Shown here: positions 1-64,000 of the stretch, piece by piece | Layout of the letters: every line of letters begins with the position of its first letter | Position numbering within the stretch: the stretch's first letter is position 1 | NCBI GenBank assembly: GCA_035379625.1 | Contig: DAOSVM010000005.1 | Span: 29,833 to 93,832, forward strand | DNA length: 64,000 nt | From: Ignavibacteriales bacterium | Lineage (GTDB): Bacteria; Bacteroidota; Ignavibacteria; Ignavibacteriales; DAOSCP01 | Direction: 5' to 3' | The notes under the pieces: generated by a model | Told to the model about the DNA's origin: nothing | The model's database searches: none | What the model saw: the letters and a program-made list of their open reading frames with translations, nothing else | Translations under genes and position numbers: made by a program

Positions 1-1
1 T

Positions 2-103
<102 letters not shown>

Positions 104-127
104 TGTACGAATGATACATTATTAAAT

Positions 128-166
128 AAAGCAAGCGAGCATAAGCAAGCTTGCTTTATTTTTATT
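128..166 (+). terminator. rho-independent terminator after serS
   Basis: Stem aaagcaagc (128-136) / gcttgcttt (149-157), followed by T-rich atttttatt. Confidence 0.6.
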
Positions 167-168
167 CA

Positions 169-684
169 TTAGCTCAGACAGTGTAAGTTTATGCCTCTTG
201 CAGCTTGATGAAAGCTGCAAGAGGCCAGCGGGCCGGTAAGGGCTCGCTAAAATTTTTCTAATAGCTCATTTACAAGGGGGAATAAAATCCTATTGACAGC
301 GTTGTTGGAGAGCAAAGGTTGTAAATTATGGTATATCATAATTACAAATATATAGATTATACAATTATATTGTAAAAACAAATATATTTTCAAAAATTTA
401 ATTATATCGTTAATACAAATATATTGTAAATACAAATATATTTTGTATAATTGCCATTATATCGTAATTACAATTATATCGAAGATACGAATATATTATA
501 TGAATTTTAAAATTTTCAACCTACATATAAAACTTACTTCAATAATTATTTGTATAAAAATATAAATGTTGTAAGTGGTAGATAATATGGTAGATAAAGG
601 GGGATAATTAGAATAATTTTTGGGCTTTAGCCCGCCCGTGCGCCTTCGTGCGCACGGGCTTTATGCTTATACCGTCTGAGCTAA
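169..684 (-). mobile_element. MITE-like ORF-less element, copy A (516 bp; inverted relative to B-D)
   Basis: TIRs are ttagctcagacagtgtaag (169-) and gcttataccgtctgagctaa (665-684). A perfect 14-bp hairpin lies at 193-206/212-225. A 10-bp hairpin gcccgtgcgc/gcgcacgggc lies at 634-643/650-659, with a mini-hairpin gggc/gccc at 622-625/630-633. The AT-rich core holds 7 phased 13-mers. The right end is the reverse complement of the left end of copy B. Confidence 0.75.
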
Positions 685-716
685 GGAAAAGATTCTTTTT
701 AGTGGAGCTCTTATTT

Positions 717-2024
717 TTAAAAAAGTATATTGAATTTATCGTTGTTAAATATTGGAATTATATTGTTATTAGAGTTGTATTTTTGTAATATTATACTTCC
801 GGGGATAGTAGCAACATTTATTAAAGGTATATTAGCATTATATTTCGAGTTTATGGCCTTTATGATTTCATTTGCTATAATTGCTTGTCCTTGGCTGGTA
901 GGATGTACGCCATCAAGACTAAATAAGTTTCCAGTTAGATATTTTGTAGAAAATCTTACACCATTGAATAATACTCCGTTTGTGGATGTTGCAATATTGT
1001 TTAAAACTGAGTTTATATCTACGAGTGTGAAGCCCTTGGCAGATGCTAATGTAGCAATTGTTGAATTATATTGAGCTATGATATTTTTAGCTGTTGCCAC
1101 TTCTGCGCTATCAAGAACATATTTATCAGGTAGTGGATTAGATGGTGAGAGACCTTTTCCTGCAGCTATTTCACTTTTAGAAGTTAAGGTAAGAAAATCT
1201 TTACCAAGTTTTAATTGTTTGGTAGTACCGCCTACAATGCCGTATAAATTAATTAAAGAACCATCAGCTGGATTTTGGACCACTGGTGGAACTGTTGTGA
1301 AAAATGGAATTGATAAAACATCTGGTATATTTAACACCACAACTTGAGCATTTAAGGAGGCAATACTATCAACTAACTGAGAATATAAAAATTGGAAGTT
1401 AGCAACAGGAGTGTAAGGTACTGTTCCGCCTGATGTAGCATATCCTAAAATATCATTATTACCGATCCATAAAATAACAAAAGTTGGTTTTAATGATTTG
1501 GCTTGAGAAAATTGAGAACCTTTGCCTCTTAAAATCAGATCGAACATCGGATTTGGTGATCCACCATAGATAGCAGCATAACAATTAGAAGAAGATGTAG
1601 CATTTATAATATCGTATAAAGTTGCACCAGGAATGCCTAAGTTGTTGTAAGCTTTTGGGTAATTAGAATTTAATGGAGACCCTGAAGCAGTATTATAAAC
1701 AATTTCAGCTGTACCTTTATTTAAATCAACGGATTTAACTTCCATTCTATTGCCTGTTCCGGGGTCTGAAATATAAGGTATTTCATAAGTAGTACCAACC
1801 TGTTTGGCAATTAATGCGCCATATGAATATTTTTGAGCAGATTCAAATAAAGTGCCTGATTGATAACCAGCTGTTAAACTATTTCCTATTGTTACAAAGG
1901 TTGTAAAATTAGCTGATCCATTTTCTACGATAGGGGCAGAAAGATTTGATCTATCTTCACAAGATGTAAGTAAAAAGGAAATTATAAATAGTTTAAGATA
2001 TATTAAAATTTTTATTTTTTTCAT
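717..2024 (-). CDS. SGNH/GDSL-family hydrolase lipoprotein
   Basis: Lipoprotein signal (...FLLTSC). SGNH blocks are GNSLTAG (block I), WIGNNDILG (block III) and DGVHPTSQG (block V, DxxH). It lies next to a FadL-family gene. Confidence 0.8.
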   Translation of the reverse strand: MKKIKILIYLKLFIISFLLTSCEDRSNLSAPIVENGSANFTTFVTIGNSLTAGYQSGTLFESAQKYSYGALIAKQVGTTYEIPYISDPGTGNRMEVKSVDLNKGTAEIVYNTASGSPLNSNYPKAYNNLGIPGATLYDIINATSSSNCYAAIYGGSPNPMFDLILRGKGSQFSQAKSLKPTFVILWIGNNDILGYATSGGTVPYTPVANFQFLYSQLVDSIASLNAQVVVLNIPDVLSIPFFTTVPPVVQNPADGSLINLYGIVGGTTKQLKLGKDFLTLTSKSEIAAGKGLSPSNPLPDKYVLDSAEVATAKNIIAQYNSTIATLASAKGFTLVDINSVLNNIATSTNGVLFNGVRFSTKYLTGNLFSLDGVHPTSQGQAIIANEIIKAINSKYNANIPLINVATIPGSIILQKYNSNNNIIPIFNNDKFNILF

Positions 2025-2037
2025 GTTTCACCTACTA

Positions 2038-3270
2038 TTAAAACGAATAATTTAATGTTAGACTAAATAAATGAGCATAGCTGTTATAGACGCCATTGAA
2101 AGGAGCGATTGCTCCAGCAATACCTGAATAGTTGATTTCAGAATTTGTTATTTTTCTTTCTTCCATTCTCAAGAAAAGATATGATAAATCTAATTGAATA
2201 TTCTCATTAAATTTGTAACCAAAACCTGCACTATATCCCATTCTATTTGCATCTGGTAATGTAGGATCGAGATGTTCATCTTTTACAGGGGATTTATCAT
2301 AATATATTCCAGCATAGAGATTCAAAATGTCATTTACATTATAATCAAGACCGAATCTAATTATATATGAATTATTGTAACCACGATAGGATTTGGATTC
2401 TAAGTTACTTTCATTAAATTTGATATTTAAACTGTCGTAAGAAGACCATCCAACATATTGATAGTCGCAACTTAATAATAAGTTGTCAAATTTGTAAGCA
2501 ACACCTACAGAAAGATTTACAGGAGTAGTCAATTTTGCTGATGTTTTTCCGGAAGGTAATTTTCCAGCTAATTGAGCAGGAGCGACCTTTGATGTAGTGC
2601 CAGAAAATTCATATTTTACTTTACTTCTGTATCCTAAACCGAAGCTTAAATTATCAGTCGGTTTATAAAGAATACCAAATGCGTAACCGAGTGATTGATC
2701 ATCACCAGTAATTTTAACTTGTCCGTCTGTTGTAGAAAATGGGGCAAGATTGACATTTTTTCTAATTAAAACATCAGCATAGTTGTAATTTATACCAGCT
2801 GATAAAGAGAGATTATCAAAAATTTTATATGCAACAACTGGTTGTAAAGAAAATACTCTGATTTCAATTTCAGTAGTGATATATCTGCCAATCCAATTGT
2901 CATCCCATTTAGTACCAAGACCAAAAGGATTGCCTAAACCTATACCAAAAGAAAGATTATCATCGTATTTATAAGTAAATTGACCGATAATTGGTGTGAA
3001 AATTTGGTCTTTGAGTTTATATTCAGTGATATTAGGAGAAACACCACGAAAAGTTGAGCCAAGGGTGATAATATTTGACCCAATTGATAATTGTGTACCG
3101 TTAAGTTGTGTTATGCCTGCAGGATTGAAAAAAATTGCTGTTGGAGTATTAGCAACAGCTGTAAATGCTCCACCCATTCCCATAGCTTTAGCTCCGAATT
3201 CATTCAATTGGAAGCCACTTGCGAATAATGATGAAGCGATAAACAAAAAAACAAGAAATTTTTGTTTCAT
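2038..3270 (-). CDS. outer-membrane transport protein, OMPP1/FadL/TodX family
   Basis: Signal peptide, then GFQLNEFGAKAMGMGGAFTAVANTPTAIFFNPAGIT, typical of the FadL family. Beta-strand-rich, with a C-terminal aromatic residue (F). Confidence 0.85.
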   Translation of the reverse strand: MKQKFLVFLFIASSLFASGFQLNEFGAKAMGMGGAFTAVANTPTAIFFNPAGITQLNGTQLSIGSNIITLGSTFRGVSPNITEYKLKDQIFTPIIGQFTYKYDDNLSFGIGLGNPFGLGTKWDDNWIGRYITTEIEIRVFSLQPVVAYKIFDNLSLSAGINYNYADVLIRKNVNLAPFSTTDGQVKITGDDQSLGYAFGILYKPTDNLSFGLGYRSKVKYEFSGTTSKVAPAQLAGKLPSGKTSAKLTTPVNLSVGVAYKFDNLLLSCDYQYVGWSSYDSLNIKFNESNLESKSYRGYNNSYIIRFGLDYNVNDILNLYAGIYYDKSPVKDEHLDPTLPDANRMGYSAGFGYKFNENIQLDLSYLFLRMEERKITNSEINYSGIAGAIAPFNGVYNSYAHLFSLTLNYSF

Positions 3271-3376
3271 TACTTCTCCTTAATAAATAATTAGTTTTGA
3301 CATACAAAAATAACTAATATGAAGCAGAAAGTTTAATTAAGTATTCATTAAGGAGAAGTCTAAAATGAATGGTTAT

Positions 3377-4048
3377 TTAATTATTGTTTTTTAATTTATT
3401 TATTTTATCCCTTAAAATAGCAGCGCGTTCGTAATCTTCTTTTTCGAGAGCTTCTCGTAATTGTATTTCAAGAAATGAGATATCATCAGACGAATTTGAT
3501 GATAGTTCTAAATCATTATCATTTTTAGAAATTTTCCTTAAAAACGGTTCATCCTCATCTTCATCATCATTTTGTTGAATTCTATCTTCATCATAATCAT
3601 CATTATTTAATGAGTTAGCTTGAGGAAATTGGGTATTTTCAGGTGGTTCAAATGCAACTTTATCCATTACATCATCGTATATGTATATAGGGGAACCAGT
3701 TCGTAGGGCAAGAGCAATTGCATCACTTGGGCGAGCATCGATTTCAATACGTAAACCAGATTGTTCAATTATAATGTTAGCAAAAAAGGTATTATCTCTC
3801 AAATCAACTATATTAACTTCTATAACTTCACCACCCAATGTTGTGATCACGTTTTTTAATAAATCGTGGGTTAAAGGTCTCGGTACGTTATAACCTTCAA
3901 GTTCCAACGCAATAGCATGTGCTTCAGCACCACCAATAATAATTGGTATTCTTTTATTTGAATTAATAGCTTTTAAAATAAGTGCATAACCGCCGCTGCT
4001 TGTAGATGTTGTAGATAATCCAAAAACAACTACTTCTGTTTTATCCAT
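3377..4048 (-). CDS. bifunctional nuclease family protein (DUF151) with C-terminal UVR motif
   Basis: The N-terminal region (PIIIGGAEAHAIALEL...RPLTHDL...ARPSDAIALALR) matches the BFN/DUF151 pattern. An acidic linker follows, then a UvrB/C-type motif EKEDYERAAILRDKINKL. Confidence 0.8.
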   Translation of the reverse strand: MDKTEVVVFGLSTTSTSSGGYALILKAINSNKRIPIIIGGAEAHAIALELEGYNVPRPLTHDLLKNVITTLGGEVIEVNIVDLRDNTFFANIIIEQSGLRIEIDARPSDAIALALRTGSPIYIYDDVMDKVAFEPPENTQFPQANSLNNDDYDEDRIQQNDDEDEDEPFLRKISKNDNDLELSSNSSDDISFLEIQLREALEKEDYERAAILRDKINKLKNNN

Positions 4049-4214
4049 TTCAAAATCTCCAATTTAAATTATAAGTATAATGAAAAAAAATGTTTTTACA
4101 AAATTATATTGTATAAAATTAATTTGTCTTATGATAATAATTTTATTAAACTATTAACAAAAATTTTCGAAAATAAATAAATTAGGTAAATTTAATCCAA
4201 CAACACATGGAGGT

Positions 4215-7200
4215 GTGATGACTAAATTCTTCAAATTGTTGACAATTCTGATGGTATTATTTATTAATGTTTCACTTTTTGCACAGGGTGCTTATGAAAT
4301 TACAGGAAGTGAAACGTGGTCAACAAATAAGCAATTTAATGTACCTGTTATTGTTAAATCAGGTGGAAAATTGACCATAGAAGCAGGAGTTACAATAGAG
4401 GTTTTTTATGCTGATGCTAATGCTGATAGCATAGGAGATTTCAAATTACAAGTTGAAGATGGTGGGAAATTGATTATTAATGGTACACTATCAAGCCCAG
4501 TAGTATTTCAACCTAAAGAGATATATCCAGTTAATAACCATTGGCAGGGTATAATTTTAAATTCTACTAACACTAACTACAGAGACACAATTAAATTTGT
4601 TACAATTAAGAATGCCTATGTTGGTTTAGATGTTTCTAGAGATTTATATGCAATTGGTGTTAAGGTACAAAATTCGTACAATACTGGTGTAAAAATAAAT
4701 AATTTTAACAGCCTGTCATCTTCATTCTATCATGGAATAAAAATTGATACTGTTTATAATTCTGGTACTGGTATATCAATTGCAAAAGAAGGAATAACCA
4801 TTAATAATGCATATGTACAAAAAGCAACTGGTGTAGGTATTGAACTTAAGGCCGGTTCTTTAACAATTAATAATTCTAAAGTGTTAACATCTGGTACTGG
4901 TATCTATAATAATGTAGCTAATACATTTGCAAATTTGAATACAGTTCAAGAGTCTTACATTTATAAAAATACTAAATCGGGTGTATTTAATAAAGGTGGA
5001 TACATAAAAATTTATAAAGATTCTATAGCAAGCAATACATTCCATGGTATTTTAACAAATGGTGGAAAACTATTGGTAGAGTTAAGTACAATTCACAAAA
5101 ATTCAAGCAGGGGTGTTTTAGTAGGTGGTGCTTCAGAAGTTAATTTTATTACTTCTACTGTTGATAGTAATAGTTCTTATGGTTTTGATATTTGTGAAGT
5201 TAATTTGGCTACTGATCAGTTATATTCTACTATTACAGGAACAAGCGTTGGGGCGCCTAAAATAATTGCAAACTTAAATAATATTAAAAGCAATAATGGT
5301 GGCAATACTCAGGTCCAGGTAAAGAGTAGAAGAACTACTCCTGTGAGTCCATCAAACCCACAAGATGATTTTACTCAAAATTATTGGTATTTAACAGAAA
5401 CCTTAGATGGTTTATTTAGCATGGATTTAAGTGGAACAGTTAACTATTGGAATTGGAAAACTTCTTCGTCACCCACTTCAAACTCTAAATTCCCAACTAG
5501 TACAGTAACTAACCCTACAACAATGTTAGCATTACTGAATACATCAGGTAATGGTTCCGGTACAATTGATGGTTTAGGTACAACAACATCAAACCCAACA
5601 TTCACATCAACTATTTCAGCAAGAGGTGGATATACTTTAAGATGGAATTCGGCAAAGCATTATCCATTTGTAAGAATTAAAATTGATACAACTGGCACCA
5701 CAGATGTAGGTACTTCGGATGCTAATTATACAAGTACACGAAGTATACTTTATGTTCCGAATAATGGATCCTATGAAATTCAAGTCTATAGAGATCCATA
5801 CCCTACTACTTCAGGTGCGTTATGGGATGATAATTATATGAGATTTACTGTTACTTTATATGATTATGATGGAAATGCGTCTACTTATGTTTATTATGGA
5901 TACCAAGATTTTGTCAATTATAATGCGAATAGAGGTAAAGTAATTTCTGTGAATGGAGTATCTACTGGTAATGCACAAACAATTTATAGTGGGAAACCAA
6001 TAAAAATTAAATGGACTGTAATTGACTCAGCCGGTACAAATGTAAATATTTATTACAAAAGAAGAAATATGGATCTTAGAGCGGCAAATTCATTAACAAT
6101 TGGAAATGCTAATTGTGCTGTTGACTTAATAGCTTCCAATGTTAATACAAAAGAAGTAAATGGTGAATATTTATGGACACCTCCAACTGATACTTTAACT
6201 ACAGGTATTAATAATGCAGTTGGTAAAATAGTAATTGTAAGAAATTTTGGTACGACGCCTACGACAGTAAGTGGAGCTAATATTGTAGATACTGCAAATA
6301 CCGCTTCAATTACTCTTGAGCCAGCACCTTATGCAGATTGGTTATATACAGACTCAACAAGTGTATCGCAAACAATAATAATAAAAGATGCTGTATTTAA
6401 CTTGAATGCTGCACCTGGCAACGGCACTATACGTTATAATGGTGATCTTTTAGGTCCAGGTCCATATTATTATAGAGTTCAAGTTGGAGACTATATCGGG
6501 GCATTCTATAATGGTGGACAAAATTGTGCAGGTTTTGTTAAAGTAACTACCGTTCCCGATGGTACTTTGACAAATGCAATATCATTAAAAGTTTGGGGTG
6601 ATGATCCAAATACTTCAGTTACAGATGGTGCTTCTGCTGGTGAGCAATTAACATTTAAAGTTTGGAGACCAAGATGGTTCAGAACAACCTCAGTTGTTGA
6701 GAAAAATGCTGAATATGATATAAACGGCAAAATAATTCCTGTTGATAGTGTTGTCTATCCATACAAGAATAATGCAGTAACTGGTATAGTATTTCAAAAT
6801 AATTCAGCTATTATATTAGATTCCTTGAGATATCTACGTGGTTCAAGCTCAGCCTCAACTGAAGGTACAGGTTCACAAACTGTTGCTTTAAGTAGTGGTT
6901 GGAATTTGGTATCATCATATATTGATGTTGCTGGTTTAACAGTTGAATTTGATAGACAATTTAGAATTGGTTCCAATAAAGCGACTGGTGTTTTAGATAC
7001 ATTAGGAGAAGTATGTGAATTAGTTAAAGACCCTGCTGCTAATATTTTATGGCCAGCTCAAAATGTGAATCAACTTGGTACTTGGGTAAATACAAGTTCA
7101 TACTACATTAAATTAACAGCAGCAGCAAACTTAATTTTCCCAAGAACAGGTAATGGAAATATTTTATCTCCTCAAAATACAGGTATAACTTTACAACCAG

Positions 7201-8090
7201 GTGTATGGAATCAAGTTGCATATTTAAGAAAAACAAATATGAATATATCTGATGCTTTAGTTAATATATTAGATAAGATTGAACTTGTAAAAGATGGTGC
7301 TGGAAATGTTTACTGGCCACTTTATGGAATTAACAATATTGGCCAAATGCAACCAGGACAAGGTTACTTAATAAAGACTAAATCAGGTATTTCGCAAGTT
7401 TCATTATTCTATCCTGCAAATACATTGTTACCAAAGAAACAACAAAATGTAGAAATTCCAAAACCTGAAAAATATGTTGTTAACTTTAATAGTGATAACA
7501 ATGCTACAGTAGCAATACCTGAAAACGTTATTTCTAAATATGCTAAAGAAGGTGATGAAGTAGGTATATTTAATAATGAAGGTAAATTGGTTGGTTCTGC
7601 TGTTTATACAAACGGAACAGTTGTTGTAACTGCTTGGGGTAAAGAAACTGGAAATGAAAAAGCTGAAGGTTTAGCAAATGGTGATAAATTCTCAATTAGA
7701 TTATTCAAGAAAGATGCTAACAAAGAGTTTGTATTGAAAACAACAAGCAGTGATAAAGTTTATACTCCTAACGGTGTTTATGTGATAGAAAATGTTAAAG
7801 GTGTTGAAGAATTCAGACCATTACCAAATAAATTTGATATTAGTCAAAATTATCCTAATCCATTCAACCCAACAACAACTATAAAATTTGCTCTTCCTGT
7901 TGATGCAAAAGTTGTAATAAATGTTTACAACGTTGTTGGTCAAAAAGTTGCTGAATTGGCTAATGGTGAATTTGAAGCTGGTTATCATACAGTTCAATTC
8001 AATGCTGCTGGCTTATCAAGTGGAATTTACTTCTACAAGATAGAAGCAGGGAAATTCACTGCTGTTAAGAAAATGATGTTAATTAAATAA
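4215..8090 (+). CDS. large secreted T9SS cargo protein with parallel beta-helix repeats
   Basis: Signal peptide. The N-terminal third has repeated G-rich beta-helix-like units (NSYNTGVKINN, NSGTGISIA, ATGVGIEL, TSGTGIYNN). The C-terminus NYPNPFNPTTTIKFALP...GIYFYKIEAGKFTAVKKMMLIK is a T9SS sorting domain. The start could be GTG 4215 or ATG 4218, after GGAGG. Confidence 0.85.
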   Translation: MMTKFFKLLTILMVLFINVSLFAQGAYEITGSETWSTNKQFNVPVIVKSGGKLTIEAGVTIEVFYADANADSIGDFKLQVEDGGKLIINGTLSSPVVFQPKEIYPVNNHWQGIILNSTNTNYRDTIKFVTIKNAYVGLDVSRDLYAIGVKVQNSYNTGVKINNFNSLSSSFYHGIKIDTVYNSGTGISIAKEGITINNAYVQKATGVGIELKAGSLTINNSKVLTSGTGIYNNVANTFANLNTVQESYIYKNTKSGVFNKGGYIKIYKDSIASNTFHGILTNGGKLLVELSTIHKNSSRGVLVGGASEVNFITSTVDSNSSYGFDICEVNLATDQLYSTITGTSVGAPKIIANLNNIKSNNGGNTQVQVKSRRTTPVSPSNPQDDFTQNYWYLTETLDGLFSMDLSGTVNYWNWKTSSSPTSNSKFPTSTVTNPTTMLALLNTSGNGSGTIDGLGTTTSNPTFTSTISARGGYTLRWNSAKHYPFVRIKIDTTGTTDVGTSDANYTSTRSILYVPNNGSYEIQVYRDPYPTTSGALWDDNYMRFTVTLYDYDGNASTYVYYGYQDFVNYNANRGKVISVNGVSTGNAQTIYSGKPIKIKWTVIDSAGTNVNIYYKRRNMDLRAANSLTIGNANCAVDLIASNVNTKEVNGEYLWTPPTDTLTTGINNAVGKIVIVRNFGTTPTTVSGANIVDTANTASITLEPAPYADWLYTDSTSVSQTIIIKDAVFNLNAAPGNGTIRYNGDLLGPGPYYYRVQVGDYIGAFYNGGQNCAGFVKVTTVPDGTLTNAISLKVWGDDPNTSVTDGASAGEQLTFKVWRPRWFRTTSVVEKNAEYDINGKIIPVDSVVYPYKNNAVTGIVFQNNSAIILDSLRYLRGSSSASTEGTGSQTVALSSGWNLVSSYIDVAGLTVEFDRQFRIGSNKATGVLDTLGEVCELVKDPAANILWPAQNVNQLGTWVNTSSYYIKLTAAANLIFPRTGNGNILSPQNTGITLQPGVWNQVAYLRKTNMNISDALVNILDKIELVKDGAGNVYWPLYGINNIGQMQPGQGYLIKTKSGISQVSLFYPANTLLPKKQQNVEIPKPEKYVVNFNSDNNATVAIPENVISKYAKEGDEVGIFNNEGKLVGSAVYTNGTVVVTAWGKETGNEKAEGLANGDKFSIRLFKKDANKEFVLKTTSSDKVYTPNGVYVIENVKGVEEFRPLPNKFDISQNYPNPFNPTTTIKFALPVDAKVVINVYNVVGQKVAELANGEFEAGYHTVQFNAAGLSSGIYFYKIEAGKFTAVKKMMLIK

Positions 8091-8102
8091 TGTTTTTTTC
8101 TG

Positions 8103-8133
8103 AAAAAAAGGGCTCTTTAAGAGCCCTTTTTTT
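8103..8133 (+). terminator. rho-independent terminator
   Basis: aaaaaaagggctc-tttaa-gagcccttttttt. Confidence 0.8.
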
Positions 8134-8179
8134 ATATTGGTATTATTTTTGATATATATTAAAAAAAACTTTGTGAACT

Positions 8180-8974
8180 ATGAAAAAAATTAAATATTTA
8201 ATATTTTTAATAGCGTTTCTTATTGGTTGTAAAAATCCTGTAAGTTCAAATACAGGAAAAATTTCAGGTAAAGTAACAGAAAACGGGATAGGAATTAGTA
8301 ATATTTTTGTAAAGACAGTACCTTCTACACAATCGGTACGAACAGATGCAGATGGGTATTATTTAATAACTAATGTTCCAGAAGGAGAATATAGAGTTGT
8401 TGCTTTTAGAACTTATTATGATTCATCGTCTGTAAAAGTCTATGTTAGAAGTGGGACACGTGTTGTTGCTGATATTGAAATTAACCAATTTGGATCAATA
8501 TCAGGAACAATAAAAGATTCTAAAACTCAGTTACCATTACAAGATGCTATGATTGTAACTAATCCTAATATAGGGTCAGCATTTACTGATAAAGATGGTA
8601 AGTTTATAATTAATAACGTACCATCTGGTAATTATGAAATTACAGTTAGCAAGTTAGGTTATGACTCACAAAAAGATAATATTATTGTAAGTAGTAAAAA
8701 AACAACTTTAGTAAACTGGTCATTAGTTCCTTCTTATGGTACAATTAAAGGGATAGTAACCGATTCAAGTAAAGCATTGTATAATGTAAATATTACAACA
8801 AATCCATCAACAAGTTCTGTTACAACGGATACAAAAGGAATATTTTATATTAGAAATGTTGCAGCTGGTGAATATACATTAACAGCTAGTAAAATAGGTT
8901 TCACTAATGCAACAATTAAAATTAAAGTTTTAGCTGGTGATACTACTTTTGCGAATATAATTATGAAGAAATAA
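8180..8974 (+). CDS. lipoprotein with three carboxypeptidase-regulatory-like (CarboxypepD_reg) repeats
   Basis: Lipobox LIGC. The pattern G.V.....G..N..V.T.P...S..TD..G.Y.I.NVP.G.Y.V...K.GY occurs three times. Confidence 0.75.
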   Translation: MKKIKYLIFLIAFLIGCKNPVSSNTGKISGKVTENGIGISNIFVKTVPSTQSVRTDADGYYLITNVPEGEYRVVAFRTYYDSSSVKVYVRSGTRVVADIEINQFGSISGTIKDSKTQLPLQDAMIVTNPNIGSAFTDKDGKFIINNVPSGNYEITVSKLGYDSQKDNIIVSSKKTTLVNWSLVPSYGTIKGIVTDSSKALYNVNITTNPSTSSVTTDTKGIFYIRNVAAGEYTLTASKIGFTNATIKIKVLAGDTTFANIIMKK

Positions 8975-8976
8975 TT

Positions 8977-10260
8977 ATGAAGTTTTTAATCAAATTATTT
9001 GTTTTAATATTAATTTTTTTATCTATATGTCTTGCACAAAAACCATATATTAAAAATTATAATAAAGGAATGGATTTTTTTAATAAAGGTGAATATGATA
9101 AAGCTATACAATGGTTTGAAAAATCTATAAAAGCAAAAAATGATTGGGATACAGTTTATGTAAGTTTAGGATTATGTTATTTTAATAAAGAAGATTATTC
9201 AGCAGCTTTACAAAATTTTGATAAAGCTATTTCCTTAAATAAAAATAACTCTTCTGCATATTACAATTCTGCCAAAGCTTACTCAAAAATAGGAAAAGAT
9301 AACGATGCATTAAAGTCATATAAGGCCGCATATGATATTGATACTTTAAATTTAGATGCTTTAGCACAAGTAGGTTTATTAAGTTATAAATTAAAAGATT
9401 ACAATCAATCACTTTGGGCATATAAAAAACTTGCTAAAGTTAAAACTGCTGATGGTCCTATCTTCTATAATTTGGGGAATGCATATTTTAATTTAGAAGA
9501 TTATGATAATGCAATAGTTGCATATAATACAGCAATTAAAAAAAATAAAAAAAATGCTGATTATTATTATGCCATTGGAATGGCTTATTTAAAGAATGCA
9601 AATTATCCAAAAGCTAAGGCCAATTTTCTAATAGCTTATCGATTAAATCCGAGAAAATATTATAATTTATTTGATATTATTGATTATTCAGGTATTCAGT
9701 TTGAATTTTTGAGAACTAATTTCTTCGGTGATGAACTTATTTCGAAAACTTCAAATGGTATTAGAATAGGTATAAATTTACAAACTGTTGAAATTAAAAC
9801 TAATTTATTGAATAAAATTACAGGTTTACCTATTTGGTCTAAAAATATAAATCCTTTATCATATGGTGCAATTGTTTCATATTTTTATAATCCTTTATCA
9901 TTAGATTTTAGTTTTAATAGTTTAACATATGATTTGAATGATGCTAAAATTTATTTCCCATTGCCTCCATATAATCCCAATGGGAGTTTCCCTAAGACTT
10001 TAAAAATTAATAATTATGAAATTTTTATAAATTATAGCCCTTTTGTTTTTTGGGGGAAATTTTATAATGACTATTCAGTAGGTTATAATGCAACTACTAT
10101 TGATTACAATAATGACAAGTATCAATATAGATCTTTAGTTTTATCTACTGGAATTAATTTTAAATACAATAAAATATGGGCAGGAGTAAAGTATAATTAT
10201 TATACAAATAAAGATTTAAATACTAAGCTACAATTTAATGTTGGATTGTGGATATGGTAA
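8977..10260 (+). CDS. TPR-repeat protein with a C-terminal beta-rich (possible outer-membrane barrel) region
   Basis: Signal peptide. Several 34-aa TPR-like units (YNKGMDFFNKGEYDKAIQWFEKSIK, YFNKEDYSAALQNFDKAISL, and others). The C-terminal ~200 aa has an alternating hydrophobic pattern and ends in ...GLWIW. A 3-bp gap to the upstream gene suggests coupling. Confidence 0.7.
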   Translation: MKFLIKLFVLILIFLSICLAQKPYIKNYNKGMDFFNKGEYDKAIQWFEKSIKAKNDWDTVYVSLGLCYFNKEDYSAALQNFDKAISLNKNNSSAYYNSAKAYSKIGKDNDALKSYKAAYDIDTLNLDALAQVGLLSYKLKDYNQSLWAYKKLAKVKTADGPIFYNLGNAYFNLEDYDNAIVAYNTAIKKNKKNADYYYAIGMAYLKNANYPKAKANFLIAYRLNPRKYYNLFDIIDYSGIQFEFLRTNFFGDELISKTSNGIRIGINLQTVEIKTNLLNKITGLPIWSKNINPLSYGAIVSYFYNPLSLDFSFNSLTYDLNDAKIYFPLPPYNPNGSFPKTLKINNYEIFINYSPFVFWGKFYNDYSVGYNATTIDYNNDKYQYRSLVLSTGINFKYNKIWAGVKYNYYTNKDLNTKLQFNVGLWIW

Positions 10261-12863
10261 AGAAAGTAATAAATATAAGTTTATTAGTTATATCCTTTGT
10301 ACTGGCTCAAACAAAACCGGATTGGAAAGTAAACCCAAGTTTAGCTGGGTCGAATCATACTATTGTTATACCATTGGATGCAAATCCTAAAGTTAATGGT
10401 GTACCATTGCAAGCAGGTGATTATATTGGTGTATTTTATGATTCTTTAGGTATTAAATTTGCTTGTGGTGGTTTTAAGATGTGGGAAGGGGATAAAAATA
10501 TTGCAATTTCTGCGTTAGGTGATGATATTTTTACAAATGATAAGAAAGAAGGTTTTGCTGCAAATGAAAATTTTGTATGGAAGGTATGGAAAAAAAGTAA
10601 TAATCAAATTTATGATGTAGCTGTACAATTTAAATCTGGACAAGTTGTTTATACTCCTAATGGAACGTCTATTATTCAATCTTTAGGAGACAAAGTATTA
10701 CCTCCTTGGACCTTTAATAAAACAACTGTTTTTCATACAATAGTATTACCTAAAAGTTTAAATATTGTTGTAAACAAAATTAAACAAGTTCCACCTATTT
10801 ATGTTGGCGGTTTTTTCGATTCATTAGGTAACAAAGCCTGTGCAGGTTATGGAGAGTGGAATGGTGCAGCTGATGTTGAATTTAAAATTTATGGAGATAA
10901 TGCAAATACTGTTCCAAAGGAAGGTTTTTTTAATAATGAAAAGATTACTTTTTATATTTTTATTGTTGCAGAAAGAAAAATTATTGAAGTTAAAGCGAAA
11001 GTAAGAAGCGATTCCCCAAATGATACTTTCTTTATTCCAAATGGTAGAACTATTTTAGATTCTTTAATATCATTAAAAATAATTTCTGCAACCGATCCCG
11101 GTTGGGTTTTTACTCCAACAACTAATTATCATAAAGTAATTTTCCCATCCCGCCAGTCCGTTAAAATTGATGATTATTATATTGAAGATGGTGATTTTGT
11201 GGGTGCATTTTATAAAAAAAGTAATGATACTCTCGCTTGTGCTGGTTTTTTCCAATGGAATGGAGATATCCCCCAAGAATTAACTATTTGGGCTGATTAT
11301 CCCGATACGCGCAACAAAGAGGGATATTCAGTAGGGGATAAAATAACATTGTTGGTTTGGAGAAAGGCATCTCAATCTACCTTTTTTACTAATGTTAAAT
11401 GGATTAACGATAAATATAATTATCCAAATGATAGTATTTTTGCGATTTCTTCAATTTATAAAGATACTATTAAATTGGGTTATGGTTTAAGTGGGGTTGA
11501 GTTACTAACGAATGTTATTAGTGAAAAATATTTTCTCGAAAAGTCATTTTTCTTCAATGATTATAAGCTGCAAACTAGCTACAGAATTATTAGCTTGCCA
11601 GGTGTTCCAATTAGGTCGAATTCATATTTATTAGATTCTTTATTCCAAGGCGTTCCAAATAGAGATTGGATTGGTTTTAAATATAGTTCAGATGGTAAAC
11701 TTATACCTTATGAAAATAAAACACGTGGAGTTTTTAAATTTGCTCCAGGAAAAGCATTTTGGGTTCTTTCTAAGGTGCCATTAATTATTGAAAGAAGTAA
11801 TTATTTCCAAGCATATAATGTACCGACTAATGTAATTTTAAAAAATGATAAAATTGTTGCTTATTACGAAATTCCTTTGGATACAACTGGTAATTTATGG
11901 AATATTATTGCTAATCCATTTGATCAGCCAGTAAATTGGAAAGATATTATTGATTTTAATAATTCAGATTTTTTAAATAAACCAATATTCGAAACAGATA
12001 ATATTTATGAGTATTTAGGCACACAAGGATATAAAAAACAAGCAATTCTTGAACCTTATAGAGGATATTTTTACTATAATAGAACAAAACTTAAAAAATT
12101 AAAAATTCCTTATCCATTAAACAAAACTTTTAATAAAATAAGTAGTAATAATTATCAATATTTGAATTTAATGATAAGTAATGAACAAGATACAACTAAT
12201 TTAATTGTTTGGAATGTTCCCACATCAACAAAAGATTATGATAGATATGACGAATTATTGCCGCCAATTTCTTTTAATTCATTAACTGCTTTTATAGAAA
12301 ATACGAGTGCAAATATTGATTATAAAAAATTTAAATCTGATGCAAGATATATTGGTATTGGGCAAAAATATAACCTAAAAGTAGTTAGTAAAAATGGTGG
12401 AATTAAATTCAAATTAGATAATAAATTAAATGATGATTATCGAATTATTTTCGTCAATAAATCTAATGGTAAGGTTATTGATTTGAAGAATTTAAAGGAA
12501 TTTGAATATACTAATAATTTAAGTGATACATTATCATTTGATTTATTAATTGGTACAGAAGAGTTTTTCAAAAATACAAATGTAAAAATCGAGAAATTTG
12601 AGCTTTATCAAAATTATCCAAATCCATTTAACCCTAAAACAAAAATTAATTTTTCTATACCAGAAAATCTTTCAAATTATTTAGTAGAATTAAAGGTATA
12701 TGATATTTTGGGGAGAGAAATAGCTACACTTATTAATAAAAACCTGCCTTCAGGAATTTACAGTGTTGATTTTGATGGAAACAATTTATCGTCAGGTGTT
12801 TATTTTGCAAAATTAAGTGTTGCAAATAAGACAAAATTTATTAAGATGCAATTGATAAAATAG
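10248..12863 (+). CDS. T9SS cargo protein with three copies of an uncharacterised ~110-aa module
   Basis: Signal peptide. The module core is (GD[YF][IV]G[VA]FY...CAG...W.G) and occurs three times. The C-terminal T9SS domain is NYPNPFNPKTKINFSIP...GVYFAKL...KMQLIK. It overlaps the upstream gene by 13 nt. Confidence 0.8.
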   Translation: MDMVKKVINISLLVISFVLAQTKPDWKVNPSLAGSNHTIVIPLDANPKVNGVPLQAGDYIGVFYDSLGIKFACGGFKMWEGDKNIAISALGDDIFTNDKKEGFAANENFVWKVWKKSNNQIYDVAVQFKSGQVVYTPNGTSIIQSLGDKVLPPWTFNKTTVFHTIVLPKSLNIVVNKIKQVPPIYVGGFFDSLGNKACAGYGEWNGAADVEFKIYGDNANTVPKEGFFNNEKITFYIFIVAERKIIEVKAKVRSDSPNDTFFIPNGRTILDSLISLKIISATDPGWVFTPTTNYHKVIFPSRQSVKIDDYYIEDGDFVGAFYKKSNDTLACAGFFQWNGDIPQELTIWADYPDTRNKEGYSVGDKITLLVWRKASQSTFFTNVKWINDKYNYPNDSIFAISSIYKDTIKLGYGLSGVELLTNVISEKYFLEKSFFFNDYKLQTSYRIISLPGVPIRSNSYLLDSLFQGVPNRDWIGFKYSSDGKLIPYENKTRGVFKFAPGKAFWVLSKVPLIIERSNYFQAYNVPTNVILKNDKIVAYYEIPLDTTGNLWNIIANPFDQPVNWKDIIDFNNSDFLNKPIFETDNIYEYLGTQGYKKQAILEPYRGYFYYNRTKLKKLKIPYPLNKTFNKISSNNYQYLNLMISNEQDTTNLIVWNVPTSTKDYDRYDELLPPISFNSLTAFIENTSANIDYKKFKSDARYIGIGQKYNLKVVSKNGGIKFKLDNKLNDDYRIIFVNKSNGKVIDLKNLKEFEYTNNLSDTLSFDLLIGTEEFFKNTNVKIEKFELYQNYPNPFNPKTKINFSIPENLSNYLVELKVYDILGREIATLINKNLPSGIYSVDFDGNNLSSGVYFAKLSVANKTKFIKMQLIK

Positions 12864-13072
12864 AATGGAATATATTGATTTTTTATAAGATCTATTTATG
12901 GATATTTGATAACTTTAAGATAGGTAAATTTTTAATTGTTTCCGTTATCTATTTGAATAAACAGATATTTTATTACCGCCATGTAGGTATTAGTATTAAA
13001 TAAATGGTATGTTTTTGGAACTATAGAAATACTTTTGTTGTTATTTTTATTTAACTGTTATGAGGAAATTTT

Positions 13073-14713
13073 ATGACACAAATTTTTAAGGTTCCACAAT
13101 TAGGTGAAAATATATCAGAAGCTACAATAGTAAAACTTTATGTTAAAGTTGGAGATACTGTTAAAAAAGATCAAATTTTGATGGAAGTTGAAGCCGGAAA
13201 AGCAAATCTAGAAATACAGGCAGATTTCGATGGTAAGATAACAAAATTGTTAGCAAATGAAGGGGATAAAATTCTTCCTTTGGGTGATATTGTTGAATAT
13301 GAGGTTACGGTTGAAACACCTCAGGACCCAATTATAAAGGAAGAGTTACCGGCGCAACAGACCACACTTACACCGTCTGAGCCAATTAAAGAAGAGAAAA
13401 AAAATAATATTTCTGAAGAAATTGAAGTATTATTACCAAATTTGGGAGAGAATATTGCAGAGGCTACCGTTGTTAAGGTAAATATTAAGGTTGGTGATGA
13501 AATTAAGAAAAATGAAATTGTTCTTGAGGTTGAAACCGGTAAGGCATCATTGGAGATTACATCGGAGTATGACGGTTCGATTAAAGCTGTTTTTGTTAAA
13601 GAAGGGGATAAAATTAAAATAGGGGATAAAATTTATACTATATTGGCTCGGACAGAAATAAGCTTGCCTTCGGATAAACCGAAGGAGGTTTCACCTGAAA
13701 TTAAAAAAGAAGTTCAAGTTGACACAAAGATTGAACCTAAACAAGAAAAAATAGCTAACACTGATGAATTTAAAGTTGATACGTATAATGTAAGTAAAAA
13801 TATTTTTGTGCTTGCATCACCTTCAGTAAGGAAATTTGCAAGAGAAATTGGAGTAACAATATCTGACGTAAAACCATCTGATGGCAAAAGAGTTACAATT
13901 GAAGATGTGAAGCAGCATGCTAAAAATATATTGCAAAATTTAGGTAAAGCTGAAGTTAATCAAGCTAAAATTCCACAGAGCGGATATTTTGAACCGCTTC
14001 CAGATTTTACTAAGTGGGGAGATATAAAAGCTGAGGAATTAAGTAATATCCGAAGAGTAACCGCGCAGCATTTACATTTTTCGTGGTCGCAAATACCGCA
14101 TGTTACGCAGTTTGATAAGGCAGATATTACAGATTTAGAAGAGTTTCGTTTGAAGCTTGTTAAAAAGTATCCTGATTCGAAGATTACAATTACATCCATA
14201 ATTGCAAAAGTTCTAAGCTTAGCATTGAAGAAATTTCCACAATTTAATTCAAGTTTAGATTTACAAAATAATAAATTAATTTATAAGAATTATTACCATA
14301 TTGGTATTGCAGTTGATACCGACAAAGGTTTGGTTGTTCCAGTAGTAAGGGATGTTGACAAAAAATCATTATTTGATATATCAAAGGATATAAATTTATT
14401 AGCAATCAAAGCAAGAGATAAAAAATTATCATTAGAAGAGATGCAGGGGGGAACATTTACAATATCGAATTTAGGTGGTATTGGAGGTACCTATTTTACA
14501 CCGATAGTAAATTATCCTGAAGTTGCTATATTAGGAATATCTAGAAGTTCGTATGAGCCCAAATATAATGGAACAACTTTTGAGCCAAGATTGATGTTGC
14601 CTTTATCGTTATCATATGATCATAGAGTAATAGATGGAGCTGATGGGATAAGATTTTTGAGATACATTATTGATATTTTAGAAAATCCATACAATATGTT
14701 GATACAATTATAA
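13073..14713 (+). CDS. 2-oxoacid dehydrogenase E2 component (dihydrolipoamide acyltransferase), two lipoyl domains
   Basis: Two lipoyl motifs (MEVEAGKANLEI, LEVETGKASLEI). E3-binding domain ASPSVRKFAREIGV. Catalytic motif SYDHRVIDGADG. Confidence 0.9.
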   Translation: MTQIFKVPQLGENISEATIVKLYVKVGDTVKKDQILMEVEAGKANLEIQADFDGKITKLLANEGDKILPLGDIVEYEVTVETPQDPIIKEELPAQQTTLTPSEPIKEEKKNNISEEIEVLLPNLGENIAEATVVKVNIKVGDEIKKNEIVLEVETGKASLEITSEYDGSIKAVFVKEGDKIKIGDKIYTILARTEISLPSDKPKEVSPEIKKEVQVDTKIEPKQEKIANTDEFKVDTYNVSKNIFVLASPSVRKFAREIGVTISDVKPSDGKRVTIEDVKQHAKNILQNLGKAEVNQAKIPQSGYFEPLPDFTKWGDIKAEELSNIRRVTAQHLHFSWSQIPHVTQFDKADITDLEEFRLKLVKKYPDSKITITSIIAKVLSLALKKFPQFNSSLDLQNNKLIYKNYYHIGIAVDTDKGLVVPVVRDVDKKSLFDISKDINLLAIKARDKKLSLEEMQGGTFTISNLGGIGGTYFTPIVNYPEVAILGISRSSYEPKYNGTTFEPRLMLPLSLSYDHRVIDGADGIRFLRYIIDILENPYNMLIQL

Positions 14714-14727
14714 AATTGAATATAAGT

Positions 14728-14757
14728 AAAAAGCCGTTAAAGATAACGGCTTTTTTG
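14728..14757 (+). terminator. rho-independent terminator after E2
   Basis: aaaaagccgtta-aaga-taacggctttttt. Confidence 0.8.
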
Positions 14758-14764
14758 TTTTAAA

Positions 14765-14797
14765 ATAAAAAAAAGCTACTTATTAATGAAGTAGCTA
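14765..14797 (-). terminator. rho-independent terminator after tRNA-Ser
   Basis: On the minus strand the sequence reads agctacttc-attaat-aagtagct followed by a T-run. Confidence 0.7.
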
Positions 14798-14799
14798 TT

Positions 14800-14891
14800 T
14801 GGCGGAAGGGGAGGGATTCGAACCCTCGGTAGGGGTTTAACCCTACGACGGTTTAGCAAACCGTTGGTTTAAGCCACTCACCCACCCTTCC
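14800..14891 (-). tRNA. tRNA-Ser (anticodon GCU), class II with long variable arm, CCA encoded
   Basis: The reverse complement is GGAAGGGTGGGTGAGTGGCTTAAACCAACGGTTTGCTAAACCGTCGTAGGGTTAAACCCCTACCGAGGGTTCGAATCCCTCCCCTTCCGCCA. Acceptor stem is GGAAGGG/CCCTTCC. Anticodon stem CGGTT/AACCG carries loop TGCTAAA. The T-arm contains GGTTCGAATCC. Confidence 0.93.
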
Positions 14892-14984
14892 GTAGCTTAA
14901 ATTTTTTGAACTATAAATATACAATATTATTTGTAAAAAATCAAGTAAAATTGTAATTTGTAAGCAAAATTTTATAAAGGAAAT

Positions 14985-16949
14985 ATGTTTATGAAAAAGA
15001 TATTAATTATATTTGTTTTAGCTTATTGGCTTTTTGCTCAAAATATGGATGGTGCTTTTTTTTGTAGTAAGAAAAAAATTGAACGTTATACCAATATTGG
15101 ATTAAAGGAAAATTTAAATTTGATACAAAGGAATTATGATGTTTTGAAGTATAAAATAACTGTTGATTTAAGAAATAATTATGTTTATCCTTACGCAAGG
15201 TTTTTTACAGGTAATGTAGAAATTGATATAAGATTAGATTCTGTTGCCAAATACATTGAATTGGATGCTAATTCCCAATCAATTACTATCGATTCTATTA
15301 TTGGTGATGTAAAATCGTATCAACATAGTAACAATAAATTGTTAATAAATTTTAACAATACATATTTACCGGAGATAGAAACAAAACTTAAAATTTACTA
15401 TAAACATAATGATATATCGGATGGAGCTTTTTACGTTAATGATGGCTTTGTTTTTACAGATTGTGAACCAATAGGTGCAAGGAATTGGTTCCCTTGTAAT
15501 GATTTACCATCCGATAAGGCATTGATGGAATTAGTAGCATTTACACCTTCAAATGTGCTTTTGGGTTCTAATGGAATTTTGGCCGATTCTGTTAATTATG
15601 GTAGTTATATAAAATATCGTTGGGTAAGTAATCAAGCAATTGCAACTTATTTAATTGTAATAACTTCCAGAGTAAATTACAATTTAAATGAGTTTTATGT
15701 TTTTGATAAATGGCAAAATAAATATATACCAATAAGATTATATTATAATACAGGTGAAGCAATCTCAGACGAATTAAAGCAATCGATAATAAATGCATAC
15801 AATTATTTTTCGGAGAAATGGTATCCGCATCCATTTGATAAAAATGGTTTTGCTACATTAAATAGCGATTTTAGTTGGGGAGGGATGGAAAATCAGACTT
15901 TAACTAGTTTATGTCCTGGTTGTTGGGATGAAAATTTGTTAATTCACGAATTTGCACATCAGTGGTTCGGTGATATGGTAACTTGTAAAACTTGGGCAGA
16001 TATTTGGCTTAATGAAGGTTTTGCAACTTGGGCTGAAGCATATTGGCTTGAAAGGGATGGTGGATATAATGCATATTTGAGTGATATAAAGAAAAAAGCA
16101 AATTATTATTTGCAAAATAATCCGGGTTATGCAATTTATAATCCTTCGTGGGCAGATAATCTACCGAACGTAAATACACTTTTTAATTATGCAATAACAT
16201 ATTGTAAAGGGGCTTGTGTTGTTCATCTTTTAAAATATACGCTTGGTGATAGTCTATTTTTTAATGTGATAAATAAATATTTCAATACTTACAAATACCA
16301 GAGTGCAACAATAAAAGATTTTTTTAATATTGTAACTTCTGTAACAGGTGATGATTACAATTGGTTTATGGAGCAATGGATAAAAAGGCCTAATCATCCA
16401 ATTTATGAAAATGCTTATGATATAATTGATAATGGAGAAGGTTCAACTGTGCATTTCAAATTTTATCAAACAAATACGCAATTTTATATTATGCCCGTAA
16501 AATTGAAATTTAAGTTTCAGGACCTGAGTGATACAACAATTAAAGTGTGGAATAATTATAATGGTGAAATTTTTACATTTAATTTTCCTAAAAAAGTAAC
16601 ACAGGTAATATTTGATCCTTTAAATGAAATAGTTTTGAAAAAGGCAACAACAGTAGTTGGAATAGAAGATTTATCCAGCCAGCAAGAGGAGGAAACCGTA
16701 AAAGTATATCCTAATCCTTTTAATAACTCATCATCAGTATCTTTTAAATTAGCAAAATCGGCAAATGTTAGTATTATTTTATATGATATTTTAGGTAACA
16801 AAGTTTTAAATATCACATCAAATCAACACATGCCAGCGGGAAGTTATCAATACCCAATTCAATTAAATAATTTTTCATCAGGAGTTTATATTTTAAGCTT
16901 TATAAAAGATGGGGGAGTGAAAAATTTTAAGATAAATTATATAAAATAA
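14985..16949 (+). CDS. M1-family zinc aminopeptidase with T9SS C-terminal sorting domain
   Basis: GGMENQ (a GAMEN-type motif). HEFAHQWFGD...WLNEGFATW gives the HExxH-X18-E signature. C-terminal domain is VKVYPNPFNNSSSVSFKL...GVYILSF. Confidence 0.9.
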   Translation: MFMKKILIIFVLAYWLFAQNMDGAFFCSKKKIERYTNIGLKENLNLIQRNYDVLKYKITVDLRNNYVYPYARFFTGNVEIDIRLDSVAKYIELDANSQSITIDSIIGDVKSYQHSNNKLLINFNNTYLPEIETKLKIYYKHNDISDGAFYVNDGFVFTDCEPIGARNWFPCNDLPSDKALMELVAFTPSNVLLGSNGILADSVNYGSYIKYRWVSNQAIATYLIVITSRVNYNLNEFYVFDKWQNKYIPIRLYYNTGEAISDELKQSIINAYNYFSEKWYPHPFDKNGFATLNSDFSWGGMENQTLTSLCPGCWDENLLIHEFAHQWFGDMVTCKTWADIWLNEGFATWAEAYWLERDGGYNAYLSDIKKKANYYLQNNPGYAIYNPSWADNLPNVNTLFNYAITYCKGACVVHLLKYTLGDSLFFNVINKYFNTYKYQSATIKDFFNIVTSVTGDDYNWFMEQWIKRPNHPIYENAYDIIDNGEGSTVHFKFYQTNTQFYIMPVKLKFKFQDLSDTTIKVWNNYNGEIFTFNFPKKVTQVIFDPLNEIVLKKATTVVGIEDLSSQQEEETVKVYPNPFNNSSSVSFKLAKSANVSIILYDILGNKVLNITSNQHMPAGSYQYPIQLNNFSSGVYILSFIKDGGVKNFKINYIK

Positions 16950-17000
16950 TTGTATTATAATAATAAAAATATTAATTTTAATTTTTAATATTATTAATTT

Positions 17001-19313
17001 ATGGGGGTACTAGTTATGGCACAATTAGCTCAAGTAATTGCTGTTGACAAAGATAAATGCGTTAATTGTCATCAGTGTATTCAAGTTTGCCCTGTTAAAT
17101 ATTGTAATGTTGTAAAAGAAGAAGGTTATGTTGATGTTGATCCTGATTTATGTATTGGTTGTGGTAACTGTATTGATGCTTGTACTCACGATGCTAGAAT
17201 AGGTATTGATGATTTTGAAAAATGGATAAATGATTTGAAATGTGGTGTTAATATGGTTGCAATAGTTGCCCCCGCTATAGCTGCTAATTTCCCACATCAA
17301 TATTTGAATCTTAATGGATGGCTAAAATCTATAGGTGTTAAAGCAATTTTTGATGTAAGTTTTGGTGCAGAACTTACAATTAAATCTTATTTAGAGCATG
17401 TCAAAAAAAATAAACCAAAAGCTGTTATAGCCCAACCTTGTCCTGCTTTGGTTACTTATATTCAAATTTATCAACCAGAATTGCTACCTTATTTAGCTCC
17501 CGCTGATAGTCCAATGGCACATACCATGAAAATGATAAAGGAATTTTATCCAGAGTATAGCAATCATAAAATTGTAGTTATATCTCCTTGTGTTGCAAAA
17601 AGAAGGGAATTTGATGAAATTGGATATGGAGATTATAATGTTACGATGCGAAGAATACAAGAATATTTTGATGAAAAAAGAATATATCTTTCAAGTTATC
17701 CTGAAGTTGATTATGATAATCCGCCGGCAGAAAGAGCAGTATTATTTTCATCTCCAGGTGGTTTATTAGAAACTGCAATAAGAGAAGTGCCGGGAATTAG
17801 AAATAGTGCTAGAAAAATTGAAGGTCCACATATTCTTTATCATTACTTTGAAAAATTACCAAAAATGATTCAAGAAGGTATAAATCCTTTACTTATAGAT
17901 TGTCTTAATTGTGATATGGGTTGTAATGGCGGAACTGGTACACTTTCAAGAAATAAATCAATTGACGAAGTAGAATATCTTATTTCTGAAAGAAGCAAGG
18001 AAATGCAAAAAAGATATGAAAGCAAATTGACAAAAAAAATATCCAAATCTAAGATAAGAAGTATTATAAATAGGTATTGGAAAGAAGGCTTATACGATAG
18101 AAGTTATAAAAATTTATCAAATTTATTTAAAAATAAAATTAAAATACCGAATAAAAGTGAAATTGATAAGCTTTTTGCAATTATGAAAAAAGAAACTAAA
18201 AATGATATAAAAAATTGTCCATCATGCGGTTATAACAATTGTGAAAAATTTGCAATAGCTGTATATAATGATATTTATAATAAAGAGAGTTGTTATGTGT
18301 ATAATCATCAAATAGTAGAAAAATCTTTAGAGTATATTGAACGAAATTATGATAATGTTGATAAGATAGCTTCAGGTGATTTATCAGTTAAATTTTATGA
18401 TGAAGGTGATGAAAGAATTGCTGTTTTCTTTAAAGATTTAAATAAATCATTTGATAAGGTTCGTGCTTTAATAAAAGAAGTTTTAGAATTGAGTGAAAAT
18501 TTAGCTGCTGCATCTGGTGAAATTTCTGCGAGTGTTGAAAAGATAACAGTTGGTATTAGAGAACAAACTAATAACACAGATGAAATAAACAGAGAAATTA
18601 TTGAATTAAATAATTCTTTTAAATTAACTTCTGAAGCTGTAACCGAAACATTAAGAAAAGCTGAAGTATCAACAAATAATGCAGAAAATGGTAAAAAAGT
18701 AATAGATAATAACATTCAATCTATTTCGGAAATTTCTAAAACAGTATTTGAGGCTGCCAAAACGGTTGAACAATTGGGTAAAAATAGTGATCAAATTGGT
18801 CAAATTGCCTCAGCTATTGATGAAATAGCTGACCAAACAAATTTACTTGCATTAAATGCAGCAATTGAAGCAGCTCGTGCAGGTGAGCAGGGAAGAGGTT
18901 TTGCTGTTGTAGCAGATGAGGTAAGGAAATTGGCAGAAAGAACCGGAAAAGCTACTAAAGAAATTTCAGAAATTATTAGATCAATTCAAAATGAGACTAA
19001 ATTAGCTGTTGAAAATATGCAAAAAGGCACAGTGGCTGTTGAAGTTTCTCAGAATTTATCTAAGGATGTAGAAAGTAAAATTAATCAAATAAAAGATAAT
19101 GTCATTGATGTGGCTAAGAAAGTTAATGTAATATATGAAGATAGTTATAGATTAAGTGAAAAATTATCAACTATTGCACAAAATGTAGAACAAATTTCAA
19201 TTATATCAAAAGATAGCAGTTATGGCGTGGAACAAATAGCTAAAGCAATAAATGATTTAGCAATGGTTTCTCATAACTTGAATGAAATGATAGCCCAGTT
19301 CAAGATTAGCTAA
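17001..19313 (+). CDS. soluble chemoreceptor: 2x[4Fe-4S] ferredoxin + [FeFe]-hydrogenase-like domain fused to an MCP signalling domain
   Basis: Two ferredoxin motifs: [12 protein letters not shown] and [11 protein letters not shown]. Hydrogenase-like motifs: [17 protein letters not shown] and [13 protein letters not shown]. The MCP core is [42 protein letters not shown]. No transmembrane segment is present. Confidence 0.85.
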
Positions 19314-19314
19314 T

Positions 19315-19342
19315 AAAAAACTGGCCTATTGGCCAGTTTTTT
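19315..19342. terminator. bidirectional terminator between the MCP gene and clpC
   Basis: aaaaaactggcc-tatt-ggccagtttttt. Confidence 0.8.
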
Positions 19343-21839
19343 AATTATTCGTATCCGTACTATTATGAATAATCTCGTCGTTTTGGCTTTCTTCCGTGAT
19401 ATCTATAAAAGTAAGTTCTTCAGCATTTTCTATGTAATCTACTTTAATAACGGCATTTTCTTTAAAGTGACCTAAAAGAATTTCTTCAGCTAAAGGATCT
19501 TGTACATATTTTTGTAAAGCTCTTTTTAATGGTCTTGCGCCATATTTTGGATCATAACCTTTGGTTACAATGAACTCTTTAGCTTTTTCAGTTAAGAAAA
19601 TTTCTTTTTTGGATTCTTTAATATTTTCAAATAATTCTTTGAGTTCGACATCAATAATTTTCATTATATCATCTTTTGTTAAAGAACGGAATACAATTGT
19701 ATCGTCGATTCTATTTAAGAACTCAGGATTAAAGAGGCGACGCATAGCTTCTTCAACAGTATCCTTTAAATTTTTATAATCATCGGTTTGAGATGGTGGT
19801 ACAAAGCCATAGGATTGACCTTGGGCTCTAATATCTTTGGTACCAACGTTGGACGTCATAATTATAATTGTATTTTTGAAATCAACTTTTCTACCCAGAC
19901 TATCTGTAAGCTGACCATCATCAAGAACTTGAAGCAATATATTGAAAACATCAGGATGAGCTTTTTCAATTTCATCAAATAGAACAACAGAATAAGGTTT
20001 TCTACGTACTTTTTCGGTTAATTGTCCACCTTCTTCATATCCTACGTATCCAGGAGGAGAACCAATTAATTTAGATACAGAATGTTTTTCCATGTATTCA
20101 GACATATCGATGCGGATTAAAGCATCTTCGGAATCAAAGAGATATTTAGCAAGAACTTTAGTAAGTTCAGTTTTACCAACACCAGTTGGGCCTAAGAAAA
20201 TAAAACTTCCGATTGGACGTTTTGGATTTTTTAATCCTGCTCTTGCTCTTCTAATAGCTCGAACGAGTTTGTCGATTGCTTCATCTTGTCCAACGATATG
20301 TTCTTTAAGGATATCAGCCATTTTAAGTAATTTTTGACCTTCTTCTTCAGCTACTCGTTTAACAGGAATACCTGTAATCATTGCAACGACTTCGGCAATA
20401 TCTTCTTCTGTAACTTCGTAAATTTGATTTTGTGATTGTTCTTCCCATTCTTGTTTAGCTTTTTCTAAATCTGTAAGTAAAGCTCTTTCAATATCTCTAA
20501 GTCTAGCAGCTTCTTCGTAATCTTGTTTTTTAACGACTTGTATTTTTTGTTGTTTTACTTCTTCAATTTTATTTTCAATATCTAAAATGTATTGAGGAAC
20601 TTTAAAGTTATGCATATGAACACGTGCGCCGGCTTCGTCGATAACGTCAATAGCTTTATCTGGCAAAAATCTATCTGATATATACCTTACACTTAAATTA
20701 ACTGCTGCATCAAGTGCTTCAGGGGTATATTTTACATGATGATGCTCTTCATATTTATAAGCGATATTTTTTAAAATTGTTAAAGTTTCTGCAGGAGTAG
20801 GGGGATCAATTATTATTTTTTGAAAACGTCTATCAAGAGCGCCATCTGTTTCAATATATTTTTTATATTCATCTAAAGTTGTAGCACCAATGCATTGGAT
20901 ATCGCCACGAGCTAAAGCAGGTTTAAAAATGTTTGATGCATCTAAGGTACCTGATGTACTTCCTGCCCCTACTAATGTATGTAACTCATCGATAAATAAT
21001 ATTACATCTTTAGCTTTTTCAAGTTCATTCATCAATGCTTTCATTCTTTCTTCGAATTGGCCTCGATACTTTGTACCAGCAACTAGACCTGCTAAATCCA
21101 ATGTAACTAATCTTTTATCATATAGTACTCGAGGTACTTTTTTTTGTATAATTCTTAGAGCTAAACCTTCTGCTATAGCGGTTTTTCCCACTCCTGGTTC
21201 TCCTATAAGAACAGGATTGTTTTTCTTCCTTCTACTTAATACTTGAGCAACTCTTTCAATTTCTTTATCTCTACCTATAACAGGATCTAATTTATCTTCT
21301 AAAGCTAATTTAGTTAAATCACGCCCGAAATTATCAAGAACAGGTGTTTTAATTTTTTCAGTTTTTTTAGGTTCTACAGGTTTGGAAGAAAATGATTGAG
21401 AAGATGGTTTATTGATTCTATTTATTTCATCATTTACATTTGAATAATTAACATTAAATTGACTTAATATTTGTGTTGTTTTACATTCCTCATCTTTTAA
21501 AATTGCTAATAATAGATGTTCTGAGGATACAACATCAGAAGATTTGAATTTAGCTTCAATATTAGCAAGTTTTAATGCTTTTTCTGCCTCTTTATTTAAT
21601 GGCATGCTTCCTATACTTAAAATACCGGGATTATATCTTACGGAATCTTCAAGAATATGTTTTAACCTTGGCATATCATCAACTAAAGATGCTAAAATCT
21701 TATAAGCAGTTGATGAATGTAAGGTGAGCATAGCCAAGAGGAAATGAGTTGGAGAAATGTAATCATTTCCAAGTCTATAGGCTTCTTCTCTAGCTAATCT
21801 TACAATATTTTGGAAATTATCAGAATAATTTTGTTCCAT
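19341..21839 (-). CDS. clpC: ATP-dependent Clp protease ATP-binding subunit ClpC
   Basis: Clp_N repeats at the N-terminus. Two AAA+ modules (GEPGVGKTA, GPTGVGKTE). A UVR motif (QDYEEAARLRDIERAL) lies between them. Confidence 0.92.
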   Translation of the reverse strand: MEQNYSDNFQNIVRLAREEAYRLGNDYISPTHFLLAMLTLHSSTAYKILASLVDDMPRLKHILEDSVRYNPGILSIGSMPLNKEAEKALKLANIEAKFKSSDVVSSEHLLLAILKDEECKTTQILSQFNVNYSNVNDEINRINKPSSQSFSSKPVEPKKTEKIKTPVLDNFGRDLTKLALEDKLDPVIGRDKEIERVAQVLSRRKKNNPVLIGEPGVGKTAIAEGLALRIIQKKVPRVLYDKRLVTLDLAGLVAGTKYRGQFEERMKALMNELEKAKDVILFIDELHTLVGAGSTSGTLDASNIFKPALARGDIQCIGATTLDEYKKYIETDGALDRRFQKIIIDPPTPAETLTILKNIAYKYEEHHHVKYTPEALDAAVNLSVRYISDRFLPDKAIDVIDEAGARVHMHNFKVPQYILDIENKIEEVKQQKIQVVKKQDYEEAARLRDIERALLTDLEKAKQEWEEQSQNQIYEVTEEDIAEVVAMITGIPVKRVAEEEGQKLLKMADILKEHIVGQDEAIDKLVRAIRRARAGLKNPKRPIGSFIFLGPTGVGKTELTKVLAKYLFDSEDALIRIDMSEYMEKHSVSKLIGSPPGYVGYEEGGQLTEKVRRKPYSVVLFDEIEKAHPDVFNILLQVLDDGQLTDSLGRKVDFKNTIIIMTSNVGTKDIRAQGQSYGFVPPSQTDDYKNLKDTVEEAMRRLFNPEFLNRIDDTIVFRSLTKDDIMKIIDVELKELFENIKESKKEIFLTEKAKEFIVTKGYDPKYGARPLKRALQKYVQDPLAEEILLGHFKENAVIKVDYIENAEELTFIDITEESQNDEIIHNSTDTNN

Positions 21840-21927
21840 TTTTTAATTACCTTTTCTTTTACTAACAATAAATATACTAAAAATGTTCAAATAATCAATG
21901 TTAAATGTGAACTATGATGAATTCTAT

Positions 21928-21960
21928 AAAAAAATTGAGACGTAAGAAATTACGCCTCAA
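21928..21960 (-). terminator. rho-independent terminator after dnaK
   Basis: Minus strand: ttgaggcgtaa-tttc-ttacgtctcaa followed by ttttttt. Confidence 0.75.
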
Positions 21961-21970
21961 TTTTAATTTG

Positions 21971-23866
21971 TTATTTGTCATCTTCGACAGTATATTGAGT
22001 AGTTTCAGGGCCGCTACTGTCTGGATTTGGATTATTATTAGGTGCTGCTTCTGCAGGATTTGCTTGTCCACTTTGATACATTCTAGTTGAAACTTCTGAC
22101 CATAATTTTTGTAAGTTTTCAGTCTCAACTTTCATAGCATCAAAGTTATTAGATTTAATAGCTTCTTCTAATTTATTAGCTTGTTGTTCAAGTTTTTGCT
22201 TATCATCAGCACTTATTTTATCACCAAATTCGGTAATTTGTTTTTTAGTACTGAATACAAGATTATCAGCATTATTTCGAATTTCAGCTTGTTCTTTCTT
22301 TCTTTTATCTTCTTCGGCGTGAGCTTGAGCTTCTTTTTTCATTTTTTCAACTTCTTCTTTGTTCAAGCCGCTTGAAGAAGTAATTCTAATGCTTTGTTCT
22401 TTACCTGTAGCTTTATCTTTTGCAGAAACGTGTAAAATACCGTTAGCGTCAATATCAAATGTAACTTCAATTTGAGGAACGCCTCTTGGAGCTGGTGGAA
22501 TACCATCAAGATGGAATCTACCTAGTGTTCTGTTATCAGCTGCCATGGGTCGTTCACCTTGTAAAACATGAATTTCAACACTTGGTTGATTATCTGATGC
22601 AGTTGAGAAAATTTCAGATTTCTTTGTTGGAATTGTAGTATTAGCCGGAATCATTACTGTCATTACACCGCCAAGTGTTTCGATACCTAAAGATAATGGA
22701 GTTACATCGAGCAATAATACATCTTTAACTTCACCAGCTAAAACACCACCTTGAATTGCAGCACCAATTGTGACAACTTCATCTGGATTTACGCCTTTAT
22801 GAGGTTCTTTTTTAAAAATTCTCTTTACTAATTCTTGTACTTTAGGGACACGAGTTGAACCACCAACTAAAATGACTTCATCAATTTGGTCTGCTGTTAC
22901 ACCTGCATCTTTCAATGCTTTTTCACAAGGAATAGCTGTTCTTTCTACAAGATCATCAATTAATTGTTCGAATTTAGCTCGTGTAATAGTTAAATTTAAG
23001 TGTTTAGGACCATTAGCATCAGCTGTTATAAATGGTAAATTTACTTCTGTTTGCATGCTAGCTGATAATTCGATTTTAGCTTTTTCAGCTGCTTCTTTAA
23101 GTCTTTGTAATGCCATTGGATCTTTTCTGATATCGATACCTTCTTGCTTTTGGAATTCATCAGCAATGTAATCAATTAATCTTTGGTCGAAATCATCACC
23201 ACCTAAATGAGTATCACCATTTGTTGATTTTACTTCAAATACACCTTCACCAATTTGAAGAATTGAAATATCAAATGTACCACCACCTAAGTCATATACA
23301 GCAACAAGTTGTTCTTTATTCTTTTTATCCAAACCATAAGCCAAAGCTGCAGCGGTTGGTTCATTTATAATTCTTCTTACTGTCAATCCTGCAATTTCTC
23401 CAGCATCTTTTGTAGCTTGTCTTTGGGCATCATTGAAGTAAGCTGGAACTGTAATAACAGCTTCTGTAACTTCTTCACCAAGATAATCTTCGGCTGTTTT
23501 TTTCATTTTTTGTAAAATCATTGCTGAAATTTCTGGTGGTGAATATAATTTCCCTCCAATATCTACTCTTGCAGAATTATTATCACCTGCTACAACTTTA
23601 TATGGGACTTTTTTAATTTCTTCAGTTACTTCATCCATTCTACGTCCCATAAATCTTTTAATTGAATAAATTGTATTGTGCGGATTAGTTACTGCTTGTC
23701 TTTTAGCAGGTTGCCCTACTAATCTATCACCATTTTTTGTAAAAGCTACAACTGATGGTGTAGTTCTTCCGCCTTCTGAATTTGCAATTACAACGGGCTC
23801 ATTGCCGATCATTACAGCTACGCATGAGTTGGTTGTTCCTAAGTCAATTCCTATTATTTTACCCAT
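21971..23866 (-). CDS. dnaK: molecular chaperone DnaK (Hsp70)
   Basis: [21 protein letters not shown] and [13 protein letters not shown] are canonical Hsp70 signatures. Confidence 0.97.
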
Positions 23867-23985
23867 ATTTTTCTCCTTATTGAATAATTATGTTTCCAAA
23901 AATATATAAATATATGAAAACAAAAAAGTTGTTAATAAAATTTAATATTCATTCTGTAGATATTACAGTAAATATGACAAATTTT

Positions 23986-24016
23986 CATAAAAATAGGTGC
24001 ACATGGTGCACCTATT
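23986..24016 (-). terminator. rho-independent terminator after the hsp20 pair
   Basis: Minus strand: ataggtgca-ccatg-tgcacctat followed by ttttat. Confidence 0.7.
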
Positions 24017-24021
24017 TGAAT

Positions 24022-24450
24022 TTACTTAATTTCTATTTGTTTTGCAGCTGGTTTTTCAGGTTCTTTCTTTTGCATTGTAATTGTAAGTACACCATTTTCG
24101 TAATTAGCTTCAATTGTGTCTGTTAAGACATCATCACCGAGGTTAAAGCTTCTTGTAAACGCTCCTTCAACTCGTTCAGATAAATAATATTTCTTATCTT
24201 TTTCTGTTTTTTCAAATCTTTTTTCACCTTGGATTGTGAGAACATTATTATCAAGAGTTACTTTAATATCATCTTTTTTGAAACCAGGAACTTCAATCTC
24301 GAAGTTTAATTTTCCATCTTTTTCATAAACATCGATTGATGGATATAATTTTGTTGTTGAAGGAGCTGCAAAGACATCAGTTACATAACGTTCAAATTCT
24401 TTAATAGCATTTTCAAATTCTTTGAACGGATTATACTTTACTAATGCCAT
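24022..24450 (-). CDS. Hsp20/alpha-crystallin small heat-shock protein
   Basis: Alpha-crystallin domain: ...IEVPGFKKDDIKVTLDNNVLTIQGEK...GAFTRSFNL...ANYENGVLTI. Confidence 0.9.
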   Translation of the reverse strand: MALVKYNPFKEFENAIKEFERYVTDVFAAPSTTKLYPSIDVYEKDGKLNFEIEVPGFKKDDIKVTLDNNVLTIQGEKRFEKTEKDKKYYLSERVEGAFTRSFNLGDDVLTDTIEANYENGVLTITMQKKEPEKPAAKQIEIK

Positions 24451-24474
24451 AGCGCACCTCCATATTTTTAATTA

Positions 24475-24897
24475 TTATTTTATTTCTATTTGTTTTACTT
24501 CTGGTTTAACAGGTTCTATTTTGTTTAATGTTATTGTCAAAACTCCGTTTTCAAAACTAGCTGAAATATTTTCTTTGTCAATTGTTTCATCAAGTGTAAA
24601 GCTTCTTGAGAATGAACCACTCATTCTTTCGCTAAAGTAATACTTCCTATCTTTCTTTTCAGTTTCTAATTTCTTTTCTCCCGAAATTGTTAACATGTTT
24701 TCTTCTAAGGTTATTTTTACATCGTCCTTTTTGAAACCAGGTATTTCTACTTCTAAGATTATTTTGTTATCTTCTTCATAAGCATCAACTTTTACTAAAT
24801 GATTATAATTTACATTGTTTCTTGTTTGTACATCATTTAGTAAATTATCGAATTCTTTGAATAAAGATAACACTGGATTAAATCTTACTAATGTCAT
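24475..24897 (-). CDS. Hsp20/alpha-crystallin small heat-shock protein (second copy)
   Basis: Paralogue of the gene above (VEIPGFKKDDVKITLEENMLTISGEK...GSFSRSFTL...ASFENGVLTI). I start at MTLVRFNP (ATG 24897), which is preceded by GGAGGG. The longer ORF to 25110 adds an implausible Cys/Ile-rich extension. Confidence 0.88.
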   Translation of the reverse strand: MTLVRFNPVLSLFKEFDNLLNDVQTRNNVNYNHLVKVDAYEEDNKIILEVEIPGFKKDDVKITLEENMLTISGEKKLETEKKDRKYYFSERMSGSFSRSFTLDETIDKENISASFENGVLTITLNKIEPVKPEVKQIEIK

Positions 24898-25232
24898 GGC
24901 ACCCTCCAAATTTTTAATTTTGTTATTTAATTTCGCCAATAATAATACAACTACCGTGCCAAAAGTTGCAATATCTTTACAACTAATTGATGAACAATGA
25001 GTTATAAAAATTACAATAAAAATAACACATAATTGGTTACATGTCGTACAATATGACAAAATGATATATATTAAGACAAAAAAGCAAAAAATATGATAAA
25101 AATAATGCACTCTCTAATTGTCAATAACTTGAAAATATTTTTGTTAGAGCTATTGACTTTTATAAATTACCTTAATAAATTGATTTTAAGGTCTACAATT
25201 ATTGAGCGAATTATAAAAAAACAGGAGGTATT

Positions 25233-25820
25233 ATGGCAGCTAAAAAAATTTTGATGCTTGTAGGAGACTTCGTAGAAGATTACGAAGCTATGGTCCCTTA
25301 CCAAATCTTAACAATGGTAGGGCATACAGTTCATACTGTTTGTCCTGGTAAAAAGAAAGGTGAAACAGTGAAAACAGCAGTTCACGATTTTATAGGTGAC
25401 CAAACATATGTCGAATTACAAGGCCATCGTTTTTTAATCAATGCAGATTTTGATACCATTAATGAAAAAGAATATGATGCTTTAGTAATTCCTGGCGGTA
25501 GAGCACCTGAATATTTAAGACTAAATCCGCGAGTTATTGAAATTACAAAACACTTTGCAGATTCTAAAAAGCCGATTGCTGCAATTTGTCACGGTCCGCA
25601 AATATTAGCAGCAGCTGGAGTTTTAAAAGGTAGAAATGTAATTTCTTATCCAGCTGTTGGTCCAGAATGCAAAATTGCAGGAGCTAATTTTGGTGAAGTT
25701 TCTCCAAATGCAGATAATGCTCTTACAGATGATAACATAGTTACTGCTCCAGCTTGGCCAGCACATCCAGAATGGATGAGACAATTCTTAAAAATACTTG
25801 GTAGCAAAATTGAACCTTAA
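25233..25820 (+). CDS. DJ-1/PfpI family protein (PfpI-type intracellular protease/glyoxalase-like)
   Basis: DALVIPGGRAPE and the nucleophile elbow AAICHGPQIL. The gene is preceded by AGGAGG. Confidence 0.88.
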   Translation: MAAKKILMLVGDFVEDYEAMVPYQILTMVGHTVHTVCPGKKKGETVKTAVHDFIGDQTYVELQGHRFLINADFDTINEKEYDALVIPGGRAPEYLRLNPRVIEITKHFADSKKPIAAICHGPQILAAAGVLKGRNVISYPAVGPECKIAGANFGEVSPNADNALTDDNIVTAPAWPAHPEWMRQFLKILGSKIEP

Positions 25821-25821
25821 T

Positions 25822-25851
25822 AAAAAAAGGCTGCAGTAGCAGCCTTTTTTT
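25822..25851. terminator. bidirectional terminator
   Basis: aaaaaaaggctgc-agta-gcagccttttttt. Confidence 0.8.
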
Positions 25852-26566
25852 ACGCAACCGAAACTCCGAAAATATATCCCACAATGGCAGAAAGAACCAT
25901 TGATAAAGTACCAAGAATTAAAATTCTTATTGTTGCTTTTTTTATATCTGCTCCGCCAGTTTTTGCTGAAACTGCTCCTAAAAGAATTAAAGAAATAATT
26001 GCAAATAAATAAATTGCATAAATCATATATTGAATTGGTGTAAACAATGTTACCAAAAGTGGTAAAATACCACCGGCGATAAAGGACGCTCCAGATGATA
26101 AAGCTGCTTGTAAAGCATTAGCTTGATGAATTTCATTAATCCCCAACTCATCTCTTACGTGAGCGGCAAGCGCATCGTGTTCGGTTAACTCCTTTGCTAC
26201 CTGCATAGCGGTCTCTTTTTTCAATCCGCGTCTTTCATATATTTGTGCTAATATCTTCAACTCCACTTCTGGATTTTCTTTCAATTCTTGTGCTTCTCTT
26301 TCAATATCAGATTTCTCAATATCTTCCTGCGAGCTAACTGAAACGTATTCTCCTGCGGCCATAGATAATGAGCCAGCTACTAATCCAGCTAACGTTGAAA
26401 GAACAATATGATCTCTTATATTTGTAGCACTTGCAACTCCAATTGCCAAACTTGCAATTGAAATTATACCATCATTTGCTCCTAAAACTGCTGCTCTAAC
26501 CCAATTGCTTTTATGTACATAATGAACATCCAAATAATTGTCAATTGTTAACATATTTAGCCCCAA
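25850..26566 (-). CDS. VIT1/CCC1-family iron/manganese transporter
   Basis: RAAVLGANDGIISIASLAIGVA, an acidic cytosolic helix region, and C-terminal transmembrane helices. This is the typical VIT family layout. Confidence 0.85.
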   Translation of the reverse strand: MGLNMLTIDNYLDVHYVHKSNWVRAAVLGANDGIISIASLAIGVASATNIRDHIVLSTLAGLVAGSLSMAAGEYVSVSSQEDIEKSDIEREAQELKENPEVELKILAQIYERRGLKKETAMQVAKELTEHDALAAHVRDELGINEIHQANALQAALSSGASFIAGGILPLLVTLFTPIQYMIYAIYLFAIISLILLGAVSAKTGGADIKKATIRILILGTLSMVLSAIVGYIFGVSVA

Positions 26567-26573
26567 TTAGTTA

Positions 26574-26777
26574 TTATTTTTTCGATGGGAAGCCTAAAAT
26601 TACTCCCATAACCATTCCGTATAAAGTTGAGTTATACCATTTTGATGTTATTGGACAACTTCCACTTTGGCATCCAATAAAATAGTAATACAGATATCCA
26701 AATGTAGCACCTAAAATAGCAAAAACAACAACTCTAAGATATTTATTTTTTTTGAATAATTCAAAAAAACGTTTCAT
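26574..26777 (-). CDS. small membrane protein with CxxxxC motif (hypothetical)
   Basis: 67 aa with two predicted transmembrane segments flanking GCQSGSCPITS. It lies just downstream of a thioredoxin-fold gene on the same strand. Confidence 0.5.
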   Translation of the reverse strand: MKRFFELFKKNKYLRVVVFAILGATFGYLYYYFIGCQSGSCPITSKWYNSTLYGMVMGVILGFPSKK

Positions 26778-26828
26778 AAAATTGATACCCTTGGTTTATT
26801 AAAATTATATTCACTAAATCAAATAAAA

Positions 26829-27230
26829 TTAATTTGCTTGATAAAGGTTTAATAATTTTTCTTTACTATTGATACCTATCAAATATTGCTTTACTTCGTT
26901 ATTTTCATTAAGTATTATCGATGGAACAGCCTTAATCTTAAAAAAATTTGCCAAATCGAAATCCTTCGTTGCATCAATTGATTCAATATTAATATTTTCC
27001 TTTTTTAGCTCTTCAACTATAGGAGTTTGTGTTTTGCAAACTGAACAACTTGGATTATAAAAATACAAGTAAATTTTTTTGTTGTTTAATTTTTTTGCAA
27101 AATCTGGTTTGAATTTATCTAAATTAATTTTATGACCGATTAATTTTTTGCTTTTTCGTATGATAAACCATTGAAATAAATAAAAAATAGCGATAACTGT
27201 TATTGCAATTATTAAGATTGTTTTTAACAT
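26829..27230 (-). CDS. membrane-anchored thioredoxin-fold protein
   Basis: N-terminal transmembrane helix. CxxC active site NPSCSVCK. The KAVPS pattern resembles the thioredoxin-fold cis-Pro loop. Confidence 0.7.
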   Translation of the reverse strand: MLKTILIIAITVIAIFYLFQWFIIRKSKKLIGHKINLDKFKPDFAKKLNNKKIYLYFYNPSCSVCKTQTPIVEELKKENINIESIDATKDFDLANFFKIKAVPSIILNENNEVKQYLIGINSKEKLLNLYQAN

Positions 27231-27284
27231 AATTTTCTCTTTTTTTTTTAAGATGAATTTTCAAATTAATTGTTACATTAAAAA

Positions 27285-27319
27285 CAAAAAAAAGAACCGT
27301 TAAGGTTCTTTTTTTTTTA
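27285..27319. terminator. bidirectional terminator
   Basis: aaaaaaaagaacc-gttaa-ggttctttttttttt. Confidence 0.8.
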
Positions 27320-27324
27320 TGTTT

Positions 27325-29361
27325 TTATATGTTGAGTAAATCTTTCATAAGGTTTTCGTACATATCGAAAGTAAGTGCTTGTGGCCCATCGGAAAGAGCT
27401 TTTTCAGGCTCTGGATGTATTTCAACTATAATTCCATCGGCGCCAACAGCTTTAGCAGCTTTAGCAAGTGGTACAACTAAATTTCTATGTTTTGCACTGT
27501 GAGATGGATCAACAATTACAGGTAAATGTGTAAGTTCTTTCAAAATTGGTACTGCTGCGATATCCAAAGTGTTGCGTGTTGCAGTTTCAAAAGTTCTAAT
27601 TCCACGTTCACACAATACCACTTGCTGGTTACCTTGTGCTAAAATGTATTCTGCGGCTTGCAAAAGTTCTTCAATAGAAGACATCATTCCGCGTTTTAAT
27701 AAAACTGGAACGTTAGTTTTACCAACTTCTTTTAATAATGCAAAGTTAGCCATATTTCTTGCGCCAATTTGTAACATATCACAACCGCCACGAATTATTG
27801 GTTCAACATCTTCTGGGGCAAGAACTTCTGTTACAATTGGCATACCAAAAGTATTTCCTGCTTCTTTCATCATTTTTAAACCTTCAAAACCAAGCCCTTG
27901 GAAACTATATGGAGAAGTTCTTGGTTTGAAACAACCACCACGTAGAATAACACCACCGTATTCTTTAACCTCTTTTGCAGTCACCATAATTTGATCATAT
28001 GATTCAACTGCACAAGGTCCGGCCATAACAACAAAATTTCCATCACCAATTTTTATATTCTTAACAGTAACAACCGTATTTTCTGGTTTATATGCACGAC
28101 TTGCTAATTTATAACCGCTTGGAGTTTTAGGTTTTTCTTTATTTTCTCTTAATTCAACTTTTGGTTCTGATTTTATTTCTTTTGTTTCAGTATCAATATT
28201 TACTGGTACTGTTACTAGTCGTTCAATATCATAGGCTGGATATGACCCGAGTATTTTCAAAAACCTTGTAACTTTCCTTAATTCGTCAATAGCTGTAGCA
28301 ACATCTGGATCATCCATATTTCCTTCAAAATCGATATAAAATAATTCTTCCCAAGGATTTCCAATAATTGGACGGGATTGAATTTTGGTCATATTTAAAT
28401 TATGCTCTTTGAAAATAGAAAGTGCATCAACAAGAGCACCTGGTTTTTGCTCTGTTGCTAATACTAAACTTGTTTTACAAGGGATTCTTAAATCAACTTT
28501 TTGTGCATTTCGCGCAATTACTAAAAATCTCGTGTAATTTTCAGATTGGTTTGCTATGTTTTTCCTTAAAATTGTCATTTCATAAATCTGAGCAGCTTCT
28601 TCACTTGCAATTGCGGCATAATTTTTATTATTTTCATTTTTTATTTTGTGAACAGCCAATGCTGTATCTTCATAATATTCAATTTTTACATCAGGGAATG
28701 ATTGTAAAAAATTGCTACATTGCATAATTGCTTGTGGATGCGAATAAATCTTTTCGATTTTGTTTAATGGAATATCTTCAATAGCAATCAAACAATGTTC
28801 TACTTTAACTTTTACTTCTCCAACAATTGAAATTTGAGCGTGCGATAAAACATCGTAAACTTCATTGATGCTACCTGATGTTGTATTTTCAATTGGTAAA
28901 ACTCCATAATCAACTTGACCTTCTTCAACAGCTGTTACAACATCTTTAAAGGTGGATTTGGAGAGGAAGGAAAGGCGAGCATCGTTGTGAATAAAAAACT
29001 TTTTACTTGCTTTGTGACTGTATGAGCCTTCTACTCCCTGTATTGCAATGCGTATTATTTCCAAATCATCTAATTCAGGATTTGCAGTTTGTTGCAAATA
29101 ATATTGTTGAATTCTTAATGAATCTTCTATTATTTCATTAAATATTTGAGTTATAAAATATGAATCTATACCTAATTCTTTCCCTTTTTTAATCAATCTG
29201 AATAGTAATTCTTCTTCACGTTTTTTATCTCTTACTTGTGCGCCTTCTAAATTTTTAACTTTAACAATTTCTTGGCTCAAACTCCTTCTTTCTGCCAATA
29301 ATGATAATAATTGCTCATCTATTTGATTAATTTTTTCACGTATTTTGTTTTTATCCTGCAT
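27325..29361 (-). CDS. pheA: fused chorismate mutase / prephenate dehydratase (ACT) / DAHP synthase (type I-beta, AroF/KDO8PS-like)
   Basis: N-terminal CM_2 helix ([23 protein letters not shown]). PDT domain ([12 protein letters not shown]...[10 protein letters not shown]). ACT domain ([18 protein letters not shown]...SRP). C-terminal DAHPS ([10 protein letters not shown]...[13 protein letters not shown]...VDPSH). Confidence 0.85.
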
Positions 29362-29533
29362 ATTTTCTCCTATTTTATGAACTTTTTAATATAAAATTTT
29401 ATATTAAAAATGCAAGTACAAATTTTAAAAAAATGTTAATAATATATTATAGTTATGTAAATAAATTCATATGCTTGTTTTAAAAAGTCTCTTTTTTTTG
29501 TATTTTTAAAAGTTTAATTATTAAATATAATTT

Positions 29534-30301
29534 ATGATAAAATTAGACCAAGTTTCATTCAAATATAATGAGTCAACAGAATATATAATAAAAAAACTTT
29601 CTATTGAATTTAATTCTGGTGATTTTGTTGGTATTGTTGGGCCAAATGGTTCAGGTAAAACAACACTTATAAAAATAATTGCCAATTTACTTTTGCCTCA
29701 AGAAGGTAATTGTTTATTGAATAAAAAAAAATATAATTCTTACAAAAATCAAGAGTTTTACAAGTTAGTTTCTTATGTTCCACAAAATATATCTGTAACT
29801 TATCCTTTTACAGTTTATGAGTTGGTAATGATGGGGAGAGCTCCAAATTTAAGTAGCTATGGAATACCTAAGGATATAGATGTTCAGATAGTAGAAGAAA
29901 AATTAAAAATAATGGATATTTGGAATTTAAGAAATAAAACGATTGATAAATTATCAGGTGGTGAACTCCAGAGAGTATTGATTGCAAGAGCTTTAGCACA
30001 AAATACAGATGTTATACTTTTAGATGAGCCAAGCTCATTTTTAGATTATCGCCACCAAGTTGAAATTTTTAAAGTACTTATTGAATTAAACAAAGCTGGA
30101 AAAATTATTGTCTTAATATCTCACGATTTGAATTTGCTTTCTTGTTATGCTGATAAATTAGCCGTGATAAAAAACGGAGAATTAAAATATTTTGATAAAG
30201 TGCAGAATATTCTTACCAAGAATATTTTAAATGATATTTATGAAACAGAGTTTGAAATTTATAGCCATAATAATAAAAAAATAATAACATTAGCTGTTTA
30301 A
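29534..30301 (+). CDS. ABC transporter ATP-binding protein (FecE/FepC-like)
   Basis: Walker A GPNGSGKTT, signature LSGGELQR, Walker B ILLDEPSSFLD. Confidence 0.85.
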   Translation: MIKLDQVSFKYNESTEYIIKKLSIEFNSGDFVGIVGPNGSGKTTLIKIIANLLLPQEGNCLLNKKKYNSYKNQEFYKLVSYVPQNISVTYPFTVYELVMMGRAPNLSSYGIPKDIDVQIVEEKLKIMDIWNLRNKTIDKLSGGELQRVLIARALAQNTDVILLDEPSSFLDYRHQVEIFKVLIELNKAGKIIVLISHDLNLLSCYADKLAVIKNGELKYFDKVQNILTKNILNDIYETEFEIYSHNNKKIITLAV

Positions 30302-30303
30302 AT

Positions 30304-31308
30304 TTGAAAATAAATAATACAAAAATACTAGTCTTTTTACAAAATTCATTTATTTGGTTACTTAATCTAATTCTTTTATACGCAATTAAATACAGAAATC
30401 AAAATTTATCAATTACCGAATTCAAATTTACATTGGGAAATGTAATAAATTTGAGTTGTGTTTTATTTAATATTATACTATTAGCTGTAGTATTAATAAA
30501 AAATAATTTTAGCAAAATTAAAATTACACAAATTTATGGATTAACATTTGGAATTTTTATTTCACTTTTTGTCGTTTTTATTTTAACTGAATTTAACATT
30601 CCTATTCCTAAAATATATATAGGTTATTATCACATAAAAAAAATTTTAATTTTAGTAGCTTTTATGTTTGTTCAAATATTACAATTTTATATTTCTTCAA
30701 TCTTATTAGGTTCTTTACAAAGAAGAACTCCTAAAATCCTGGAGCATTTACTTTTTATAACCATATTTTTTTCAATACTTTATGTTATATCATTTGCAAA
30801 TTTATTTTCAAAAGTTAGTTTTAATGAAAACAAAAAATATGATTATGGAGTAGTTTTAGGGGCTGCTGTATGGTCTAATAATAGGCCAAGTCCTTCACTA
30901 ATTGAAAGAGTTGAGCGAGCAATTACATTATTTAAAAGTGGAAATATTGAAAAAATATATTTAACTGGTGGAAATGCGCCAGGAGAACTGAGCGAGGCAG
31001 AAGTTGCTTTTAATTATATTCAAAAAAAATATCCAGAAAAAGATATTTTGGACAATATAATTTTAGAAAAAGAAACAAAATCTACAGCTGAACAAATTTA
31101 TTACGTAAAATTATTGCTTAAACAAAATAAAAATATTCTTATAATTTCAGATTATTTACACGTTCTAAGAGCTCAAAAAATGTGTGAGTTTTTTAATGTA
31201 AAAGCTGATGTCGCTCCAACAAATGATTTATCCGAAAGCAAAATTACGATCTTTAAACTTTTTCGAGAAGCAAGTGCATTATTAATGTTTTTGTTGTTTG
31301 CTTATTAA
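30304..31308 (+). CDS. membrane protein with C-terminal YdcF/DUF218 domain
   Basis: About 5 N-terminal transmembrane helices. DUF218 core: YGVVLGAAVWSNNRPSPSLIERVERAITLFKSGNIEKIYLTGG. Confidence 0.75.
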   Translation: MKINNTKILVFLQNSFIWLLNLILLYAIKYRNQNLSITEFKFTLGNVINLSCVLFNIILLAVVLIKNNFSKIKITQIYGLTFGIFISLFVVFILTEFNIPIPKIYIGYYHIKKILILVAFMFVQILQFYISSILLGSLQRRTPKILEHLLFITIFFSILYVISFANLFSKVSFNENKKYDYGVVLGAAVWSNNRPSPSLIERVERAITLFKSGNIEKIYLTGGNAPGELSEAEVAFNYIQKKYPEKDILDNIILEKETKSTAEQIYYVKLLLKQNKNILIISDYLHVLRAQKMCEFFNVKADVAPTNDLSESKITIFKLFREASALLMFLLFAY

Positions 31309-31321
31309 ATAAGAGGAGAGT

Positions 31322-33676
31322 ATGAAAAAAGTAAAGAATACACAATTACCAGAAATTTTACCTGTTCTACCACTTGTAGATAAAGTGTTATTCCCCGGGA
31401 TGGTTCTTCCTGTATTAGTTGGTAGGGAGCAATCCCTTGAAGCAGTTATGATGGCTATGAACAACAATAAAATGTTGTTTGTTGTTGCACAAAAAGAAAA
31501 TAAAACGGAAAAATTAAATCCTGATGATATTTTTTCTTTCGGGACTATTGCTACTATCGTTAGTATGGTCAGACTACCAAATGGCCTTTTAAAAATATTA
31601 CTTGAAGGTTTATATCCTGCTCATATACAGTCGGTTACAAATACAAATGATTATTTGGAATGTACTTTTAAAGTTATAGATTATCGAGATGACAAAAATG
31701 ATAAAGATTTAGAAATTCTCTTTAAACAATTAGAAAGATTGTTTACAGAGTATGTGCGTGCTAATGATAATATCCCAAATGAGCTATTGGATACATATGA
31801 AAATTTGGAATCATTTCAACAAAAAGTTTTTTTTGTTGTTGCAAATATAAATGAAAAAAATAAAACCAAACAACAACTCTTAGAAGCACCAAATTTGAAA
31901 GAACAGATTCTAATTGCAATTAATTTGCTTGAAACTGAATTGCAAGTTTTGAAAGTACATAAAGAAATTGAAAACAAAGTACGAGAAAAACTAGTTAGCA
32001 ACCAGAAAAAAGCTATTATTCAAGAGCAAATTAGAATTTTAAAGCAAGAATTGGGCGATGAAGTTGACGAGATAGAAGATACTGATATTCAAAAATTCAA
32101 AGAAATGGCCAAAAAAGCCAAATTACCAAAAAATATTTATGAAAAATTTAATGAAGAAATTAAAAAATTAGCTAAAACTCATCCATTTTCACCAGAATAT
32201 AGTGTAACTCGTAATTATATAGAATGGTTGGAAAAAGTTCCGTGGACAAAAAAGACAAAGGATAATTTGGATATAAGTGTTGTAAAAAAGATTTTGGATG
32301 AAGATCATTACGGTTTAGAGAAACCTAAAGAAAGAATTTTGGAATATATTTCAGTTCTCAATTTAGTAAAATCACTCAGAGGTCAAATTTTATGTTTAGT
32401 TGGGCCACCGGGAGTTGGTAAAACATCTTTGGCTAAATCTATCGCAAGAGCACTGAATAGAAATTTTGTAAGAATATCACTTGGTGGTGTTCGTGATGAA
32501 GCAGAAATTAGAGGGCACAGAAGAACTTATGTAGGTGCTTTGCCTGGTAAAATTATTCAAGCTATGAAAAAAGCTGGTAGTATCAATCCTGTTATATTAC
32601 TTGATGAAATTGATAAAATGACAAGCGATTTCCGTGGCGATCCAGCATCCGCTATGTTGGAAGTTTTAGATCCCGAGCAAAATAAAGCTTTCAACGATCA
32701 TTATCTTGAAGTTGATTATGATCTTTCAAATGTCTTTTTTATTACTACAGCTAACGTAATGTATAATATTCCTGCACCTTTGTTGGATAGAATGGAAGTT
32801 ATTGAATTACCCGGCTATCTTAGCAATGAAAAAATACATATTGCTTTAAATCATATAATTCCAAAACAAAAAGAATTAAACGGCCTGAAAGATATTAAAA
32901 TAATTTGGCAAAAATCTTCTTTAAATTATTTAATTGATAATTATACTCGTGAAGCTGGAGTTAGAAATTTAGAAAGAACAATAGCAAGTTTGATGAGAAA
33001 AATTGCAAAAGATATTGTTGAAAATAAAATGAAAATCGATGATAAATTAACAATTACTTTAACAGAAAAGAAAATTACAAGTTATTTAGGCGTACCAAAA
33101 TATACAAAAGATTTTGCATATACTGAGCCAAAAATTGGCGTAGCAAATGGGCTTGCGTGGACATCCACCGGAGGTGATGTTATGGTTGTTGAAGCTACTG
33201 CTATGAAAGGAAGTGAAAAACTTATTCTTACCGGTAAACTTGGTGACGTGATGAAAGAATCGGCTACAACCGCATTTAGTTTTATTAAAGCTAATGCCGA
33301 TTATTTTGGTATAAATCCAGAAACTTACGAGAAAAAAGATATCCATATCCATTTCCCTGAAGGTGCTATACCAAAAGATGGACCTTCGGCTGGAATAACT
33401 ATCGCTACAGTGTTAGTTTCTATTTTAGCTAATAAGAAAGTTAATCCTGATTTTGCGATGACAGGTGAAATTACTTTACAAGGTAATATTTTGCCAATTG
33501 GTGGATTAAATGAAAAATTATTAGCTGCTAAAAGATTAAAAATCAATAATGTTATTATTCCTGCTGAAAATGAAAAAGATTTAACCGAAATAAAACAAGA
33601 TATTAAAGCAGGGCTCAATATTATTTTTGTTAAAAATTATTTTGAAGCTTACAAATATTTATTCATTAACGAGTAA
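31322..33676 (+). CDS. lon: ATP-dependent protease Lon
   Basis: LON N-domain (LPVLPLVDKVLFPGMVLPVLVGRE). Walker A GPPGVGKTS. Catalytic Ser in KDGPSAGITI. Confidence 0.95.
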   Translation: MKKVKNTQLPEILPVLPLVDKVLFPGMVLPVLVGREQSLEAVMMAMNNNKMLFVVAQKENKTEKLNPDDIFSFGTIATIVSMVRLPNGLLKILLEGLYPAHIQSVTNTNDYLECTFKVIDYRDDKNDKDLEILFKQLERLFTEYVRANDNIPNELLDTYENLESFQQKVFFVVANINEKNKTKQQLLEAPNLKEQILIAINLLETELQVLKVHKEIENKVREKLVSNQKKAIIQEQIRILKQELGDEVDEIEDTDIQKFKEMAKKAKLPKNIYEKFNEEIKKLAKTHPFSPEYSVTRNYIEWLEKVPWTKKTKDNLDISVVKKILDEDHYGLEKPKERILEYISVLNLVKSLRGQILCLVGPPGVGKTSLAKSIARALNRNFVRISLGGVRDEAEIRGHRRTYVGALPGKIIQAMKKAGSINPVILLDEIDKMTSDFRGDPASAMLEVLDPEQNKAFNDHYLEVDYDLSNVFFITTANVMYNIPAPLLDRMEVIELPGYLSNEKIHIALNHIIPKQKELNGLKDIKIIWQKSSLNYLIDNYTREAGVRNLERTIASLMRKIAKDIVENKMKIDDKLTITLTEKKITSYLGVPKYTKDFAYTEPKIGVANGLAWTSTGGDVMVVEATAMKGSEKLILTGKLGDVMKESATTAFSFIKANADYFGINPETYEKKDIHIHFPEGAIPKDGPSAGITIATVLVSILANKKVNPDFAMTGEITLQGNILPIGGLNEKLLAAKRLKINNVIIPAENEKDLTEIKQDIKAGLNIIFVKNYFEAYKYLFINE

Positions 33677-33679
33677 AAT

Positions 33680-34195
33680 ATGAAAACAATCGAAAAAATA
33701 AGCGGAAAAGAAGAAAAATATATTTACTTGTTGAACAATTTGGAAACTTTTTTTGATAAAAATGATCATATTTTATCTAATCTATCGAACTTTGCTGCCG
33801 TTTATTACGATACATTCGAAAACCTAAACTGGGCTGGTTTTTATTTTGATGATGGTAAAAAATTAGTTTTAGGTCCATTTCAAGGAAAAATTGCCTGTAC
33901 AAATATCGATTATAATCGTGGTGTATGCGGAAAAGCTTTCTCAACTGATCAAGTTGTTGTTGTCAAAGATGTTCATCAATTTGAAGGGCATATTGCGTGT
34001 GATGCCGCATCACAATCTGAAATTGTTGTGCCATTTTACAAAAATAATCAAAAATTCGGCGTGTTTGATGTCGATAGTCCTAAACTTGAAAATTTTTGTG
34101 ATGTCGACGCACATTATTTGAAATTAATAATCGATAAATTTTTTGATAAAATTATAAACTATGAAGATTTAATTAAAATTTGCAAATTAATTTAA
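33680..34195 (+). CDS. GAF-domain protein (free methionine-(R)-sulfoxide reductase, MsrC/YebR-like)
   Basis: WAGFYF...LVLGPFQGKIACTNIDYNRGVCGKAF...GHIACDAASQSEIVVP matches the fRMsr pattern with its conserved Cys residues. Confidence 0.8.
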   Translation: MKTIEKISGKEEKYIYLLNNLETFFDKNDHILSNLSNFAAVYYDTFENLNWAGFYFDDGKKLVLGPFQGKIACTNIDYNRGVCGKAFSTDQVVVVKDVHQFEGHIACDAASQSEIVVPFYKNNQKFGVFDVDSPKLENFCDVDAHYLKLIIDKFFDKIINYEDLIKICKLI

Positions 34196-34207
34196 GGAGG
34201 TGAAACT

Positions 34208-36118
34208 ATGGTTAACAATAATGAACAAGCTCAAAAGTTTGAATTTAAAGCCGAAACTCAAAAAGTGCTCGATATTTTAATCCATTCCCTTTATACAAAT
34301 AAAGATATCTTTTTACGGGAGTTGATTTCAAACGCTTCCGACGCGCTGGATAAAGTTAGATTTCTCTCCATCAAGGGGGATGAAATTGTTGACAATGATT
34401 TACCTTATGAAATTCATTTGAAAGCTGATAAAGAAAAAAATATTCTTATTGTTGCTGATAATGGTATTGGAATGACAAAAGATGAGGCTATTAAAAATTT
34501 AGGTACAATTGCTAAATCTGGTACCGAAGAATTCATAAAAAATTTGCCCAAGGATAGAAAAGAAGTTGAATCCTTAATTGGTAGATTTGGTGTTGGCTTT
34601 TATTCTGTCTTTATGGTTGCCGACGAAGTAGAAATAATTACAAAATCTGCAATTCCGGGAAATAAACCTGTTAAATGGATTTCCGATGGTAAAAACTCAT
34701 ATGAAGTTTATGAAATTGATGAAGACCAAAACATTACACGTGGTACAAAAATCCATATCTACTTAAAAGATGATGCAAAAGAATACACCGAGCCATCAAA
34801 ATTAAAAGAAATCATTAATACACATTCATCATTTATTTCATTCCCAATTTTTGTTGAAGGAGAACGTGTAAACACTTTAGCTGCTATTTGGAGAGAACCT
34901 AAAAATACACTCCGAAAAGAGCAATATGAAGATTTTTACAAATTTTTAACTCACGATTACCAAGAACCATTAGATTACATTCACATTTCAATTGATGCTC
35001 CAATACAATACAAAGCTTTACTTTTTATTCCCAAAAGTGCATACGATTTTTATGGAATATTAAAAGAAGACTACGGATTAGATTTATATTCAAACCGTGT
35101 ACTTATTAAACATAAATTCAAAGATTTATTACCAGAATATTTAGGATTTTTACAAGGTGTTGTAGATTCAGAAGATTTACCATTAAATGTTTCTCGCGAA
35201 TCCATTCAAGAAAATGCAATTTTAAGAAAAATTTCATCAAATTTAGTATCGCAAGTATTTAGCCATTTACAAAAATTAGCAACAGAGCGACCAGATGATT
35301 ATAAATTATTCTGGAAAGAACACGCTAAGGTATTTAAACACGGATACAGCGATTTTTCAAATAAAGATAAATTTATCGAGCTAATTCGTTTTAATTCTTC
35401 AACTTGCCAAAACCAAGACGAAATAATATCCTTAAATGATTATGTTTCCAGAATGAAACCTGAACAAGAAGAAATTTATTACAGCTTAGGAAATTCATAT
35501 AACTCTATTAAAAATAATCCTCATTTTGAAATATTTGAAAGAAAAGGTCTAGAAGTATTATTTTTATATGATCCATTTGACGAATTTATGTTATCAGCCC
35601 TTGCTAATTACAAAGATAAAAAATTTGTATTGATTGAAAACGCAGATATCCAAAAAATTAACAAAATGCCAGATGAAGTAACAAAAGATAAAGATGTAGA
35701 AAATCTTACAGATGATGAAGCTGTAAAATTTGGAGAATTTTTAGTTTATATCAAAAAATATTTAGGTGATAAAGTAAAAGAAGTAAAAGAATCCAATCGA
35801 TTATTAACAAGTCCGGCTTGTTTGGTAGATAGCGATGGAATGTTTTCGTCTTCATTCCAAAAAATTATTAAAATGATGAACAAAGATACATCCATACCAC
35901 CTAAGGTATTTGAAATTAACAAAGATCACAAAATTATCCGCAATCTATTACAAATATTCACAAAAGATAAAGAAGACGAATTTTTAAAGCGTAGCATCGA
36001 TGAGTTATTCGATACTGCATTATTATTAGATGGTTATTTAAATGATCCTACTACATTTGCAAGCCACATAAATTACATACTTGAAAAATCAACAGCACTC
36101 TACAACGAAAAGAAATAA
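34208..36118 (+). CDS. htpG: molecular chaperone HtpG (Hsp90)
   Basis: FLRELISNASDALDK, GRFGVGFYS and LNVSRE signatures. Confidence 0.95.
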   Translation: MVNNNEQAQKFEFKAETQKVLDILIHSLYTNKDIFLRELISNASDALDKVRFLSIKGDEIVDNDLPYEIHLKADKEKNILIVADNGIGMTKDEAIKNLGTIAKSGTEEFIKNLPKDRKEVESLIGRFGVGFYSVFMVADEVEIITKSAIPGNKPVKWISDGKNSYEVYEIDEDQNITRGTKIHIYLKDDAKEYTEPSKLKEIINTHSSFISFPIFVEGERVNTLAAIWREPKNTLRKEQYEDFYKFLTHDYQEPLDYIHISIDAPIQYKALLFIPKSAYDFYGILKEDYGLDLYSNRVLIKHKFKDLLPEYLGFLQGVVDSEDLPLNVSRESIQENAILRKISSNLVSQVFSHLQKLATERPDDYKLFWKEHAKVFKHGYSDFSNKDKFIELIRFNSSTCQNQDEIISLNDYVSRMKPEQEEIYYSLGNSYNSIKNNPHFEIFERKGLEVLFLYDPFDEFMLSALANYKDKKFVLIENADIQKINKMPDEVTKDKDVENLTDDEAVKFGEFLVYIKKYLGDKVKEVKESNRLLTSPACLVDSDGMFSSSFQKIIKMMNKDTSIPPKVFEINKDHKIIRNLLQIFTKDKEDEFLKRSIDELFDTALLLDGYLNDPTTFASHINYILEKSTALYNEKK

Positions 36119-36125
36119 ATTTATT

Positions 36126-36148
36126 GGCCCGGCATAGCCGGGTTTTTT
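36126..36148 (+). terminator. rho-independent terminator after htpG
   Basis: cccggc-ata-gccggg followed by tttttt. Confidence 0.8.
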
Positions 36149-36155
36149 ATAATTA

Positions 36156-36652
36156 TTAGCTCAGACAGTGTAAGCATAAAGCCCGTGCGCCTGGCGGCGC
36201 ACGGGCGGGCTGAAGCCCAAAAAAATAATATTCCATTTAAGCGCCATAACCACCACATTACCAACCAGTTACAATATTTATATTTTTCATCAAGAATAAA
36301 AATTTTATGAAATATTTTTTATAATTTACCGGCAAGTTTTCAAATCTTATAATATATTCGTAAATACGATATAATAGCTTTAACAATATAATTGTAAATG
36401 CAATTATACTATAAAAAACATAGCATCATATGTAAAAATTTGCAAAATTACATTTTAGCTTAGTCAAAAGATTAATTTTTATCAAACACTCCTTATCCTA
36501 CGGGTTGCCAGGTATTTTGGAAAGATATAAGTATAAAGGCCAAAGCACTACACTTTGTTAGGTGTTAAAGAAAAGATTTTATGCGGGCCGTTCCGGCCCG
36601 CGCCCACGTGCGGCAACGCCGCACGTGGGCTATGCTTATACCGTCTGAGCTA
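36156..36652 (+). mobile_element. MITE-like ORF-less element, copy B (497 bp)
   Basis: Alpha end: TIR ttagctcagacagtgtaagc (36156-75), hairpin gcccgtgcgc/gcgcacgggc (36181-90/36197-206), then gggc-tgaa-gccc and an A-run. Beta end: hairpins gcgggccg/cggcccgc (36583-90/36594-601) and gcccacgtgcggc/gccgcacgtgggc (36602-14/36618-30), then TIR gcttataccgtctgagcta (36634-52). The core is AT-rich. Confidence 0.75.
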
Positions 36653-36842
36653 TGATAAAAAAATGAATTTTTTAATATTTTTGAAAATAAATTTTGTTTT
36701 TTGCATCATATCATTTCTATAACTACAATTTATGGAATTAAATTATTGTTAAAATTTTTTTAAATAAAGAAAAAAAGTTAGAAATTGTTTATATTATAAT
36801 TTTAAATTTGGCATTTTTTTTAAAATTTTAGTGAGGGGTTAA

Positions 36843-39800
36843 ATGGGTAGAAAAAAAATTACAGTGGATGGTAACGAAGCCGCTGCTTATGTTGCCTACC
36901 GACTTAGTGAAGTTATTTCCATATATCCTATTACACCATCATCACCAATGGGAGAATTTAGTGATGATTGGTCAGCAAAAAAAGTTAAAAATATTTGGGG
37001 AACAGTACCAACTGTAATGGAAATGCAAAGTGAAGGGGGTGCAGCTGGTGCTGTACACGGTGCTTTGCAAGCTGGTACGTTGTCAACAACATTTACAGCA
37101 TCCCAAGGATTGCTTTTGATGATCCCAAATATGTATAAAATTGCAGGTGAATTAACACCTACAGTTTTTCACGTGACTGCTAGAGCTTTGGCTGCTGCTG
37201 CTTTATCTATTTTTGGTGATCATTCCGATGTTATGTCTGTAAGACAAACTGGTTTTGCTATGTTGGCTTCTACATCTGTGCAAGAAGTTATGGATATGGC
37301 TCTTATTGCTCACGCTTCAACATTAAAATCACGAGTTCCTTTCTTACACTTTTTCGATGGTTTTAGAACATCTCACGAAGTTTCCAAAATTGAGGCGCTT
37401 AGTGAAGAAGATATCAAAGCGATGATTGATAACGAATGGGTTTATGAACATAAAAGAAGAGCGTTAAATCCAGATAATCCTTTTATTAGAGGTACAGCTC
37501 AAAATCCAGATGTTTATTTCCAAGGTAGAGAAACTGTAAATAAATTCTATTTAGCAACACCGGCTATTGTTCAAGAAATGATGGATAAATTTGCTAAAAT
37601 AGTAGGAAGACAATATAATTTATTCGATTATTATGGTAGCCCAAATGCTGAAAGAGTTATAGTTATTATTGGTAGCGGTGCTCAAACTGCTGAAGTTACT
37701 GCTAAAGTTTTAAATGAAAAATATGGTTACAATGTTGGTGTGTTGGTTGTAAGATTATTTAGACCTTTCTCAGTTGAACACTTCTTGAAAGTTTTACCAA
37801 AAACTGTTAAAAAAATTGCTGTTTTAGATAGAACAAAAGAACCTGGAAGTCTTGGTGAACCTTTATATTTGGATGTAACTTCCGCTATTGCCGAAGGTAT
37901 GAATAATGGTACTTTACAATTTGAAAAATTCCCTAAAATTATTGGTGGAAGATACGGCTTAGGTTCAAAAGAATTTACTCCTGGTATGGTTAAAGCTATT
38001 TACGATGAATTAGCAAAAGATGATCCTAAAAATCATTTTACAGTCGGTATAGATGACGATGTTACAAATACAAGCTTAAGCTATGATGAAAACTTCCCAT
38101 TAGGTATTAAAACATTTAGAGCAATGTTCTACGGTTTAGGTGCTGATGGTACAGTCGGTGCTAACAAAAATACAATCAAAATTATTGGTGAAGAGACTGA
38201 CTATTACGTTCAAGGTTATTTTGTTTACGATTCAAAAAAATCTGGCTCGATGACAATTTCACACTTAAGATTTGGGGAAGAACCTATTAAAGCTGAATTT
38301 TTAATTAAAGAAGCTGAATTTGTTGCCTGCCATCAGTTCCAATTTGTTGAAAGAATTAACGTTGTTGAAAACTTACAAGAAAATGGCGTATTCTTATTGA
38401 ATTCTCCTTACAGTGTTGAAGAAACTTGGAAAAAATTACCAAAGACAATACAACAAGAAATTATAAAGAAAAAAGCAAAATTCTATGTAATTGATGCTTA
38501 TGAAGTTGCAAAGAATACTGGTATGGGCACAAGAATTAATACAATAATGCAAACTTGTTTCTTTGCAATATCTGGCGTATTACCGAAAGAACAAGCTATA
38601 GAAAAAATTAAAAATGCTATTAAAAAAACATACAGCGCCAAAGGTGAAGAAGTTGTTAAGAAAAACTTTGCGGCAGTAGATCACACTTTGGAACATCTAC
38701 ACGAGTTAAAATATGAAGGTTTACCAATTTCAGATTTCGATTTAAAGCCACCTGTACCAGAACAAGCTCCTGAATATGTAAAAGAAACATTAGGTAAAAT
38801 GATTGCCGGTTATGGCGATAAAGTAAAAGTTAGTGAAATGCCAGTTGATGGTACATTCCCATCAGCCACAACACAATGGGAAAAGAGAAATATTGCTTTA
38901 GATGTGCCAATTTGGGAAAGCGATTTATGTATACAATGCGGTAAATGTGCTTTTGTATGCCCACACGCTGCAATTAGAACAAAAGCCTATGATAAAGCAG
39001 TTTTAGCAAATGCACCAGCCGAATTTAAAGCAGTTGCTGCAAAAGGTAAAGAATTTGATGAAAATACATATTATACAGTTCAGGTAGCACCAGAAGATTG
39101 TACAGGTTGCGGATTGTGCGTTGAGGCTTGCCCAGCTAAAGATAAATCCGATGCTAGCAGAAAAGCTATTAATATGCAATCTGTATTGGATATTAAAGAA
39201 AGAGAAATCAAAAATTACGATTTTTTCCTTTCTATTCCAGAATTTGATAGAAGCAAAATATCAGTTAATACAATAAAAGGATCACAATTATTACAACCAT
39301 TATTTGAATATTCTGGTGCGTGCGCTGGTTGTGGTGAAACTCCTTACGTTAAATTAGTTTCACAGTTGTTTGGTGATAGATTAATTGTTGCAAACGCAAC
39401 AGGTTGTTCCTCAATTTATGGTGGAAACTTGCCAACAACACCTTGGAGCGTAAACAAAGAAGGAAGAGGCCCTGCTTGGTCTAATTCATTGTTCGAAGAT
39501 AATGCTGAATTTGGTTTAGGAATGAGGCTAGCTGTAGATAAGAACACAGAATTTGCGGTAGAATTGATATCACATCACAAAAATTCTATTGGTGTTGAGC
39601 TTGTTGAAGCAATTTTGAGTAACAGTCAAAAGACTGAAAATGAAATTCAAATACAACGTGAAAATGTTGCAAAATTAAAAGAAAAAATTAGTGGTATTAG
39701 CGAGCAATGGGCAAAAGATTTGTTATCCGTTGCAGATTATTTAGTTAAAAAATCTGTATGGATTATTGGTGGTGATGGTTGGGCATACGATATAGGTTAC

Positions 39801-40403
39801 GGTGGTTTAGATCACGTTTTAGCATCTGGTAAAAATGTTAATATTCTTGTACTTGATACAGAAGTTTATTCAAATACAGGTGGTCAGGCATCAAAATCTA
39901 CACCAATTGGTGCGGTAGCAAAATTTGCTGCTTCAGGTAAACCAGCAATGAAAAAAGATTTAGCTATGTTGGCAATGACATATCAAAATGTATATGTTGC
40001 ACGTGTAGCAATGGGCGCAAACGATTTACACACATTAAAAGTATTCCTTGAAGCTGAAGCTTATGATGGACCATCCATAATTATTGCATATTCTCATTGT
40101 ATCGCTCACGGTATTGATATGGCTAAAGGTCTTGAACAACAAAAATTAGCTGTAGAATCAGGCCATTGGCCTTTAATGCGATTCAATCCAGATTTAATGG
40201 CTGAAGGCAAAAATCCATTTGTTCTCGATAGTAAATCGCCTAAAGTATCATTGGATAATTATATTTATCGTGAGACAAGATACAAAATGCTTACAAAAGC
40301 AGATCCAGAGCACGCAAAAGAATTGTTGGATAAAGCTCAAGAGATGGTTAACCTTAAGACAAAGATTTATCAAAACTTTGGTAAGCTATACGAAAACAAT
40401 TAA
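36843..40403 (+). CDS. nifJ: pyruvate:ferredoxin (flavodoxin) oxidoreductase
   Basis: 1186-aa single-polypeptide PFOR. It has two ferredoxin motifs, CIQCGKCAFVCP and CTGCGLCVEACP. The TPP region is GGDGWAYDIGYGGLDH. Confidence 0.96.
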   Translation: MGRKKITVDGNEAAAYVAYRLSEVISIYPITPSSPMGEFSDDWSAKKVKNIWGTVPTVMEMQSEGGAAGAVHGALQAGTLSTTFTASQGLLLMIPNMYKIAGELTPTVFHVTARALAAAALSIFGDHSDVMSVRQTGFAMLASTSVQEVMDMALIAHASTLKSRVPFLHFFDGFRTSHEVSKIEALSEEDIKAMIDNEWVYEHKRRALNPDNPFIRGTAQNPDVYFQGRETVNKFYLATPAIVQEMMDKFAKIVGRQYNLFDYYGSPNAERVIVIIGSGAQTAEVTAKVLNEKYGYNVGVLVVRLFRPFSVEHFLKVLPKTVKKIAVLDRTKEPGSLGEPLYLDVTSAIAEGMNNGTLQFEKFPKIIGGRYGLGSKEFTPGMVKAIYDELAKDDPKNHFTVGIDDDVTNTSLSYDENFPLGIKTFRAMFYGLGADGTVGANKNTIKIIGEETDYYVQGYFVYDSKKSGSMTISHLRFGEEPIKAEFLIKEAEFVACHQFQFVERINVVENLQENGVFLLNSPYSVEETWKKLPKTIQQEIIKKKAKFYVIDAYEVAKNTGMGTRINTIMQTCFFAISGVLPKEQAIEKIKNAIKKTYSAKGEEVVKKNFAAVDHTLEHLHELKYEGLPISDFDLKPPVPEQAPEYVKETLGKMIAGYGDKVKVSEMPVDGTFPSATTQWEKRNIALDVPIWESDLCIQCGKCAFVCPHAAIRTKAYDKAVLANAPAEFKAVAAKGKEFDENTYYTVQVAPEDCTGCGLCVEACPAKDKSDASRKAINMQSVLDIKEREIKNYDFFLSIPEFDRSKISVNTIKGSQLLQPLFEYSGACAGCGETPYVKLVSQLFGDRLIVANATGCSSIYGGNLPTTPWSVNKEGRGPAWSNSLFEDNAEFGLGMRLAVDKNTEFAVELISHHKNSIGVELVEAILSNSQKTENEIQIQRENVAKLKEKISGISEQWAKDLLSVADYLVKKSVWIIGGDGWAYDIGYGGLDHVLASGKNVNILVLDTEVYSNTGGQASKSTPIGAVAKFAASGKPAMKKDLAMLAMTYQNVYVARVAMGANDLHTLKVFLEAEAYDGPSIIIAYSHCIAHGIDMAKGLEQQKLAVESGHWPLMRFNPDLMAEGKNPFVLDSKSPKVSLDNYIYRETRYKMLTKADPEHAKELLDKAQEMVNLKTKIYQNFGKLYENN

Positions 40404-40409
40404 AATAAA

Positions 40410-40436
40410 GGCCGCCCGTAAGGGCGGTTTTTTTTT
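40410..40436 (+). terminator. rho-independent terminator after nifJ
   Basis: ccgccc-gtaa-gggcgg followed by ttttttttt. Confidence 0.85.
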
Positions 40437-40448
40437 ATCTCCTTTTAT

Positions 40449-40918
40449 TTAGCTCAGACGGTGTAAGCTTAGCCCGCTTGCGCGGGCAGGGCTAAAGCCC
40501 AGAATAAATATTTAACATACAACCCCATATCAACAATATAATCAACACCTTACGCTATTTATTTAGCATAAAATCAACTAAAATTTATAGTTTTTTATAC
40601 AAATAATATATTCGTATTTGCAATATATTTGTATTTACGATATATTAGCAATTATTAAAAATATCTTTGTAATTGTATTATATTTGTATTTGTAATAATA
40701 TTGTATCTACGATATATATTATCTTCAAAATTATATTGTTTTATAGATATAGTTTTAAAAGCTGTAAGTAATTAAAATATTGCAGGAATTTTTTTTGTAG
40801 ATAAGAAGATTTTTAATTGTTAGCAAAAATGCTTCGCCAACCAACTTTATATTAAGGAAGAAAATTAATTCCCCTTACAAAAGGGGATTAAAGGCTATGC
40901 TTATACTGTCCGAGCTAA
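40449..40918 (+). mobile_element. MITE-like ORF-less element, copy C (470 bp)
   Basis: Alpha end: TIR ttagctcagacggtgtaagc (40449-68), hairpin gcccgc-ttgc-gcgggc (40472-87), then gggc-taaa-gccc. Beta end: hairpin tcccctt-acaa-aagggga (40870-87) and TIR gcttatactgtccgagctaa (40899-918). The core holds 17-bp phased motifs. Confidence 0.75.
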
Positions 40919-40941
40919 TGAAAAATTTTTTTTTCAATAAT

Positions 40942-40973
40942 AAAAAAAAGCCCTTGCTTGGTTAGCAAGGGCT
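40942..40973 (-). terminator. rho-independent terminator after the T9SS gene
   Basis: Minus strand: agcccttgct-aacca-agcaagggct followed by tttttttt. Confidence 0.8.
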
Positions 40974-40991
40974 AGATAAATAATTATATCT

Positions 40992-42849
40992 TTATTTGAC
41001 CAACATCATCTTTTTGCTAATTTTTACATTTCCTGCTTCTAAACTGTAAATATAAATACCACTTGTTAAGCTATTTCCATTGAAGTTGATGCTGTAATAA
41101 CCTGCTTCTTGCTCGCCTTCATATAATTTCATAACTTCTTGGCCTGCAATGTTGTAGACTTTCAATATAACTTTTGAGCTTTGTGGTATACCATAATTTA
41201 TTACTGTAGTTGGATTAAAAGGATTTGGATAATTTTGTTTTAATTCATATTGCATTGGACGTATGTTTTCCAATACCAATGTATTGCTGTATTTGTAGCT
41301 GCCATCGTTATCTACTATCTTCAAACGATATGAACTATTTGACGTAATATTATTGTCTTCAAAACTATATTTATGTTCCACATTTGAATTTCCTGCTGCT
41401 GTAACTTCACCAACCTTTAACCATTTTCCCGAAACTAATTTTTCAACTTCAAATCTATTACTATTAACCTCAGATTTTGTAATCCAAGTTAGCTCAATTT
41501 TTGAGTTAATATATCTATAGTTAAATGAAGATAACTCAACAGGAAGCGGACCATCGATGATTATTACATCATCTATATAGTTGGATTGGTATGAATTCCC
41601 ACTTGCTCCTATTGCAATTAGATAATTACCCGCCGCAAGAGGTGATAAATCTACGCTACATAAATTCCAAGAATAAACTGCGTTAAAAGTTGAACCAATT
41701 TGTGTCCAATTTGTTCCGTTATCTGTAGAATATAACACTTTATTACTACCAGAACCATAATTATAAAATTGGATTAACCCACTCCCACCTTGTAATGTTA
41801 CATTTTTGTAGATTTTCTCATCAGTAAAACTACTGCTAGAATAACATTGAGCACTTGCATTTCCACCAGGTCTATAAATTGATGTATTTCTACTATATTT
41901 TGTGCTTGCAGACCAACCTGTAGGTGGGAAAGTTATATTTTCAAATCCTTCCGCTGTTGTACCTGCTGGGAAAATAGTAACATTTGTGTTGGCAGTATTA
42001 TTCGTATTATTATCATCAGCTTGAGATTCAGCTGTAACAGTGAAAATACCACCAACTGTTGGAGTCCAAGGAATATCAATATTGGTTGTTTGACCGGCGT
42101 TAAGACTTGCTATTGTACCACTATTGACTGTATTAGTCCCAACTTTCAAATTAATTGTAATATTGGAAAGATTATTTAAACCTTCATTAGATACGTTAAC
42201 TCTAAATGTTTGTTCATTTCCCGCAATTTGGTTACCAGTGTATAATTGGACAGAATTTACTTTTATATCATTATTATTTACAACACTAATTTCAAATTTA
42301 TCAATCCAAACATCATTTAAACTGTAAGCTGCATTTACTTCCAAAGCAAATTTTGCATTATTTACATTATAAGCTAGTGGAATATCAAACGTTTTTTTTT
42401 GTCCAACTTGTTGATGTTGTAACATTACTTCCTATTTGATTAAAAGTGCTACCACCGTCAGATGAAGCGTATACTTTAACTATAGCCGAACCAGAATAGT
42501 AATAATGATAAAATGACAACCTTTTACTTGATGTTGATGATAAATCAATTTGTGGTGTTATAAGTCTTCTGGTATTACCAGAATTACAATAATAATCATT
42601 GAAATGAGCAACTGCAGAACCATCATAAGCCCCAGTAGGTTTAGTCCCATTACCTAAAGGAGACCAAGAACCACTCCATACTGCCTTTTCCCAATATATT
42701 GATGTATTTGTACCGGTAGCGATTTGTGCCCAACCTGAAGGTGCTGTACCGTTTGTACTAGGAGACCAAGTTCCTTCAAATGAATCGCTAAATATTACTT
42801 GAGCATTTAATGTAAAAGATATAAATAAAAAATAAAATAATTTTTTCAT
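40992..42849 (-). pseudogene. T9SS cargo protein (choice-of-anchor-J-like x2, CARDB-like, C-terminal sorting domain) split by a frameshift in an A9 run
   Basis: ORFs 42385-42849 and 40992-42425 overlap at the coding-strand A9 tract (42392-42400). With A8 the reading ...TSWTKKTFDIPLAYN... is continuous (~618 aa). The N-terminal signal is followed by FSDSFEG...PSGW. A second copy reads AEGFENITFPPTGW. The C-terminus is NYPNPFNPTTVINYGIP...GIYIYSL...KMMLVK. Confidence 0.7.
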
Positions 42850-42942
42850 TTTAACTCCTTGTTAATATTTGTTATATATAAATTATGTAAAATAAATATA
42901 ATTGTCAAGTTAAATATTTTGTAAACACGATATATATTTTTA

Positions 42943-43353
42943 TTAGCTCAGACGGTGTAAGCTTAGCCCGCTTGCGCGGGCAAGGCTAAAGCCCAGAAAA
43001 ATTCTTACTAACACGCTATAACTTACCTATTTTCAATGAATTACAGTATATTTATATTTTTTACAATAATCAAAAATGAAAAATTATGAATATTAATAGC
43101 AAATGTAAAATTCTTATAATATTTTTGTATATACGATATAATTGTACCTGCAATATAAATTAAATTTGCGAAAATATATACTTATATACGATATTGTATA
43201 AAAAAACGAAAATATTAGTAATGTAAAACAATAGTATAAATAATATAATTGTATTAGTGATATATATTAGGTAAAGCTCCGCTATACCTGCGTGCTGGCA
43301 GGCAACTACTTGTTAAGAGTGCAATAGGTTTAAGCTTATACTGTCCGAGCTAA
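42943..43353 (+). mobile_element. MITE-like ORF-less element, copy D (411 bp)
   Basis: The alpha end (42943-42998) matches copy C at 55 of 56 positions. The beta end has a weak hairpin cctgc/gcagg (43287-91/43298-302) and TIR gcttatactgtccgagctaa (43334-53). That TIR plus flank matches C over 26 bp. Confidence 0.75.
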
Positions 43354-43423
43354 TGAAAATTTTTATTTTTAATTTGAGTTATATTCTTAAATTGTTTATA
43401 TTACTTAAAAAAAAGTATGAATT

Positions 43424-44191
43424 ATGGATGACTTAAGAAAAAAAATTGAGGAAATAAAAAAGGCTGCAACTCAAGTTTATATCGATAAAACGGCTGAAAT
43501 TTTGAGAGAAAAAAAACAGGAACTTATTCAAGAAAGGTTGCGCGAGGAAAGAGCGAGGAAAGATCCACGTGATGTTATTTTTGAAAAAATTAATGAATTA
43601 GCTAAAAAAGGAGAGTGGCAGGAAATTATTATTATTTATCAAAATGAAAAGCCTGGTTTTATAAAGGAGCACGCTCTGAAGTCTGTTTCTACGGCTGCTA
43701 ATAATGTTTTGGAAAAATATAAAAATAATTTGCAACTTGATATGCTGGTTAAGGTTGAGATTTCTCAGTTCATAAATGATGAAGTTAAGAAAAATGCTGT
43801 AGGAATTATCAATCAGATTTATGAAAAGGCAATAAACAATTATAAAAATTCGAAAGAAACTGAAAATTTGGAAGAGGTTTTGAAATCTAATATTAAGGAA
43901 GTTAAAAATCTTGCTGGTAAAACACTGATTGAGATTTATTCATCGGATCAGAAATATTATGTTGATTTGTTGAAATTGTCAAATAATTCTCGTTTGTTTG
44001 GGGATATTAGTTTTTGGGCAGGAAAAAAATTGTTGGAGATTGTTTATTTAGAAAACGCTGGAACGATTGATCCGGATTTTATTGTTAGATTTAAGAAAGA
44101 ATTTAATTATTCGCAATTTCAAACATTTTTTTATCATCTTATTGATAGTGATGTTAAAAAATTAATAGATAAACACAAGGAAACAATATAA
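43424..44191 (+). CDS. hypothetical protein (helical, Lys/Glu-rich)
   Basis: 255-aa ORF with ordinary codon usage and no motif I recognise. An 11-bp gap to the next gene suggests co-transcription. Confidence 0.6.
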   Translation: MDDLRKKIEEIKKAATQVYIDKTAEILREKKQELIQERLREERARKDPRDVIFEKINELAKKGEWQEIIIIYQNEKPGFIKEHALKSVSTAANNVLEKYKNNLQLDMLVKVEISQFINDEVKKNAVGIINQIYEKAINNYKNSKETENLEEVLKSNIKEVKNLAGKTLIEIYSSDQKYYVDLLKLSNNSRLFGDISFWAGKKLLEIVYLENAGTIDPDFIVRFKKEFNYSQFQTFFYHLIDSDVKKLIDKHKETI

Positions 44192-44202
44192 GGAAAATTT
44201 TT

Positions 44203-45195
44203 ATGGATCTTACAACTAAATATTTAGGATTGGAACTAAAAAATCCACTTCTACCAAGTGCATCACCATTAAGTGGAGAAATTGATAGTATAAAAAGATT
44301 GGAAGATGCAGGGGCTGCGGGAGTTGTTTTATATTCACTTTTTGAGGAGCAGATTTTAAGGGAAGAGGCTGCGTTAGATCATTTTTTGAATTATGGGGGA
44401 GAATCGTTTGCGGAAGCTATTAGTTATTTTCCTACAAATTTGGAATATAATCACGGACCGGTGGATTATCTTGAGCATATAAAGAAGGCAAAAAATGCTG
44501 TTGATATTCCTATTATTGCATCATTGAATGGTTTTACAACAGGTGGTTGGCTTAAGTATGCAAAATTGATTGAAGAGGCGGGCGCAGATGCTCTGGAGTT
44601 AAATTTATTTAATTTACCTACAAGAATTGATGTTAGCGCTGTGGAAGTAGAAAAGGAATATATTGAAATAATCAAAACAGTTGCAAGCGAAGTGAAAATT
44701 CCAGTAGCTGTAAAATTATCACCTTTTTTTACATCATTGCCACATTTTGCAAAACAGGTTGAGTTGGCAGGAGCTAAAGGATTAGTTCTGTTTAATAGGT
44801 TTTATCAGCCTGATATTGATTTGGATGAATTAACTGTTGTACCTAACCTTGTATTGAGTACAAATTGGGAAATGAGGCTTCCTTTAAGATGGGTCGCAAT
44901 GTTGTATGGTAAAGTTAATACATCTTTTGCTATTACATCTGGTGTTCATACATATCAAGATGTTTTAAAAGCTATGATGGTTGGAGCTAATGTTGCTATG
45001 GTTTGTAGTGAACTCCTAAAAAATGGTATTGGGCGTATTGCAGAAATATTAAATGATTTAACAAAATGGATGGAAGAAAAAGAATATGTTTCTATTAAGC
45101 AGATGCAAGGAAGTTTGAGTGAGAAATCTGTTAAGGAAGCAAATGCTTATCATAGAGCTAATTATATGAAAGAATTGTACAGTTGGCATATATAA
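44203..45195 (+). CDS. dihydroorotate dehydrogenase-like (DHOD family, TIM-barrel flavoprotein) protein
   Basis: The N-terminus TKYLGLELKNPLLPSASPLSG and the pattern ...IIASLNG...ELNL...VAVKLSP...FNR... fit DHOD/DPD-family barrels. The specific function is unassigned. Confidence 0.75.
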   Translation: MDLTTKYLGLELKNPLLPSASPLSGEIDSIKRLEDAGAAGVVLYSLFEEQILREEAALDHFLNYGGESFAEAISYFPTNLEYNHGPVDYLEHIKKAKNAVDIPIIASLNGFTTGGWLKYAKLIEEAGADALELNLFNLPTRIDVSAVEVEKEYIEIIKTVASEVKIPVAVKLSPFFTSLPHFAKQVELAGAKGLVLFNRFYQPDIDLDELTVVPNLVLSTNWEMRLPLRWVAMLYGKVNTSFAITSGVHTYQDVLKAMMVGANVAMVCSELLKNGIGRIAEILNDLTKWMEEKEYVSIKQMQGSLSEKSVKEANAYHRANYMKELYSWHI

Positions 45196-45244
45196 TTAAT
45201 TTTGTAAATTAATAATTTTTTTGTATTTTTGCAATGGTATTTAA

Positions 45245-46324
<1,080 letters not shown>

Positions 46325-46403
46325 ATGAACCTTATGTTAAGTTAAAAATACTTTAGTAAATTAAACAAACATATATTTTATATAAAATAAATTCGAGGTA
46401 TTT

Positions 46404-48374
46404 ATGAAAAAAATCCTTTTTTTATTTTTTCTATCTTTAATAATTGCAGCGCAAGAAAATAACTTTAATGATTTAATGAATTATTCGCTTGAAGAGCTAT
46501 TAAATATGGATGTTACAGTTGCAACGAAATCTTCTTTAACTCCAAGGGAAACACCTGGTATTATAAGTGTTATTACTCAAGAAGATATTAAAAAATCAGG
46601 TGCTAATGATTTGGTAGAAATATTAAGATTAGTTCCCGGTTTTGAATATGGAGCTGATGTTGAAGGAGCTTTTAGTATTGGTATAAGAGGTAATTGGGCA
46701 CACGAAGGAAAAATATCTTTGTATATAGATGGTTTTGAGGTTAATGAATTAAATTATTCAAATCTTGTAATTAATGATAGAATTTTATTAGAAAATATTG
46801 AGAAAATTGAAATTATCCGTGGCCCTGGCTCAGCAATTTATGGGGGAAACTCCGAATTAGGTGTAATAAATATTGTTACCAAAAGTGGAAAATCATTAAA
46901 TGGCGGCTTCCTAAAAACATATTTATCTGCAGGTGATAAAGGATTTTATAATAGAAATGTTCAATTTTCTGTTGGTAGCGCATTAGGTGAAAGCGAAGTA
47001 GCACTTCATACCGCTATTGGAAAATCAATTCAATCTGATAAAGATTATACAGATTTTTATGGTGTAAAATATAATATGAGAAAAAATTCAAATATTTATC
47101 CTTTATATTTAAATTTCAACTATAAATACAAAGATTTTAGCTTTAGATATATTTGGGATAAATTATTGCTTGAACAAAAAGATCAAGTTATTGATGCTAT
47201 TCCGTCAAATATAAAACCAACACCAACGGATTTTAATTATAGTTATATTGAAATGAAATATGATTGGAATTTGGTTGATAATTTTAAGCTTACTCCAAGA
47301 TTTTACTATAAAAAGCATAATGCCTGGGCTGTTTCTGATGCATATGTTTCTGAAACAGGTTTACCTGATAGTGTTTACTATAGCAAATATTTCAATTCTG
47401 ATTTTACATCTGAAAGGTATGCCGCAACACTTTTAGCTAATTATGATTATAGCAAAGAATTAAATATTTTATTTGGAGCTGAAGAGCTTTGGGATAGAGG
47501 TACTTCCAATAATCATAAAAGTCTTTTCCAAACACAAGAAAAATACAGAGTTAAATATGATCAATACGCTATTTATACACAACTGCTTTATAAACATAGT
47601 ATAGCAAATTTAACATTAGGTTTAAGATATGATAAACACAGTGAAGGTTGGAGTTCATTTATACCAAGATTTGCTATAACAAAAGTTATTGATGATTTTC
47701 ATTTTAAATTATTGTATTCAAATGCGTTTCGTAGCCCAGGTATAAGAAATATTGATTTACAATTAACAAAATTAGATCCTGAAAAAACAACGGTTATAGA
47801 AACAGAATTAGGCTATGTATTAAATAAAAATATGATTTTTACAATTAATTTATTTGATATAAAAATAAAAGATCCAATTATTTATGTGGTAACATCTAAT
47901 GGTGAAGGATATAAGAATTTAACTAAAATGGGAACACAAGGTGTAGAATTTCAGTATTTGTATAAAGAAAAATTTGGTAAATTTGAGTTAAATTATTCAT
48001 ATTATAAAAATAATAAAAATGAAGTTGCAGATTATGTTGTTCCAACAAACAAAGATGTTAATTTGGCTTTTCCACAACATAAAGTTAATTTGATTACTTC
48101 ATATAATATATCAAATAATTTATCGATAAATGCAAATATGACATATTTGAGTGATAGGTATAAATTTACTCCTGGAGGTTACGAAAAAGAAAAATCGTTA
48201 GTATTACTAAATGCAAACGTATTATACGTGAATTTCAACAATTTGGATATTCAATTAGGAATAAAAAATATTTTAGATGCGGATTATAATTATATACAAG
48301 CATACAATGCAAAACATATGCCACTACCATCGAAAGGGAGAGAATATTTTTTAAGTGTTGTATATAACTTTTAA
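46404..48374 (+). CDS. TonB-dependent receptor
   Basis: Signal peptide. Plug region (ETPGIISVITQEDIKKSGANDLVEILRLVPGF, IEIIRGPGSAIYG). Long beta-barrel ending in ...VVYNF. Confidence 0.88.
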   Translation: MKKILFLFFLSLIIAAQENNFNDLMNYSLEELLNMDVTVATKSSLTPRETPGIISVITQEDIKKSGANDLVEILRLVPGFEYGADVEGAFSIGIRGNWAHEGKISLYIDGFEVNELNYSNLVINDRILLENIEKIEIIRGPGSAIYGGNSELGVINIVTKSGKSLNGGFLKTYLSAGDKGFYNRNVQFSVGSALGESEVALHTAIGKSIQSDKDYTDFYGVKYNMRKNSNIYPLYLNFNYKYKDFSFRYIWDKLLLEQKDQVIDAIPSNIKPTPTDFNYSYIEMKYDWNLVDNFKLTPRFYYKKHNAWAVSDAYVSETGLPDSVYYSKYFNSDFTSERYAATLLANYDYSKELNILFGAEELWDRGTSNNHKSLFQTQEKYRVKYDQYAIYTQLLYKHSIANLTLGLRYDKHSEGWSSFIPRFAITKVIDDFHFKLLYSNAFRSPGIRNIDLQLTKLDPEKTTVIETELGYVLNKNMIFTINLFDIKIKDPIIYVVTSNGEGYKNLTKMGTQGVEFQYLYKEKFGKFELNYSYYKNNKNEVADYVVPTNKDVNLAFPQHKVNLITSYNISNNLSINANMTYLSDRYKFTPGGYEKEKSLVLLNANVLYVNFNNLDIQLGIKNILDADYNYIQAYNAKHMPLPSKGREYFLSVVYNF

Positions 48375-48376
48375 AT

Positions 48377-48406
48377 AAAAAGCTCTCTTTTACAGAGAGC
48401 TTTTTC
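48377..48406. terminator. bidirectional terminator
   Basis: aaaaagctctct-tttac-agagagcttttt. Confidence 0.8.
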
Positions 48407-48411
48407 TATAT

Positions 48412-49332
48412 TTATACGTTTTCAAAAAGTTCTTCGTTGGAAATGTATCTTTCGCCAGTGTCGTAATTAAAAGTTAAAATAGTTGAGTTTTCTGGAATTT
48501 CTGGAAGTTTTTTAGCAACTGCTGCTAAAGATGCACCAGTGGAAATACCGACCAATATTCCTTCAGTTTTTGCTATTTTTTTCATATACTCAAAAGCTTC
48601 ATCTTTGCTAACTTGAATTATACCGTCCAATAAATCTGTTTTTAAAATTTTAGGTACAAATCCTGCACCAATACCTTGAATAGGATGAGGACCTGGTTGG
48701 CCGCCGCTTAAAACAGGAGAAAGTTCAGGCTCAACCGCAAAAGCTTTCATATTAGGGAATTTTTCTTTAACTACTTTTGCAACACCTGTAATATGCCCAC
48801 CGGTTCCAACGCCCGTTATTAAATAATCAATTCCGTTAGGGAAATCGCGCAAAACTTCTTGTGCAGTAGTTTCAATATGAATCTTTACATTTGCTTCGTT
48901 TTCAAATTGTTGTGGAATCCAGGAATTTTTAATTTCTTGGTGTAACTCACTTGCTTTTTCGATTGCTCCTTTCATTCCCTTTTCTCTTGGTGTTAAAACT
49001 AATTCGGCACCGTAGGCTTTCATAATTTTTCGTCTTTCAATAGACATCGATTCTGGCATTGTTAAAATTAATTTATAACCTTTTACAGCTGCAACCATTG
49101 CAAGACCAATTCCTGTATTGCCAGATGTTGGTTCAATAATAACAGTATCTTTATTTATTAAACCTTTTTGCTCGGCATCGTTTATCATTGCAAGGGCTAT
49201 TCTATCTTTGATGCTTCCGCCTGGATTTTGTTTTTCCAACTTTATAAAAATATTATGGTTTGTATTATAAAGTTTATTTATTTTAACAATTGGGGTATTA
49301 CCAATAACTTCTAATATATTATTGAATGGCAT
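48412..49332 (-). CDS. cysK: cysteine synthase A (O-acetylserine sulfhydrylase)
   Basis: PLP lysine context NPGGSIKDR, then [10 protein letters not shown] and GTGGHITG. Confidence 0.94.
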
Positions 49333-49487
49333 AATCGCTTCTCCTTATATTTTTAATTTTTAATTGTAAGAAAATAAAAAAAGGTGTGACTTAGATATAT
49401 TTATTTTATTTTGCCCCCAAGGGGCAGCAGATATCGATGTAATGATAAATAGGACGTGAATTGTGTATGTAAATATAGTAAATCATA

Positions 49488-50312
49488 TTAAATCACATAG
49501 TTTATAATATTATCATCATCTTTTTGATTGCGAACTTTTACATTACTTTTATGATAAACAACCGAAAAAGGTGGAACGCTTTCAATGAGCCAAACATTAC
49601 CGCCAATAATGCTATTATTACCAATAACAGTATCTCCGCCCAAAATAGTTGCACCAGAATATATGATAACATTATCTTCAATAGTTGGGTGCCTTTTGCT
49701 TTTGTTGGTAGTTTTTTCAACACTTAACGCACCTAATGTAACACCTTGGTAAAGTTTAACATTATCTCCAATTACTGTAGTTTCACCAATAACAATACCA
49801 GTGCCGTGGTCAATACAGAAACGTTTACCAATTTTTGCACCAGGATGAATATCTATTCCCGTCAATTGATGCGCATACTCGGTTAACAATCTTGGAAAAA
49901 TAGGAACATTTAATTCATAAAAAACATTAGCAACGCGATAAATGGAAATAGCTAAAAATCCGGGATAAGTTATTATAACTTCATCAACATTTTCAGCGGC
50001 TGGATCACCACGCTCTATTGCATCCGCATCTTGCAGCAGTGATAAATAAATTTCTTCTAATCTATTAAAAAATATATCCGCAATAGCAGTAATTTCCTTC
50101 TCATCAACAATATGACGTAATATTTTTATTAAATCAATTCTTAATTTAAGCTTTTCAACAGTGATTTCTTCCAATGAGCTATATCTCTTTTGGCTAAAAT
50201 GCGGGAACAATAGCCCCAACAAATTCTCTATAAAAAGCTGTGTGTCCTTTCTAAAAGATAATTCCAATGAACTTTTTTGCCTAAAATCGTATATTAAATT
50301 TTCTAAAGCCAT
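49488..50312 (-). CDS. cysE: serine O-acetyltransferase
   Basis: Hexapeptide-repeat C-terminal half (GIDIHPGAKIGKRFCIDHGTGIVIGETTVIGDNVKLYQGVTLG). The start ATG overlaps the manA stop (TAATG). Confidence 0.88.
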   Translation of the reverse strand: MALENLIYDFRQKSSLELSFRKDTQLFIENLLGLLFPHFSQKRYSSLEEITVEKLKLRIDLIKILRHIVDEKEITAIADIFFNRLEEIYLSLLQDADAIERGDPAAENVDEVIITYPGFLAISIYRVANVFYELNVPIFPRLLTEYAHQLTGIDIHPGAKIGKRFCIDHGTGIVIGETTVIGDNVKLYQGVTLGALSVEKTTNKSKRHPTIEDNVIIYSGATILGGDTVIGNNSIIGGNVWLIESVPPFSVVYHKSNVKVRNQKDDDNIINYVI

Positions 50313-51538
50313 TAGTTATAACTCACTAAAAAAATTTGCAAATCAGTAGTTGGGATAAACTTCAAATCGTTATTTACTCCAATTAAATACGCTTCACCTT
50401 TATTAACAATAATTTCTTCGTTAAAGTTTCTAAGAGCAAAACTATTACCAATATTTAATAAAATATAAAATTTATCATATGAATTAAATTCTACCTGACT
50501 TTTCGAAAAAACTCGCCGAATGTTAAATTCAATATTAAAAGCATTTTTTGAGTTTTCTATTTGGCTCGGACGGTGTAAGCTTGATGGCCGCTGTAACTGA
50601 CTTTTAGCACCAAAACCTTCTGTTATATAGTCGAAAACTTCACTAACAGGTTTAATCAATAAAAGATCATCAGTTACTTTGAAAATTTTTATAAGAGTTG
50701 CAATATCCTTGAACTTAGGAGTTAAACCAATTCTTACAACATTATCAGAATTAGCCATACATTCGACAATATTTCCAGTTAAGTAAGCGTGCGGAATTCC
50801 AGCTTCCAAAAATACAGCTTCACCTTCTTTTAACTCAACAAAATTCAATAAATAAAGGCACAATAAACCAACATCATATTTTCCATACTTTTCATAACAA
50901 AATTTATAATAATTAGATAATTTATCATTTTCTGACTTGATTTTATTATAAATAAAATCGGTTAATTTAGCATACTCAGGATTATTTTGAGAATTACTAA
51001 CATAAGCTTTAAATATATCGCTTGGTGAATGACTTTCAACATTAATAAAATGATTTAAATAAGTTTTAATTTCTGGAAAAATAACAAAAAGTTCATTCAA
51101 CTTTTCAATGGATTTTAAACCAACCAAAGCTTCCAATTTATCTATTGCTATTGCAATTTCAGGTTTATGGTTGTCATCAGGATAATTATTAGGATCTTTC
51201 AAATGTAATACCGCAGCTTGTTGCTTATTCGGATGAGCCTGAATTGAAAGCGGTTGCTCAATCGATAATACTTTTAAAAGAAATGGAAGTTTAATATATT
51301 TTTCATAAAACTTTGTACCAATTATATCTTTTTCTTTTTCAATAAAATCAGATAATAAAATAGTTTCATTTTTATAAATTATTTTTGAAGGTAAAGATGG
51401 ATGAACACCTAACCAATACTCAGCATATGGTTTATTTGGTTCTGTTTTAATATTTAAAAGTTTTGGGATATAAGCATTTTCGTTTCGTGTTCCCCAATCA
51501 TAATGTTGTATATTTCCAGTAAGCTTAAAAACATTCAT
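50312..51538 (-). CDS. manA: mannose-6-phosphate isomerase, class I
   Basis: HYDWGT, QAHPNK, YPDDNHKPEIAIAI and CMANSDNVVRIGLTPKFKD are type I PMI signatures. The gene contains an in-frame TIR-like insert (see the repeat feature at 50561-50595). Confidence 0.9.
   Translation of the reverse strand: MNVFKLTGNIQHYDWGTRNENAYIPKLLNIKTEPNKPYAEYWLGVHPSLPSKIIYKNETILLSDFIEKEKDIIGTKFYEKYIKLPFLLKVLSIEQPLSIQAHPNKQQAAVLHLKDPNNYPDDNHKPEIAIAIDKLEALVGLKSIEKLNELFVIFPEIKTYLNHFINVESHSPSDIFKAYVSNSQNNPEYAKLTDFIYNKIKSENDKLSNYYKFCYEKYGKYDVGLLCLYLLNFVELKEGEAVFLEAGIPHAYLTGNIVECMANSDNVVRIGLTPKFKDIATLIKIFKVTDDLLLIKPVSEVFDYITEGFGAKSQLQRPSSLHRPSQIENSKNAFNIEFNIRRVFSKSQVEFNSYDKFYILLNIGNSFALRNFNEEIIVNKGEAYLIGVNNDLKFIPTTDLQIFLVSYN
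50561..50595 (+). repeat. solo alpha-TIR-like relic of the element family inside the manA coding sequence
   Basis: ttggctcggacggtgtaagctt matches the C/D alpha end (ttagctcagacggtgtaagctt) at 20 of 22 positions. It is followed by a partial hairpin arm (ggccgctg). It is read in frame as ...QLQRPSSLHRPSQ... Confidence 0.6.
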
Positions 51539-51660
51539 AAATTAGAACTCATAGCAATATTTTTTATTTGAATATAATAAAAAAAATGTTAATTTAAAAA
51601 TTTGTTTTGATTAAATTATTGTTATTTTTACAAGCCCAAATAAAAAATAGGAAGCAAAAA

Positions 51661-52308
51661 ATGAAAAAAATGTTAATTATTGTGCTTGTTATTAGCATAA
51701 GTTATTGCTTTGCACAACCAAAAGCAAATTTATCACAAGTAAAAGAAGAAATTGTTAGTTATTACGAAACTGGAAAAATTGAAAAAGAATATGAGAAAGC
51801 TATACAAAAAATGAAAAAACAATTAGATTTACAAATTAAAAATTCAAAAGGTAAAAATAATGTAGCAGTTGTTTTTGATATCGATGAAACGATATTATCC
51901 AATTATCCACATATGAAAATGTTAGATTTCGGTTATATACCAGAATTATGGGATAAATGGGTTGACGAAGCAAAGGCACCTGTCATCAAACCAACAAAAA
52001 AATTATATGATTATTTGGAAAATAAAAATATTAAAATTATTTTTATAACTGGGCGATATGCAGATCAATATGAAAAGACAAAGAAAAATTTAAATGATTT
52101 AGGAATAAAAAATTTTGATACAATCATTACAAAATCAAGAAATGGAAATAATACAACAACAGGTAAATATAAAGAACAAAAAAGAGAAGAATTAGTAAAA
52201 AAAGGATATCAAATTATAGCTTGTGTGGGTGATCAATGGAGTGATATGGAAGGAAAAAATACAGGAATTAAAATAAAATTGCCAAATTATATTTATATAA
52301 TAAAATAA
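51661..52308 (+). CDS. HAD-superfamily class B acid phosphatase / e(P4)-like 5'-nucleotidase
   Basis: Signal peptide from MKKMLIIVLV. Motifs VVFDIDETILSN, FITGR and GDQWSD. The upstream ORF extension from 51607 is unlikely to be translated. Confidence 0.82.
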   Translation: MKKMLIIVLVISISYCFAQPKANLSQVKEEIVSYYETGKIEKEYEKAIQKMKKQLDLQIKNSKGKNNVAVVFDIDETILSNYPHMKMLDFGYIPELWDKWVDEAKAPVIKPTKKLYDYLENKNIKIIFITGRYADQYEKTKKNLNDLGIKNFDTIITKSRNGNNTTTGKYKEQKREELVKKGYQIIACVGDQWSDMEGKNTGIKIKLPNYIYIIK

Positions 52309-52321
52309 AAAGGGATTTAAA

Positions 52322-53461
52322 ATGAACAGATCCAAAGTTAGCCATATTGGAGAATCAATATTTCCGATGATGACAAGGCTCTGTAATGAACATAATGCAA
52401 TTAATCTTTCACAAGGTTTTCCAGATTTTCCTATAGATTCAGAATTAAAAGAATTAGTTGCCAAATATGTAAATGAAGATAAAAATCAATATGCGCCAGC
52501 TGATGGAGTTGTTCATTTCCGTGAAGTTTTAGCAAAAAAATATGAAGATTGTCATAATGTAAAAGTTGATCCTATTGCTGAAATTACTGTTCATACTGGT
52601 GCAGCAGAAGGATTATTTAATTCAATAGCAGCAATAATCGATGAAGGTGACGAAGCAATTATTTTTGAGCCTGCTTATGATTCTTATGCCCCAGTAATTG
52701 AATACTTCAAAGGAAAAGTTGTTCCAATTAAACTTGAACTCCCTAATTTTTCAATTAATTGGAATAAAGTAAAAGATAGTATAACTGAAAAAACAAGGTT
52801 AATAATAATAAATTCTCCACATAATCCTACCGGTACTTTATTAGAAGATATTGATTTTAAAAATTTAATAGAAATTACAAAAAATAAGGATATTTATATA
52901 ATATCTGATGAAGTTTATGAACATATAATTTTTGATGGTAAAAAACATATTACAATTTTACAATATCCTGAATTAAGAGAAAAATCTATTGCAGTTTTTT
53001 CATTAGGTAAAACCTTGCATACAACAGGTTGGAGATTAGGATATACAATAGCGGCAAAAGAAATTACAGAAGATATAAGAAAATATCACCAATTCAATAG
53101 TTATACTTGTATAACACCAATACAATGGGCAGCTGCAGATTATTTATCGAATAAAGAAAATTATCTTTATTTAAGTGAATTTTTCGAAAAAAAACGAGAT
53201 AATTTTTACAATCTCCTAAAACAAACAAAACTTGAAGTTTTTCCATCTTATGGCTCTTATTTTATGATAGCTTCCTATAAACATCTTTCAGATATGGATG
53301 ATTTATCTTTTGCAACTCATTTAATTAAAGAATATGGCGTTGGAACAATTCCAATTTCATTTTTCTACAAAGATAGAACAGATAATAAAATTATTCGCTT
53401 TTGCTTTGCTAAAAAAGATGAAATTTTATATGAAGCTGCAAATAGATTAATGAAACTGTAA
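52322..53461 (+). CDS. PLP-dependent aminotransferase, class I/II (methionine aminotransferase/YbdL-like)
   Basis: INLSQGFPDF, NSPHNPTG and the PLP-lysine context FSLGKTLHTTGWRLGY. Confidence 0.85.
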   Translation: MNRSKVSHIGESIFPMMTRLCNEHNAINLSQGFPDFPIDSELKELVAKYVNEDKNQYAPADGVVHFREVLAKKYEDCHNVKVDPIAEITVHTGAAEGLFNSIAAIIDEGDEAIIFEPAYDSYAPVIEYFKGKVVPIKLELPNFSINWNKVKDSITEKTRLIIINSPHNPTGTLLEDIDFKNLIEITKNKDIYIISDEVYEHIIFDGKKHITILQYPELREKSIAVFSLGKTLHTTGWRLGYTIAAKEITEDIRKYHQFNSYTCITPIQWAAADYLSNKENYLYLSEFFEKKRDNFYNLLKQTKLEVFPSYGSYFMIASYKHLSDMDDLSFATHLIKEYGVGTIPISFFYKDRTDNKIIRFCFAKKDEILYEAANRLMKL

Positions 53462-53491
53462 AAAAAATACATTAAATTTAGTGAGGGTAGA

Positions 53492-53896
53492 ATGACTAAT
53501 GAAGAATTAGCCAAATTGGCTATTGAAGCAAAACAAAATGCTTATCCACCTTATTCAAAATTCCATGTTGGTGCAGCATTACTAACAAAAGATGGAAAAG
53601 TTTATAAAGGTTGCAACGTAGAAATTTCATCTTATGGTTTAACTATGTGTGCTGAAAGAACAGCAGCTTTTAAAGCTTATTCTGAAGGGGAAAGAGAATT
53701 TACAGCAATTGCTATTTCAAGCGATTACGAAGGCTTTACTCCACCTTGTGGTGCTTGTCGTCAAGTATTATGGGATTTATGTGGCGATATAGATTTTATT
53801 ATGGTTAATCATAAAAATGAGCTAAAAGTAATGAAAATGTCAGAACTTATGCCATTTTCATTCGGTTCAGATATGCTAAACGAGGAGGAAAAATAA
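53492..53896 (+). CDS. cdd: cytidine deaminase
   Basis: Zinc motifs CAERTA and PCGACRQ. Confidence 0.92.
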
Positions 53897-54465
53897 TGAT
53901 TACTTCTCCTCATTTACAACCCATTGGAACAGGCTGGGTTGAAGTTATTACAGGTTGTATGTTCAGCGGAAAAACCGAAGAGTTAATCAGAAGATTAAAA
54001 AGAGCTAAAATTGCAAAACAAGATGTTATTGTTTTCAAACCAGAAATTGATAATAGATATTCTGAAACAGAAATCGTTTCTCATAACGAAACTTCATTAC
54101 CTTCTATAGTAGTTTCAAGCGCAAAAGAAATTTATGAAAAATCAAAAGATGCTCAAGTTGTTGGTGTAGATGAAGCGCAATTTTTTTCAAATGATTTAGT
54201 TGATGTAGTAAATAAATTAGCTAACGAAGGGAAAAGAGTAATTGTCGCTGGCCTTGATATGGATTATAAGGGAGTGCCCTTTGAACCAATGCCACAACTT
54301 ATGGCAATTGCTGAATATGTTACAAAAACTCTTGCAATTTGTGTTGTTTGCGGTAATCCTGCTGATAGAACTCAAAGAAATGTAAAATCTAACGAAAAAG
54401 TACTTGTTGGAGCTTCCGGAATGTATGAAGCTCGTTGTAGAAAATGTCATACAGTAATTGAATAA
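53896..54465 (+). CDS. tdk: thymidine kinase
   Basis: P-loop [11 protein letters not shown], then [10 protein letters not shown]-terminal zinc ribbon CVVCG...CRKCH. Confidence 0.93.
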
Positions 54466-54476
54466 TTGGAGTTTAA

Positions 54477-55823
54477 ATGGAATTATTATTAAAATATTTA
54501 AATGGTTTGTTTGGAGTTTTATTCCTAATTGCTTTAGCTTTGTTATTTTCTAACAACCGAAAAAGAGTTAATTGGATTATGATTTTAAAAGCATTAGGAT
54601 TGCAAATTTTATTTGCTATTTTGATTAACAAAGGTGAAGATTTAGGAAAATTATTTGCTCCACTCGGGTGGTTCAAAAAGGGAATTGAAGGAATTGGCTA
54701 TGGTGTTGTTATGTTATTACACTATTCAGAAGAAGGAGCTAAATTTGTTTTTGGAAGCTTAGCGGTTAGTAATGCACCAACTGGATTTTTATTTGCATTC
54801 CAAGTTTTGCCTGCCGTAATATTTTTTGCAGCTCTAATGTCAATATTATATTATCTTGGAATTATGCAAAGAGTGGTTCAAGCAATGGCTTGGGTTTTCT
54901 CTAAAATATTAGGAACAAGTGGTGCCGAATCTCTTTCTTGTAGCGGTAGTGTTTTTGTTGGCCAATCGGAAGCTCCTTTATTGATTAGACCTTTCATACC
55001 AAAATTAACCAAAAGTGAACTTTTGACAATTATGGTTGGCGGTATGGCTACAATTGCTGGAAGTGTAATGGCAGCTTATATTCAATTTTTAGGAAGTGCT
55101 TACGCAAAAGCTATGAATTTACCACTTGAAACTGCAAATGTTAAATTCGCAACTTACTTGCTGGGCGCTAGTATTATGGCTGTTCCTGCTGGCCTTATGT
55201 TCTCAAAAATTTTATATCCTGAAACTGAAGAGCCAGTAACAAAAGATACAGTAAAAATTGAAATTGAAAGGCACGGAGCTAATGTAATTGAAGCTGCAGC
55301 TGTTGGCGTTAACGATGGTATAAAAATTGCCGTTGCTATTGCCGGTATGCTTATTGCATTTTTGGCTCTTATCGCTATGTTAAATTCAATTCTTTGGAAT
55401 GTAGGTAATTTTACTGGATTAAATGCCATTACTCAATCCTATTTTCATAAACCATTGAGTTTTGAATTACTAATTGGCTTAGTTTTACAATTTGTTGGTA
55501 TGGCTATTGGTATTCCTTGGCAAGATGCATTAAATTTTGGTAGCTTATATGGAACAAAAGTTGTATTAAATGAATTTGTCGCATATAGCAATTTGATGAA
55601 TTTAATAAGCAATAAAATAATATTAAACGATAAAACAATTTTAATGGCAACATACGCTCTTTGCGGTTTTGCTAATTTTTCTTCGATTGCTATTCAAATG
55701 GGGTGCATTGGTCAACTTGCACCTGAAAGAAGAAGTGAAATTGCAAAATTCGGTTTAAAAGCAGTTTTAGGTGGTTCTTTAGCAACTTTATTGACTGCTA
55801 CAGTTGTTGGTATGTTATTTTAA
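54477..55823 (+). CDS. nupC: NupC/NupG-family (CNT) nucleoside transporter
   Basis: Polytopic membrane protein with CNT blocks (GQSEAPLLIRPF, NEFVAYS, LCGFANFSSIAIQ). Confidence 0.88.
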   Translation: MELLLKYLNGLFGVLFLIALALLFSNNRKRVNWIMILKALGLQILFAILINKGEDLGKLFAPLGWFKKGIEGIGYGVVMLLHYSEEGAKFVFGSLAVSNAPTGFLFAFQVLPAVIFFAALMSILYYLGIMQRVVQAMAWVFSKILGTSGAESLSCSGSVFVGQSEAPLLIRPFIPKLTKSELLTIMVGGMATIAGSVMAAYIQFLGSAYAKAMNLPLETANVKFATYLLGASIMAVPAGLMFSKILYPETEEPVTKDTVKIEIERHGANVIEAAAVGVNDGIKIAVAIAGMLIAFLALIAMLNSILWNVGNFTGLNAITQSYFHKPLSFELLIGLVLQFVGMAIGIPWQDALNFGSLYGTKVVLNEFVAYSNLMNLISNKIILNDKTILMATYALCGFANFSSIAIQMGCIGQLAPERRSEIAKFGLKAVLGGSLATLLTATVVGMLF

Positions 55824-55846
55824 TAATCTAATTATGGAGTTATTAT

Positions 55847-56668
55847 ATGTTCGACTTTGAAGCTAAATACGAATCTTTAATCGATAAAATTAAATCTGAA
55901 GCCCCTTTTGAAGTTGAGCTTGCTATTGTTTTGGGTAGTGGCCTTGGAGATTTCGCAGAAAAAGTTAATACTGTAAAAAGTATTCCTACAGTATCTTTAC
56001 CGGATTATCCTCCATCAACTGTTGAAGGACATAGCGGTAAAATTCATTTTGTCGATCATAACGGCAAAAAAGTTTTACTCTTCCAAGGTAGAATTCACTT
56101 CTACGAAGGTTATAAAATTAGTGAATGTTTACTCCCTGTATTTATTTCTTATAAACTTGGAGCAAAAAAAATATTATTAACTAATGCTGCTGGAGGTGTA
56201 AATTCTAATTTCGCTCCCGGCGATTTAATGCTTACAACTTCATTTCTATATGATATGATTAAAAAAGAACTATCTCAAGTTCTACCACTTGCAGAAATTG
56301 AAACAAGAAATAAATTGATCGATTTCCCATCTAAACAATTAAATGAAGTAATTTTAAATGCAGCTTTGGATGAAAAAATTCATTTGAAAGAAGGTACATA
56401 TTGGTATATGAAAGGCCCTTCTTATGAAACTCCTGCAGAAATCCGTATGATAAAAAATTTCGGTGGTGATGCTGTCGGAATGTCTACTGCACACGAAGCT
56501 ATTTTCGCTGCAACATTAGGTATGAAAGTAGCCGCAATTTCTTGTATTACAAATTTTGCAGCTGGAATTTCTGATGAAAAACTTTCTCATGAAGATGTTA
56601 CCAGAACAGCAGAGCTTGTTAAAGATAAATTTGCAAGATTAGTTAAGAAATTTATCGATTTAGCTTAA
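55847..56668 (+). CDS. purine nucleoside phosphorylase (PunA/PNP type)
   Basis: LGSGLG, GRIHFYEGY, TNAAGG, GPSYETPAE and GGDAVGMST. Confidence 0.9.
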   Translation: MFDFEAKYESLIDKIKSEAPFEVELAIVLGSGLGDFAEKVNTVKSIPTVSLPDYPPSTVEGHSGKIHFVDHNGKKVLLFQGRIHFYEGYKISECLLPVFISYKLGAKKILLTNAAGGVNSNFAPGDLMLTTSFLYDMIKKELSQVLPLAEIETRNKLIDFPSKQLNEVILNAALDEKIHLKEGTYWYMKGPSYETPAEIRMIKNFGGDAVGMSTAHEAIFAATLGMKVAAISCITNFAAGISDEKLSHEDVTRTAELVKDKFARLVKKFIDLA

Positions 56669-56671
56669 AAG

Positions 56672-58276
56672 GTGGAATTTATGCAACAAAAAAATTATAA
56701 GTTGTTTGTTCCCGGCGATTTAAACGGTTTTTTTGCTTTAATGTTTGATAATTTAACAGTTTTATCTTTTTTAGCTGGCATTTTAATCTTCGTCTTTCAA
56801 TATCCTGCTGAAATTGTTTTTGGAAAAATGTTCCCAGGTACTGCTTTTGGTGTTTTAGTTGGAGATTTATTATATTCTTATTTAGCTATTAGATTGGCAA
56901 ATAAAACCGGTAAACCAAACGTAACTGCAATGCCCCTCGGACTTGATACACCATCAACTATTGGCATTGCTCTTACTGTACTTGGACCTGCATTCTTGTA
57001 CTTAAAAAATAAATATAATGTTCAAGATGCAGCAATGATGACATGGTATATCGGTATGTCTACAATGGTTATGATTGGAATTACAAAATTTATTTTTTCC
57101 TTTATTGGTCATAAAATACAAAAATTATTACCACAAGCTGGTTTATTAGGTTCTTTAGCTGGTATTGGCCTAGCTTTAATAGGATTTATGCCAATTGCCG
57201 AAATTTTCGGTATGCCAATTGTTGGAGTAATTTCTTTAGGAATAATCCTTTATACTTTGATTGCCCGTATCCAACTTCCTGGAAAAATTCCTCCTGTTTT
57301 ATTCGCCGTTGTTATTGGAACAATTCTTTATTATATAATTGCTCCTTTAGGCTTTGTTGGTACTAGCTTTGAAATGCCCAAATTAGAATTGCATTTCGGC
57401 TTACCAATTCCAACTTTTAATTTTATTAACGGTTTTGTAGAATCATTAAATTATCTACCAATAGCTTTTCCTTTTGCATTATTAACAATTGCAGGTGCTA
57501 TCAATGTTACTGAAAGTGCAAATGTCGCTGGCGATGATTATAAAGTAAAAGAAATAATGTGGGTCGATGCTTTAGCAACTACAATTTCCGGTTTGTCAGG
57601 CGGCGTTGCTCAAACAACACCTTATATAGGACATCCTGCTTACAAAGCTATGGGAAGTAGAATTGGCTATACAATTATTACCGGACTTTTTGTAGGACTT
57701 GGCGGTATTTTTGGTTATGCTTCTTTTATTGTTGAGCTTATTCCAAGAGCAGTATTAGCACCAATACTTGTATTTGTCGCTTTAGATATCATGGCAATGG
57801 CGTTTCACGTTGTTAAACCAAAGTATTCTATGGCTGTCGCTTTTGCATACTTCCCTACAGTTGCCAGGTTACTCGAAATAAAACTAACAAACCCAGAATA
57901 TGTCCCAACTAACGTTTTTGAAACTCTTACAAAAACAATTGGGAAACACATACCTGAAATTTCAGTTATTGTTGCACTCGGTAACGGATTTATTCTCACG
58001 GCTATGCTTTGGGCTGCATTCATTGCAAATTTAATCGATAGAAAATTTATACATAGTTGTTTCTACTTATTACTTCTTGCGTTATTATCATTTTTTGGAA
58101 TAATTCATTCAGCTTTACCAAACGGGAATATGTATTTACCTTGGACATTACCAGCATACTTACAAGTTATTCCTTATCAATTTTCATTAGCATATATTGC
58201 CTTAAGCATACTATTCTTTTTACTTTCATTCTCAAAACAAGCAAAAGTACCCTATAAAGAAGAAGAAGCTGTCTAA
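56672..58276 (+). CDS. putative nucleobase permease (NCS2/AzgA-like); family assignment tentative
   Basis: Membrane protein of about 12-14 transmembrane helices, last gene of the salvage operon. The family call rests on general resemblance and context only. The start is GTG 56672 or ATG 56681. Confidence 0.5.
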   Translation: MEFMQQKNYKLFVPGDLNGFFALMFDNLTVLSFLAGILIFVFQYPAEIVFGKMFPGTAFGVLVGDLLYSYLAIRLANKTGKPNVTAMPLGLDTPSTIGIALTVLGPAFLYLKNKYNVQDAAMMTWYIGMSTMVMIGITKFIFSFIGHKIQKLLPQAGLLGSLAGIGLALIGFMPIAEIFGMPIVGVISLGIILYTLIARIQLPGKIPPVLFAVVIGTILYYIIAPLGFVGTSFEMPKLELHFGLPIPTFNFINGFVESLNYLPIAFPFALLTIAGAINVTESANVAGDDYKVKEIMWVDALATTISGLSGGVAQTTPYIGHPAYKAMGSRIGYTIITGLFVGLGGIFGYASFIVELIPRAVLAPILVFVALDIMAMAFHVVKPKYSMAVAFAYFPTVARLLEIKLTNPEYVPTNVFETLTKTIGKHIPEISVIVALGNGFILTAMLWAAFIANLIDRKFIHSCFYLLLLALLSFFGIIHSALPNGNMYLPWTLPAYLQVIPYQFSLAYIALSILFFLLSFSKQAKVPYKEEEAV

Positions 58277-58291
58277 TAAGGCAGCTTTTTT
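58266..58291 (+). terminator. rho-independent terminator overlapping the permease stop
   Basis: aagctg-tctaataagg-cagctt followed by ttttt. Confidence 0.6.
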
Positions 58292-58295
58292 GTTA

Positions 58296-58893
58296 TTGGG
58301 CTCGGGCAGTATAAGCTTAGAATATAGCAATTATCACCTTAAATTTATAACTTTACACCTAACCTTAACACAAATCATTAACCTTGAGCATGTTAACAAA
58401 AAATTTTTGAAATACTCACAATCTTTTATTCTCGTTAATGTTACAATAGAATAATATTAATTTAACTATTAATTTTAGCACTCTTAATTTGAAAAATTAA
58501 ATAAAAATTATACCTCAATTAAAAAATTGTTAAAAATTAGACAAAATAAAGTAATTTATCCGTAAGCAATAATTATATAGAAATATTTAAATATATAATA
58601 AAAAATAAATTTAAATTAGCTTAATATATAGATAAAATACTATTTTTATCAAAATATTTACTAAAAATTAAAAATATTTATAACCTACTGATAAATAATA
58701 AGATATATAAAAATTATAAATAAACAAAAACAAAATATAAAATAAAAAATCTTATAATTAAAGAAAATAATATGAAAAAAACAAATATAAAAAAAAGTTA
58801 GTATGGCTTAAAAAAAACAATATATCGTATATAAATAATATTGCAAATACAAATATATTGTAAATACAATTATATAATTATTATAAGCTCGGT
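58296..58893 (-). mobile_element. degenerate or rearranged copy E of the element family
   Basis: The left end ttgggctcgggcagtataagc (58296-316) resembles the reverse complement of the C/D beta TIR, with 2 substitutions and a 1-nt indel. A core group with TAC motifs 17 bp apart (58848, 58865) and an abutting inverted half-site lies at 58818-58880. A truncated taagctcgg sits at 58883-92. No GC hairpins are present. Confidence 0.4.
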
Positions 58894-59185
58894 TAAAAAT
58901 AATATTATAGTGTATAAAAATATTAATAAAGTAATATAAATATATTAGTGATGGCGGTTTAATAACATATTGAAATAAAATAAGATAATATAACTAGAAA
59001 AAATAAATGGAAAATATTAAAAGAAAATAAACTTTTAAATATTCTGGATAAAAAAAAAATTAAAAAAAGTTAAAATTTAATTTGCTTTTTTTATTTAAAC
59101 CTTTTTTATTTAATAACAAGAATGTTTAAAGTTTAAATAATTGTTAAAAAAAATATTAATAAATGTAAACTTTTTGGAGTTACAC

Positions 59186-62122
59186 ATGAAAAAAAATCAC
59201 CTTCTATTTATCATTGCGCTTTTAATAGCTGGGTCGCAGCAGCTATTCGCGCAATATGGTAAAGTTACTGGCAGGGTGATAGACAGCGATACAAAAGAGC
59301 CAATAATCGCGGCTGTTGTTGTCTTAACCCCTAATTATGATGACCTCTCGCTTGAAGAGCTCTTGAATATTAACACCGATGCTCAAAAAAAAGTTGCACG
59401 TACTGACGTAAATGGTTATTATACTATAATTGGTGTAAGACCTGGCAAATACGATGTACGAGTTACCAATGTTGTTGGCTACAACGAAATGACAGTACAG
59501 GGTATCAGTGTTAGTATTGGTTTAACCACAACACAGGATTTTGAAATAACTTCAAAAGCAATCCAAAAACAAGAAGTTATTGTTCGTGCACAAAGACCTC
59601 TCGTACAAAAAGACCTTACAGCTACCACTTCTATTGTAAATTCTGATTTAATCAAAGAACTTCCTGTTACAAATGTTGATGATATCTTAAAGTTACAAGC
59701 AGGTGTTACAAAAGGTGGTGGTGGTGAATTACACTTCCGTGGCGGTCGTGCTGGGCAAGTAGCATATCAAATTGATGGTGTTACTATTACAGATGGTTAC
59801 GATAATTCTGCTGTTATTGACGTTGGTACAAGTTCTATCCAGGAACTTCAAGTTGTATCGGGTGCTTTTAATGCTGAATTTGGGCAAGCAATGTCTGGTA
59901 TTATCAACATTGTAACCAAAGATGGTGACAATAAATTCTCTGGTAATGTTCAAGCTTACACTGGTTCTTACTATACAACAAGAAATGATTTATTCTGGAA
60001 TTTAGACAAAGTTAGACCAGCAATAAGAAATGTTGATGCAAGCTTTTCAGGACCTATTATTAAAGATAAATTCTTTTATTTTACTAACTTTAGATATTAT
60101 AGCACAGATGGCTATTTATATGGAAAAAGGAAATTCCATACATATAATATTCCAGTAGCTAAAACATCATCACAAGGCGGTGGTTACTATATTTATGACT
60201 ATATACAAGGTAATTATGTAAAAGTTGATCTCGAACCAGGTCGTAAATTTGCTGATGAAAAATATGTTTCAATGAATCCTAATGATCGTCTTTATGGACA
60301 GATTAAATTAACCTATAGATTAATGAATGGTGTTAACATTTCTAGCAATACTATGTATGATTATGAAAAATTCAAATTATACAATCATGGTGCTAGATTA
60401 ACACCGGATAATAATTTACAAAGATTTAGAAATGGTTTAACAACTACATTAACATTAAACCATGTTCTTTCCAATACAACCTTTTATAACTTAAACTTTT
60501 CTTACTTCGATAAACAGTATAAACATTACTTATTTGAAGACATTTATACTGGTCCAGCCTATCAAAGCATCATAGGAGTAGATACATTTTGGGTTCGCCC
60601 AACAAATTATGTTGATAATCGTTTAATTCAAAATCCTTCTTATGTTTTTGGAATTGGTGGTACTGATAATAATAGATTTGAAAGAAGAACAAAAACATAT
60701 GGAGTAAAATTTGATTTAACATCTCAGGTGACAAAAGAAATTTCTATTCAAACTGGTTTTGATGTTAAACAATTAGATTTATTCTACAAAAGTTTTAATT
60801 TAATTCCAATGACTGATGAAAGAGGTCGTGAAGTTAAGCCTTATAGCGTAATGATTCCTGAAAAATCTTCACCAAATTATGATGAATATACAAGGAAACC
60901 ATTAGAAGCTGCTGCTTATGTTCAAACAAAAATTGAAGCTTTTAATATGATTCTTAATGCAGGTTTAAGATTTGATTATTTCGATCCAGATGGTCATATC
61001 TTAGCAGATCCAGAAGATCCAAATATTTATGCACCAATGAAACCAGAAAACCAATTCTTTGATAATAATGGTAATGGTATACAGAATCCTGACGAAGCTA
61101 CAAAAACAGTAGAAGATAGAAAAGCATATTGGTATAAAAAAGCAAAAGCTAAATATCAATTATCTCCTAGATTAGGTCTTGCATTTCCTATTACTGAAAA
61201 GGGAGTAATTCACTTTTCATATGGTCAATTTTATCAATTCCCATCATATGAATTGTTATACACAAACCCAGAATTTAAAATTGGTCAAGGTTCAGGTAAT
61301 CAAGGTATAGTTGGGAATGCTGATTTGAAGCCTCAAAAAACAATAAAAGGTGAAATTGGTATCCAACAACAAATTGGCGAAGACATCTCTGTTGATGGTA
61401 CAGTATTCTTTGAAGATTTCAGAGACTTAACAGGAACTCAAAATAAAGAAATACTTGTTTACGGTAAAGCAAGATCTTATAGCCAATATGATAATACTGA
61501 CTTCGGTTTATCAAAAGGTTTCGTAATCAAATTAGCAAAAAGATTTTATGGCGGTTTATCCGTTAATTTAGATTATACATATTCAGAAGTAAAAGGTAAT
61601 GCTTCTAACCCTGCTGATGCAAGAAATGCTATTGCCGGTGGTGCTTTACCAGAAACATATATTGCTCCTTTAGATTGGGATCAAACACATTCTATTAATC
61701 TTTCAGTTGCATATAATAAAGCAAGAGACTTTGGTTTTTCAATTATAACTTATTATTACTCTGGTCAACCATATACACCATCTATTAACAAAAATTCACC
61801 AGTTAAACAAAATGCATTCCCAAGAAATAGCTCAAGAAGACCAGATCAATATAATGTTGATTTAAGGTTTAATAAAGATTTCCAAATTAGCGGAAATAAT
61901 TATTTATCAATATTTGTGAATGTATATAACTTGTTTGATTTTGATAATCCAAGATGGGTTAATACAGATACTGGTGATCCATATTTCTCATTTGGTTTAT
62001 TAGATGCTAGAAAAATTAAACCAGATTTATATGGTATAAATACATTAGAACAATTGTTCTACAATCCTGCTAATTTTGCAGAACCAAGAAGAATCGAAAT
62101 TGGTGCAAGATATAACTTTTAA
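59186..62122 (+). CDS. TonB-dependent receptor with N-terminal carboxypeptidase-regulatory-like domain
   Basis: Start at MKKNHLLFIIALL after GGAG. CarboxypepD_reg (GKVTGRVIDSDTKEPI...DVNGYYTIIGVRPGKYDV). Plug (IVNSDLIKELPVTNVDDILKLQAGV, LHFRGGRAGQVAYQIDGV). The barrel ends in ...GARYNF. Confidence 0.88.
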   Translation: MKKNHLLFIIALLIAGSQQLFAQYGKVTGRVIDSDTKEPIIAAVVVLTPNYDDLSLEELLNINTDAQKKVARTDVNGYYTIIGVRPGKYDVRVTNVVGYNEMTVQGISVSIGLTTTQDFEITSKAIQKQEVIVRAQRPLVQKDLTATTSIVNSDLIKELPVTNVDDILKLQAGVTKGGGGELHFRGGRAGQVAYQIDGVTITDGYDNSAVIDVGTSSIQELQVVSGAFNAEFGQAMSGIINIVTKDGDNKFSGNVQAYTGSYYTTRNDLFWNLDKVRPAIRNVDASFSGPIIKDKFFYFTNFRYYSTDGYLYGKRKFHTYNIPVAKTSSQGGGYYIYDYIQGNYVKVDLEPGRKFADEKYVSMNPNDRLYGQIKLTYRLMNGVNISSNTMYDYEKFKLYNHGARLTPDNNLQRFRNGLTTTLTLNHVLSNTTFYNLNFSYFDKQYKHYLFEDIYTGPAYQSIIGVDTFWVRPTNYVDNRLIQNPSYVFGIGGTDNNRFERRTKTYGVKFDLTSQVTKEISIQTGFDVKQLDLFYKSFNLIPMTDERGREVKPYSVMIPEKSSPNYDEYTRKPLEAAAYVQTKIEAFNMILNAGLRFDYFDPDGHILADPEDPNIYAPMKPENQFFDNNGNGIQNPDEATKTVEDRKAYWYKKAKAKYQLSPRLGLAFPITEKGVIHFSYGQFYQFPSYELLYTNPEFKIGQGSGNQGIVGNADLKPQKTIKGEIGIQQQIGEDISVDGTVFFEDFRDLTGTQNKEILVYGKARSYSQYDNTDFGLSKGFVIKLAKRFYGGLSVNLDYTYSEVKGNASNPADARNAIAGGALPETYIAPLDWDQTHSINLSVAYNKARDFGFSIITYYYSGQPYTPSINKNSPVKQNAFPRNSSRRPDQYNVDLRFNKDFQISGNNYLSIFVNVYNLFDFDNPRWVNTDTGDPYFSFGLLDARKIKPDLYGINTLEQLFYNPANFAEPRRIEIGARYNF

Positions 62123-62134
62123 TGAGGTATGAAA

Positions 62135-64000
62135 ATGCAGAAAATAAATAAAATAGTATTACTGATTTGTGCTTTTGTTAGTATCACATTAGCACAAAAT
62201 CCCACTAAGCTAAGAACAAGTGATCCATCTTTATATACTATTGGTTACATGACAGGTAACCGCGTGGGTATATCTTTCTATAATGACGGTGCAATTTCTG
62301 GTTTTAATCAAGGTGTTGATATTAGAGGTGAATGGCCTTTAGGTTCTGGATATAATTATATTGGTGATTTAACTCCTCTTATAGGTGTTGAAGCTTTTGC
62401 TAATGATAGTGCTAAAACTAAATTCCACTCGGTTAGTATATCAAGAGGTCCAAGAAAAGGTCAATACGATGAAAAAGATCCTAAAACTGGCTTGTTCTGG
62501 GGATTTAATCCAGTTCCAGGTTTTAGAAATCCACAATATCAATCTGTAGCAATAAGCGATGAACCTAAATCATGGCCAGTTGAAGGTTGGGCTGATCAAC
62601 CTACCTGGAAAGATGAAAAAGGAAATACACAATGGAATGGTTATTTTGGTAGAGGTGTAATAAATGCTGATCTTGAAACTTATTATGTAGCAGATGACCA
62701 TTGGGATAGAGAATTTAACAAAACATATAATTTTTATCCAAATGCTTTAAGTGGTGATACTTCTCGTATGGGTATGGGATTACAAATGTTTGTAAGAGGT
62801 TTCCAATGGAATAATATTTTAGCACAGGATGTAATATTTTGGTTATACAAAATCAAAAATGATGGGGTTAATCCATTTAGAAAAGCTGCTTTCGGTACTG
62901 TAGTGGGTACACTTGCAGGTGGTGATGGTGATTCTCAGGACGATTTAGGGTTCTTTGACCCACAAGATTGGATTACTTATTCATGGGATGCAGATAATAA
63001 AGGTAATAAAGGACAAAAAGTTGGTTATGTGGGGTATGCTTATTTGGAATCACCTGGCAATGCATATAATGGTATTGATGATGATGATGACTGTCCAAGT
63101 CCAAATATTGAAAGATTTACCGCTGCCGATTTTGACACAACAAAGGTATTTAATGTTGGTGATGAAGTAATTCTAATTGATAGTTTATATAACAGAACAA
63201 AGGCTACTGTTCAACCTGGTACTAACTATTTCAAAACTTGCGGAACTACTGTTGTTGTTGAAGCTGGTGTTACACCACGAAGAGAAGGATGGATTATTGG
63301 TTATATTTGGCCAGGCCAAAAAGGGTTAAAACCAAATCCTATAAAAGGTGCTGTTGCTGTTATGCATGAATCTGCTTATGATGGTATTGATAACGATTTA
63401 GATGGTTTGATTGATGAAAACCAATCATTACATTATTTAGCTAGGGTAAATTATCAAGCACCTGACGGTACCACAAAACCAAAGCCAGCTTTAAAAAGAA
63501 TTGATTACTTCAAATTATTGTCTACAAAAGATTATAATACTTATTGGCATCCTTTGGTCGATGAAAAAAGAGACAATGATGCTGGTAATAAAATTACAAC
63601 CTATGTCAAAACCAAAGATGGTGTGGAACTAAAAACATTTTGGTCAGGTGATGAAGATGGAGATTGGAATCCTGAAACAGATGATGTTGGTAGTGATGGT
63701 ATTGGACCTTTAGATGATGGTTATACTGGTCCTGATCCAGACGGTAGTGAAGGAAATGGAAAACCAGATCAAGGCGAACCTAATTTTGGGAAAACTGATT
63801 CTGATGAAAGTGATCAGATAGGATTAACAGGTTTTAATTTCTTTGCATTAGCTGATGGTCCAGATATGAGCCAGGATGAAGATTTGTGGCAAAGAATGGA
63901 ACCAGGTAGATTTGATGTTATACCAGCTAAACCTCAAGATGGTGATTTTATTTATTCATCTGGTTATTTCCCATTATTACCTGATAAAGAAGAAACCTTC
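62135..64000 (+). CDS. secreted hypothetical protein with Asp-rich calcium-binding-like motifs (partial; runs off the window)
   Basis: This ORF is not in the supplied track because it has no stop. I translated 622 codons by hand from ATG 62135 and found no stop. Signal peptide MQKINKIVLLICAFVSITLAQ. Motifs DGIDNDLDGLIDEN and DDVGSDGIGPLDDGYTGPDPDGSEGNGKPD. It lies 12 bp downstream of the TonB receptor. Confidence 0.75.
   Translation, partial: MQKINKIVLLICAFVSITLAQNPTKLRTSDPSLYTIGYMTGNRVGISFYNDGAISGFNQGVDIRGEWPLGSGYNYIGDLTPLIGVEAFANDSAKTKFHSVSISRGPRKGQYDEKDPKTGLFWGFNPVPGFRNPQYQSVAISDEPKSWPVEGWADQPTWKDEKGNTQWNGYFGRGVINADLETYYVADDHWDREFNKTYNFYPNALSGDTSRMGMGLQMFVRGFQWNNILAQDVIFWLYKIKNDGVNPFRKAAFGTVVGTLAGGDGDSQDDLGFFDPQDWITYSWDADNKGNKGQKVGYVGYAYLESPGNAYNGIDDDDDCPSPNIERFTAADFDTTKVFNVGDEVILIDSLYNRTKATVQPGTNYFKTCGTTVVVEAGVTPRREGWIIGYIWPGQKGLKPNPIKGAVAVMHESAYDGIDNDLDGLIDENQSLHYLARVNYQAPDGTTKPKPALKRIDYFKLLSTKDYNTYWHPLVDEKRDNDAGNKITTYVKTKDGVELKTFWSGDEDGDWNPETDDVGSDGIGPLDDGYTGPDPDGSEGNGKPDQGEPNFGKTDSDESDQIGLTGFNFFALADGPDMSQDEDLWQRMEPGRFDVIPAKPQDGDFIYSSGYFPLLPDKEETF

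Follow-up and report, generated by a model that had tools for sequence, protein, structure and literature searches.

What is the AT-rich motif that recurs every 17 bp at several places in this stretch of Ignavibacteriales DNA, and what might read it? A preliminary description had taken it for an iteron-like array suited to cooperative binding by a protein, with a role as promoter cassettes as the alternative. In the following, the window is the whole 64-kb stretch that was analyzed. We find that the 17-bp motif is the sub-repeat of a minisatellite, which lies at the centre of a non-coding, multi-copy, MITE-like Ignavibacteriales element bounded by inverted repeats. The anatomy and the dynamics of this element, as described below, are held with high confidence. 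The best explanation as a whole, to which we assign a probability of roughly 0.45, is a minisatellite in a MITE-like element whose units a sequence-specific protein would recognise in double-stranded form.

Results

The motif is confined to five elements of the window

The strict form of the motif, TACRAWTATATY, has 12 matches in the window and all 12 of them are inside five elements, A to E. A scan of the window for the terminal inverted repeats (TIRs) gave 11 matches where none were expected; eight of these bound elements A-D, one degenerate match marks relic E and two are located in ORFs. The features are as follows.

169..684, minus strand: element A, a complete copy with an AT core; TIR matches at 169-188 (+) and 665-684 (-)
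193..248, no strand: two G+C-rich hairpins inside the left end of A, GCCTCTTGCAGC..GCTGCAAGAGGC at 193-225 and AGCGGGCC..GGGCTCGCT at 227-248
332..500, minus strand: core array of A, about three modules of 54-55 bp, each with three 17-bp units (Tandem Repeats Finder; lag-17 z = 5.9)
622..659, no strand: two hairpins inside the right end of A, GGGCTTTAGCCC at 622-633 and GCCCGTGCGC..GCGCACGGGC at 634-659, then TTTATGCTTA
13366..13385, minus strand: solo TIR-like sequence in an ORF, in the linker of a lipoyl-domain acyltransferase-like protein; the 16-mer GCTCAGACGGTGTAAG is exact
36156..36653, plus strand: element B, in reference orientation, with TIRs; core at 36348-36415, about 1.3 modules
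40449..40918, plus strand: element C, with TIRs; core at 40597-40722, two modules (lag-17 z = 4.6)
42943..43353, plus strand: element D, with TIRs; core at 43110-43260, one clear module and degenerate units
50561..50580, plus strand: solo TIR-like sequence in the ORF of a type I phosphomannose isomerase, in a reading frame that differs from that of the one at 13366
58297..58890, minus strand: relic E, in which the left TIR (58297-58316) is degenerate with 3 mismatches; a single module at 58829-58886, set within a stretch of 20% G+C

Element A is inverted with respect to the family reference orientation, which is that of copy B (BLAST to B gave 143 bits on the minus strand and 30 on the plus strand). 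The family-oriented core of A, TACRATATAATTG, is on the minus strand, and the TACRAWTATATY of the preliminary description is the plus-strand reading. The neighbours of the elements in the window are ordinary chromosomal genes, namely those for serS, GDSL lipase, HSP90, PFOR, a T9SS protein and a TonB receptor. Element A is flanked by the 3' end of serS on one side and by the 3' end of the GDSL-lipase gene on the other. The PFOR (36843-40403, 1186 aa) is identical to a protein of an Ignavibacteriales MAG; the 534-aa protein adjoining E had no record when the window proteins were looked up in other strains.

Direct reading and regular expression scans recovered the units of copy A that begin with TAC at 343, 360, 414, 431, 469 and 486, as had been described; the one placed at 377 is degenerate and begins with AAC. 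The distances of 17, 17, 37, 17, 38 and 17 bp between these units are correct. The reverse-strand units of B, C and D were found at the positions given before (ends at 36362, 36396, 40616, 40633, 40688 and 43146), with a further end at 43253 in copy D, and the plus-strand units of relic E were recovered at 58848 and 58865.

A 15-mer, TACRAWTATATYGTA, with up to two mismatches has 24 matches in the window compared with 3.97 ± 2.21 in dinucleotide shuffles. None of the 100 shuffles reached the observed 24, which disposes of the possibility, raised in the preliminary description, that a shuffled control could do as well. The same is true for a general occurrence of the motif in intergenic DNA. 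Its density is 0.92-1.46 per kb in the elements; outside them it drops to 0.003-0.013 per kb, or to 0.006-0.017 per kb if non-ORF DNA alone is counted. The motif is about 70-280 times denser inside the elements and nearly absent from other non-ORF or intergenic DNA.

The lag-17 autocorrelation gave z values of 5.9 for A, 4.6 for C, 2.6 for D, 2.3 for B and 1.7 for E. Within the window, the 17-bp phase is significant by itself in A and C only and weak in B, D and E. Tandem Repeats Finder reported periods of 17 (9.3 copies) and 54 (2.5 copies, 82% matches) in element A and a period of 17 in elements C and E. Periods of 17 and 54 were also obtained with L019, an unrelated copy.

The elements belong to an abundant family with a common chassis

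The chassis of the element is formed by 20-bp TIRs (TTAGCTCRGACRGTRTAAGC) and, adjoining each of them on the inside, a pair of G+C-rich hairpins. A metagenome scan for the TIR yielded 106 loci with differing flanks. After these were pooled with the other loci, 76 distinct elements were obtained, 71 of which could be oriented; a TIR scan of genomes matched an Ignavibacteriales MAG. The 76 TIR-paired copies, which come from genome and metagenome contigs of Ignavibacteriales, are 151-805 bp long with a median of 536 bp. The copy density is high, with five in the 64-kb window, at least 4-5 per contig of about 100 kb and at least one per 15-25 kb or so in the contigs seen. In a megablast comparison no family locus overlapped the window, save for two strain contigs and one contig of a sister species; the family therefore spans several lineages.

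A homologue of the left-end hairpin of A at 227-248 is present in 69 of the 71 oriented copies with compensated arm variants. In total the chassis hairpins have 26 arm variants, in which 935 Watson-Crick pairs are opposed to 15 wobble pairs, i.e. the variation is compensated. In the terminal hairpins the strand that reads outward has a slight folding advantage, and this is so at either end of the element (p = 0.0002-0.0008).

The longest open frames (142 codons) occur in copies with a G+C-type core, which is described below, and they read through the repetitive core. The open frames of the elements look like artefacts of the repeats, and a credible coding capacity is not apparent. At the gathering threshold of Rfam 15 a tRNA-Ser was the sole match in the window, and a search of A and B at E ≤ 10 gave nothing credible. 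Literature searches with the TIR sequence and for repeats of Ignavibacteria found nothing. The repeat family is undescribed in Rfam or in the searchable literature.

A tRNA identity was also considered. The TIR begins with TAGCTCAG like a D-arm, but a tRNA scan identified only the tRNA-Ser at 14800-14891.

TIRs are present on A-D and on the 76 copies, the elements are small and non-coding, and many copies are dispersed over unrelated contexts. From this anatomy and dispersal we infer that they are probably MITEs. Recognisable AT units, between 2 and 10 of them, were found in 59 of the 76 copies, and three copies have no array at all.

The array is built from modules of three units

An AT unit is composed of the directional 13-nt core TACRATATAATTG and four variable bases, which add up to 17 bp. 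Distances between same-strand units in the 71 oriented copies fall into a few classes: 17 bp (99 pairs), 55 bp (70), 72 bp (40), 38 bp (35), 54 bp (25) and 110 bp (22). The 17-bp phase hence recurs in copies from other contigs, and it is rigid, with only 3 pairs spaced by 16 bp; the spacing of the modules is 54-56 bp. A module comprises three 17-bp units plus 4 bp, giving 54-55 bp, and has the consensus AAAAATATATTYGTAWW / TACAATATAATTGTATW / TACGATATAWTWGYAAT / TTTT. This consensus was derived from an alignment of 89 modules, of which 84 are distinct; at least three lineages are represented. By a strict call of unit pairs the elements contain 1-3 modules. The core has a set direction with respect to the asymmetric chassis; in the oriented copies one strand has 266 matches and the other 42.

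The three units of a module are not identical. Unit 1 has no TAC, while at the R position A is preferred in unit 2 and G in unit 3. These differences are constant in all copies; the 17-bp sub-structure must therefore be old. The inverted half-site which was previously said to abut each group of units does exist as an inverted reading, but it is not a separate half-site. It is the third unit of the module seen on the opposite strand, and it mimics a half-site because each unit is a quasi-palindrome (TACAATATAATTGTA). The description as iteron-like stands, with units arranged head to tail, a rigid 17-bp spacing, a conserved 13-nt core and variable 4-nt linkers. Both the 55-bp higher-order module and the variation in its copy number had been missed in the preliminary description.

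Whole modules are gained and lost between strains

Over 15 kb, the strain contig L005 and the window share 98-99% identity. At the locus of copy B it has an additional 110 bp, equivalent to two modules, so that three modules in L005 correspond to about one in the window. In the case of copy C, one of the two L005 copies is without 72 bp of the core. The arrays gain or lose whole modules between strains. They have the properties of a minisatellite or VNTR: the repeats (17 and 54-55 bp) abut head to tail, and their number varies between strains at one locus. Slippage or unequal recombination would be the cause of these gains and losses.

The variable module number also fits a reading in which the array has no function. 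It would then be selfish or neutral tandem DNA, derived from a duplicated AT-rich palindrome, and the apparent conservation would reflect young copies and homogenised arrays. Three of the 76 copies do without an array and 14 have another core; the conservation of the type-1 right-hand segment is similar to that of the modules; and other MITEs are known to harbour minisatellites for which no function has been proven (PMC4596501). The pattern of conservation is difficult to reconcile with this reading. It is specific for position, in that linkers drift whereas the core including its rare G/C bases is kept over 84 distinct modules from at least three lineages. The constant differences between units 1, 2 and 3 indicate an old sub-structure and not recent slippage. 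Orientation and 17-bp spacing are fixed, and the array persists where the other internal segments of the sub-families cannot be aligned. Considering these data together, we judge it rather unlikely that the array is without function.

The units are probably conserved as sequence and not as a fold

The 13 positions of the core, with the exception of the R position, are 76-99% conserved, compared with 49-72% for the four linker positions. The rare G and C bases are kept in DNA of 30% G+C (C2 0.90, G12 0.84, C19 0.88, G20 0.80). The array is found across sub-families with otherwise unalignable internal segments. The fact that the core is kept while the linkers drift, together with the rigid 17-bp spacing and the fixed orientation across sub-families, argues for selection on the unit as a sequence.

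Selection could in principle act on a structure. BOX, ERIC and Correia elements are models for repeats of this kind; the quasi-palindromic units and the module palindrome of about 42 bp would fold in single-stranded DNA or RNA, either during transposition or in a transcript, or would form a cruciform. It is true that every unit and every module is an imperfect palindrome, that the plus strand folds slightly better via G-T pairs (-5.7 versus -4.6 kcal/mol, p = 0.002) and that the fold of the whole element has a z of -10. Furthermore, the chassis hairpins show the compensated pairs mentioned above (935 to 15), and copies of the G+C type clamp one AT palindrome with GGTGGCA/TGCCACC arms. The core itself does not behave like a stem. 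Positions -6 and 20 do not covary (odds ratio 0.92, p = 1.0), and a G at position 3 is matched by a C at position 11 in 0 of 23 cases. The fold of the module amounts to only about -5.7 kcal/mol, and as single-stranded DNA the core has z values of -1.5 to -1.9. The conservation is also asymmetric, with 87-95% for TAC and 58-68% for its palindromic partners T13 and A14. A hairpin or cruciform function of the array is thus very unlikely.

Because the variable palindrome positions do not covary and the single-stranded core folds weakly, recognition of double-stranded DNA is favoured. The units would then be kept by selection as recognition sites in double-stranded DNA. Several copies of one sequence-specific protein might sit side by side at 17-bp intervals, three on each module. 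The likeliest reader would be a protein which acts on the element itself, for example a mobilising transposase or an accessory factor. This mechanism, which we derive from the conservation pattern, is a tentative one, and we consider it somewhat less probable than the explanation as a whole. The cooperative multi-site binding suggested in the preliminary description is favoured with respect to the recognition of double-stranded DNA at multiple sites; neither a binding protein nor a transposase, Rep or Par gene was found.

Several observations speak against an array of bound proteins. The core motif is unlike the TIR, so that a transposase that binds both would have to possess two specificities. 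With 17 bp between them, neighbouring sites lie on different faces of the helix. The conservation could in part reflect recent common descent and homogenisation within arrays. The sites of Tn7, Mu and IS21 are subterminal and inverted between the two ends; to our knowledge, a central array in a single orientation is unlike the site layout of the known bacterial transposases.

The elements are mostly located at gene 3' ends

At both ends of the elements about 72% of the junctions face the 3' end of a gene (41/58 and 40/54), and half of the fully scored elements are situated between convergent genes. No bias in the orientation of the elements towards downstream genes was detected. A terminator-like hairpin with a T-tail points at the element in 52 of 151 ends, compared with 100 of 675 gene 3' flanks in general. 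Between the terminator stem and the TIR there are most often 9-14 nt; in a second set of ends the gap is 21-35 nt and contains an additional AAAAAWACTCTTCAT.

When tested for lengths of 2-9 bp at four boundary offsets, no target duplication was evident beyond a possible TA. TA occurs at both ends in 44 of 76 copies and is either a TA duplication or part of the TIR. Joined flanks, used as a query for an empty site, had 0 matches among the loci collected. Elements A-D are shared by strains, and element A was present in every strain looked up. In the sister species element C is absent behind the PFOR terminator; the downstream DNA is non-homologous there.

A transposase or an autonomous copy with these TIRs was not found in about 1 Mb of element-rich draft contigs. 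TIR pairs 0.9-3.5 kb apart were examined as candidate autonomous copies and rejected; they enclose HsdS, EPSP synthase, GMP synthase, Sua5 etc. and no transposases. There was no multi-copy protein family among 685 ORFs, and the ORFs adjoining the solo TIRs are unremarkable.

The arrangement of the units as grouped 17-bp direct repeats resembles that of iteron or centromere arrays, such as the 17-bp iterons of RK2 or the tandem repeats of sopC/parC. The array could by this token be a replication origin or a partition site of an integrated plasmid-like element. But there are dozens of chromosomal copies amid housekeeping genes, no rep or par gene was found near the elements, and plasmid, phage and viral-contig searches gave no match (72,556 plasmids and 50,697 phage records). 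The idea of an origin or partition site is close to refuted.

Promoter-like boxes within the units

Because the ends of the elements mostly face gene 3' ends and half of the elements are between convergent genes, the earlier suggestion that they are promoter cassettes for neighbouring genes is weakened. TAnnTTTG boxes are strand-biased inside the elements (131 on the plus strand versus 50 on the minus strand), which leaves room for an internal promoter role. The boxes could constitute an internal promoter array, in which the -10/-7-like boxes of the units, all pointing to the 'right' end, would generate a non-coding transcript that runs across the conserved right-hand segment, with the hairpins inside the TIRs serving as outward terminators.

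Many details are consistent with such an array. TATAAT occupies positions 5-10 of every unit with a conservation of 76-99%. Every unit has TATAAT or TATAATTG, and TATAATTG/TATATTTG resemble the Bacteroidota box TAnnTTTG. Upstream of the genes on these contigs TAnnTTTG also has a strand bias (69 versus 45), which TATAAT lacks (79 versus 88). In copy A, TTTACA-N18-TATAAT matches at 11/12. Among 17 copies the right-hand segment shows good conservation, with the last TATAAT at a constant distance of about 36 nt upstream, and the better folding of the outward-reading hairpin strands at both ends agrees with terminators. Segments of BrickBuilt, a MITE of another bacterium, have promoter activity in E. 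coli reporters (PMC4596501).

The promoter array nevertheless leaves the best-conserved bases, the TAC at positions 0-2, without a role in either type of promoter. Complete two-box promoters are rare on both strands (TTG-N17-21-TAnnTTTG, 9 plus versus 5 minus; TTKACA-N16-18-TATAAT, 6 plus versus 4 minus), and most units carry TATAATTG, which is one mismatch off TAnnTTTG. An RNAalifold analysis of 17 right-hand segments supported the two G+C hairpins only; no other conserved RNA structure and no Rfam match was found downstream of the array. Since the elements face gene 3' ends, they would be of no service to the neighbouring genes. Gibbs sampling of 244 upstream regions returned only AT-rich patterns of low information, which do not define a promoter consensus of the host. 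On this evidence we think it unlikely that the units are kept as promoters, the foremost functional alternative to recognition by a protein.

A second type of core on the same chassis

In 14 of the 76 elements the TIRs and right-hand hairpins are the same, but the core is another one, richer in G+C and made of GTGGCA/TGCCAC arms that alternate at a distance of 10-11 bp. A single AT palindrome, clamped as GGTGGCAATTATATCGTATATACAATATAATTGCCACC, is retained in most of them. Since these 14 copies carry a G+C-type core instead, the AT array is dispensable to the chassis. The occurrence of alternative cores means that one chassis carries alternative arrays of short dyad motifs.

An extension of this idea, improbable in our view, is that the chassis of TIRs and hairpins is a terminator-seeking mobile vehicle with interchangeable cassettes of arrayed recognition sites, one of the AT type and one with G+C-type arms about one helical turn apart. 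Such a vehicle would spread dense binding arrays for specific proteins over the chromosome, in the form of DNA or of repeat RNA, and the arrays might act as decoys, sponges or nucleation sites.

Discussion

Comparison with known repeats

The combination of a minisatellite with a MITE-like element has its closest parallel in BrickBuilt, a Porphyromonas gingivalis MITE; it contains an internal minisatellite of 23-nt repeats, the count of which differs from strain to strain (Klein et al. 2015; PMC4596501). BrickBuilt has leader and tail segments and IS5-like TIRs (GAGACCTTTGCA), and its parent IS family is known (PMC4596501). Both families are non-coding, intergenic and multi-copy, with short TIRs, asymmetric flanks and no transposase inside. 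Both contain a spacer-free head-to-tail minisatellite, the number of which changes between strains, both often adjoin T9SS (PorSS C-terminal domain) genes, and their hosts belong to the same superphylum. The sequences are not related; a 23-nt repeat contrasts with 17-bp units and the TIR GAGACCTTTGCA with TTAGCTCRGACRGTRTAAGC. Unlike BrickBuilt, the present family has a hierarchical (17 in 55 bp) and quasi-palindromic repeat, paired G+C hairpins at its ends and a second, G+C-type core. Judged from these sequence features, it is an analogue of BrickBuilt and not a member. MITEPgRS/MITE464 of P. gingivalis have internal tandem repeats of 41 nt (PMC4596501). Compared by description, they resemble the present family in having direct repeats, tens of bp long, in tandem inside a MITE; the repeat, the TIR and the host differ.

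Other dispersed repeats are similar in single aspects. The BOX element of Streptococcus pneumoniae is built as boxA-boxB(n)-boxC with a variable middle module of about 45 bp; it is non-coding and thought to act via RNA folding. Like the present family it is a modular dispersed intergenic repeat, but it is without such a 20-bp perfect TIR, and the core described here is without a folding signal. Correia elements (CREE/NEMIS) of Neisseria are TIR-bounded MITEs of 100-155 bp, which are flanked by TA and often co-transcribed with genes. TIRs, TA at the ends (in 44 of the 76 copies here) and promoter-like boxes are common to both; Correia elements have a single central IHF site and no internal tandem array. 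Plasmid iterons lie beside a rep gene at one origin per replicon, with a spacing of roughly 22 bp, and are read by several copies of one protein. Clustered directional 17-bp repeats occur in both systems, but those of the present family abut, are chromosomal and dispersed, and have no rep gene. A CRISPR array was rejected, as the units abut with 4-nt linkers only and there are no unique spacers.

Significance

The data establish an abundant, undescribed repeat family from a poorly studied phylum, and the second clear bacterial case, after BrickBuilt, of a MITE-like element that harbours a minisatellite. With its hierarchical 17/55-bp structure and its position-specific conservation, this case is the better resolved of the two. 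The elements have practical consequences: they break short-read assemblies, as is evident from Logan contigs that stop at the element, and they may mislead the prediction of promoters and terminators. The arrays are possible VNTR loci for strain typing. If the chassis should indeed be a vehicle for exchangeable binding arrays, then the arrays would be more than a mere by-product of transposition. And if a protein reads the 13-nt core, the arrays would provide a ready high-affinity, multi-site substrate for finding that protein.

A sub-family with a G+C-type core

Fourteen of the 76 distinct elements with paired terminal inverted repeats (TIRs) form a second sub-family, which shares its TIRs and its right-hand hairpins with the AT-type copies but carries a G+C-type core. 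This core is built of GTGGCA/TGCCAC arms, which alternate at a spacing of 10-11 bp. Most of these copies retain a single AT palindrome, clamped by GGTGGCA...TGCCACC. Examples are as follows (L-numbers here and below denote other contigs or loci compared).

Elements with a G+C-type core
L109:11133-11614
L029:1344-1874
L079:6104-6532 and L079:12098-12480
L104:4217-4589
L080:9794-10114
L105:338-1048

Upstream of a TonB-dependent receptor gene, the window has a stretch of 840 bp with ~20% G+C (58300-59140), in which the relic element E is accompanied by further low-complexity A-rich arrays; for these too Tandem Repeats Finder gives a period of 17 (58693-58796).

Sequences flanking the elements

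The elements start 9-14 nt past the stem of a hairpin resembling an intrinsic terminator; where an extra AAAAAWACTCTTCAT intervenes, this distance is 21-35 nt.

Examples of flanks with terminator-like hairpins
Window 133-168
Window 36124-36155
Window 40407-40448
Loci L014, L015, L019, L043 and L073

The same flanking hairpins, AAGCGAGC..GCTTGCTT and AGCTCTCTT..AAGGGAGCT, recur at many loci. This suggests that the target is a terminator or T-run, or else that the element end is longer.

Elements in other assemblies

Five short-read Logan contigs from the GDSL-lipase locus (L116-L120) stop within ~10-100 bp past the gene, where element A begins or slightly short of that point; short-read assemblies are broken by this TIR-bounded repeat family. 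A complete AT-type element is also present at 2979-3533 of L003 (CAYXOL010000098.1), which is labeled 'uncultured Clostridium sp.'. A protein of this contig occurs on L058, a metagenome contig rich in elements, and L003 is probably a misbinned Ignavibacteriales contig.

Around element C, positions 40404-43423 of the window were compared with L005:10028-17618, from a strain with 98-99% identity. L005 has an extra 3.8 kb, which comprises a 1338-aa BNR/T9SS-tail gene and duplicates of both element C and the T9SS tail. A 619-aa gene is whole in L005 but broken in the window into two ORFs (40992-42425 and 42385-42849).

TIR sequences in coding regions

Exact TIR 16-mers, GCTCRGACRGTRTAAG, occur within two ORFs that are intact, and the reading frame differs between the two sites.

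Window 13366-13385: TIR 16-mer in the part that encodes the linker of a lipoyl-domain protein
Window 50561-50580: TIR 16-mer in the ORF of a type I phosphomannose isomerase

The likeness of both sites to element ends extends over ~35-40 nt, and old insertions may have left them as in-frame scars. Elsewhere in the window, and unrelated to the elements, two adjacent paralogous ORFs lie on the minus strand (24022-24450 and 24475-25110; 73% identity over 100 nt); the former, the one searched, is an Hsp20/alpha-crystallin gene according to Pfam.

Element ends

Nucleotides 1-8 of all TIRs, TAGCTCAG (window 169-176), match the conserved beginning of the tRNA D-arm base for base. No tRNA was called by ARAGORN at this TIR start, and the match may be a coincidence or a trace of origin.

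The distal hairpin lies within the final ~25-75 nt that precede the right TIR (window 36602-36630, for example). Its pairing is perfect across at least 26 arm sequences, considering all copies, with variants that include GCAGC/GCTGC, GCGGC/GCCGC and CACGTG. The arm changes are compensated, which implies that a folded strand is under selection at the element ends, in contrast to the core.

Follow-up and report, generated by a model that had tools for sequence, protein, structure and literature searches.

A family of short, inverted-repeat-bounded and probably mobile elements without internal transposase in Ignavibacteriales

The window, as we call the whole stretch of 64,000 nucleotides analysed here, comes from an Ignavibacteriales MAG and carries four segments (A to D) that share their ends and lie outside genes, A in the spacer between a lipase gene and serS, B and C close to the htpG, PFOR and T9SS-tail protein genes, and D between divergent gene starts (Table 1). 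All four were found where an earlier, sequence-only reading had placed them, and inspection of the sequence agreed with it; for copy B the start at 36156 was right, but the end is at 36653 instead of 36652. Copy A is inverted with respect to B, C and D. The shared ends are terminal inverted repeats (TIRs) of 20 bp, as had been described, although the two ends of a copy are complementary at 17 of 20 positions in all four cases, and not at 17-18. The 20-mer TTAGCTCAGACRGTGTAAGC matched the window ten times at up to 3 mismatches, with none expected from 100 dinucleotide-preserving shuffles, and eight of these matches made up four inward-facing pairs. Moreover, profile HMMs for the end modules, built solely from copies outside the window, recovered the four alpha ends (E = 6.7e-27, 5.9e-24, 1.5e-15 and 6e-14) and the beta ends of A and B (E = 4.3e-23 and 7.6e-25), and these matches displayed the alpha/beta polarity proposed earlier.

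The inner architecture was also borne out on checking sequence and alignments, including the hairpins, the mini-hairpin GGGCTNAAGCCC, the A-run, the shared blocks, and the division into A/B and C/D sub-families, with one difference in 56 alpha-end positions and 26 identical beta-end positions between C and D. Each TIR is followed, 3-5 bp inwards, by a GC-rich perfect palindrome. The alpha hairpin region is kept in 40 alpha ends, and in copy B it makes a terminator-like site on the minus strand (36206-36181). Beta hairpin 1 stays paired through compensatory changes: across copies, 97.6% of the cells were paired and 4 pairs had changed on both sides, a result that none of 500 shuffles matched. 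Between the end modules, the AT-rich core consists of units repeated in one direction every 17 bp, and its motif YGTAWWTACRATATA yielded 21 matches against 6.7 expected, six of them in the copy A array and all six on the minus strand. As claimed earlier, no copy contains a convincing ORF (the longest span 27-62 codons and begin with TTG), and no transposase domain was found either among the ORFs called for the window or in the adjoining 10 kb on the left.

Table 1. Coordinates of the elements, their parts and their relics in the window
Feature	Positions	Strand	Description
Copy A	169-684	-	516 bp; beta TIR 169-188, alpha TIR 665-684; alpha HMM E = 6.7e-27, beta HMM E = 4.3e-23
17-bp repeat array in copy A core	332-496	-	TRF: period 17, 9.3 copies
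Copy B	36156-36653	+	498 bp; between htpG terminator and PFOR gene; alpha E = 5.9e-24, beta E = 7.6e-25
TIR of copy B, alpha	36156-36175	+	0 mismatches to the 20-mer pattern
Alpha hairpin of copy B	36181-36206	+	GCCCGTGCGCC-TGGC-GGCGCACGGGC; read from the sequence
Mini-hairpin of copy B	36207-36218	+	GGGCTGAAGCCC; directly after the alpha hairpin
Beta-proximal module of copy B	36494-36582	+	Conserved in primary sequence only; alignment of 26 beta ends
Beta hairpin 1 of copy B	36583-36601	+	GCGGGCC-GTTCC-GGCCCGC
Beta hairpin 2 of copy B	36602-36630	+	GCCCACGTGCGGC-AAC-GCCGCACGTGGGC
TIR of copy B, beta	36634-36653	-	ATAGCTCAGACGGTATAAGC read inwards
Copy C	40449-40918	+	470 bp; between terminators of PFOR gene and T9SS-tail protein gene
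Copy D	42943-43353	+	411 bp; between divergent gene starts
Single TIR-like 20-mer in 2-oxoacid dehydrogenase E2 gene	13366-13385	-	In frame (LTPSEP), inter-domain linker; candidate insertion
In-frame insertion relic in phosphomannose isomerase gene	50537-50617	+	81 bp; single TIR at 50561-50580
Decayed copy	58297-58868	+	Alpha-type TIR 58297-58318 without hairpins, AT-rich spacer, core repeats 58821-58868; repeat family D3

The relics that had been mentioned together with the intact copies turned out to be three matches to the TIR only, two of which (13366-13385 and 50561-50580) fall within coding sequences. In the phosphomannose isomerase gene, the relic amounts to 26-27 extra residues that were absent from 8 homologues in a protein alignment; no partner TIR could be recognised in it and it does not fold. 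The third match heads an 850-bp spacer of 20% GC in which core repeats are still present. A further case was found outside the window: an SNF2/PLD helicase gene (L050) contains, in frame, a TIR pair of 153 bp, located in a region of about 70 residues that 8 homologues lack. When a short version inserts into a gene without breaking its reading frame, it may be able to persist as an extra peptide segment.

Such a behaviour brings to mind the Rickettsia palindromic elements (RPEs), reportedly described by Ogata et al. in 2000. RPEs, which are summarised in a review (PMC10969869), are likewise short repeats bounded by palindromes; they have inserted in frame into housekeeping genes that are unrelated to one another, where the additional peptide segments are tolerated. 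However, they belong to another host phylum and are unrelated in sequence to the elements studied here, which are mostly 400-700 bp long and intergenic and in which in-gene copies are a minority. Hence, the family does not belong to the RPEs and shares with them only the behaviour of in-frame insertion.

Scans of sequence collections yielded more than 70 further copies, at the least, of 288-761 bp in other Ignavibacteriales DNA. Among the matches listed, the genome scan gave a 483-bp TIR pair plus a solo beta end in an Ignavibacteriales MAG and a 557-bp TIR pair in a contig binned as Clostridium, and the metagenome TIR scan gave at least 105 loci with at least 76 TIR pairs. Several contigs of 40-130 kb from one metagenome each gave several loci, so that the density of copies in the window, which had been thought unusually high, is typical of the genomes that carry the element. 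The TIR scan found no match in viral contigs, BLAST of copy B against plasmid and phage collections gave none either, and the 70.8 kb examined from three relatives (L117-L119), whose PFOR protein is 70-71% identical, yielded no copy. Literature searches on the TIR sequence, and on Ignavibacteria together with MITEs or repeats, returned nothing.

From the matches listed we extracted a set of 61 unique oriented copies. The 56 of them below 900 bp had a median length of 541 bp (range 288-761 bp, among the matches listed) and a median longest ORF of 48.5 codons. In the 61 copies, TIR positions 5-7, 9-11, 13-14 and 16-17 were invariant at both ends and positions 19-20 nearly so, whereas positions 8, 12 and 15 were A or G and varied independently at the two ends (at position 12, beta/alpha combinations were A/G in 32 copies, G/G in 14, G/A in 8 and A/A in 5). 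Sub-families share this TIR even where their interiors are unrelated. An invariant core together with independent change at the variable positions of the two ends is a sequence pattern that fits recognition by a protein rather than TIR-TIR pairing. Gene 3' ends were faced by 36 of 49 beta sides and by 32 of 48 alpha sides, and 22 of 42 copies lay between convergent genes; no orientation bias of the copies towards neighbouring genes was detected. Likenesses of the TIR to the tRNA D-arm, the CIRCE half-site TTAGCACTC and Tn3-/ISL3-type ends were discarded because of wrong spacing or duplication length.

The sequence-only reading had proposed to look for empty orthologous sites, and one was found for copy A in two contigs, L122 (from a sister species) and L123, as judged by gene order and spacer length only. 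Gene order is conserved there, the flanking genes are 72-82% identical in DNA, and the lipase-serS spacer, which measures about 612 bp in the window including the 516 bp of copy A, is 116 bp long in L122 and 63 bp in L123, both without any element signal; these two spacers have diverged too far for the ends of the element to be fixed to the base. BLAST of flanks among the fetched loci revealed only filled orthologues with length differences. The sister contig L009, which lacks copy C downstream of PFOR, was rejected as a clean empty site because gene order differs there. Between near-identical strains, the elements differed at 3.8-5.1% of sites, plus array indels of 63 and 111 bp, and the adjacent non-element spacer at 1 of 338 sites, which means that element interiors diverge more than 10 times faster than the DNA next to them. 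Furthermore, strain L010 has one copy more, with hybrid flanks that combine those of C with those of D, a gene and an element having been duplicated together (segmental duplication), and different T9SS genes lie between the copies in the strain with the extra copy.

Some TIR-bounded units, none of them in the window, carry passenger genes and no transposase. These include a unit with HsdS (E = 9.5e-57) at 3751-5724 of L032, half an HsdS in both L061 and L109, and an N6_N4 methylase with a RAMA domain plus a neighbouring ORF of 289 residues at 2256-4624 of L064. Among the matches listed, five TIR pairs exceeded 1 kb in length; they contained HsdS, restriction-modification genes or murB and no transposase, and none was detected between any TIR pair in about 1 Mb of element-rich DNA (about 140 TIR ends), although rare autonomous copies may have escaped the scans. 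Clustering of ORFs disclosed no multi-copy transposase-like family, and the ORFs just inside solo TIRs were housekeeping genes.

We believe that these segments are probably a lineage-specific, non-autonomous mobile element family of MITE/MIC-like character, moved by some enzyme. This agrees with what had been proposed from the window, and rests on the many copies dispersed in several Ignavibacteriales genomes, the empty site, the insertions within genes and the absence of an internal transposase. As to the kind of enzyme, mobilisation in trans and the role of the palindromes, we infer that a transposase whose gene lies in another part of the genome, or has since been lost, would bind the TIR core nnnG-CTC-R-GAC-R-GT-R-TAAGC, and that the segment would have moved into AT-rich DNA beside the terminators of neighbouring genes. 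The palindromes would be kept as a structural part of the ends and may belong to the transposition complex or, alternatively, shield the element by terminating transcription that enters from outside. Once a copy has inserted, its interior would evolve freely, with 17-bp or 62-bp tandem arrays gaining or losing units, copies may recombine with or convert one another, and the AT-rich interior could take up passenger genes; those observed here are genes for restriction-modification and other defence functions. The good conservation of the alpha and beta modules and of the palindromes could also reflect a host function.

A different mechanism was suggested by the ends, most of which read TA|GCTC...GAGC|TA, as if the family were a MITE of the IS630/Tc1-mariner type with true ends GCTC...GAGC, a flanking TA representing the duplicated target and an IS630-family transposase as the mover. 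The AT-rich targets and the fact that the invariant part of the TIR begins at positions 4-5, just inside the TA, are in keeping with it, and TA was present at both ends in 35 of the 61 copies. Nevertheless, it was absent from one or both ends in the other 26, and position 3 was G in 18 of 61 beta ends versus 4 of 61 alpha ends, an asymmetry in the outer three bases that looks inherited, unlike the random decay of a duplication. When duplications were sought in the 61 copies with boundary offsets of 0-4 and lengths of 1-9, no matching flanks of 4 bp or more were found at any offset, and 3-base matches occurred in at most 3 of 61. Separating the terminal TA from the TIR would require a base-exact empty site. 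Since there is neither a target-site duplication nor, among the matches listed, an IS630-type or other transposase between TIRs, in the window or in the fetched loci, the TA duplication initially put forward is unsupported and an IS630-type origin is unlikely. Another possibility is that the unit is, as in REP/BIME/REPIN sequences, a GC-rich palindrome plus a conserved flank at each end, spread by a single-copy HUH enzyme of RAYT type that acts on single-stranded hairpin DNA without target duplication. REP units measure 20-40 nt and have a conserved 5' tetranucleotide, and the palindrome itself is their conserved recognition element. The two systems are alike in their numerous extragenic GC-rich palindromes close to gene 3' ends and terminators, in the arrangement of two end modules as an inverted pair, in the lack of target duplication and in an enzyme that is not encoded within the repeat, and the upkeep of perfect palindromes by compensatory changes, with no G-U bias, also speaks for this reading. 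Yet here conservation is strongest in a 17-nt repeat that is not palindromic and lies outside the hairpin, hairpin sequences differ between ends and sub-families while the TIR is constant, and the elements are 300-760 bp long with long interiors. Moreover, phmmer found no RAYT gene or other Y1 transposase match among 1846 ORFs in the 1.17 Mb of fetched loci, although the query was an approximate IS608 TnpA and the test a weak one. We consider this explanation quite unlikely.

Two further explanations were considered. One is a cassette maintained by the host, either a transcription insulator/terminator block or a protein-binding array (17-bp palindromic T(C/T)GTAwwTAC(G/A)A), that spread mainly by duplication and recombination. 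It would account for the terminator-like ends, the enrichment between convergent genes, the directional and repeated core motif, the conserved end modules and the joint duplication of gene and element in L010, but neighbouring genes have terminators of their own a few bases away, array length and interior differ between near-identical strains, cores are unrelated between sub-families, copies also occur in coding sequences, and syntenic relatives manage without the element, all of which makes a host cassette very improbable. The other is a family of structured ncRNA genes of 400-500 nt with the ends paired via the inverted repeats, an idea encouraged by the stable hairpins, by the 20-bp stem that the inverted termini could make and by the fact that most TIR mismatches would be G-U pairs on the alpha-to-beta strand. 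However, RNAalifold saw the terminal hairpins only, with no further covariation in 40 alpha and 26 beta ends, and the variable TIR positions of the two ends do not covary. Mismatches in the palindromes were G-T in 5 cases and A-C in 5, too few and strand-balanced, so that neither strand is favoured and no G-U bias is seen. At the gathering threshold, Rfam recognised only one tRNA in the window, and at a relaxed one the matches to copy B were at chance level, far below gathering scores. In view of the lack of covariation beyond the palindromes, the lack of an Rfam match, and interiors that diverge fast, the reading as a structured ncRNA or regulatory cassette, which had been offered as an option, is unsupported, and with lengths of 288-761 bp, interiors unrelated between sub-families and no orientation bias, an ncRNA family is hardly credible. 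A scan for sigma-70 promoters was uninformative in DNA of this composition.

Returning to a non-autonomous mobile family, its short copies are MITE-like and its gene-carrying relatives resemble mobile insertion cassettes (MICs). Like prokaryotic MITEs, those of "type II" in particular, the elements have TIRs in the 4-30 bp range and no transposase ORF, are AT-rich, intergenic and multi-copy, vary in presence among relatives and form stable stem-loops (PMC10969869). They depart from them in that most copies exceed 500 bp (median 541 bp; 411-516 bp in the window), in having neither flanking direct repeats nor a known autonomous partner, and in being polar and modular, with a GC-rich palindrome kept inside each TIR and an internal tandem array. 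Prokaryotic MITEs usually measure 50-500 bp, their flanking duplications decay in old copies, and "type II" MITEs share only the TIRs with any autonomous element (PMC10969869); a MITE of 611 bp is accepted in the literature. The units with HsdS (L032, L061) or with a methylase and a neighbouring ORF (L064) are similar to MICs, such as the IS231-related MIC231 of Bacillus cereus, and to gene-carrying MITEs, such as E622 (PMC5444012, PMC10969869), in that passenger genes are bounded by TIRs without a transposase. MICs, however, have the TIRs of a known IS and target duplications, whereas for the family no parent IS is known and no duplications were seen. The Correia elements of Neisseria and the BOX, RUP and SPRITE repeats of Streptococcus pneumoniae are 100-200 bp long, and Correia and RUP come with duplications, of TA or otherwise, and with IS partners that are known or suspected. 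This smaller size, those duplications and those partners set them apart, and there is no sequence similarity to the family. They resemble it in their dispersed intergenic distribution and hairpin or terminator-like ends (PMC10969869), as well as in their modular sub-families, clustering and insertion near one another. The family seems new to the literature, but is a known kind of selfish DNA and not a new kind of system.

A bolder proposal is that of an undescribed transposition system, in which the 17-nt repeat and the adjacent maintained palindrome of each end would be recognised, without target duplication, by an enzyme not encoded between the ends, and in which the AT-rich array interior would preferentially carry or receive restriction-modification and other defence genes, making the family a vehicle of defence-gene turnover in Ignavibacteriales. 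We regard this as doubtful; interest in the family would rise if the mobilising enzyme proves unusual.

In a phylum that has been little studied, the finding brings to light a repeat family that is apparently uncatalogued. It accounts for assembly breaks and variable spacers in Ignavibacteriales MAGs, and several contigs with the lipase gene that lies beside copy A are less than 5 kb long. For annotation, it means that evidence is needed before spacers with these elements are labelled as sRNA genes or promoters. The elements also bear on the evolution of their hosts: they drive local rearrangement, as illustrated by the extra copy with hybrid flanks and the different T9SS genes between copies in one strain, enzymes gain peptide segments from them, and in three or four cases found restriction-modification genes are bracketed by related units.

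The four segments with common ends and architecture described in the sequence-only reading were confirmed by reading the segments themselves and by a pattern search for their terminal inverted repeat (TIR), which, with up to 3 mismatches, gave 10 matches in the window and 0 in 100 shuffles, eight of the ten pairing up as copies A, B, C and D. The four-copy observation is real. As proposed, imperfect 20-bp inverted repeats (TTAGCTCAGACRGTGTAAGC ... GCTTATACYGTCYGAGCTAA) form the two ends of each copy, but their complementarity is 17/20 in all four rather than 17-18. The proposed polar layout holds in every copy: at the alpha end the TIR is followed by a GC-rich hairpin, then by the mini-hairpin GGGCTNAAGCCC and finally by an A-run; at the beta end a T-rich stretch leads to one or two GC-rich hairpins and these to the TIR. 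The AT-rich core that separates the two ends is a directional array repeating every 17 bp (9.3 units at 332-496 in copy A by TRF), each unit containing the 12-bp palindrome T(C/T)GTAwwTAC(G/A)A. The core motif YGTAWWTACRATATA had 21 matches in the window versus 6.7 expected, nearly all within elements and without exception in the alpha-to-beta direction. In agreement with the first reading, no credible ORF was found inside A-D and no transposase domain among the called ORFs of the window; the 10 kb adjoining it on the left likewise gave none.

Element copies in the window, located as TIR pairs by pattern search
Copy	Position	Orientation
A	169-684	inverted
B	36156-36653	
C	40449-40918	
D	42943-43353	

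The host is an Ignavibacteriales MAG of ~30% GC, and the neighbours of the elements are all housekeeping genes (htpG, PFOR, T9SS-tail proteins, serS and a GDSL lipase). The window also carries a 770-residue protein (17001-19313) with a [FeFe]-hydrogenase large-subunit-like domain, ferredoxin-type clusters and a methyl-accepting chemotaxis signalling domain, and a chaperone/protease cluster (19341-36118; clpB, dnaK, two tandem hsp20 paralogues, lon and htpG) in which the 3' ends of the hsp20 paralogues (24022-25110) are 73% identical over 100 nt. The DNA repeats at 7830-7897, 12594-12661 and 41180-41258 were rejected as mobile DNA: they encode the conserved C-terminal T9SS sorting domain (…NYPNPFNP…) in each of three genes for secreted proteins.

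Copies were also counted outside the window, as the sequence-only reading had suggested. Scanning one genome per species yielded at least two further cases among the matches listed: in another Ignavibacteriales MAG, a 483-bp TIR pair together with a solo beta end (L002 and L001), and in L005, a contig binned as Clostridium, a 557-bp pair. With at least 105 TIR-bearing loci from the metagenome scan, the total came to at least 76 TIR pairs, of which the 61 unique copies that could be oriented were used for the end statistics; the 56 copies under 900 bp among the matches listed measured 288-761 bp (median 541). With profile HMMs trained solely on outside copies, A-D were all recovered, at E-values as low as 1e-27; the only other hits in the window were three TIR-only relics. 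Since three relatives with PFOR 70-71% identical, including Rosettibacter firmus, had no copy in 70.8 kb, the family is confined to certain lineages. Its sub-families share the TIR and differ in the interior, which is the AT-rich 17-bp array in sub-family 1 and 62-63-bp units full of TGCCACC(N4-10)GGTGGCA palindromes in sub-family 2, where the alpha hairpin is also different. One such unit was gained or lost between the otherwise identical contigs L099 (12097-12481) and L100; sub-family 2 was also present at L039, L072 and L031, and its repeats give rise to spurious ORFs of 124-176 codons.

The interpretation as a mobile-element family is supported by an empty site, by insertions within genes and by rearrangement at the copies. 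The gene order BFN-FadL-lipase|serS-RsmB around copy A is kept in the syntenic relatives L122 (sister species, GCA_020049655.1) and L123, with 72% and 80-82% DNA identity in the genes flanking the site. The lipase/serS spacer is ~612 bp in the window, 516 bp of it copy A; the corresponding length is 116 bp for L122 and 63 bp for L123, two contigs devoid of TIR pattern or HMM signal. Copy A is inserted in the interval from the lipase stop codon (+26 bp) to the A-tract of a shared bidirectional terminator. Empty orthologous sites, from which exact ends and a target duplication had been expected, were found for copy A, but the spacers are too diverged between species to fix its ends to the base. 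Of the ten public contigs with an identical lipase gene (window 717-2024), five fall below 5 kb, perhaps because assemblies break at the nearby copy A.

At locus L050, the gene for a 1213-residue SNF2/PLD helicase contains a 153-bp TIR pair that keeps its reading frame, and alignment with 8 homologues (1103-1138 residues) placed ~70 extra residues exactly there. Similarly, the phosphomannose isomerase gene of the window has an 81-bp in-frame insertion (GFGAKSQLQRPSSLHRPSQIENSKNAF, 50537-50617) containing one TIR (50561-50580) and adding 26-27 residues that are missing from 8/8 homologues. The TIR at 13366-13385 (2 mismatches), translated in frame as LTPSEP within the linker that joins the lipoyl domains in a 2-oxoacid dehydrogenase E2 acyltransferase, may mark a further insertion. 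Upstream of a TonB-dependent receptor gene, a ~850-bp spacer of 20% GC (58297-59140) begins with a degenerate, hairpin-less alpha TIR and retains three core-repeat units (58821-58868). This spacer is probably an expanded copy in decay.

Rearrangement was seen between PFOR and pyrD (DHO_dh), which are directly adjacent in three relatives (L117-L119) and separated in the window by C, two T9SS-related genes, D and a 255-residue ORF. In the nearly identical strain represented by L010, the T9SS genes between C and D are different and larger, and an extra copy has a left flank like that of D and a right flank like that of C (compared stretches: window 40404-44202, L010 10028-18397 and L117-L119). 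This interval is a strain-variable segment structured by elements. A core-repeat unit (TGTAAACACGATATA, 42915-42934) lies just outside the alpha TIR of D, and the flank holding it recurs upstream of T9SS genes in L010; D may thus sit inside an older relic, or the upstream region of the gene may have been duplicated along with the element. Between the two strains, B, C and D differ at 24/487, 18/469 and 21/410 aligned sites (3.8-5.1%) and by a 111-bp array indel, whereas the adjoining non-element spacer differs at 1/338 sites and the flanking genes by 0.5-0.9%. This excess points to exchange between copies and array slippage, and not to purifying selection on the interior; it suggests either that dispersed copies convert one another or that mutability is locally high.

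The structured ncRNA or regulatory cassette, the alternative first offered, was not supported: the element had no Rfam match; RNAalifold on 40 alpha and 26 beta ends found terminal hairpins and nothing further, the inner modules being conserved at the level of primary sequence only; copies had no orientation preference relative to their neighbours; and interiors diverge fast between strains. Among the matches listed, gene 3' ends adjoin 36/49 beta sides and 32/48 alpha sides, and 22/42 copies sit between convergent genes. The neighbouring genes retain their own terminators, 5-30 bp from the elements. Beside many copies, these terminators belong to a few sequence types recurring in unrelated loci, AAGCAAGC...GCTTGCTT and GCTCCCTTT...AAAGGGAGC (e.g. 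window 121-160; L022, L039, L072 and L105; L028, L042, L053 and L077), and may be a repeat family themselves or a preferred target.

Over the 61 copies, TIR positions 5-7, 9-11, 13-14 and 16-17 are invariant at both ends and 19-20 nearly so, positions 8, 12 and 15 are A or G (A being commoner at the beta end) and the outer three bases are loose. Within a copy, the variable positions at one end change independently of those at the other, a pattern that fits protein recognition of each end; base pairing between TIRs does not fit. A GC-rich hairpin lies 3-5 bp inside nearly every TIR; its sequence varies by end and sub-family, yet it stays an almost perfect palindrome. In one hairpin type with 27 distinct versions, 97.6% of cells pair and 4 pairs are changed on both sides, values reached by 0/500 shuffles. 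As mismatches are rare and balanced (G-T 5 versus A-C 5), the constraint acts on DNA or both strands and not on one RNA strand, and the same pattern could arise without selection by quasi-palindrome correction. In the beta-to-alpha direction, both ends resemble intrinsic terminators; in sub-family 2, both are predicted terminators of inward-reading transcription.

As for the mechanism, the IS630-type transposition with TA duplication first suggested would account for the TA found at both flanks of 35/61 copies. We consider it unlikely, since the remaining copies lack the paired TA, a search for target-site duplications found no direct repeat of 3 bp or longer at the flanks, no transposase was seen between TIRs in the loci covered and a G at TIR position 3 (beta 18/61, alpha 4/61) looks inherited with the element. 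A REPIN-like HUH mechanism seems to us about equally unlikely. The longer copy with a transposase between the same TIRs was looked for, and the five TIR pairs over 1 kb among the matches listed hold instead HsdS (L032), half-length HsdS (L061 and L109), murB (L106) or, at L064, an N6/N4 methylase beside another ORF; nor was there a multi-copy transposase-like ORF family in ~1 Mb of loci among these matches. At L050 (2143-11526), inward-facing ends, both of alpha type, lie 9.4 kb apart and enclose genes for the SNF2/PLD helicase, Schlafen/AlbA_2, an Eco57I-type methylase (1143 residues) and a small methyltransferase, a defence island among housekeeping genes. The best reading is a non-autonomous element that would be mobilised in trans by a putative enzyme recognising the TIR core.

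By the MITE criteria of a recent review (PMC10969869), the family is alike in its TIRs, absence of ORFs, AT-richness, intergenic multi-copy spread and stem-loops, and unlike in having no direct repeats and being somewhat too long. Its gene-carrying versions behave like mobile insertion cassettes and its in-gene copies like Rickettsia palindromic elements; in their modular build with terminator-like ends, the copies are reminiscent of SPRITE, BOX and Correia. The family is unrelated in sequence to all of these. Neither the TIR sequence nor a matching element was found in the searched literature, Rfam, or plasmid and phage collections. The family is apparently undescribed, yet of a known kind; what makes it worth pursuing are its ends, which combine a repeat and a maintained palindrome with no duplication and no known enzyme, and the link to defence-gene cargo.

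Follow-up and report, generated by a model that had tools for sequence, protein, structure and literature searches.

The segment at positions 36581-36652 of the window, which is the whole 64-kb stretch of DNA that was analysed, is with high confidence the beta terminal module of copy B, one member of a non-coding, high-copy family of TIR elements (MITEs) of Ignavibacteriales. The host is an Ignavibacteriales MAG, and the family, which is very abundant in Ignavibacteria, is previously undescribed, while the element type itself is already known. Its members are gene-less and mostly 280-810 bp long (roughly 400-700 bp), and each of their ends comprises, in order, an 18-19 bp TIR, a spacer of 4-6 nt, a single GC-rich perfect palindrome or a pair of them, and an A/T tract. 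These end modules are abundant, symmetric in structure, tied to the TIR, and turned over by recombination.

Copy B (36157-36652, plus strand) is complete in the alpha-to-beta direction, lies between the htpG terminator and a pyruvate:ferredoxin oxidoreductase gene, and is recognized by its TIR pair, its sequence, and its orthologues in four other strain contigs. The alpha end consists of the TIR (36157-36175, plus strand) and, within 36181-36218, the hairpins H1' (36181-36206, 11 bp), which is followed by TTTATGCTTA when read outward, and H2' (36207-36218, gggctgaagccc). The AT-rich core at 36330-36425 is built of palindromic units with a period of about 17 bp (TATATCGTAAATACGATATAAT), and this array is 111 nt shorter, through loss, than in the other strains. 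At the beta end, the 8-bp hairpin H2 (36583-36601, gcgggccg-ttc-cggcccgc), whose sequence is conserved across the family, is followed by H1 of type II (36602-36630), a 13-bp perfect palindrome of the form gcccacgtgcggc-aac-gccgcacgtgggc, by the spacer TATG (36631-36634), and by the TIR (36635-36652, minus strand), which reads TAGCTCAGACGGTATAAG inward.

Three further copies are present in the window. Copy A (170-683, minus strand), which is complete and inverted relative to B, carries a beta end with the TIR at 170-187, H1 at 193-225, and H2 at 227-248, and an alpha end with H2' at 622-633, H1' at 634-659, and the TIR at 666-683. Copy C (40450-40917, plus strand) has a 6-bp H1' (40472-40487) and an H2' (40489-40500) at its alpha end, and a beta TIR (40900-40917) beside the hairpin tcccctt/aagggga (40870-40887), which is a truncated outer part of H1, with H2 absent. 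Copy D (42944-43352, plus strand) possesses an alpha H1' (42966-42981) and a beta TIR (43335-43352), with no significant beta hairpin. A probable degenerate copy at 58298-58890 (plus strand) displays a TIR-like end with three mismatches and a 17-bp repeat array at about 58810-58886, without hairpins, and a solo TIR-like 18-mer with two mismatches to the pattern, likewise without a hairpin, occupies 50562-50579 (plus strand) within the 3' part of a phosphomannose isomerase ORF. No ORF of at least 100 aa is contained in the copies of the window.

The TIR, TAGCTCRGACRGTRTAAGC, with the consensus form TAGCTCRGACRGTRTAAG(C), is found at both ends of copies A-D and of 79 further elements, is nearly invariant at positions 4-19 except at its A/G sites, and has 10 matches in the 64-kb window against 0.04 expected. 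Beyond the window, metagenomes supplied 79 unique paired elements together with 212 unique ends, drawn from at least three Ignavibacteria populations, and the unique paired copies occupy different loci in several populations; the copy number is likely in the hundreds, with one common repeat. The alpha and beta TIR variants remain distinct from each other, and a third end type, designated gamma, occurs besides them. A scan of genome contigs with the 18-mer TIR returned mostly chance matches among the matches listed, the same scan of viral contigs returned no match, and neither the TIR sequence nor a MITE of Ignavibacteria turned up in the literature searched. The TIR bears a resemblance to a tRNA D-arm; the sole tRNA in the Rfam scan of the window sits elsewhere.

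The hairpins reported in the preliminary description are present in the copies named: the 14-bp perfect stem of A at 193-225 and its imperfect companion at 227-248, both beta hairpins of B, the 7-bp stem of C, and the alpha stems of A and B, which are identical with different loops. The contrast of GC-rich islands with an AT-rich background also stands, with a GC content of 0.83-0.84 in the hairpins of B against 0.21-0.25 in the cores of A and B and 0.30 in the window. Relative to shuffles, the beta regions of B (z-scores of -6.6/-8.1) and A (-5.2/-4.9) fold far more strongly, the beta region of C is not significant alone (-0.9/-1.1), and the 5-bp stem cctgc/gcagg of D behaves like shuffled sequence (-0.09/+0.43), so that the assertion of a hairpin at every beta end holds for A and B and fails for D. 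Strong perfect hairpins (at least 8 bp with at least 6 GC pairs) occur at six places in 64 kb, all six tied to the MITE, and none were obtained in 30 shuffles of the window. Of 165 classified ends, 164 (65/66 alpha, 85/85 beta, and 14/14 gamma) bear, 4-6 nt inside the TIR, a hairpin whose stem pairs perfectly over at least 6 bp, and neither a general lack of beta hairpins nor a loss of complementarity, the two outcomes named earlier as contradicting selection on structure, was seen. The stems are about 99% Watson-Crick paired, with 23 stem mismatches in total over the three end classes, and the loops are hypervariable, with 34-48 distinct loops per end class.

The stems had been regarded as unrelated in sequence, which proves incorrect: those of A (GCCTCTTGCAGCTT), of the common type (GCCCCTTGCRGCTT), of B (GCCCACGTGCGGC), and of C (CCCCTT) form one homologous palindrome family linked by intermediates. 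One palindrome, GCCCCTTGCRGC, underlies the stems of A, B, and C, which differ by changes of both arms, a mirrored indel, and tip deletions, CCCCTT being what such a deletion leaves of the stem's outer part. A mirrored indel and one both-arm change separate type I from type II, with L108 and L030 as intermediates. Stem variants include GCAGC/GCTGC versus GCGGC/GCCGC, GCCCG../..CGGGC, GCCGC../..GCGGC, and GCCTC../..GAGGC, and those of H2, which is 98.8% paired and nearly invariant, are compensated on both arms (GCGGGTC..GACCCGC and GCTGGCC..GGCCAGC). In the 76 beta ends of alignment A4, pairing is seen in 94.3% of the cells, six pairs have changed on both sides, and none of 500 shuffles reaches any of the pairing measures; one pair occurs as GC in 38 ends, AU in 34, and UA in 2, with 2 unpaired. 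The proposal that selection acts on a hairpin at this position rather than on its sequence is partly supported: pairing at a fixed position beside the TIR is what is conserved, but H2 and the alpha H1' are conserved in sequence and therefore uninformative on structure versus sequence.

Whether a pair is A:T or G:C shows no correlation with the remainder of the element, requiring 13 parsimony steps where random labels require 13.9, and independent both-arm events cannot be counted on a tree because the modules recombine. Palindrome behaviour of a DNA type is seen between near-identical strains and copies: a 7-nt deletion at the H1' tip occurs as well as loop changes, the H2 loop is reverse-complemented (GTTCC for GGAAC) in 3 of 76 ends, and hairpin-less alpha ends reflect a precise deletion between GCCC repeats. 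Copies are mosaic, as illustrated by the exchange of H2 together with about 170 nt between the orthologous copies L013 and L116, and the divergence of copy B between strains amounts to 1.8-7.2%, compared with 0.4-1.6% in the adjacent non-coding flanks. The alpha H1' sequence GCCC--GTGCGCC aligns to the type II beta stem (GCCCACGTGCGGC); with high confidence, both modules have diverged from a single ancestral extended terminal repeat, about 70 nt long, and the hairpins are therefore original to the ends and not later insertions. The arrangement extends to a divergent family in L081, in which the order H2-H1-TIR is kept with quite different stems.

A search inside long TIR pairs, beside solo TIRs, and for multi-copy ORFs revealed no transposase, no autonomous copy, and no RAYT; the contents of the two long TIR pairs are an HsdS gene and an uncharacterized ORF, the ORFs beside solo TIRs are housekeeping genes, and no ORF proved to be multi-copy. 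Empty sites were likewise absent among the loci and in the strain contigs of three window proteins, where the strain relatives are all about 99% identical. Because neither a transposase nor an empty site was found, we infer mobility, and any part of the hairpins in transposition, only from the dispersal of the copies. Of the 79 elements, 42 are flanked by TA at both ends, without excess over the per-end frequencies, and this TA is indistinguishable from the TIR's own first two bases; no target-site direct repeat longer than TA was detected in the 79 elements. As regards descent from IS630/Tc1-mariner, a group marked by TA duplication, the flanks fit T|TA|A in an AT-rich palindromic context, but 25% of beta ends have G at position 2. 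Orientation is identical in the five strain orthologues of B and in all other orthologous pairs.

The explanation that is tentatively favoured, with slightly less than half of our confidence, is that the palindromes are cis-acting DNA hairpins within the ancestral extended terminal repeat, maintained by element-level selection together with hairpin-templated correction. The level of action would then be DNA and the role presumably one in transposition: as intrastrand hairpins or cruciforms beside the transposase-binding TIR, the palindromes may aid propagation of the element, for instance by letting the transposase or a host protein position the ends or recognize them by their structure. Changes in one arm would be either copied to the other arm or lost, leading to perfect symmetry, and templated correction would generate both-arm substitutions, mirrored indels, and tip deletions. 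Hairpin presence shows no significant dependence on how the neighbouring gene is oriented (p = 0.25), a result that counts against a host-level role at individual loci. Against the favoured explanation, known DDE-type TIR transposons do not, to our knowledge, need subterminal hairpins. A more specific proposal, which we regard as rather improbable, is that the transposase or a host partner recognizes DNA hairpins or cruciforms instead of sequence both at the donor ends, where the subterminal palindromes would serve, and at the target, where the structures would be intrinsic-terminator hairpins with insertion 5-35 nt away. Such recognition would explain the recurrent terminator module that travels with the TIR, and, if true, it would define a TIR transposon with structure-specific recognition of both ends and target.

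The main rival to a cis-acting DNA hairpin is a function in RNA, as terminators, insulators, or 3'-end stabilizers, which is possible yet doubtful; transcripts from core promoters would be kept in, or flanking ones kept out, making insertions near gene 3' ends harmless. Several observations fit such a function: 75-77% of the flanks are gene 3' ends (median distance of about 45 nt), most copies lying downstream and not upstream of genes; the AT-rich core has many sigma-70-like matches on both strands; and terminator-like small repeats are already known (SPRITE; PMC10969869, PMC3049150). An intrinsic terminator has a GC-rich stem directly followed by a U tract; the alpha H1' read outward is scored terminator-like in A and B, and gamma ends read inward show a canonical terminator by sequence, in which CCGCACAACTGAAGTTGTGCGG runs into TTTTTT close to the inner edge of the TIR, so the terminator or insulator role suggested in the preliminary description retains support at these two end types, although in opposite directions. 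It loses that support at the beta end in question, where the outward tail is TATGCTTATAC or TTAAGCTTA, H2 read inward leads to the family consensus tail TAAAAATC, and a U tract is absent in either direction; the tails of copy B itself, TATGCTTATA outward and ATAAAATC inward, are not scored as terminators. Canonical terminators located 5-35 nt outside the TIR accompany about 19% of flanks against 1.4% of background, which favours an RNA role; that many flanks already own a terminator speaks against it. In the window, the canonical terminator at 124-160 (plus strand; aaagcaagcgagcataagcaagcttgcttt and a T run), 13 nt outside the beta TIR of A, belongs to a recurrent family seen only beside TIRs, and an H1-like GC hairpin at 40949-40973 (minus strand; AGCCCTTGCT..AGCAAGGGCT and then a T run), 31 nt outside the beta TIR of C, holds a terminator position 19 nt past the stop of the minus-strand gene 40992-42425. 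Stem mismatches comprise 8 G·T and 10 A·C, indicating no strand-specific G·U tolerance on either strand in this small set (n = 18 only), and this, together with the independence from facing-gene orientation noted above, speaks against action in RNA. Two other RNA candidates were rejected: a structured RNA that the element would encode upstream of its beta hairpins, where RNAalifold predicted nothing except H1 and H2, and long-range RNA pairing between the TIRs, whose variable A/G sites show no covariation from one end to the other and imply A·C mismatches on either strand. Rfam yielded no family for the element under gathering or relaxed thresholds: the only match in the window is the tRNA mentioned above, and copy B yields chance-level matches only (E up to 1).

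It is also conceivable, though unlikely, that the hairpins are functionless, having been inherited from the ancestral long terminal repeat, kept perfect by mutation alone, through intrastrand template switching in quasi-palindromes, and spread by recent bursts and by gene conversion between copies. The mirrored indels and the both-arm changes without G·T intermediates, the deletions of tips and of whole hairpins, the loop inversions, the mosaic copies, the raised divergence of copy B, and the pair states uncorrelated with the rest of the element are all in line with this explanation, as is the persistence of C and D in several strains despite weak or absent beta hairpins. Palindromes are, however, prone to deletion, yet the hairpin is kept at nearly all classified ends; the TIR-adjacent position is retained in alpha, beta, gamma, and the divergent family despite different stems; and stems of about 83% GC would be hard to maintain without selection in a genome of 30% GC. 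A secondary insertion of the GC palindromes into the ends, which had been offered as an alternative, would make them independent mobile modules similar to REP or yeast mitochondrial GC clusters and is very improbable. Different stems at the same position, similar hairpins just outside some TIRs (40949-40973 and the outer terminator family), and the exchange of H2 between L013 and L116 would accord with it, but the H1, H1', and H2 motifs in about 1 Mb have 87, 137, 136, and 46 counted positions near a TIR (within 130 nt) against 2, 2, 0, and 0 far from one, and both far H2 matches among these four exceptions fall, on reading, inside element ends. Since they are not found standing alone without a TIR, the GC hairpins are not independent mobile palindromes, a conclusion reinforced by the single homologous series of stems and by the homology between the alpha and beta H1. 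Least probable of all is that the elements are invertible promoter switches (invertons) bounded by recombinase-recognized inverted repeats and not transposons. Invertons are widespread in Bacteroidota, a related phylum, and an 18-19 bp inverted-repeat pair around a promoter-like, AT-rich stretch of 300-500 bp would suit one; against this stand the single orientation of all orthologous copies, including the five of B, the location of most copies downstream of genes, the likely hundreds of copies with one common repeat, and the distinct alpha and beta TIR variants.

Among known systems, bacterial MITEs such as Correia/NEMIS, RUP, ERIC, and Nezha are similarly short, non-coding, high-copy, and intergenic, with TIRs and a possible TA duplication. 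Bacterial MITEs are known to recombine, to rearrange genomes, and possibly to carry promoter-like or terminator-like signals (PMC10969869). The Ignavibacteriales element differs from known MITE families, in which it is mainly the TIRs that fold, in its discrete GC palindromes inside the TIR, its both-arm changes, and its AT core of 17-bp units. A further relative in design is the MITE BrickBuilt of Porphyromonas gingivalis, a species that falls with the Ignavibacteriales host in the same Bacteroidota-Chlorobiota-Ignavibacteria group. BrickBuilt is likewise always intergenic and has TIRs, a short tandem array of variable copy number, and bidirectional promoter activity, but its TIR, GAGACCTTTGCA, is like that of the IS5 family members ISPg1 and ISPg9, its repeats measure 23 nt instead of 17, and subterminal GC hairpins are not mentioned in the passages of its description that were consulted (PMC4596501).

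REP, BIME, and REPIN-RAYT systems share GC-rich extragenic palindromes of 20-40 nt, inverted pairs, a location downstream of genes, and high copy number (PMC2817692, PMC3733652). The present element has an 18-19 bp TIR outside the hairpin, a spacer of 300-500 nt, and no GTAG or CGTC head, the spacers after ...GTRTAAGC being ATAAA or TTAA(G), and its hairpins do not occur without the TIR, unlike REP units, which stand singly or in doublets; no RAYT (Y1 transposase) gene occurs among the ORFs examined from the partly covered genome. The subterminal hairpins and the lack of a proven target duplication recall IS200/IS605 and PATE, but the ends of IS200/IS605 are structure-recognized hairpins, left and right on one strand, without TIRs, whereas a strong TIR is the most conserved feature of the Ignavibacteriales MITE. 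SPRITE and intrinsic terminators resemble it in having GC hairpins near gene 3' ends, a pattern matched by the alpha end in the outward direction and by the gamma end in the inward one, and differ from the beta hairpins in the U tract that the latter lack either way.

The results add a new, abundant MITE family for Ignavibacteria, a group with sparse mobile-element annotation, and provide a clean natural data set on symmetric palindrome evolution across about 200 ends and between 99%-identical strains, which bears on whether selection or hairpin-templated correction lies behind "compensatory" changes of DNA palindromes. The MITE also shapes the host genome by marking terminator-proximal safe sites and carrying promoter-like arrays; a two-gene deletion has occurred between copies, and short-read assemblies are broken at the element. 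If the hairpins are needed for transposition or target choice, this would be a way of recognizing ends that is new among TIR elements.

The site at 36581-36652 constitutes the beta-type end of copy B, one of four window copies (A-D) of a noncoding element with terminal inverted repeats (TIRs), and reads ...atGCGGGCCGttcCGGCCCGC GCCCACGTGCGGCaacGCCGCACGTGGGC tatg CTTATACCGTCTGAGCTA. It comprises an 8-bp hairpin termed H2 (36583-36601), a 13-bp hairpin termed H1 (36602-36630), and the 18-nt beta TIR (36635-36652), which together with its partner at 36157-36174 bounds an element of 496 bp. The TIR pattern TAGCTCAGACRGTRTAAG was matched 10 times in the window with at most 3 mismatches, against 0.04 matches expected, and such matches delimit copies A (170-683, inverted), C (40450-40917), and D (42944-43352), with a solo match at 50562. 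No ORF of at least 100 aa lies inside any of copies A-D. The host is identified as an Ignavibacteriales MAG, the window's HtpG sharing 100% identity with a protein so annotated. A further TIR-like end at 58298, recovered by repeat search and fuzzy scan, is part of a degenerate copy. On the minus strand at 13367-13384, in the linker of a lipoyl-domain acyltransferase ORF (13073-14713), an 18-mer agrees with the TIR at all but one position; it has no adjoining hairpin or other element sequence and is probably a chance match within coding sequence.

The preliminary description had placed a hairpin inside every beta TIR, and those of copies A, B, and C were recovered exactly where it located them. 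In single-stranded folding, the beta ends of B and A reached z values of -4.9 to -8.1 relative to shuffles; the 7-bp stem of C was not significant (z about -1), and the 5-bp stem proposed for D folded no better than shuffled sequence (z -0.09/+0.43). Counting perfect hairpins whose stems have 8 or more bp and 6 or more GC pairs gave six sites in the window and none in 30 shuffles. Five of these sites are subterminal hairpins belonging to A and B, and the sixth (40949-40973) lies 31 nt beyond the beta TIR of C, on its outer side. The hairpins are indeed GC-rich islands in AT-rich surroundings, with a GC content of 0.83-0.84 for those of B versus 0.21-0.25 in the cores of A and B.

A metagenome scan with the TIR and spacer yielded 80 loci, mostly from the bioreactor-type data set Ga0116168, whose population is assigned to a species other than that of the window since no alignment of at least 600 nt to the window was found beyond the element itself. 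Among the matches listed for species-representative genomes, the element is present in at least one Ignavibacteriales MAG. The family set comprised 79 unique paired elements and 212 unique ends of three main types, namely alpha (TIR-ATAAA-GCCCGTGCGCC(loop)GGCGCACGGGC-GGGCTAACGCCC-AAAAA), beta (TIR-TTAA-H1-A-GCGGGCCG GAA CGGCCCGC-TAAAAATC), and gamma (TIR-GTG-CCGCACAACTGAAGTTGTGCGG-TTTTTTGCAAT). The first alpha hairpin, H1' (GCCC--GTGCGCC), aligns with type II of beta H1 (GCCCACGTGCGGC), indicating that the two ends diverged from a single extended terminal repeat of ~70 nt. The alpha-beta consensus spans ~540 nt, with an AT-rich core of palindromic units at a period of ~17 bp (TTGTAAATACAA, CGTAATTACG, TATAAT), seen in the window at 330-520, 36330-36425, 40600-40720, 43110-43200, and 58810-58886; sigma-70-like -35/-10 matches are numerous on either strand of these arrays, which may represent a set of protein-binding sites or promoters.

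Several variants accompany this family. In L028, a locus outside the window, a TIR pair at 3752-5723 retains normal alpha and beta hairpin modules, while the usual core is replaced and a 398-aa type I restriction-modification specificity subunit (HsdS, Methylase_S) is enclosed, which may be passenger cargo. A divergent relative from activated sludge (L081, 2620-2700) carries H2 (AGCGGGGC-TTCG-CCCCGCT), H1 (ACCCCAGCGTGCG-GAAA-CGCACGCTGGGGC), and a diverged TIR-like sequence, keeping the H2-H1-TIR order with quite different stem sequences.

At 65 of 66 alpha, 85 of 85 beta, and 14 of 14 gamma ends, a perfect hairpin with 6 bp or more was found 4-6 nt inward of the TIR, with 23 stem mismatches in total across the three classes. 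In A4, a MAFFT alignment of 76 beta ends, 94.3% of cells are paired (98.8% in the H2 helix), falling to 32-52% when partners are slid; both-sided changes occur at six pairs, and none of 500 shuffles attained even one of the five measures. The main covarying pair is GC in 38 ends, AU in 34, and UA in 2, and is unpaired in 2. Further both-arm variants include GCCCG../..CGGGC, GCCCT../..AGGGC, GCCGC../..GCGGC, GCCCA../..TGGGC, and GCCTC../..GAGGC, the last being that of window copy A, as well as GCGGGTC..GACCCGC and GCTGGCC..GGCCAGC in H2. H1 types I and II are separated by a mirrored indel of one base and a mirrored substitution, with intermediates at L108 (GCCCCCGTGCGGC) and L030 (GCCCATGTGCGGC), and the TCCCCTT/AAGGGGA stem of copy C is the outer H1 stem left after a tip deletion. 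The stems, previously considered unrelated in sequence, thus form a single palindrome family whose arms change together. Loops are hypervariable, the 66 alpha ends having 34 different loops and the 85 beta ends 48; H2 and alpha H1' are nearly invariant and hence uninformative on structural versus sequence constraint. The original observation is largely right, its errors being the unrelated stems and the stem of D, and the proposal that selection favors a hairpin at this site is borne out in substance, albeit overstated because the stems are homologous.

How often the arms changed together is obscured by exchange between copies. On a neighbor-joining tree of the rest of the element, the A:T/G:C pair state requires 13 changes versus 13.9 for random labels. 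The orthologous copies at L013 (334-830) and L116 (6943-7468) occupy the same site with flanks 99-100% identical, and they match at 100% across the alpha half and across the beta TIR with H1, while H2 and ~170 nt beside it are replaced, which shows module exchange between copies. Copy B differs between strains by 1.8-7.2%, against 0.4-1.6% in the adjoining noncoding flanks (alignment A3), suggesting ectopic gene conversion from paralogous copies. Such mosaic copies and divergence indicate that recombination or gene conversion shuffles modules, so that independent both-arm events are not countable; the robust point is that disagreement between the arms almost never occurs. Compared with four strains (L120, L122, L123, and L124), the window's copy B has a 17-bp repeat array shorter by 111 nt, at 36355-36356, which looks like slippage inside the array, and a 62-nt internal tandem repeat differs in copy number between the orthologous copies L084 and L085. 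The closely related strain L120 carries at 7744-8150 one chimeric element, with the left flank and alpha end of C and the interior and right flank of D, in place of window 40450-43352, where two genes (477 aa, with CARDB and Por_Secre_tail domains, and 154 aa) separate C and D; the difference suggests that direct copies recombined, or that the event ran the other way. L122 and L123 have a different secreted-protein gene after C. Elsewhere in the window, the adjacent minus-strand ORFs 24022-24450 and 24475-25110 share a 100-nt stretch of 73% identity at their 3' ends and look like tandem paralogues unrelated to the hairpins.

As to the level at which the hairpins act, single-sided stem mismatches on the inward-read strand comprise 8 G·T and 10 A·C, wobble pairs being tolerated on neither strand, and RNAalifold, applied to the final 190 nt in 29 copies, predicted H2 and H1 alone. 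The ends also display behavior typical of DNA palindromes: a 7-nt deletion of the H1' tip in two strains, H1' variants with shortened stems, both alpha hairpins precisely deleted between GCCC repeats, and an H2 loop present as its own reverse complement at 3 of 76 ends. The TIR varies only as A/G, never C/T, at positions 2, 7, 11, 14, and 17 on the strand read 5'-TAGCTC-3', with G favored at alpha and A at beta ends at positions 11 and 14 and the states at the two ends uncorrelated, a pattern that fits protein-binding sites rather than an RNA stem. The TIR sequence TAGCTCAGACGGT (170-187 and all TIRs) folds in MFE structures into a 3-bp stem closed by an 11-nt loop and resembles the 5' part of the bacterial tRNA D-arm (TAGCTCAGTCGGTAGAGC); several insertions lie downstream of tRNA-3'-end-like sequences (L050, L055, L093, L096, and L101).

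A role as terminators or insulators is the leading alternative, less probable than the reading preferred below. In a consensus scan of A and B, alpha H1' read outward is terminator-like (stem followed by TTTATGCTTA), and the beta hairpins gave no terminator score; gamma ends contain a canonical terminator when read inward, making the direction inconsistent among end types. Gene 3' ends account for 75-77% of element flanks, at a median distance of about 45 nt, and hairpin presence shows no association with neighboring-gene orientation (p = 0.25). Canonical terminators occur 5-35 nt outside the TIR at about 19% of 201 flanks versus a background of 1.4%. One recurrent canonical module, AAAGCA(A/G)G..GAGC..CTTGC + T7 (+ATTTTAAAAAAT.CTCTT)CAT, sits beyond one TIR, at a distance of 13-32 nt, in 22 unique flanks, one of them in the window's own species; its sites include window 124-160 and flanks at L018, L020, L028, L034, L047-L049, L054, L061, L062, L068, L078-L080, L088, L097, L102, L108, L110, and L114. 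Found beside any end type, with covarying stems, and never seen at a distance from a TIR, the module may represent a favored target or be an outer unit that is co-mobilized.

That the hairpins are independent mobile palindromes was rejected as highly improbable, since their motifs cluster near TIRs: in about 1 Mb, H2, H1', and two H1 motifs occurred 87, 137, 136, and 46 times within 130 nt of a TIR and 2, 2, 0, and 0 times far from one, both distant H2 matches lying in element ends (one truncated beta end and one end of a divergent family). Slighter still is the chance that the elements are invertons. Maintenance by mutation alone is improbable, more so than a terminator role but less so than these two readings.

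With regard to mobility, no transposase or RAYT was found among long TIR pairs and ORFs next to solo TIRs, no multicopy ORF among the ORFs searched, and no empty site among the loci and strain contigs; the flanks, with a T|TA|A context, are compatible with a putative TA duplication. Logan short-read contigs carrying a GDSL lipase gene (L128-L132) end at or within about 100 nt of the 3' end of this gene, where copy A borders it, which fits assembly failing at a high-copy repeat. A literature search returned neither a match to the TIR sequence nor a description of Ignavibacteria MITEs, the closest architectures being the BrickBuilt MITE of P. gingivalis (PMC4596501), REP/BIME/REPIN elements (PMC2817692, PMC3733652), and SPRITE (PMC10969869). 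The reading preferred here, tentatively and at somewhat less than even confidence, is that the hairpins belong ancestrally to the terminal module, functioning as cis-acting DNA hairpins under element-level selection combined with hairpin-templated symmetrization of their arms.

Follow-up and report, generated by a model that had tools for sequence, protein, structure and literature searches.

A lineage-specific, in-frame insertion in the manA gene of an Ignavibacteriales bacterium carries one terminus of a MITE-like repeat family

The manA gene of an Ignavibacteriales bacterium contains an in-frame segment that resembles the TIR of a family of short repeats dispersed through the 64,000-nucleotide stretch of DNA analysed here (the window). 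This locus raises the question of whether the resemblance reflects common descent and, if so, how the end of an element came to be translated as part of a metabolic enzyme. The initial annotation had described the 408-aa class I phosphomannose isomerase (PMI) ORF as unbroken, and the uninterrupted reading frame, together with a match of its product to the PMI type I catalytic domain (PMI_typeI_cat, Pfam PF20511; E=8e-40), bears this out. The QAHPNK, NHKPE and ANSDNVVRIGLTPK motifs are likewise intact when read from the translation. ManA matched the Candida albicans enzyme 1PMI in a phmmer search (E=9e-58), and its residues Q100, H102, E127 and H250, which are invariant in the 15 proteins of alignment A1, align to the QAHP, NHKPE and PHAY motifs of 1PMI; from the C. 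albicans structure, we take these four residues to be the zinc ligands. An AlphaFold (AF2) model of ManA built from alignment A1 had a mean pLDDT of 84.9 and superposed on the structures of C. albicans 1PMI and Salmonella PMI (3H1W) with TM values of 0.79-0.84. ManA therefore has the full-length fold and the conserved zinc-binding residues in common with the class I PMI structures (1PMI; Salmonella 3H1W/2WFP), whereas the extra 27-residue loop that joins strands one and two of its C-terminal domain has no counterpart in them.

The segment within manA had been reported to match the left ends of two repeats, copies C and D, at 20 of 22 positions, and the same count was obtained when 50561-50582 was compared with 40449-40470 and 42943-42964. 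Five sites of the window fall within three mismatches of TTGGCTCGGACGGTGTAAGCTT: the one in manA, those at 40449 and 42943, and, with three mismatches each, the right end of copy D (43332-43353) and a site in an E2 gene (13364-13385). In 100 dinucleotide-preserving shuffles, no match was found at this threshold. An nhmmer TIR profile from which the manA and E2 copies had been left out recovered manA 50555-50583 with E=5.5e-7, and a richer profile, made from 178 non-redundant family ends, delimited the segment given in Table 1. Pairwise alignment to copy C extended over 50555-50592, including about ten subterminal bases. The tip of the TIR points to low coordinates, and the interior of the element would run towards 50617. 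The continuation into a hairpin arm noticed at first is weak but present (AAGCTTGATGGCCGCT vs AAGCTT-A-GCCCGCT in copy C), and the in-frame translation of the minus strand reads QLQRPSSLHRPSQ, as had been stated. The G variant at 50563, by which the manA frame reads AGC CAA and not AGC TAA, would fit selection for an open frame; the TTG form is found in 24 of the 178 family ends.

Comparison with homologous proteins revealed that this segment lies in an insertion. In alignment A1, all ten homologues from other lineages (10/10) have a gap opposite ManA residues 308-334 (GFGAKSQLQRPSSLHRPSQIENSKNAF). They include P0007-P0009, the closest insert-free homologues (381 aa, 52-55% identical). P0007 is a syntenic orthologue, with matching neighbours on one side (acid phosphatase B, aminotransferase, dCMP deaminase, TK and nucleoside transporter) and on the other (hexapeptide transferase, cysK and permease). 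No TIR was found in two regions of this sister lineage totalling 43 kb, as against about 11 TIR hits in the 64-kb window. The initial annotation had reasoned that the same stretch in orthologues from element-free genomes would speak against an element origin; the syntenic P0007 and nine more distant ManA proteins are all without the peptide. Its suggestion of a lineage-specific insert thus stands with regard to absence from all other-lineage homologues, and its size has to be revised from 13 aa to 27 aa (81 bp). The insert was carried by all same-species proteins examined (NCBI, JGI, ENA and Logan; 98-100% identical), and the insert is not an assembly artefact, as the sequence is identical in assemblies from these four sources. 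In addition, the 81 bp are nucleotide-identical in strains L001 and L002, whose manA has 12 other differing sites, an identity that is uninformative on selection because only about 0.8 substitutions would be expected at 1% divergence. The nearest insert-free orthologue is about 55% identical and the database has no intermediate relatives, so the timing and the exact boundaries of the insertion are loose.

The position and the composition of the insert were then compared with the rest of the gene. Residues 307-335 form the sole segment of the AF2 model with pLDDT <50 and lie in the C-terminal domain, flanked by strands 301-304 and 338-345, in agreement with the predicted location in a C-terminal-domain loop. 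Apart from the insert, the model superposed on solved PMI structures at a TM of about 0.8, and the insert appeared as an extra surface loop. Judging from this model, the ManA fold should tolerate the insert as a floppy or disordered surface loop, and the enzyme would be expected to retain its activity. The GC-rich island described in this AT-rich gene was also recovered: the 37-nt core has 57% GC vs 26% for manA without the insert, and holds the top 35-nt GC window of the gene. Among the codons of the core, CGG occurs 0.2 times per 1000 codons in the long ORFs of the window (1% of Arg codons) and CCG 2.4 times (6% of Pro codons); CGT, CAG, AGC and CAC of the TIR core are likewise uncommon in these ORFs. 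As judged from composition, the TIR core is foreign DNA in manA. Towards its edges, the insert uses codons that are ordinary for the host genome, and a search of the outer parts of the 81 bp against the elements of the window and of loci L001-L013 gave no match beyond the TIR, so that only about half of the 81 bp is assignable to the element with confidence. The remainder would be either unrecognisable element interior, flank, or host loop sequence.

A second TIR was sought to the right of the first one in manA, by alignment to right-end TIRs and to its own left end in reverse complement, and the scores were no better than those of shuffled sequences (p>0.1). The manA segment is for this reason a one-ended, truncated remnant. 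A miniature complete element in manA was also considered and ruled out, as its right part aligns no better than shuffled sequence.

Table 1. Positions of the features described in the text (window coordinates unless a locus is named)
Feature	Position	Strand	Remarks
Copy A	162..690	+	both TIRs
E2 TIR-like segment TTGGCTCAGACGGTGTAAGT	13364..13393	-	in E2 ORF 13073-14713, read QTTLTPSEPI
Copy B	36149..36659	+	both TIRs
Copy C (reference)	40443..40941	+	both TIRs, GC-rich subterminal hairpins, AT-rich core
Copy D (reference)	42937..43360	+	both TIRs
manA, class I phosphomannose isomerase	50312..51538	-	408 aa, ORF intact
81-bp (27-codon) insertion in manA, GFGAKSQLQRPSSLHRPSQIENSKNAF	50537..50617	-	residues 308-334; from gap in alignment A1; boundaries +/- ~1 codon
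Homology to the outer (alpha/left) end of the family	50549..50590	+	nhmmer, 178-end profile
TIR core in manA, TTGGCTCGGACGGTGTAAGCTT	50561..50582	+	20/22 to copies C and D; minus strand SSLHRPSQ
G for consensus A (TTGGCTC vs TTAGCTC)	50563	+	manA frame CAA (Gln), not TAA (stop)
Copy E, degenerate	58290..58890	+	left TIR, AT-rich core motif 58834-58883, no clear right TIR
Core palindromic motif sites	338-510, 36340-36420, 40595-40720, 43100-43270, 58830-58885		
Terminator-adjacent left ends	150-170, 36125-36155, 40405-40448, 58270-58296; L001 6135-6170		
TIR intervals with restriction-modification genes	L037 3747-5731; L063 1563-2989; L113 458-1884; L066 2249-4630		

The family to which this terminus belongs is represented in the window by at least four complete copies, plus a degenerate one near 58290. 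Full copies consist of a TIR, GC-rich subterminal stem-loops, an AT-rich core, more stem-loops and a second TIR; the boundaries of copy C were set from a paralogous copy in locus L105. The AT-rich cores contain a repeated palindromic motif, AATTGTAAAT(A/G)CAATT / TACGATATA, at spacings of about 17-18 and 54-72 nt, and from their sequence these motifs look like protein-binding sites or promoter-like boxes. A known RNA was discarded as an explanation of the elements: an Rfam gathering scan and ARAGORN gave one tRNA-Ser, located elsewhere in the window. Left ends of elements were observed 5-25 nt downstream of intrinsic-terminator hairpins with T-runs, and on the right side an A-run and a convergent terminator come after many of the ends; this adjacency could mean that such sites are preferred as targets, or that the TIR is longer than recognised and poorly conserved in its outer part. 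Copy D is preceded on its left by 80 bp (42862-42942) that recur, with 88% identity, beside another element copy (L105 1958-2031), and because this flank is itself repeated, the repeat landscape is modular or nested beyond the TIR-bounded unit.

A TIR scan of metagenomes extended the family to at least 106 AT-rich loci (888 kb). Among the loci listed, at least 190 TIR profile hits were found, many of them solo ends, as well as at least 60 +/- TIR pairs of 165-772 bp, with a mode of about 545; distinct family ends number more than 170 and are spread over many contigs. Two comparisons substantiate the earlier claim that the family has been mobile. The L105 copy, 94.5% identical to copy C, stands at another locus, with a right flank that differs from that of C and a left flank that matches the flank of D. 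In L001, a 547-bp copy occupies the cysK-permease spacer, which measures 655 bp in this strain vs 37 bp in the sister species. This full element (L001 6172-6718) directly follows the cysK terminator and is itself followed by the ancestral permease gene; the manA of this strain is 99% identical. At about 48380, the window sequence diverges fully within a few bases of the start of the L001 TIR, which, as judged from the two sequences, marks a strain-level rearrangement with its breakpoint at an element end.

A BLAST search with joined element flanks for a same-species empty site returned one site only, with two length variants of a single copy. Direct repeats of 2-8 nt, sought as TSDs at any offset in 61 elements, were not enriched over shuffled flank pairs, and a possible TA duplication is inseparable from TIR bases. 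A search for a transposase within TIR pairs found none, the longest open stretches in typical pairs being below 100 codons. The label "MITE-like" rests on architecture and copy dispersal because empty site, TSD and transposase were not found; it describes short TIR-bounded copies with no transposase coding capacity, dispersed and with signs of movement. As in bacterial MITEs such as Correia/NEMIS, ERIC, BOX and Nezha (PMC10969869), the elements have TIRs of about 22-30 bp and sizes of 165-770 bp, lack a transposase ORF, occur as many diverged and mostly intergenic copies, and carry GC-rich subterminal stem-loops. The present family differs from these MITEs in having no TSD demonstrated beyond the possible TA (61 elements), in its AT-rich core with repeated AATTGTAAAT(A/G)CAATT-like palindromes, and in the location of copies near intrinsic terminators. 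Larger +/- TIR intervals enclose HsdS-like type I specificity subunits and a DNA methyltransferase (Table 1), and could be composite units, or else solo ends that happen to be neighbours. Regarding distribution, a search of viral contigs with the TIR gave no match, and a scan of genome contigs gave at least seven loci, a number that says little on host range. One full element with both TIRs is present at L011 2981-3535, in a contig labelled uncultured Clostridium sp. (CAYXOL010000098); this contig is probably mis-binned Ignavibacteriales, or else a sign of a wider host range. A full-text literature search for MITEs in Ignavibacteria returned nothing, and the family is probably undescribed in Ignavibacteriales.

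The presence of a terminus within manA led to the question of how often the family is found in coding DNA. Few of its TIR hits, a small share among the loci listed, fall in long ORFs, and those that do are read in differing frames and orientations. At L053 4278-4442 (Ga0209409_1001839), a 165-bp copy, complete with both TIRs, is read in-frame within the PLD-SNF2 helicase P0241 (1213 aa) and coincides with an insertion of about 67 aa that is absent from 12 of 12 aligned homologues (38-45% identical). This copy corroborates the proposal that the family can land in coding DNA, and it is the only whole element found within an ORF. Solo TIR segments were found in a PMT_2 glycosyltransferase loop (L109 3502-3526, read TLIPSEPNK) and, after the Competence domain, in a ComEC-like ORF (L038 789-818); the latter case is ambiguous, as a right TIR 636 bp downstream, past the stop codon, could pair with it. 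The E2 segment of the window (nhmmer E=5e-6) falls in a 2-oxo-acid dehydrogenase E2, in the linker that joins its two lipoyl domains. This linker is hypervariable and its length does not exceed that of homologues, so an insertion cannot be demonstrated there, and on these grounds the E2 linker was dropped as a second proven insertion. The exact 11-mer TTGGCTCGGAC is also present at 13643-13653. In-ORF hits in L085 (54% GC) and L067 (39% GC) are exact 20-mers, probably chance pattern matches, and were left uncounted.

These data make it probable that a TIR-bounded, MITE-like copy inserted in manA and was mostly lost, leaving one terminus as a tolerated in-frame loop. A non-autonomous element of a kind abundant in the Ignavibacteriales lineage would have entered manA where the gene codes for a surface loop in the C-terminal beta-domain, and most of it would then have been lost. 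What was left over would be a single terminus, of which about 42 nt are recognisable, within an 81-bp in-frame and stop-free insertion that would be translated as a 27-residue disordered loop, tolerated by the enzyme and fixed in the sampled population. The segment would have no mechanism of its own and represent a molecular fossil. Starting from the demonstrated TIR homology, lineage-specific insertion, open frame, foreign composition and low-confidence-loop position, we infer that a later deletion, selected for restoring the frame, brought about the truncation. The mode of entry, transposition, is likewise inferred rather than shown, because no TSD has been demonstrated for the family and no transposase was found.

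The single end and the undetectable TSD would be expected as well if TIR DNA had been captured in manA without transposition, either as filler DNA or through ectopic templated repair or recombination at a double-strand break, the element end being copied together with a little of its flank. We regard such a capture as unlikely, though it is the most serious of the alternatives. The 24 nt outside the tip (50537-50560) contain a T-run placed like those that flank many intergenic copies, which could mean that a donor flank was co-copied; on the other hand, A-runs outside right ends mirror these T-runs, and both may belong to a poorly conserved outer TIR. Element ends may be recombination hot spots, as the synteny break of L001 within a few bases of a TIR would suggest, whereas the two-TIR copy in another ORF indicates that insertion of whole elements into coding DNA does happen.

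The initial annotation had left the choice between a truncated insertion and an excision footprint, and the single long end favours the former. Cut-and-paste excision leaves footprints of a few bases plus the TSD. In manA, about 42 nt of one terminus were kept, subterminal sequence included, and the other terminus is undetectable (scores no better than those of shuffles, p>0.1), in place of a very short remnant with both ends. Although the insertion is short and the family evidently has moved, the excision of an inserted element is therefore a highly improbable origin of the segment.

Exaptation of the loop, in which a TIR-derived peptide would serve the function or the regulation of ManA and be kept by selection, also seems very doubtful. 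The 100% conservation of the insert in strains whose manA differs at 12 other sites carries no weight when about 0.8 substitutions are expected in 81 bp. The TIR core has kept 90% identity to the consensus, a feature that could be attributed to selection, but rare codons persist in it, and recency fits better than optimisation. The loop is, moreover, predicted to be disordered, and there is no other pointer to a function. Finally, almost no credence can be given to a coincidental resemblance, or to an ancestral loop from which the TIR of the element was derived, since nothing except the short length of the match speaks for it, whereas no shuffle in 100 gave such a match, the profile that excluded the manA copy returned E=5.5e-7, the segment is missing in all orthologues, and more than 170 distinct family ends exist on many contigs.

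Tolerated insertion of a MITE-like copy in manA has known parallels. In-frame MITE insertions are documented, most famously for the Rickettsia palindromic elements (RPEs) (PMC10969869). Like the manA segment, RPEs are small non-autonomous repeats inside intact ORFs that add an in-frame segment which orthologues lack, at places where the fold tolerates it, in manA a predicted surface loop. They also recur in unrelated genes, as this family does in manA, in the helicase and probably in the E2 linker, with PMT_2 and ComEC as candidates. In contrast, RPEs are kept whole (about 150 bp) with a peptide conserved across the family, whereas manA retains one end of about 42 nt in an 81-bp insert, and the in-ORF copies of the present family differ in frame and orientation. 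The hosts also differ, being an obligate intracellular alphaproteobacterium in the case of RPEs and free-living uncultured Ignavibacteriales from digester and sludge metagenomes here. In three of ten RPE families nearly half of the copies lie in long ORFs (PMC10969869), as compared with the small share of TIR hits in this family. We tentatively propose, as a broader reading that may well prove wrong, that an undescribed MITE family acts in an RPE-like manner in a free-living bacterium, with repeated landings in loop or linker parts of housekeeping genes (manA, the E2 linker, the PMT_2 glycosyltransferase, ComEC and the PLD-SNF2 helicase) that survive as stop-free translated segments and provide raw material for new loops.

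The outgroup comparison and the structure model show that, in a free-living bacterium, the terminus of a mobile element can persist, translated, within an enzyme of core metabolism. They also point to an abundant undescribed repeat family of Ignavibacteriales that occasionally enters ORFs whole and that could help to mark strain-level rearrangements in metagenome-assembled genomes (MAGs). The manA insert amounts to a small natural experiment on how well the PMI fold tolerates added loops. General principles are unchanged, because in-frame MITE insertions had already been documented, and the manA case is a real and fairly ordinary instance of "selfish DNA" tolerated in a protein.

Other repeats were also observed in the window. 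Three stretches (7830-7897, 12594-12661 and 41180-41258) are DNA-level repeats of the coding sequence for the Por/T9SS C-terminal sorting domain (NYPNPFNP) in three secreted-protein genes. In addition, two 100-nt direct repeats (24022-24121 and 24475-24574), 73% identical and 453 nt apart, probably represent small paralogous genes arranged in tandem on the minus strand.
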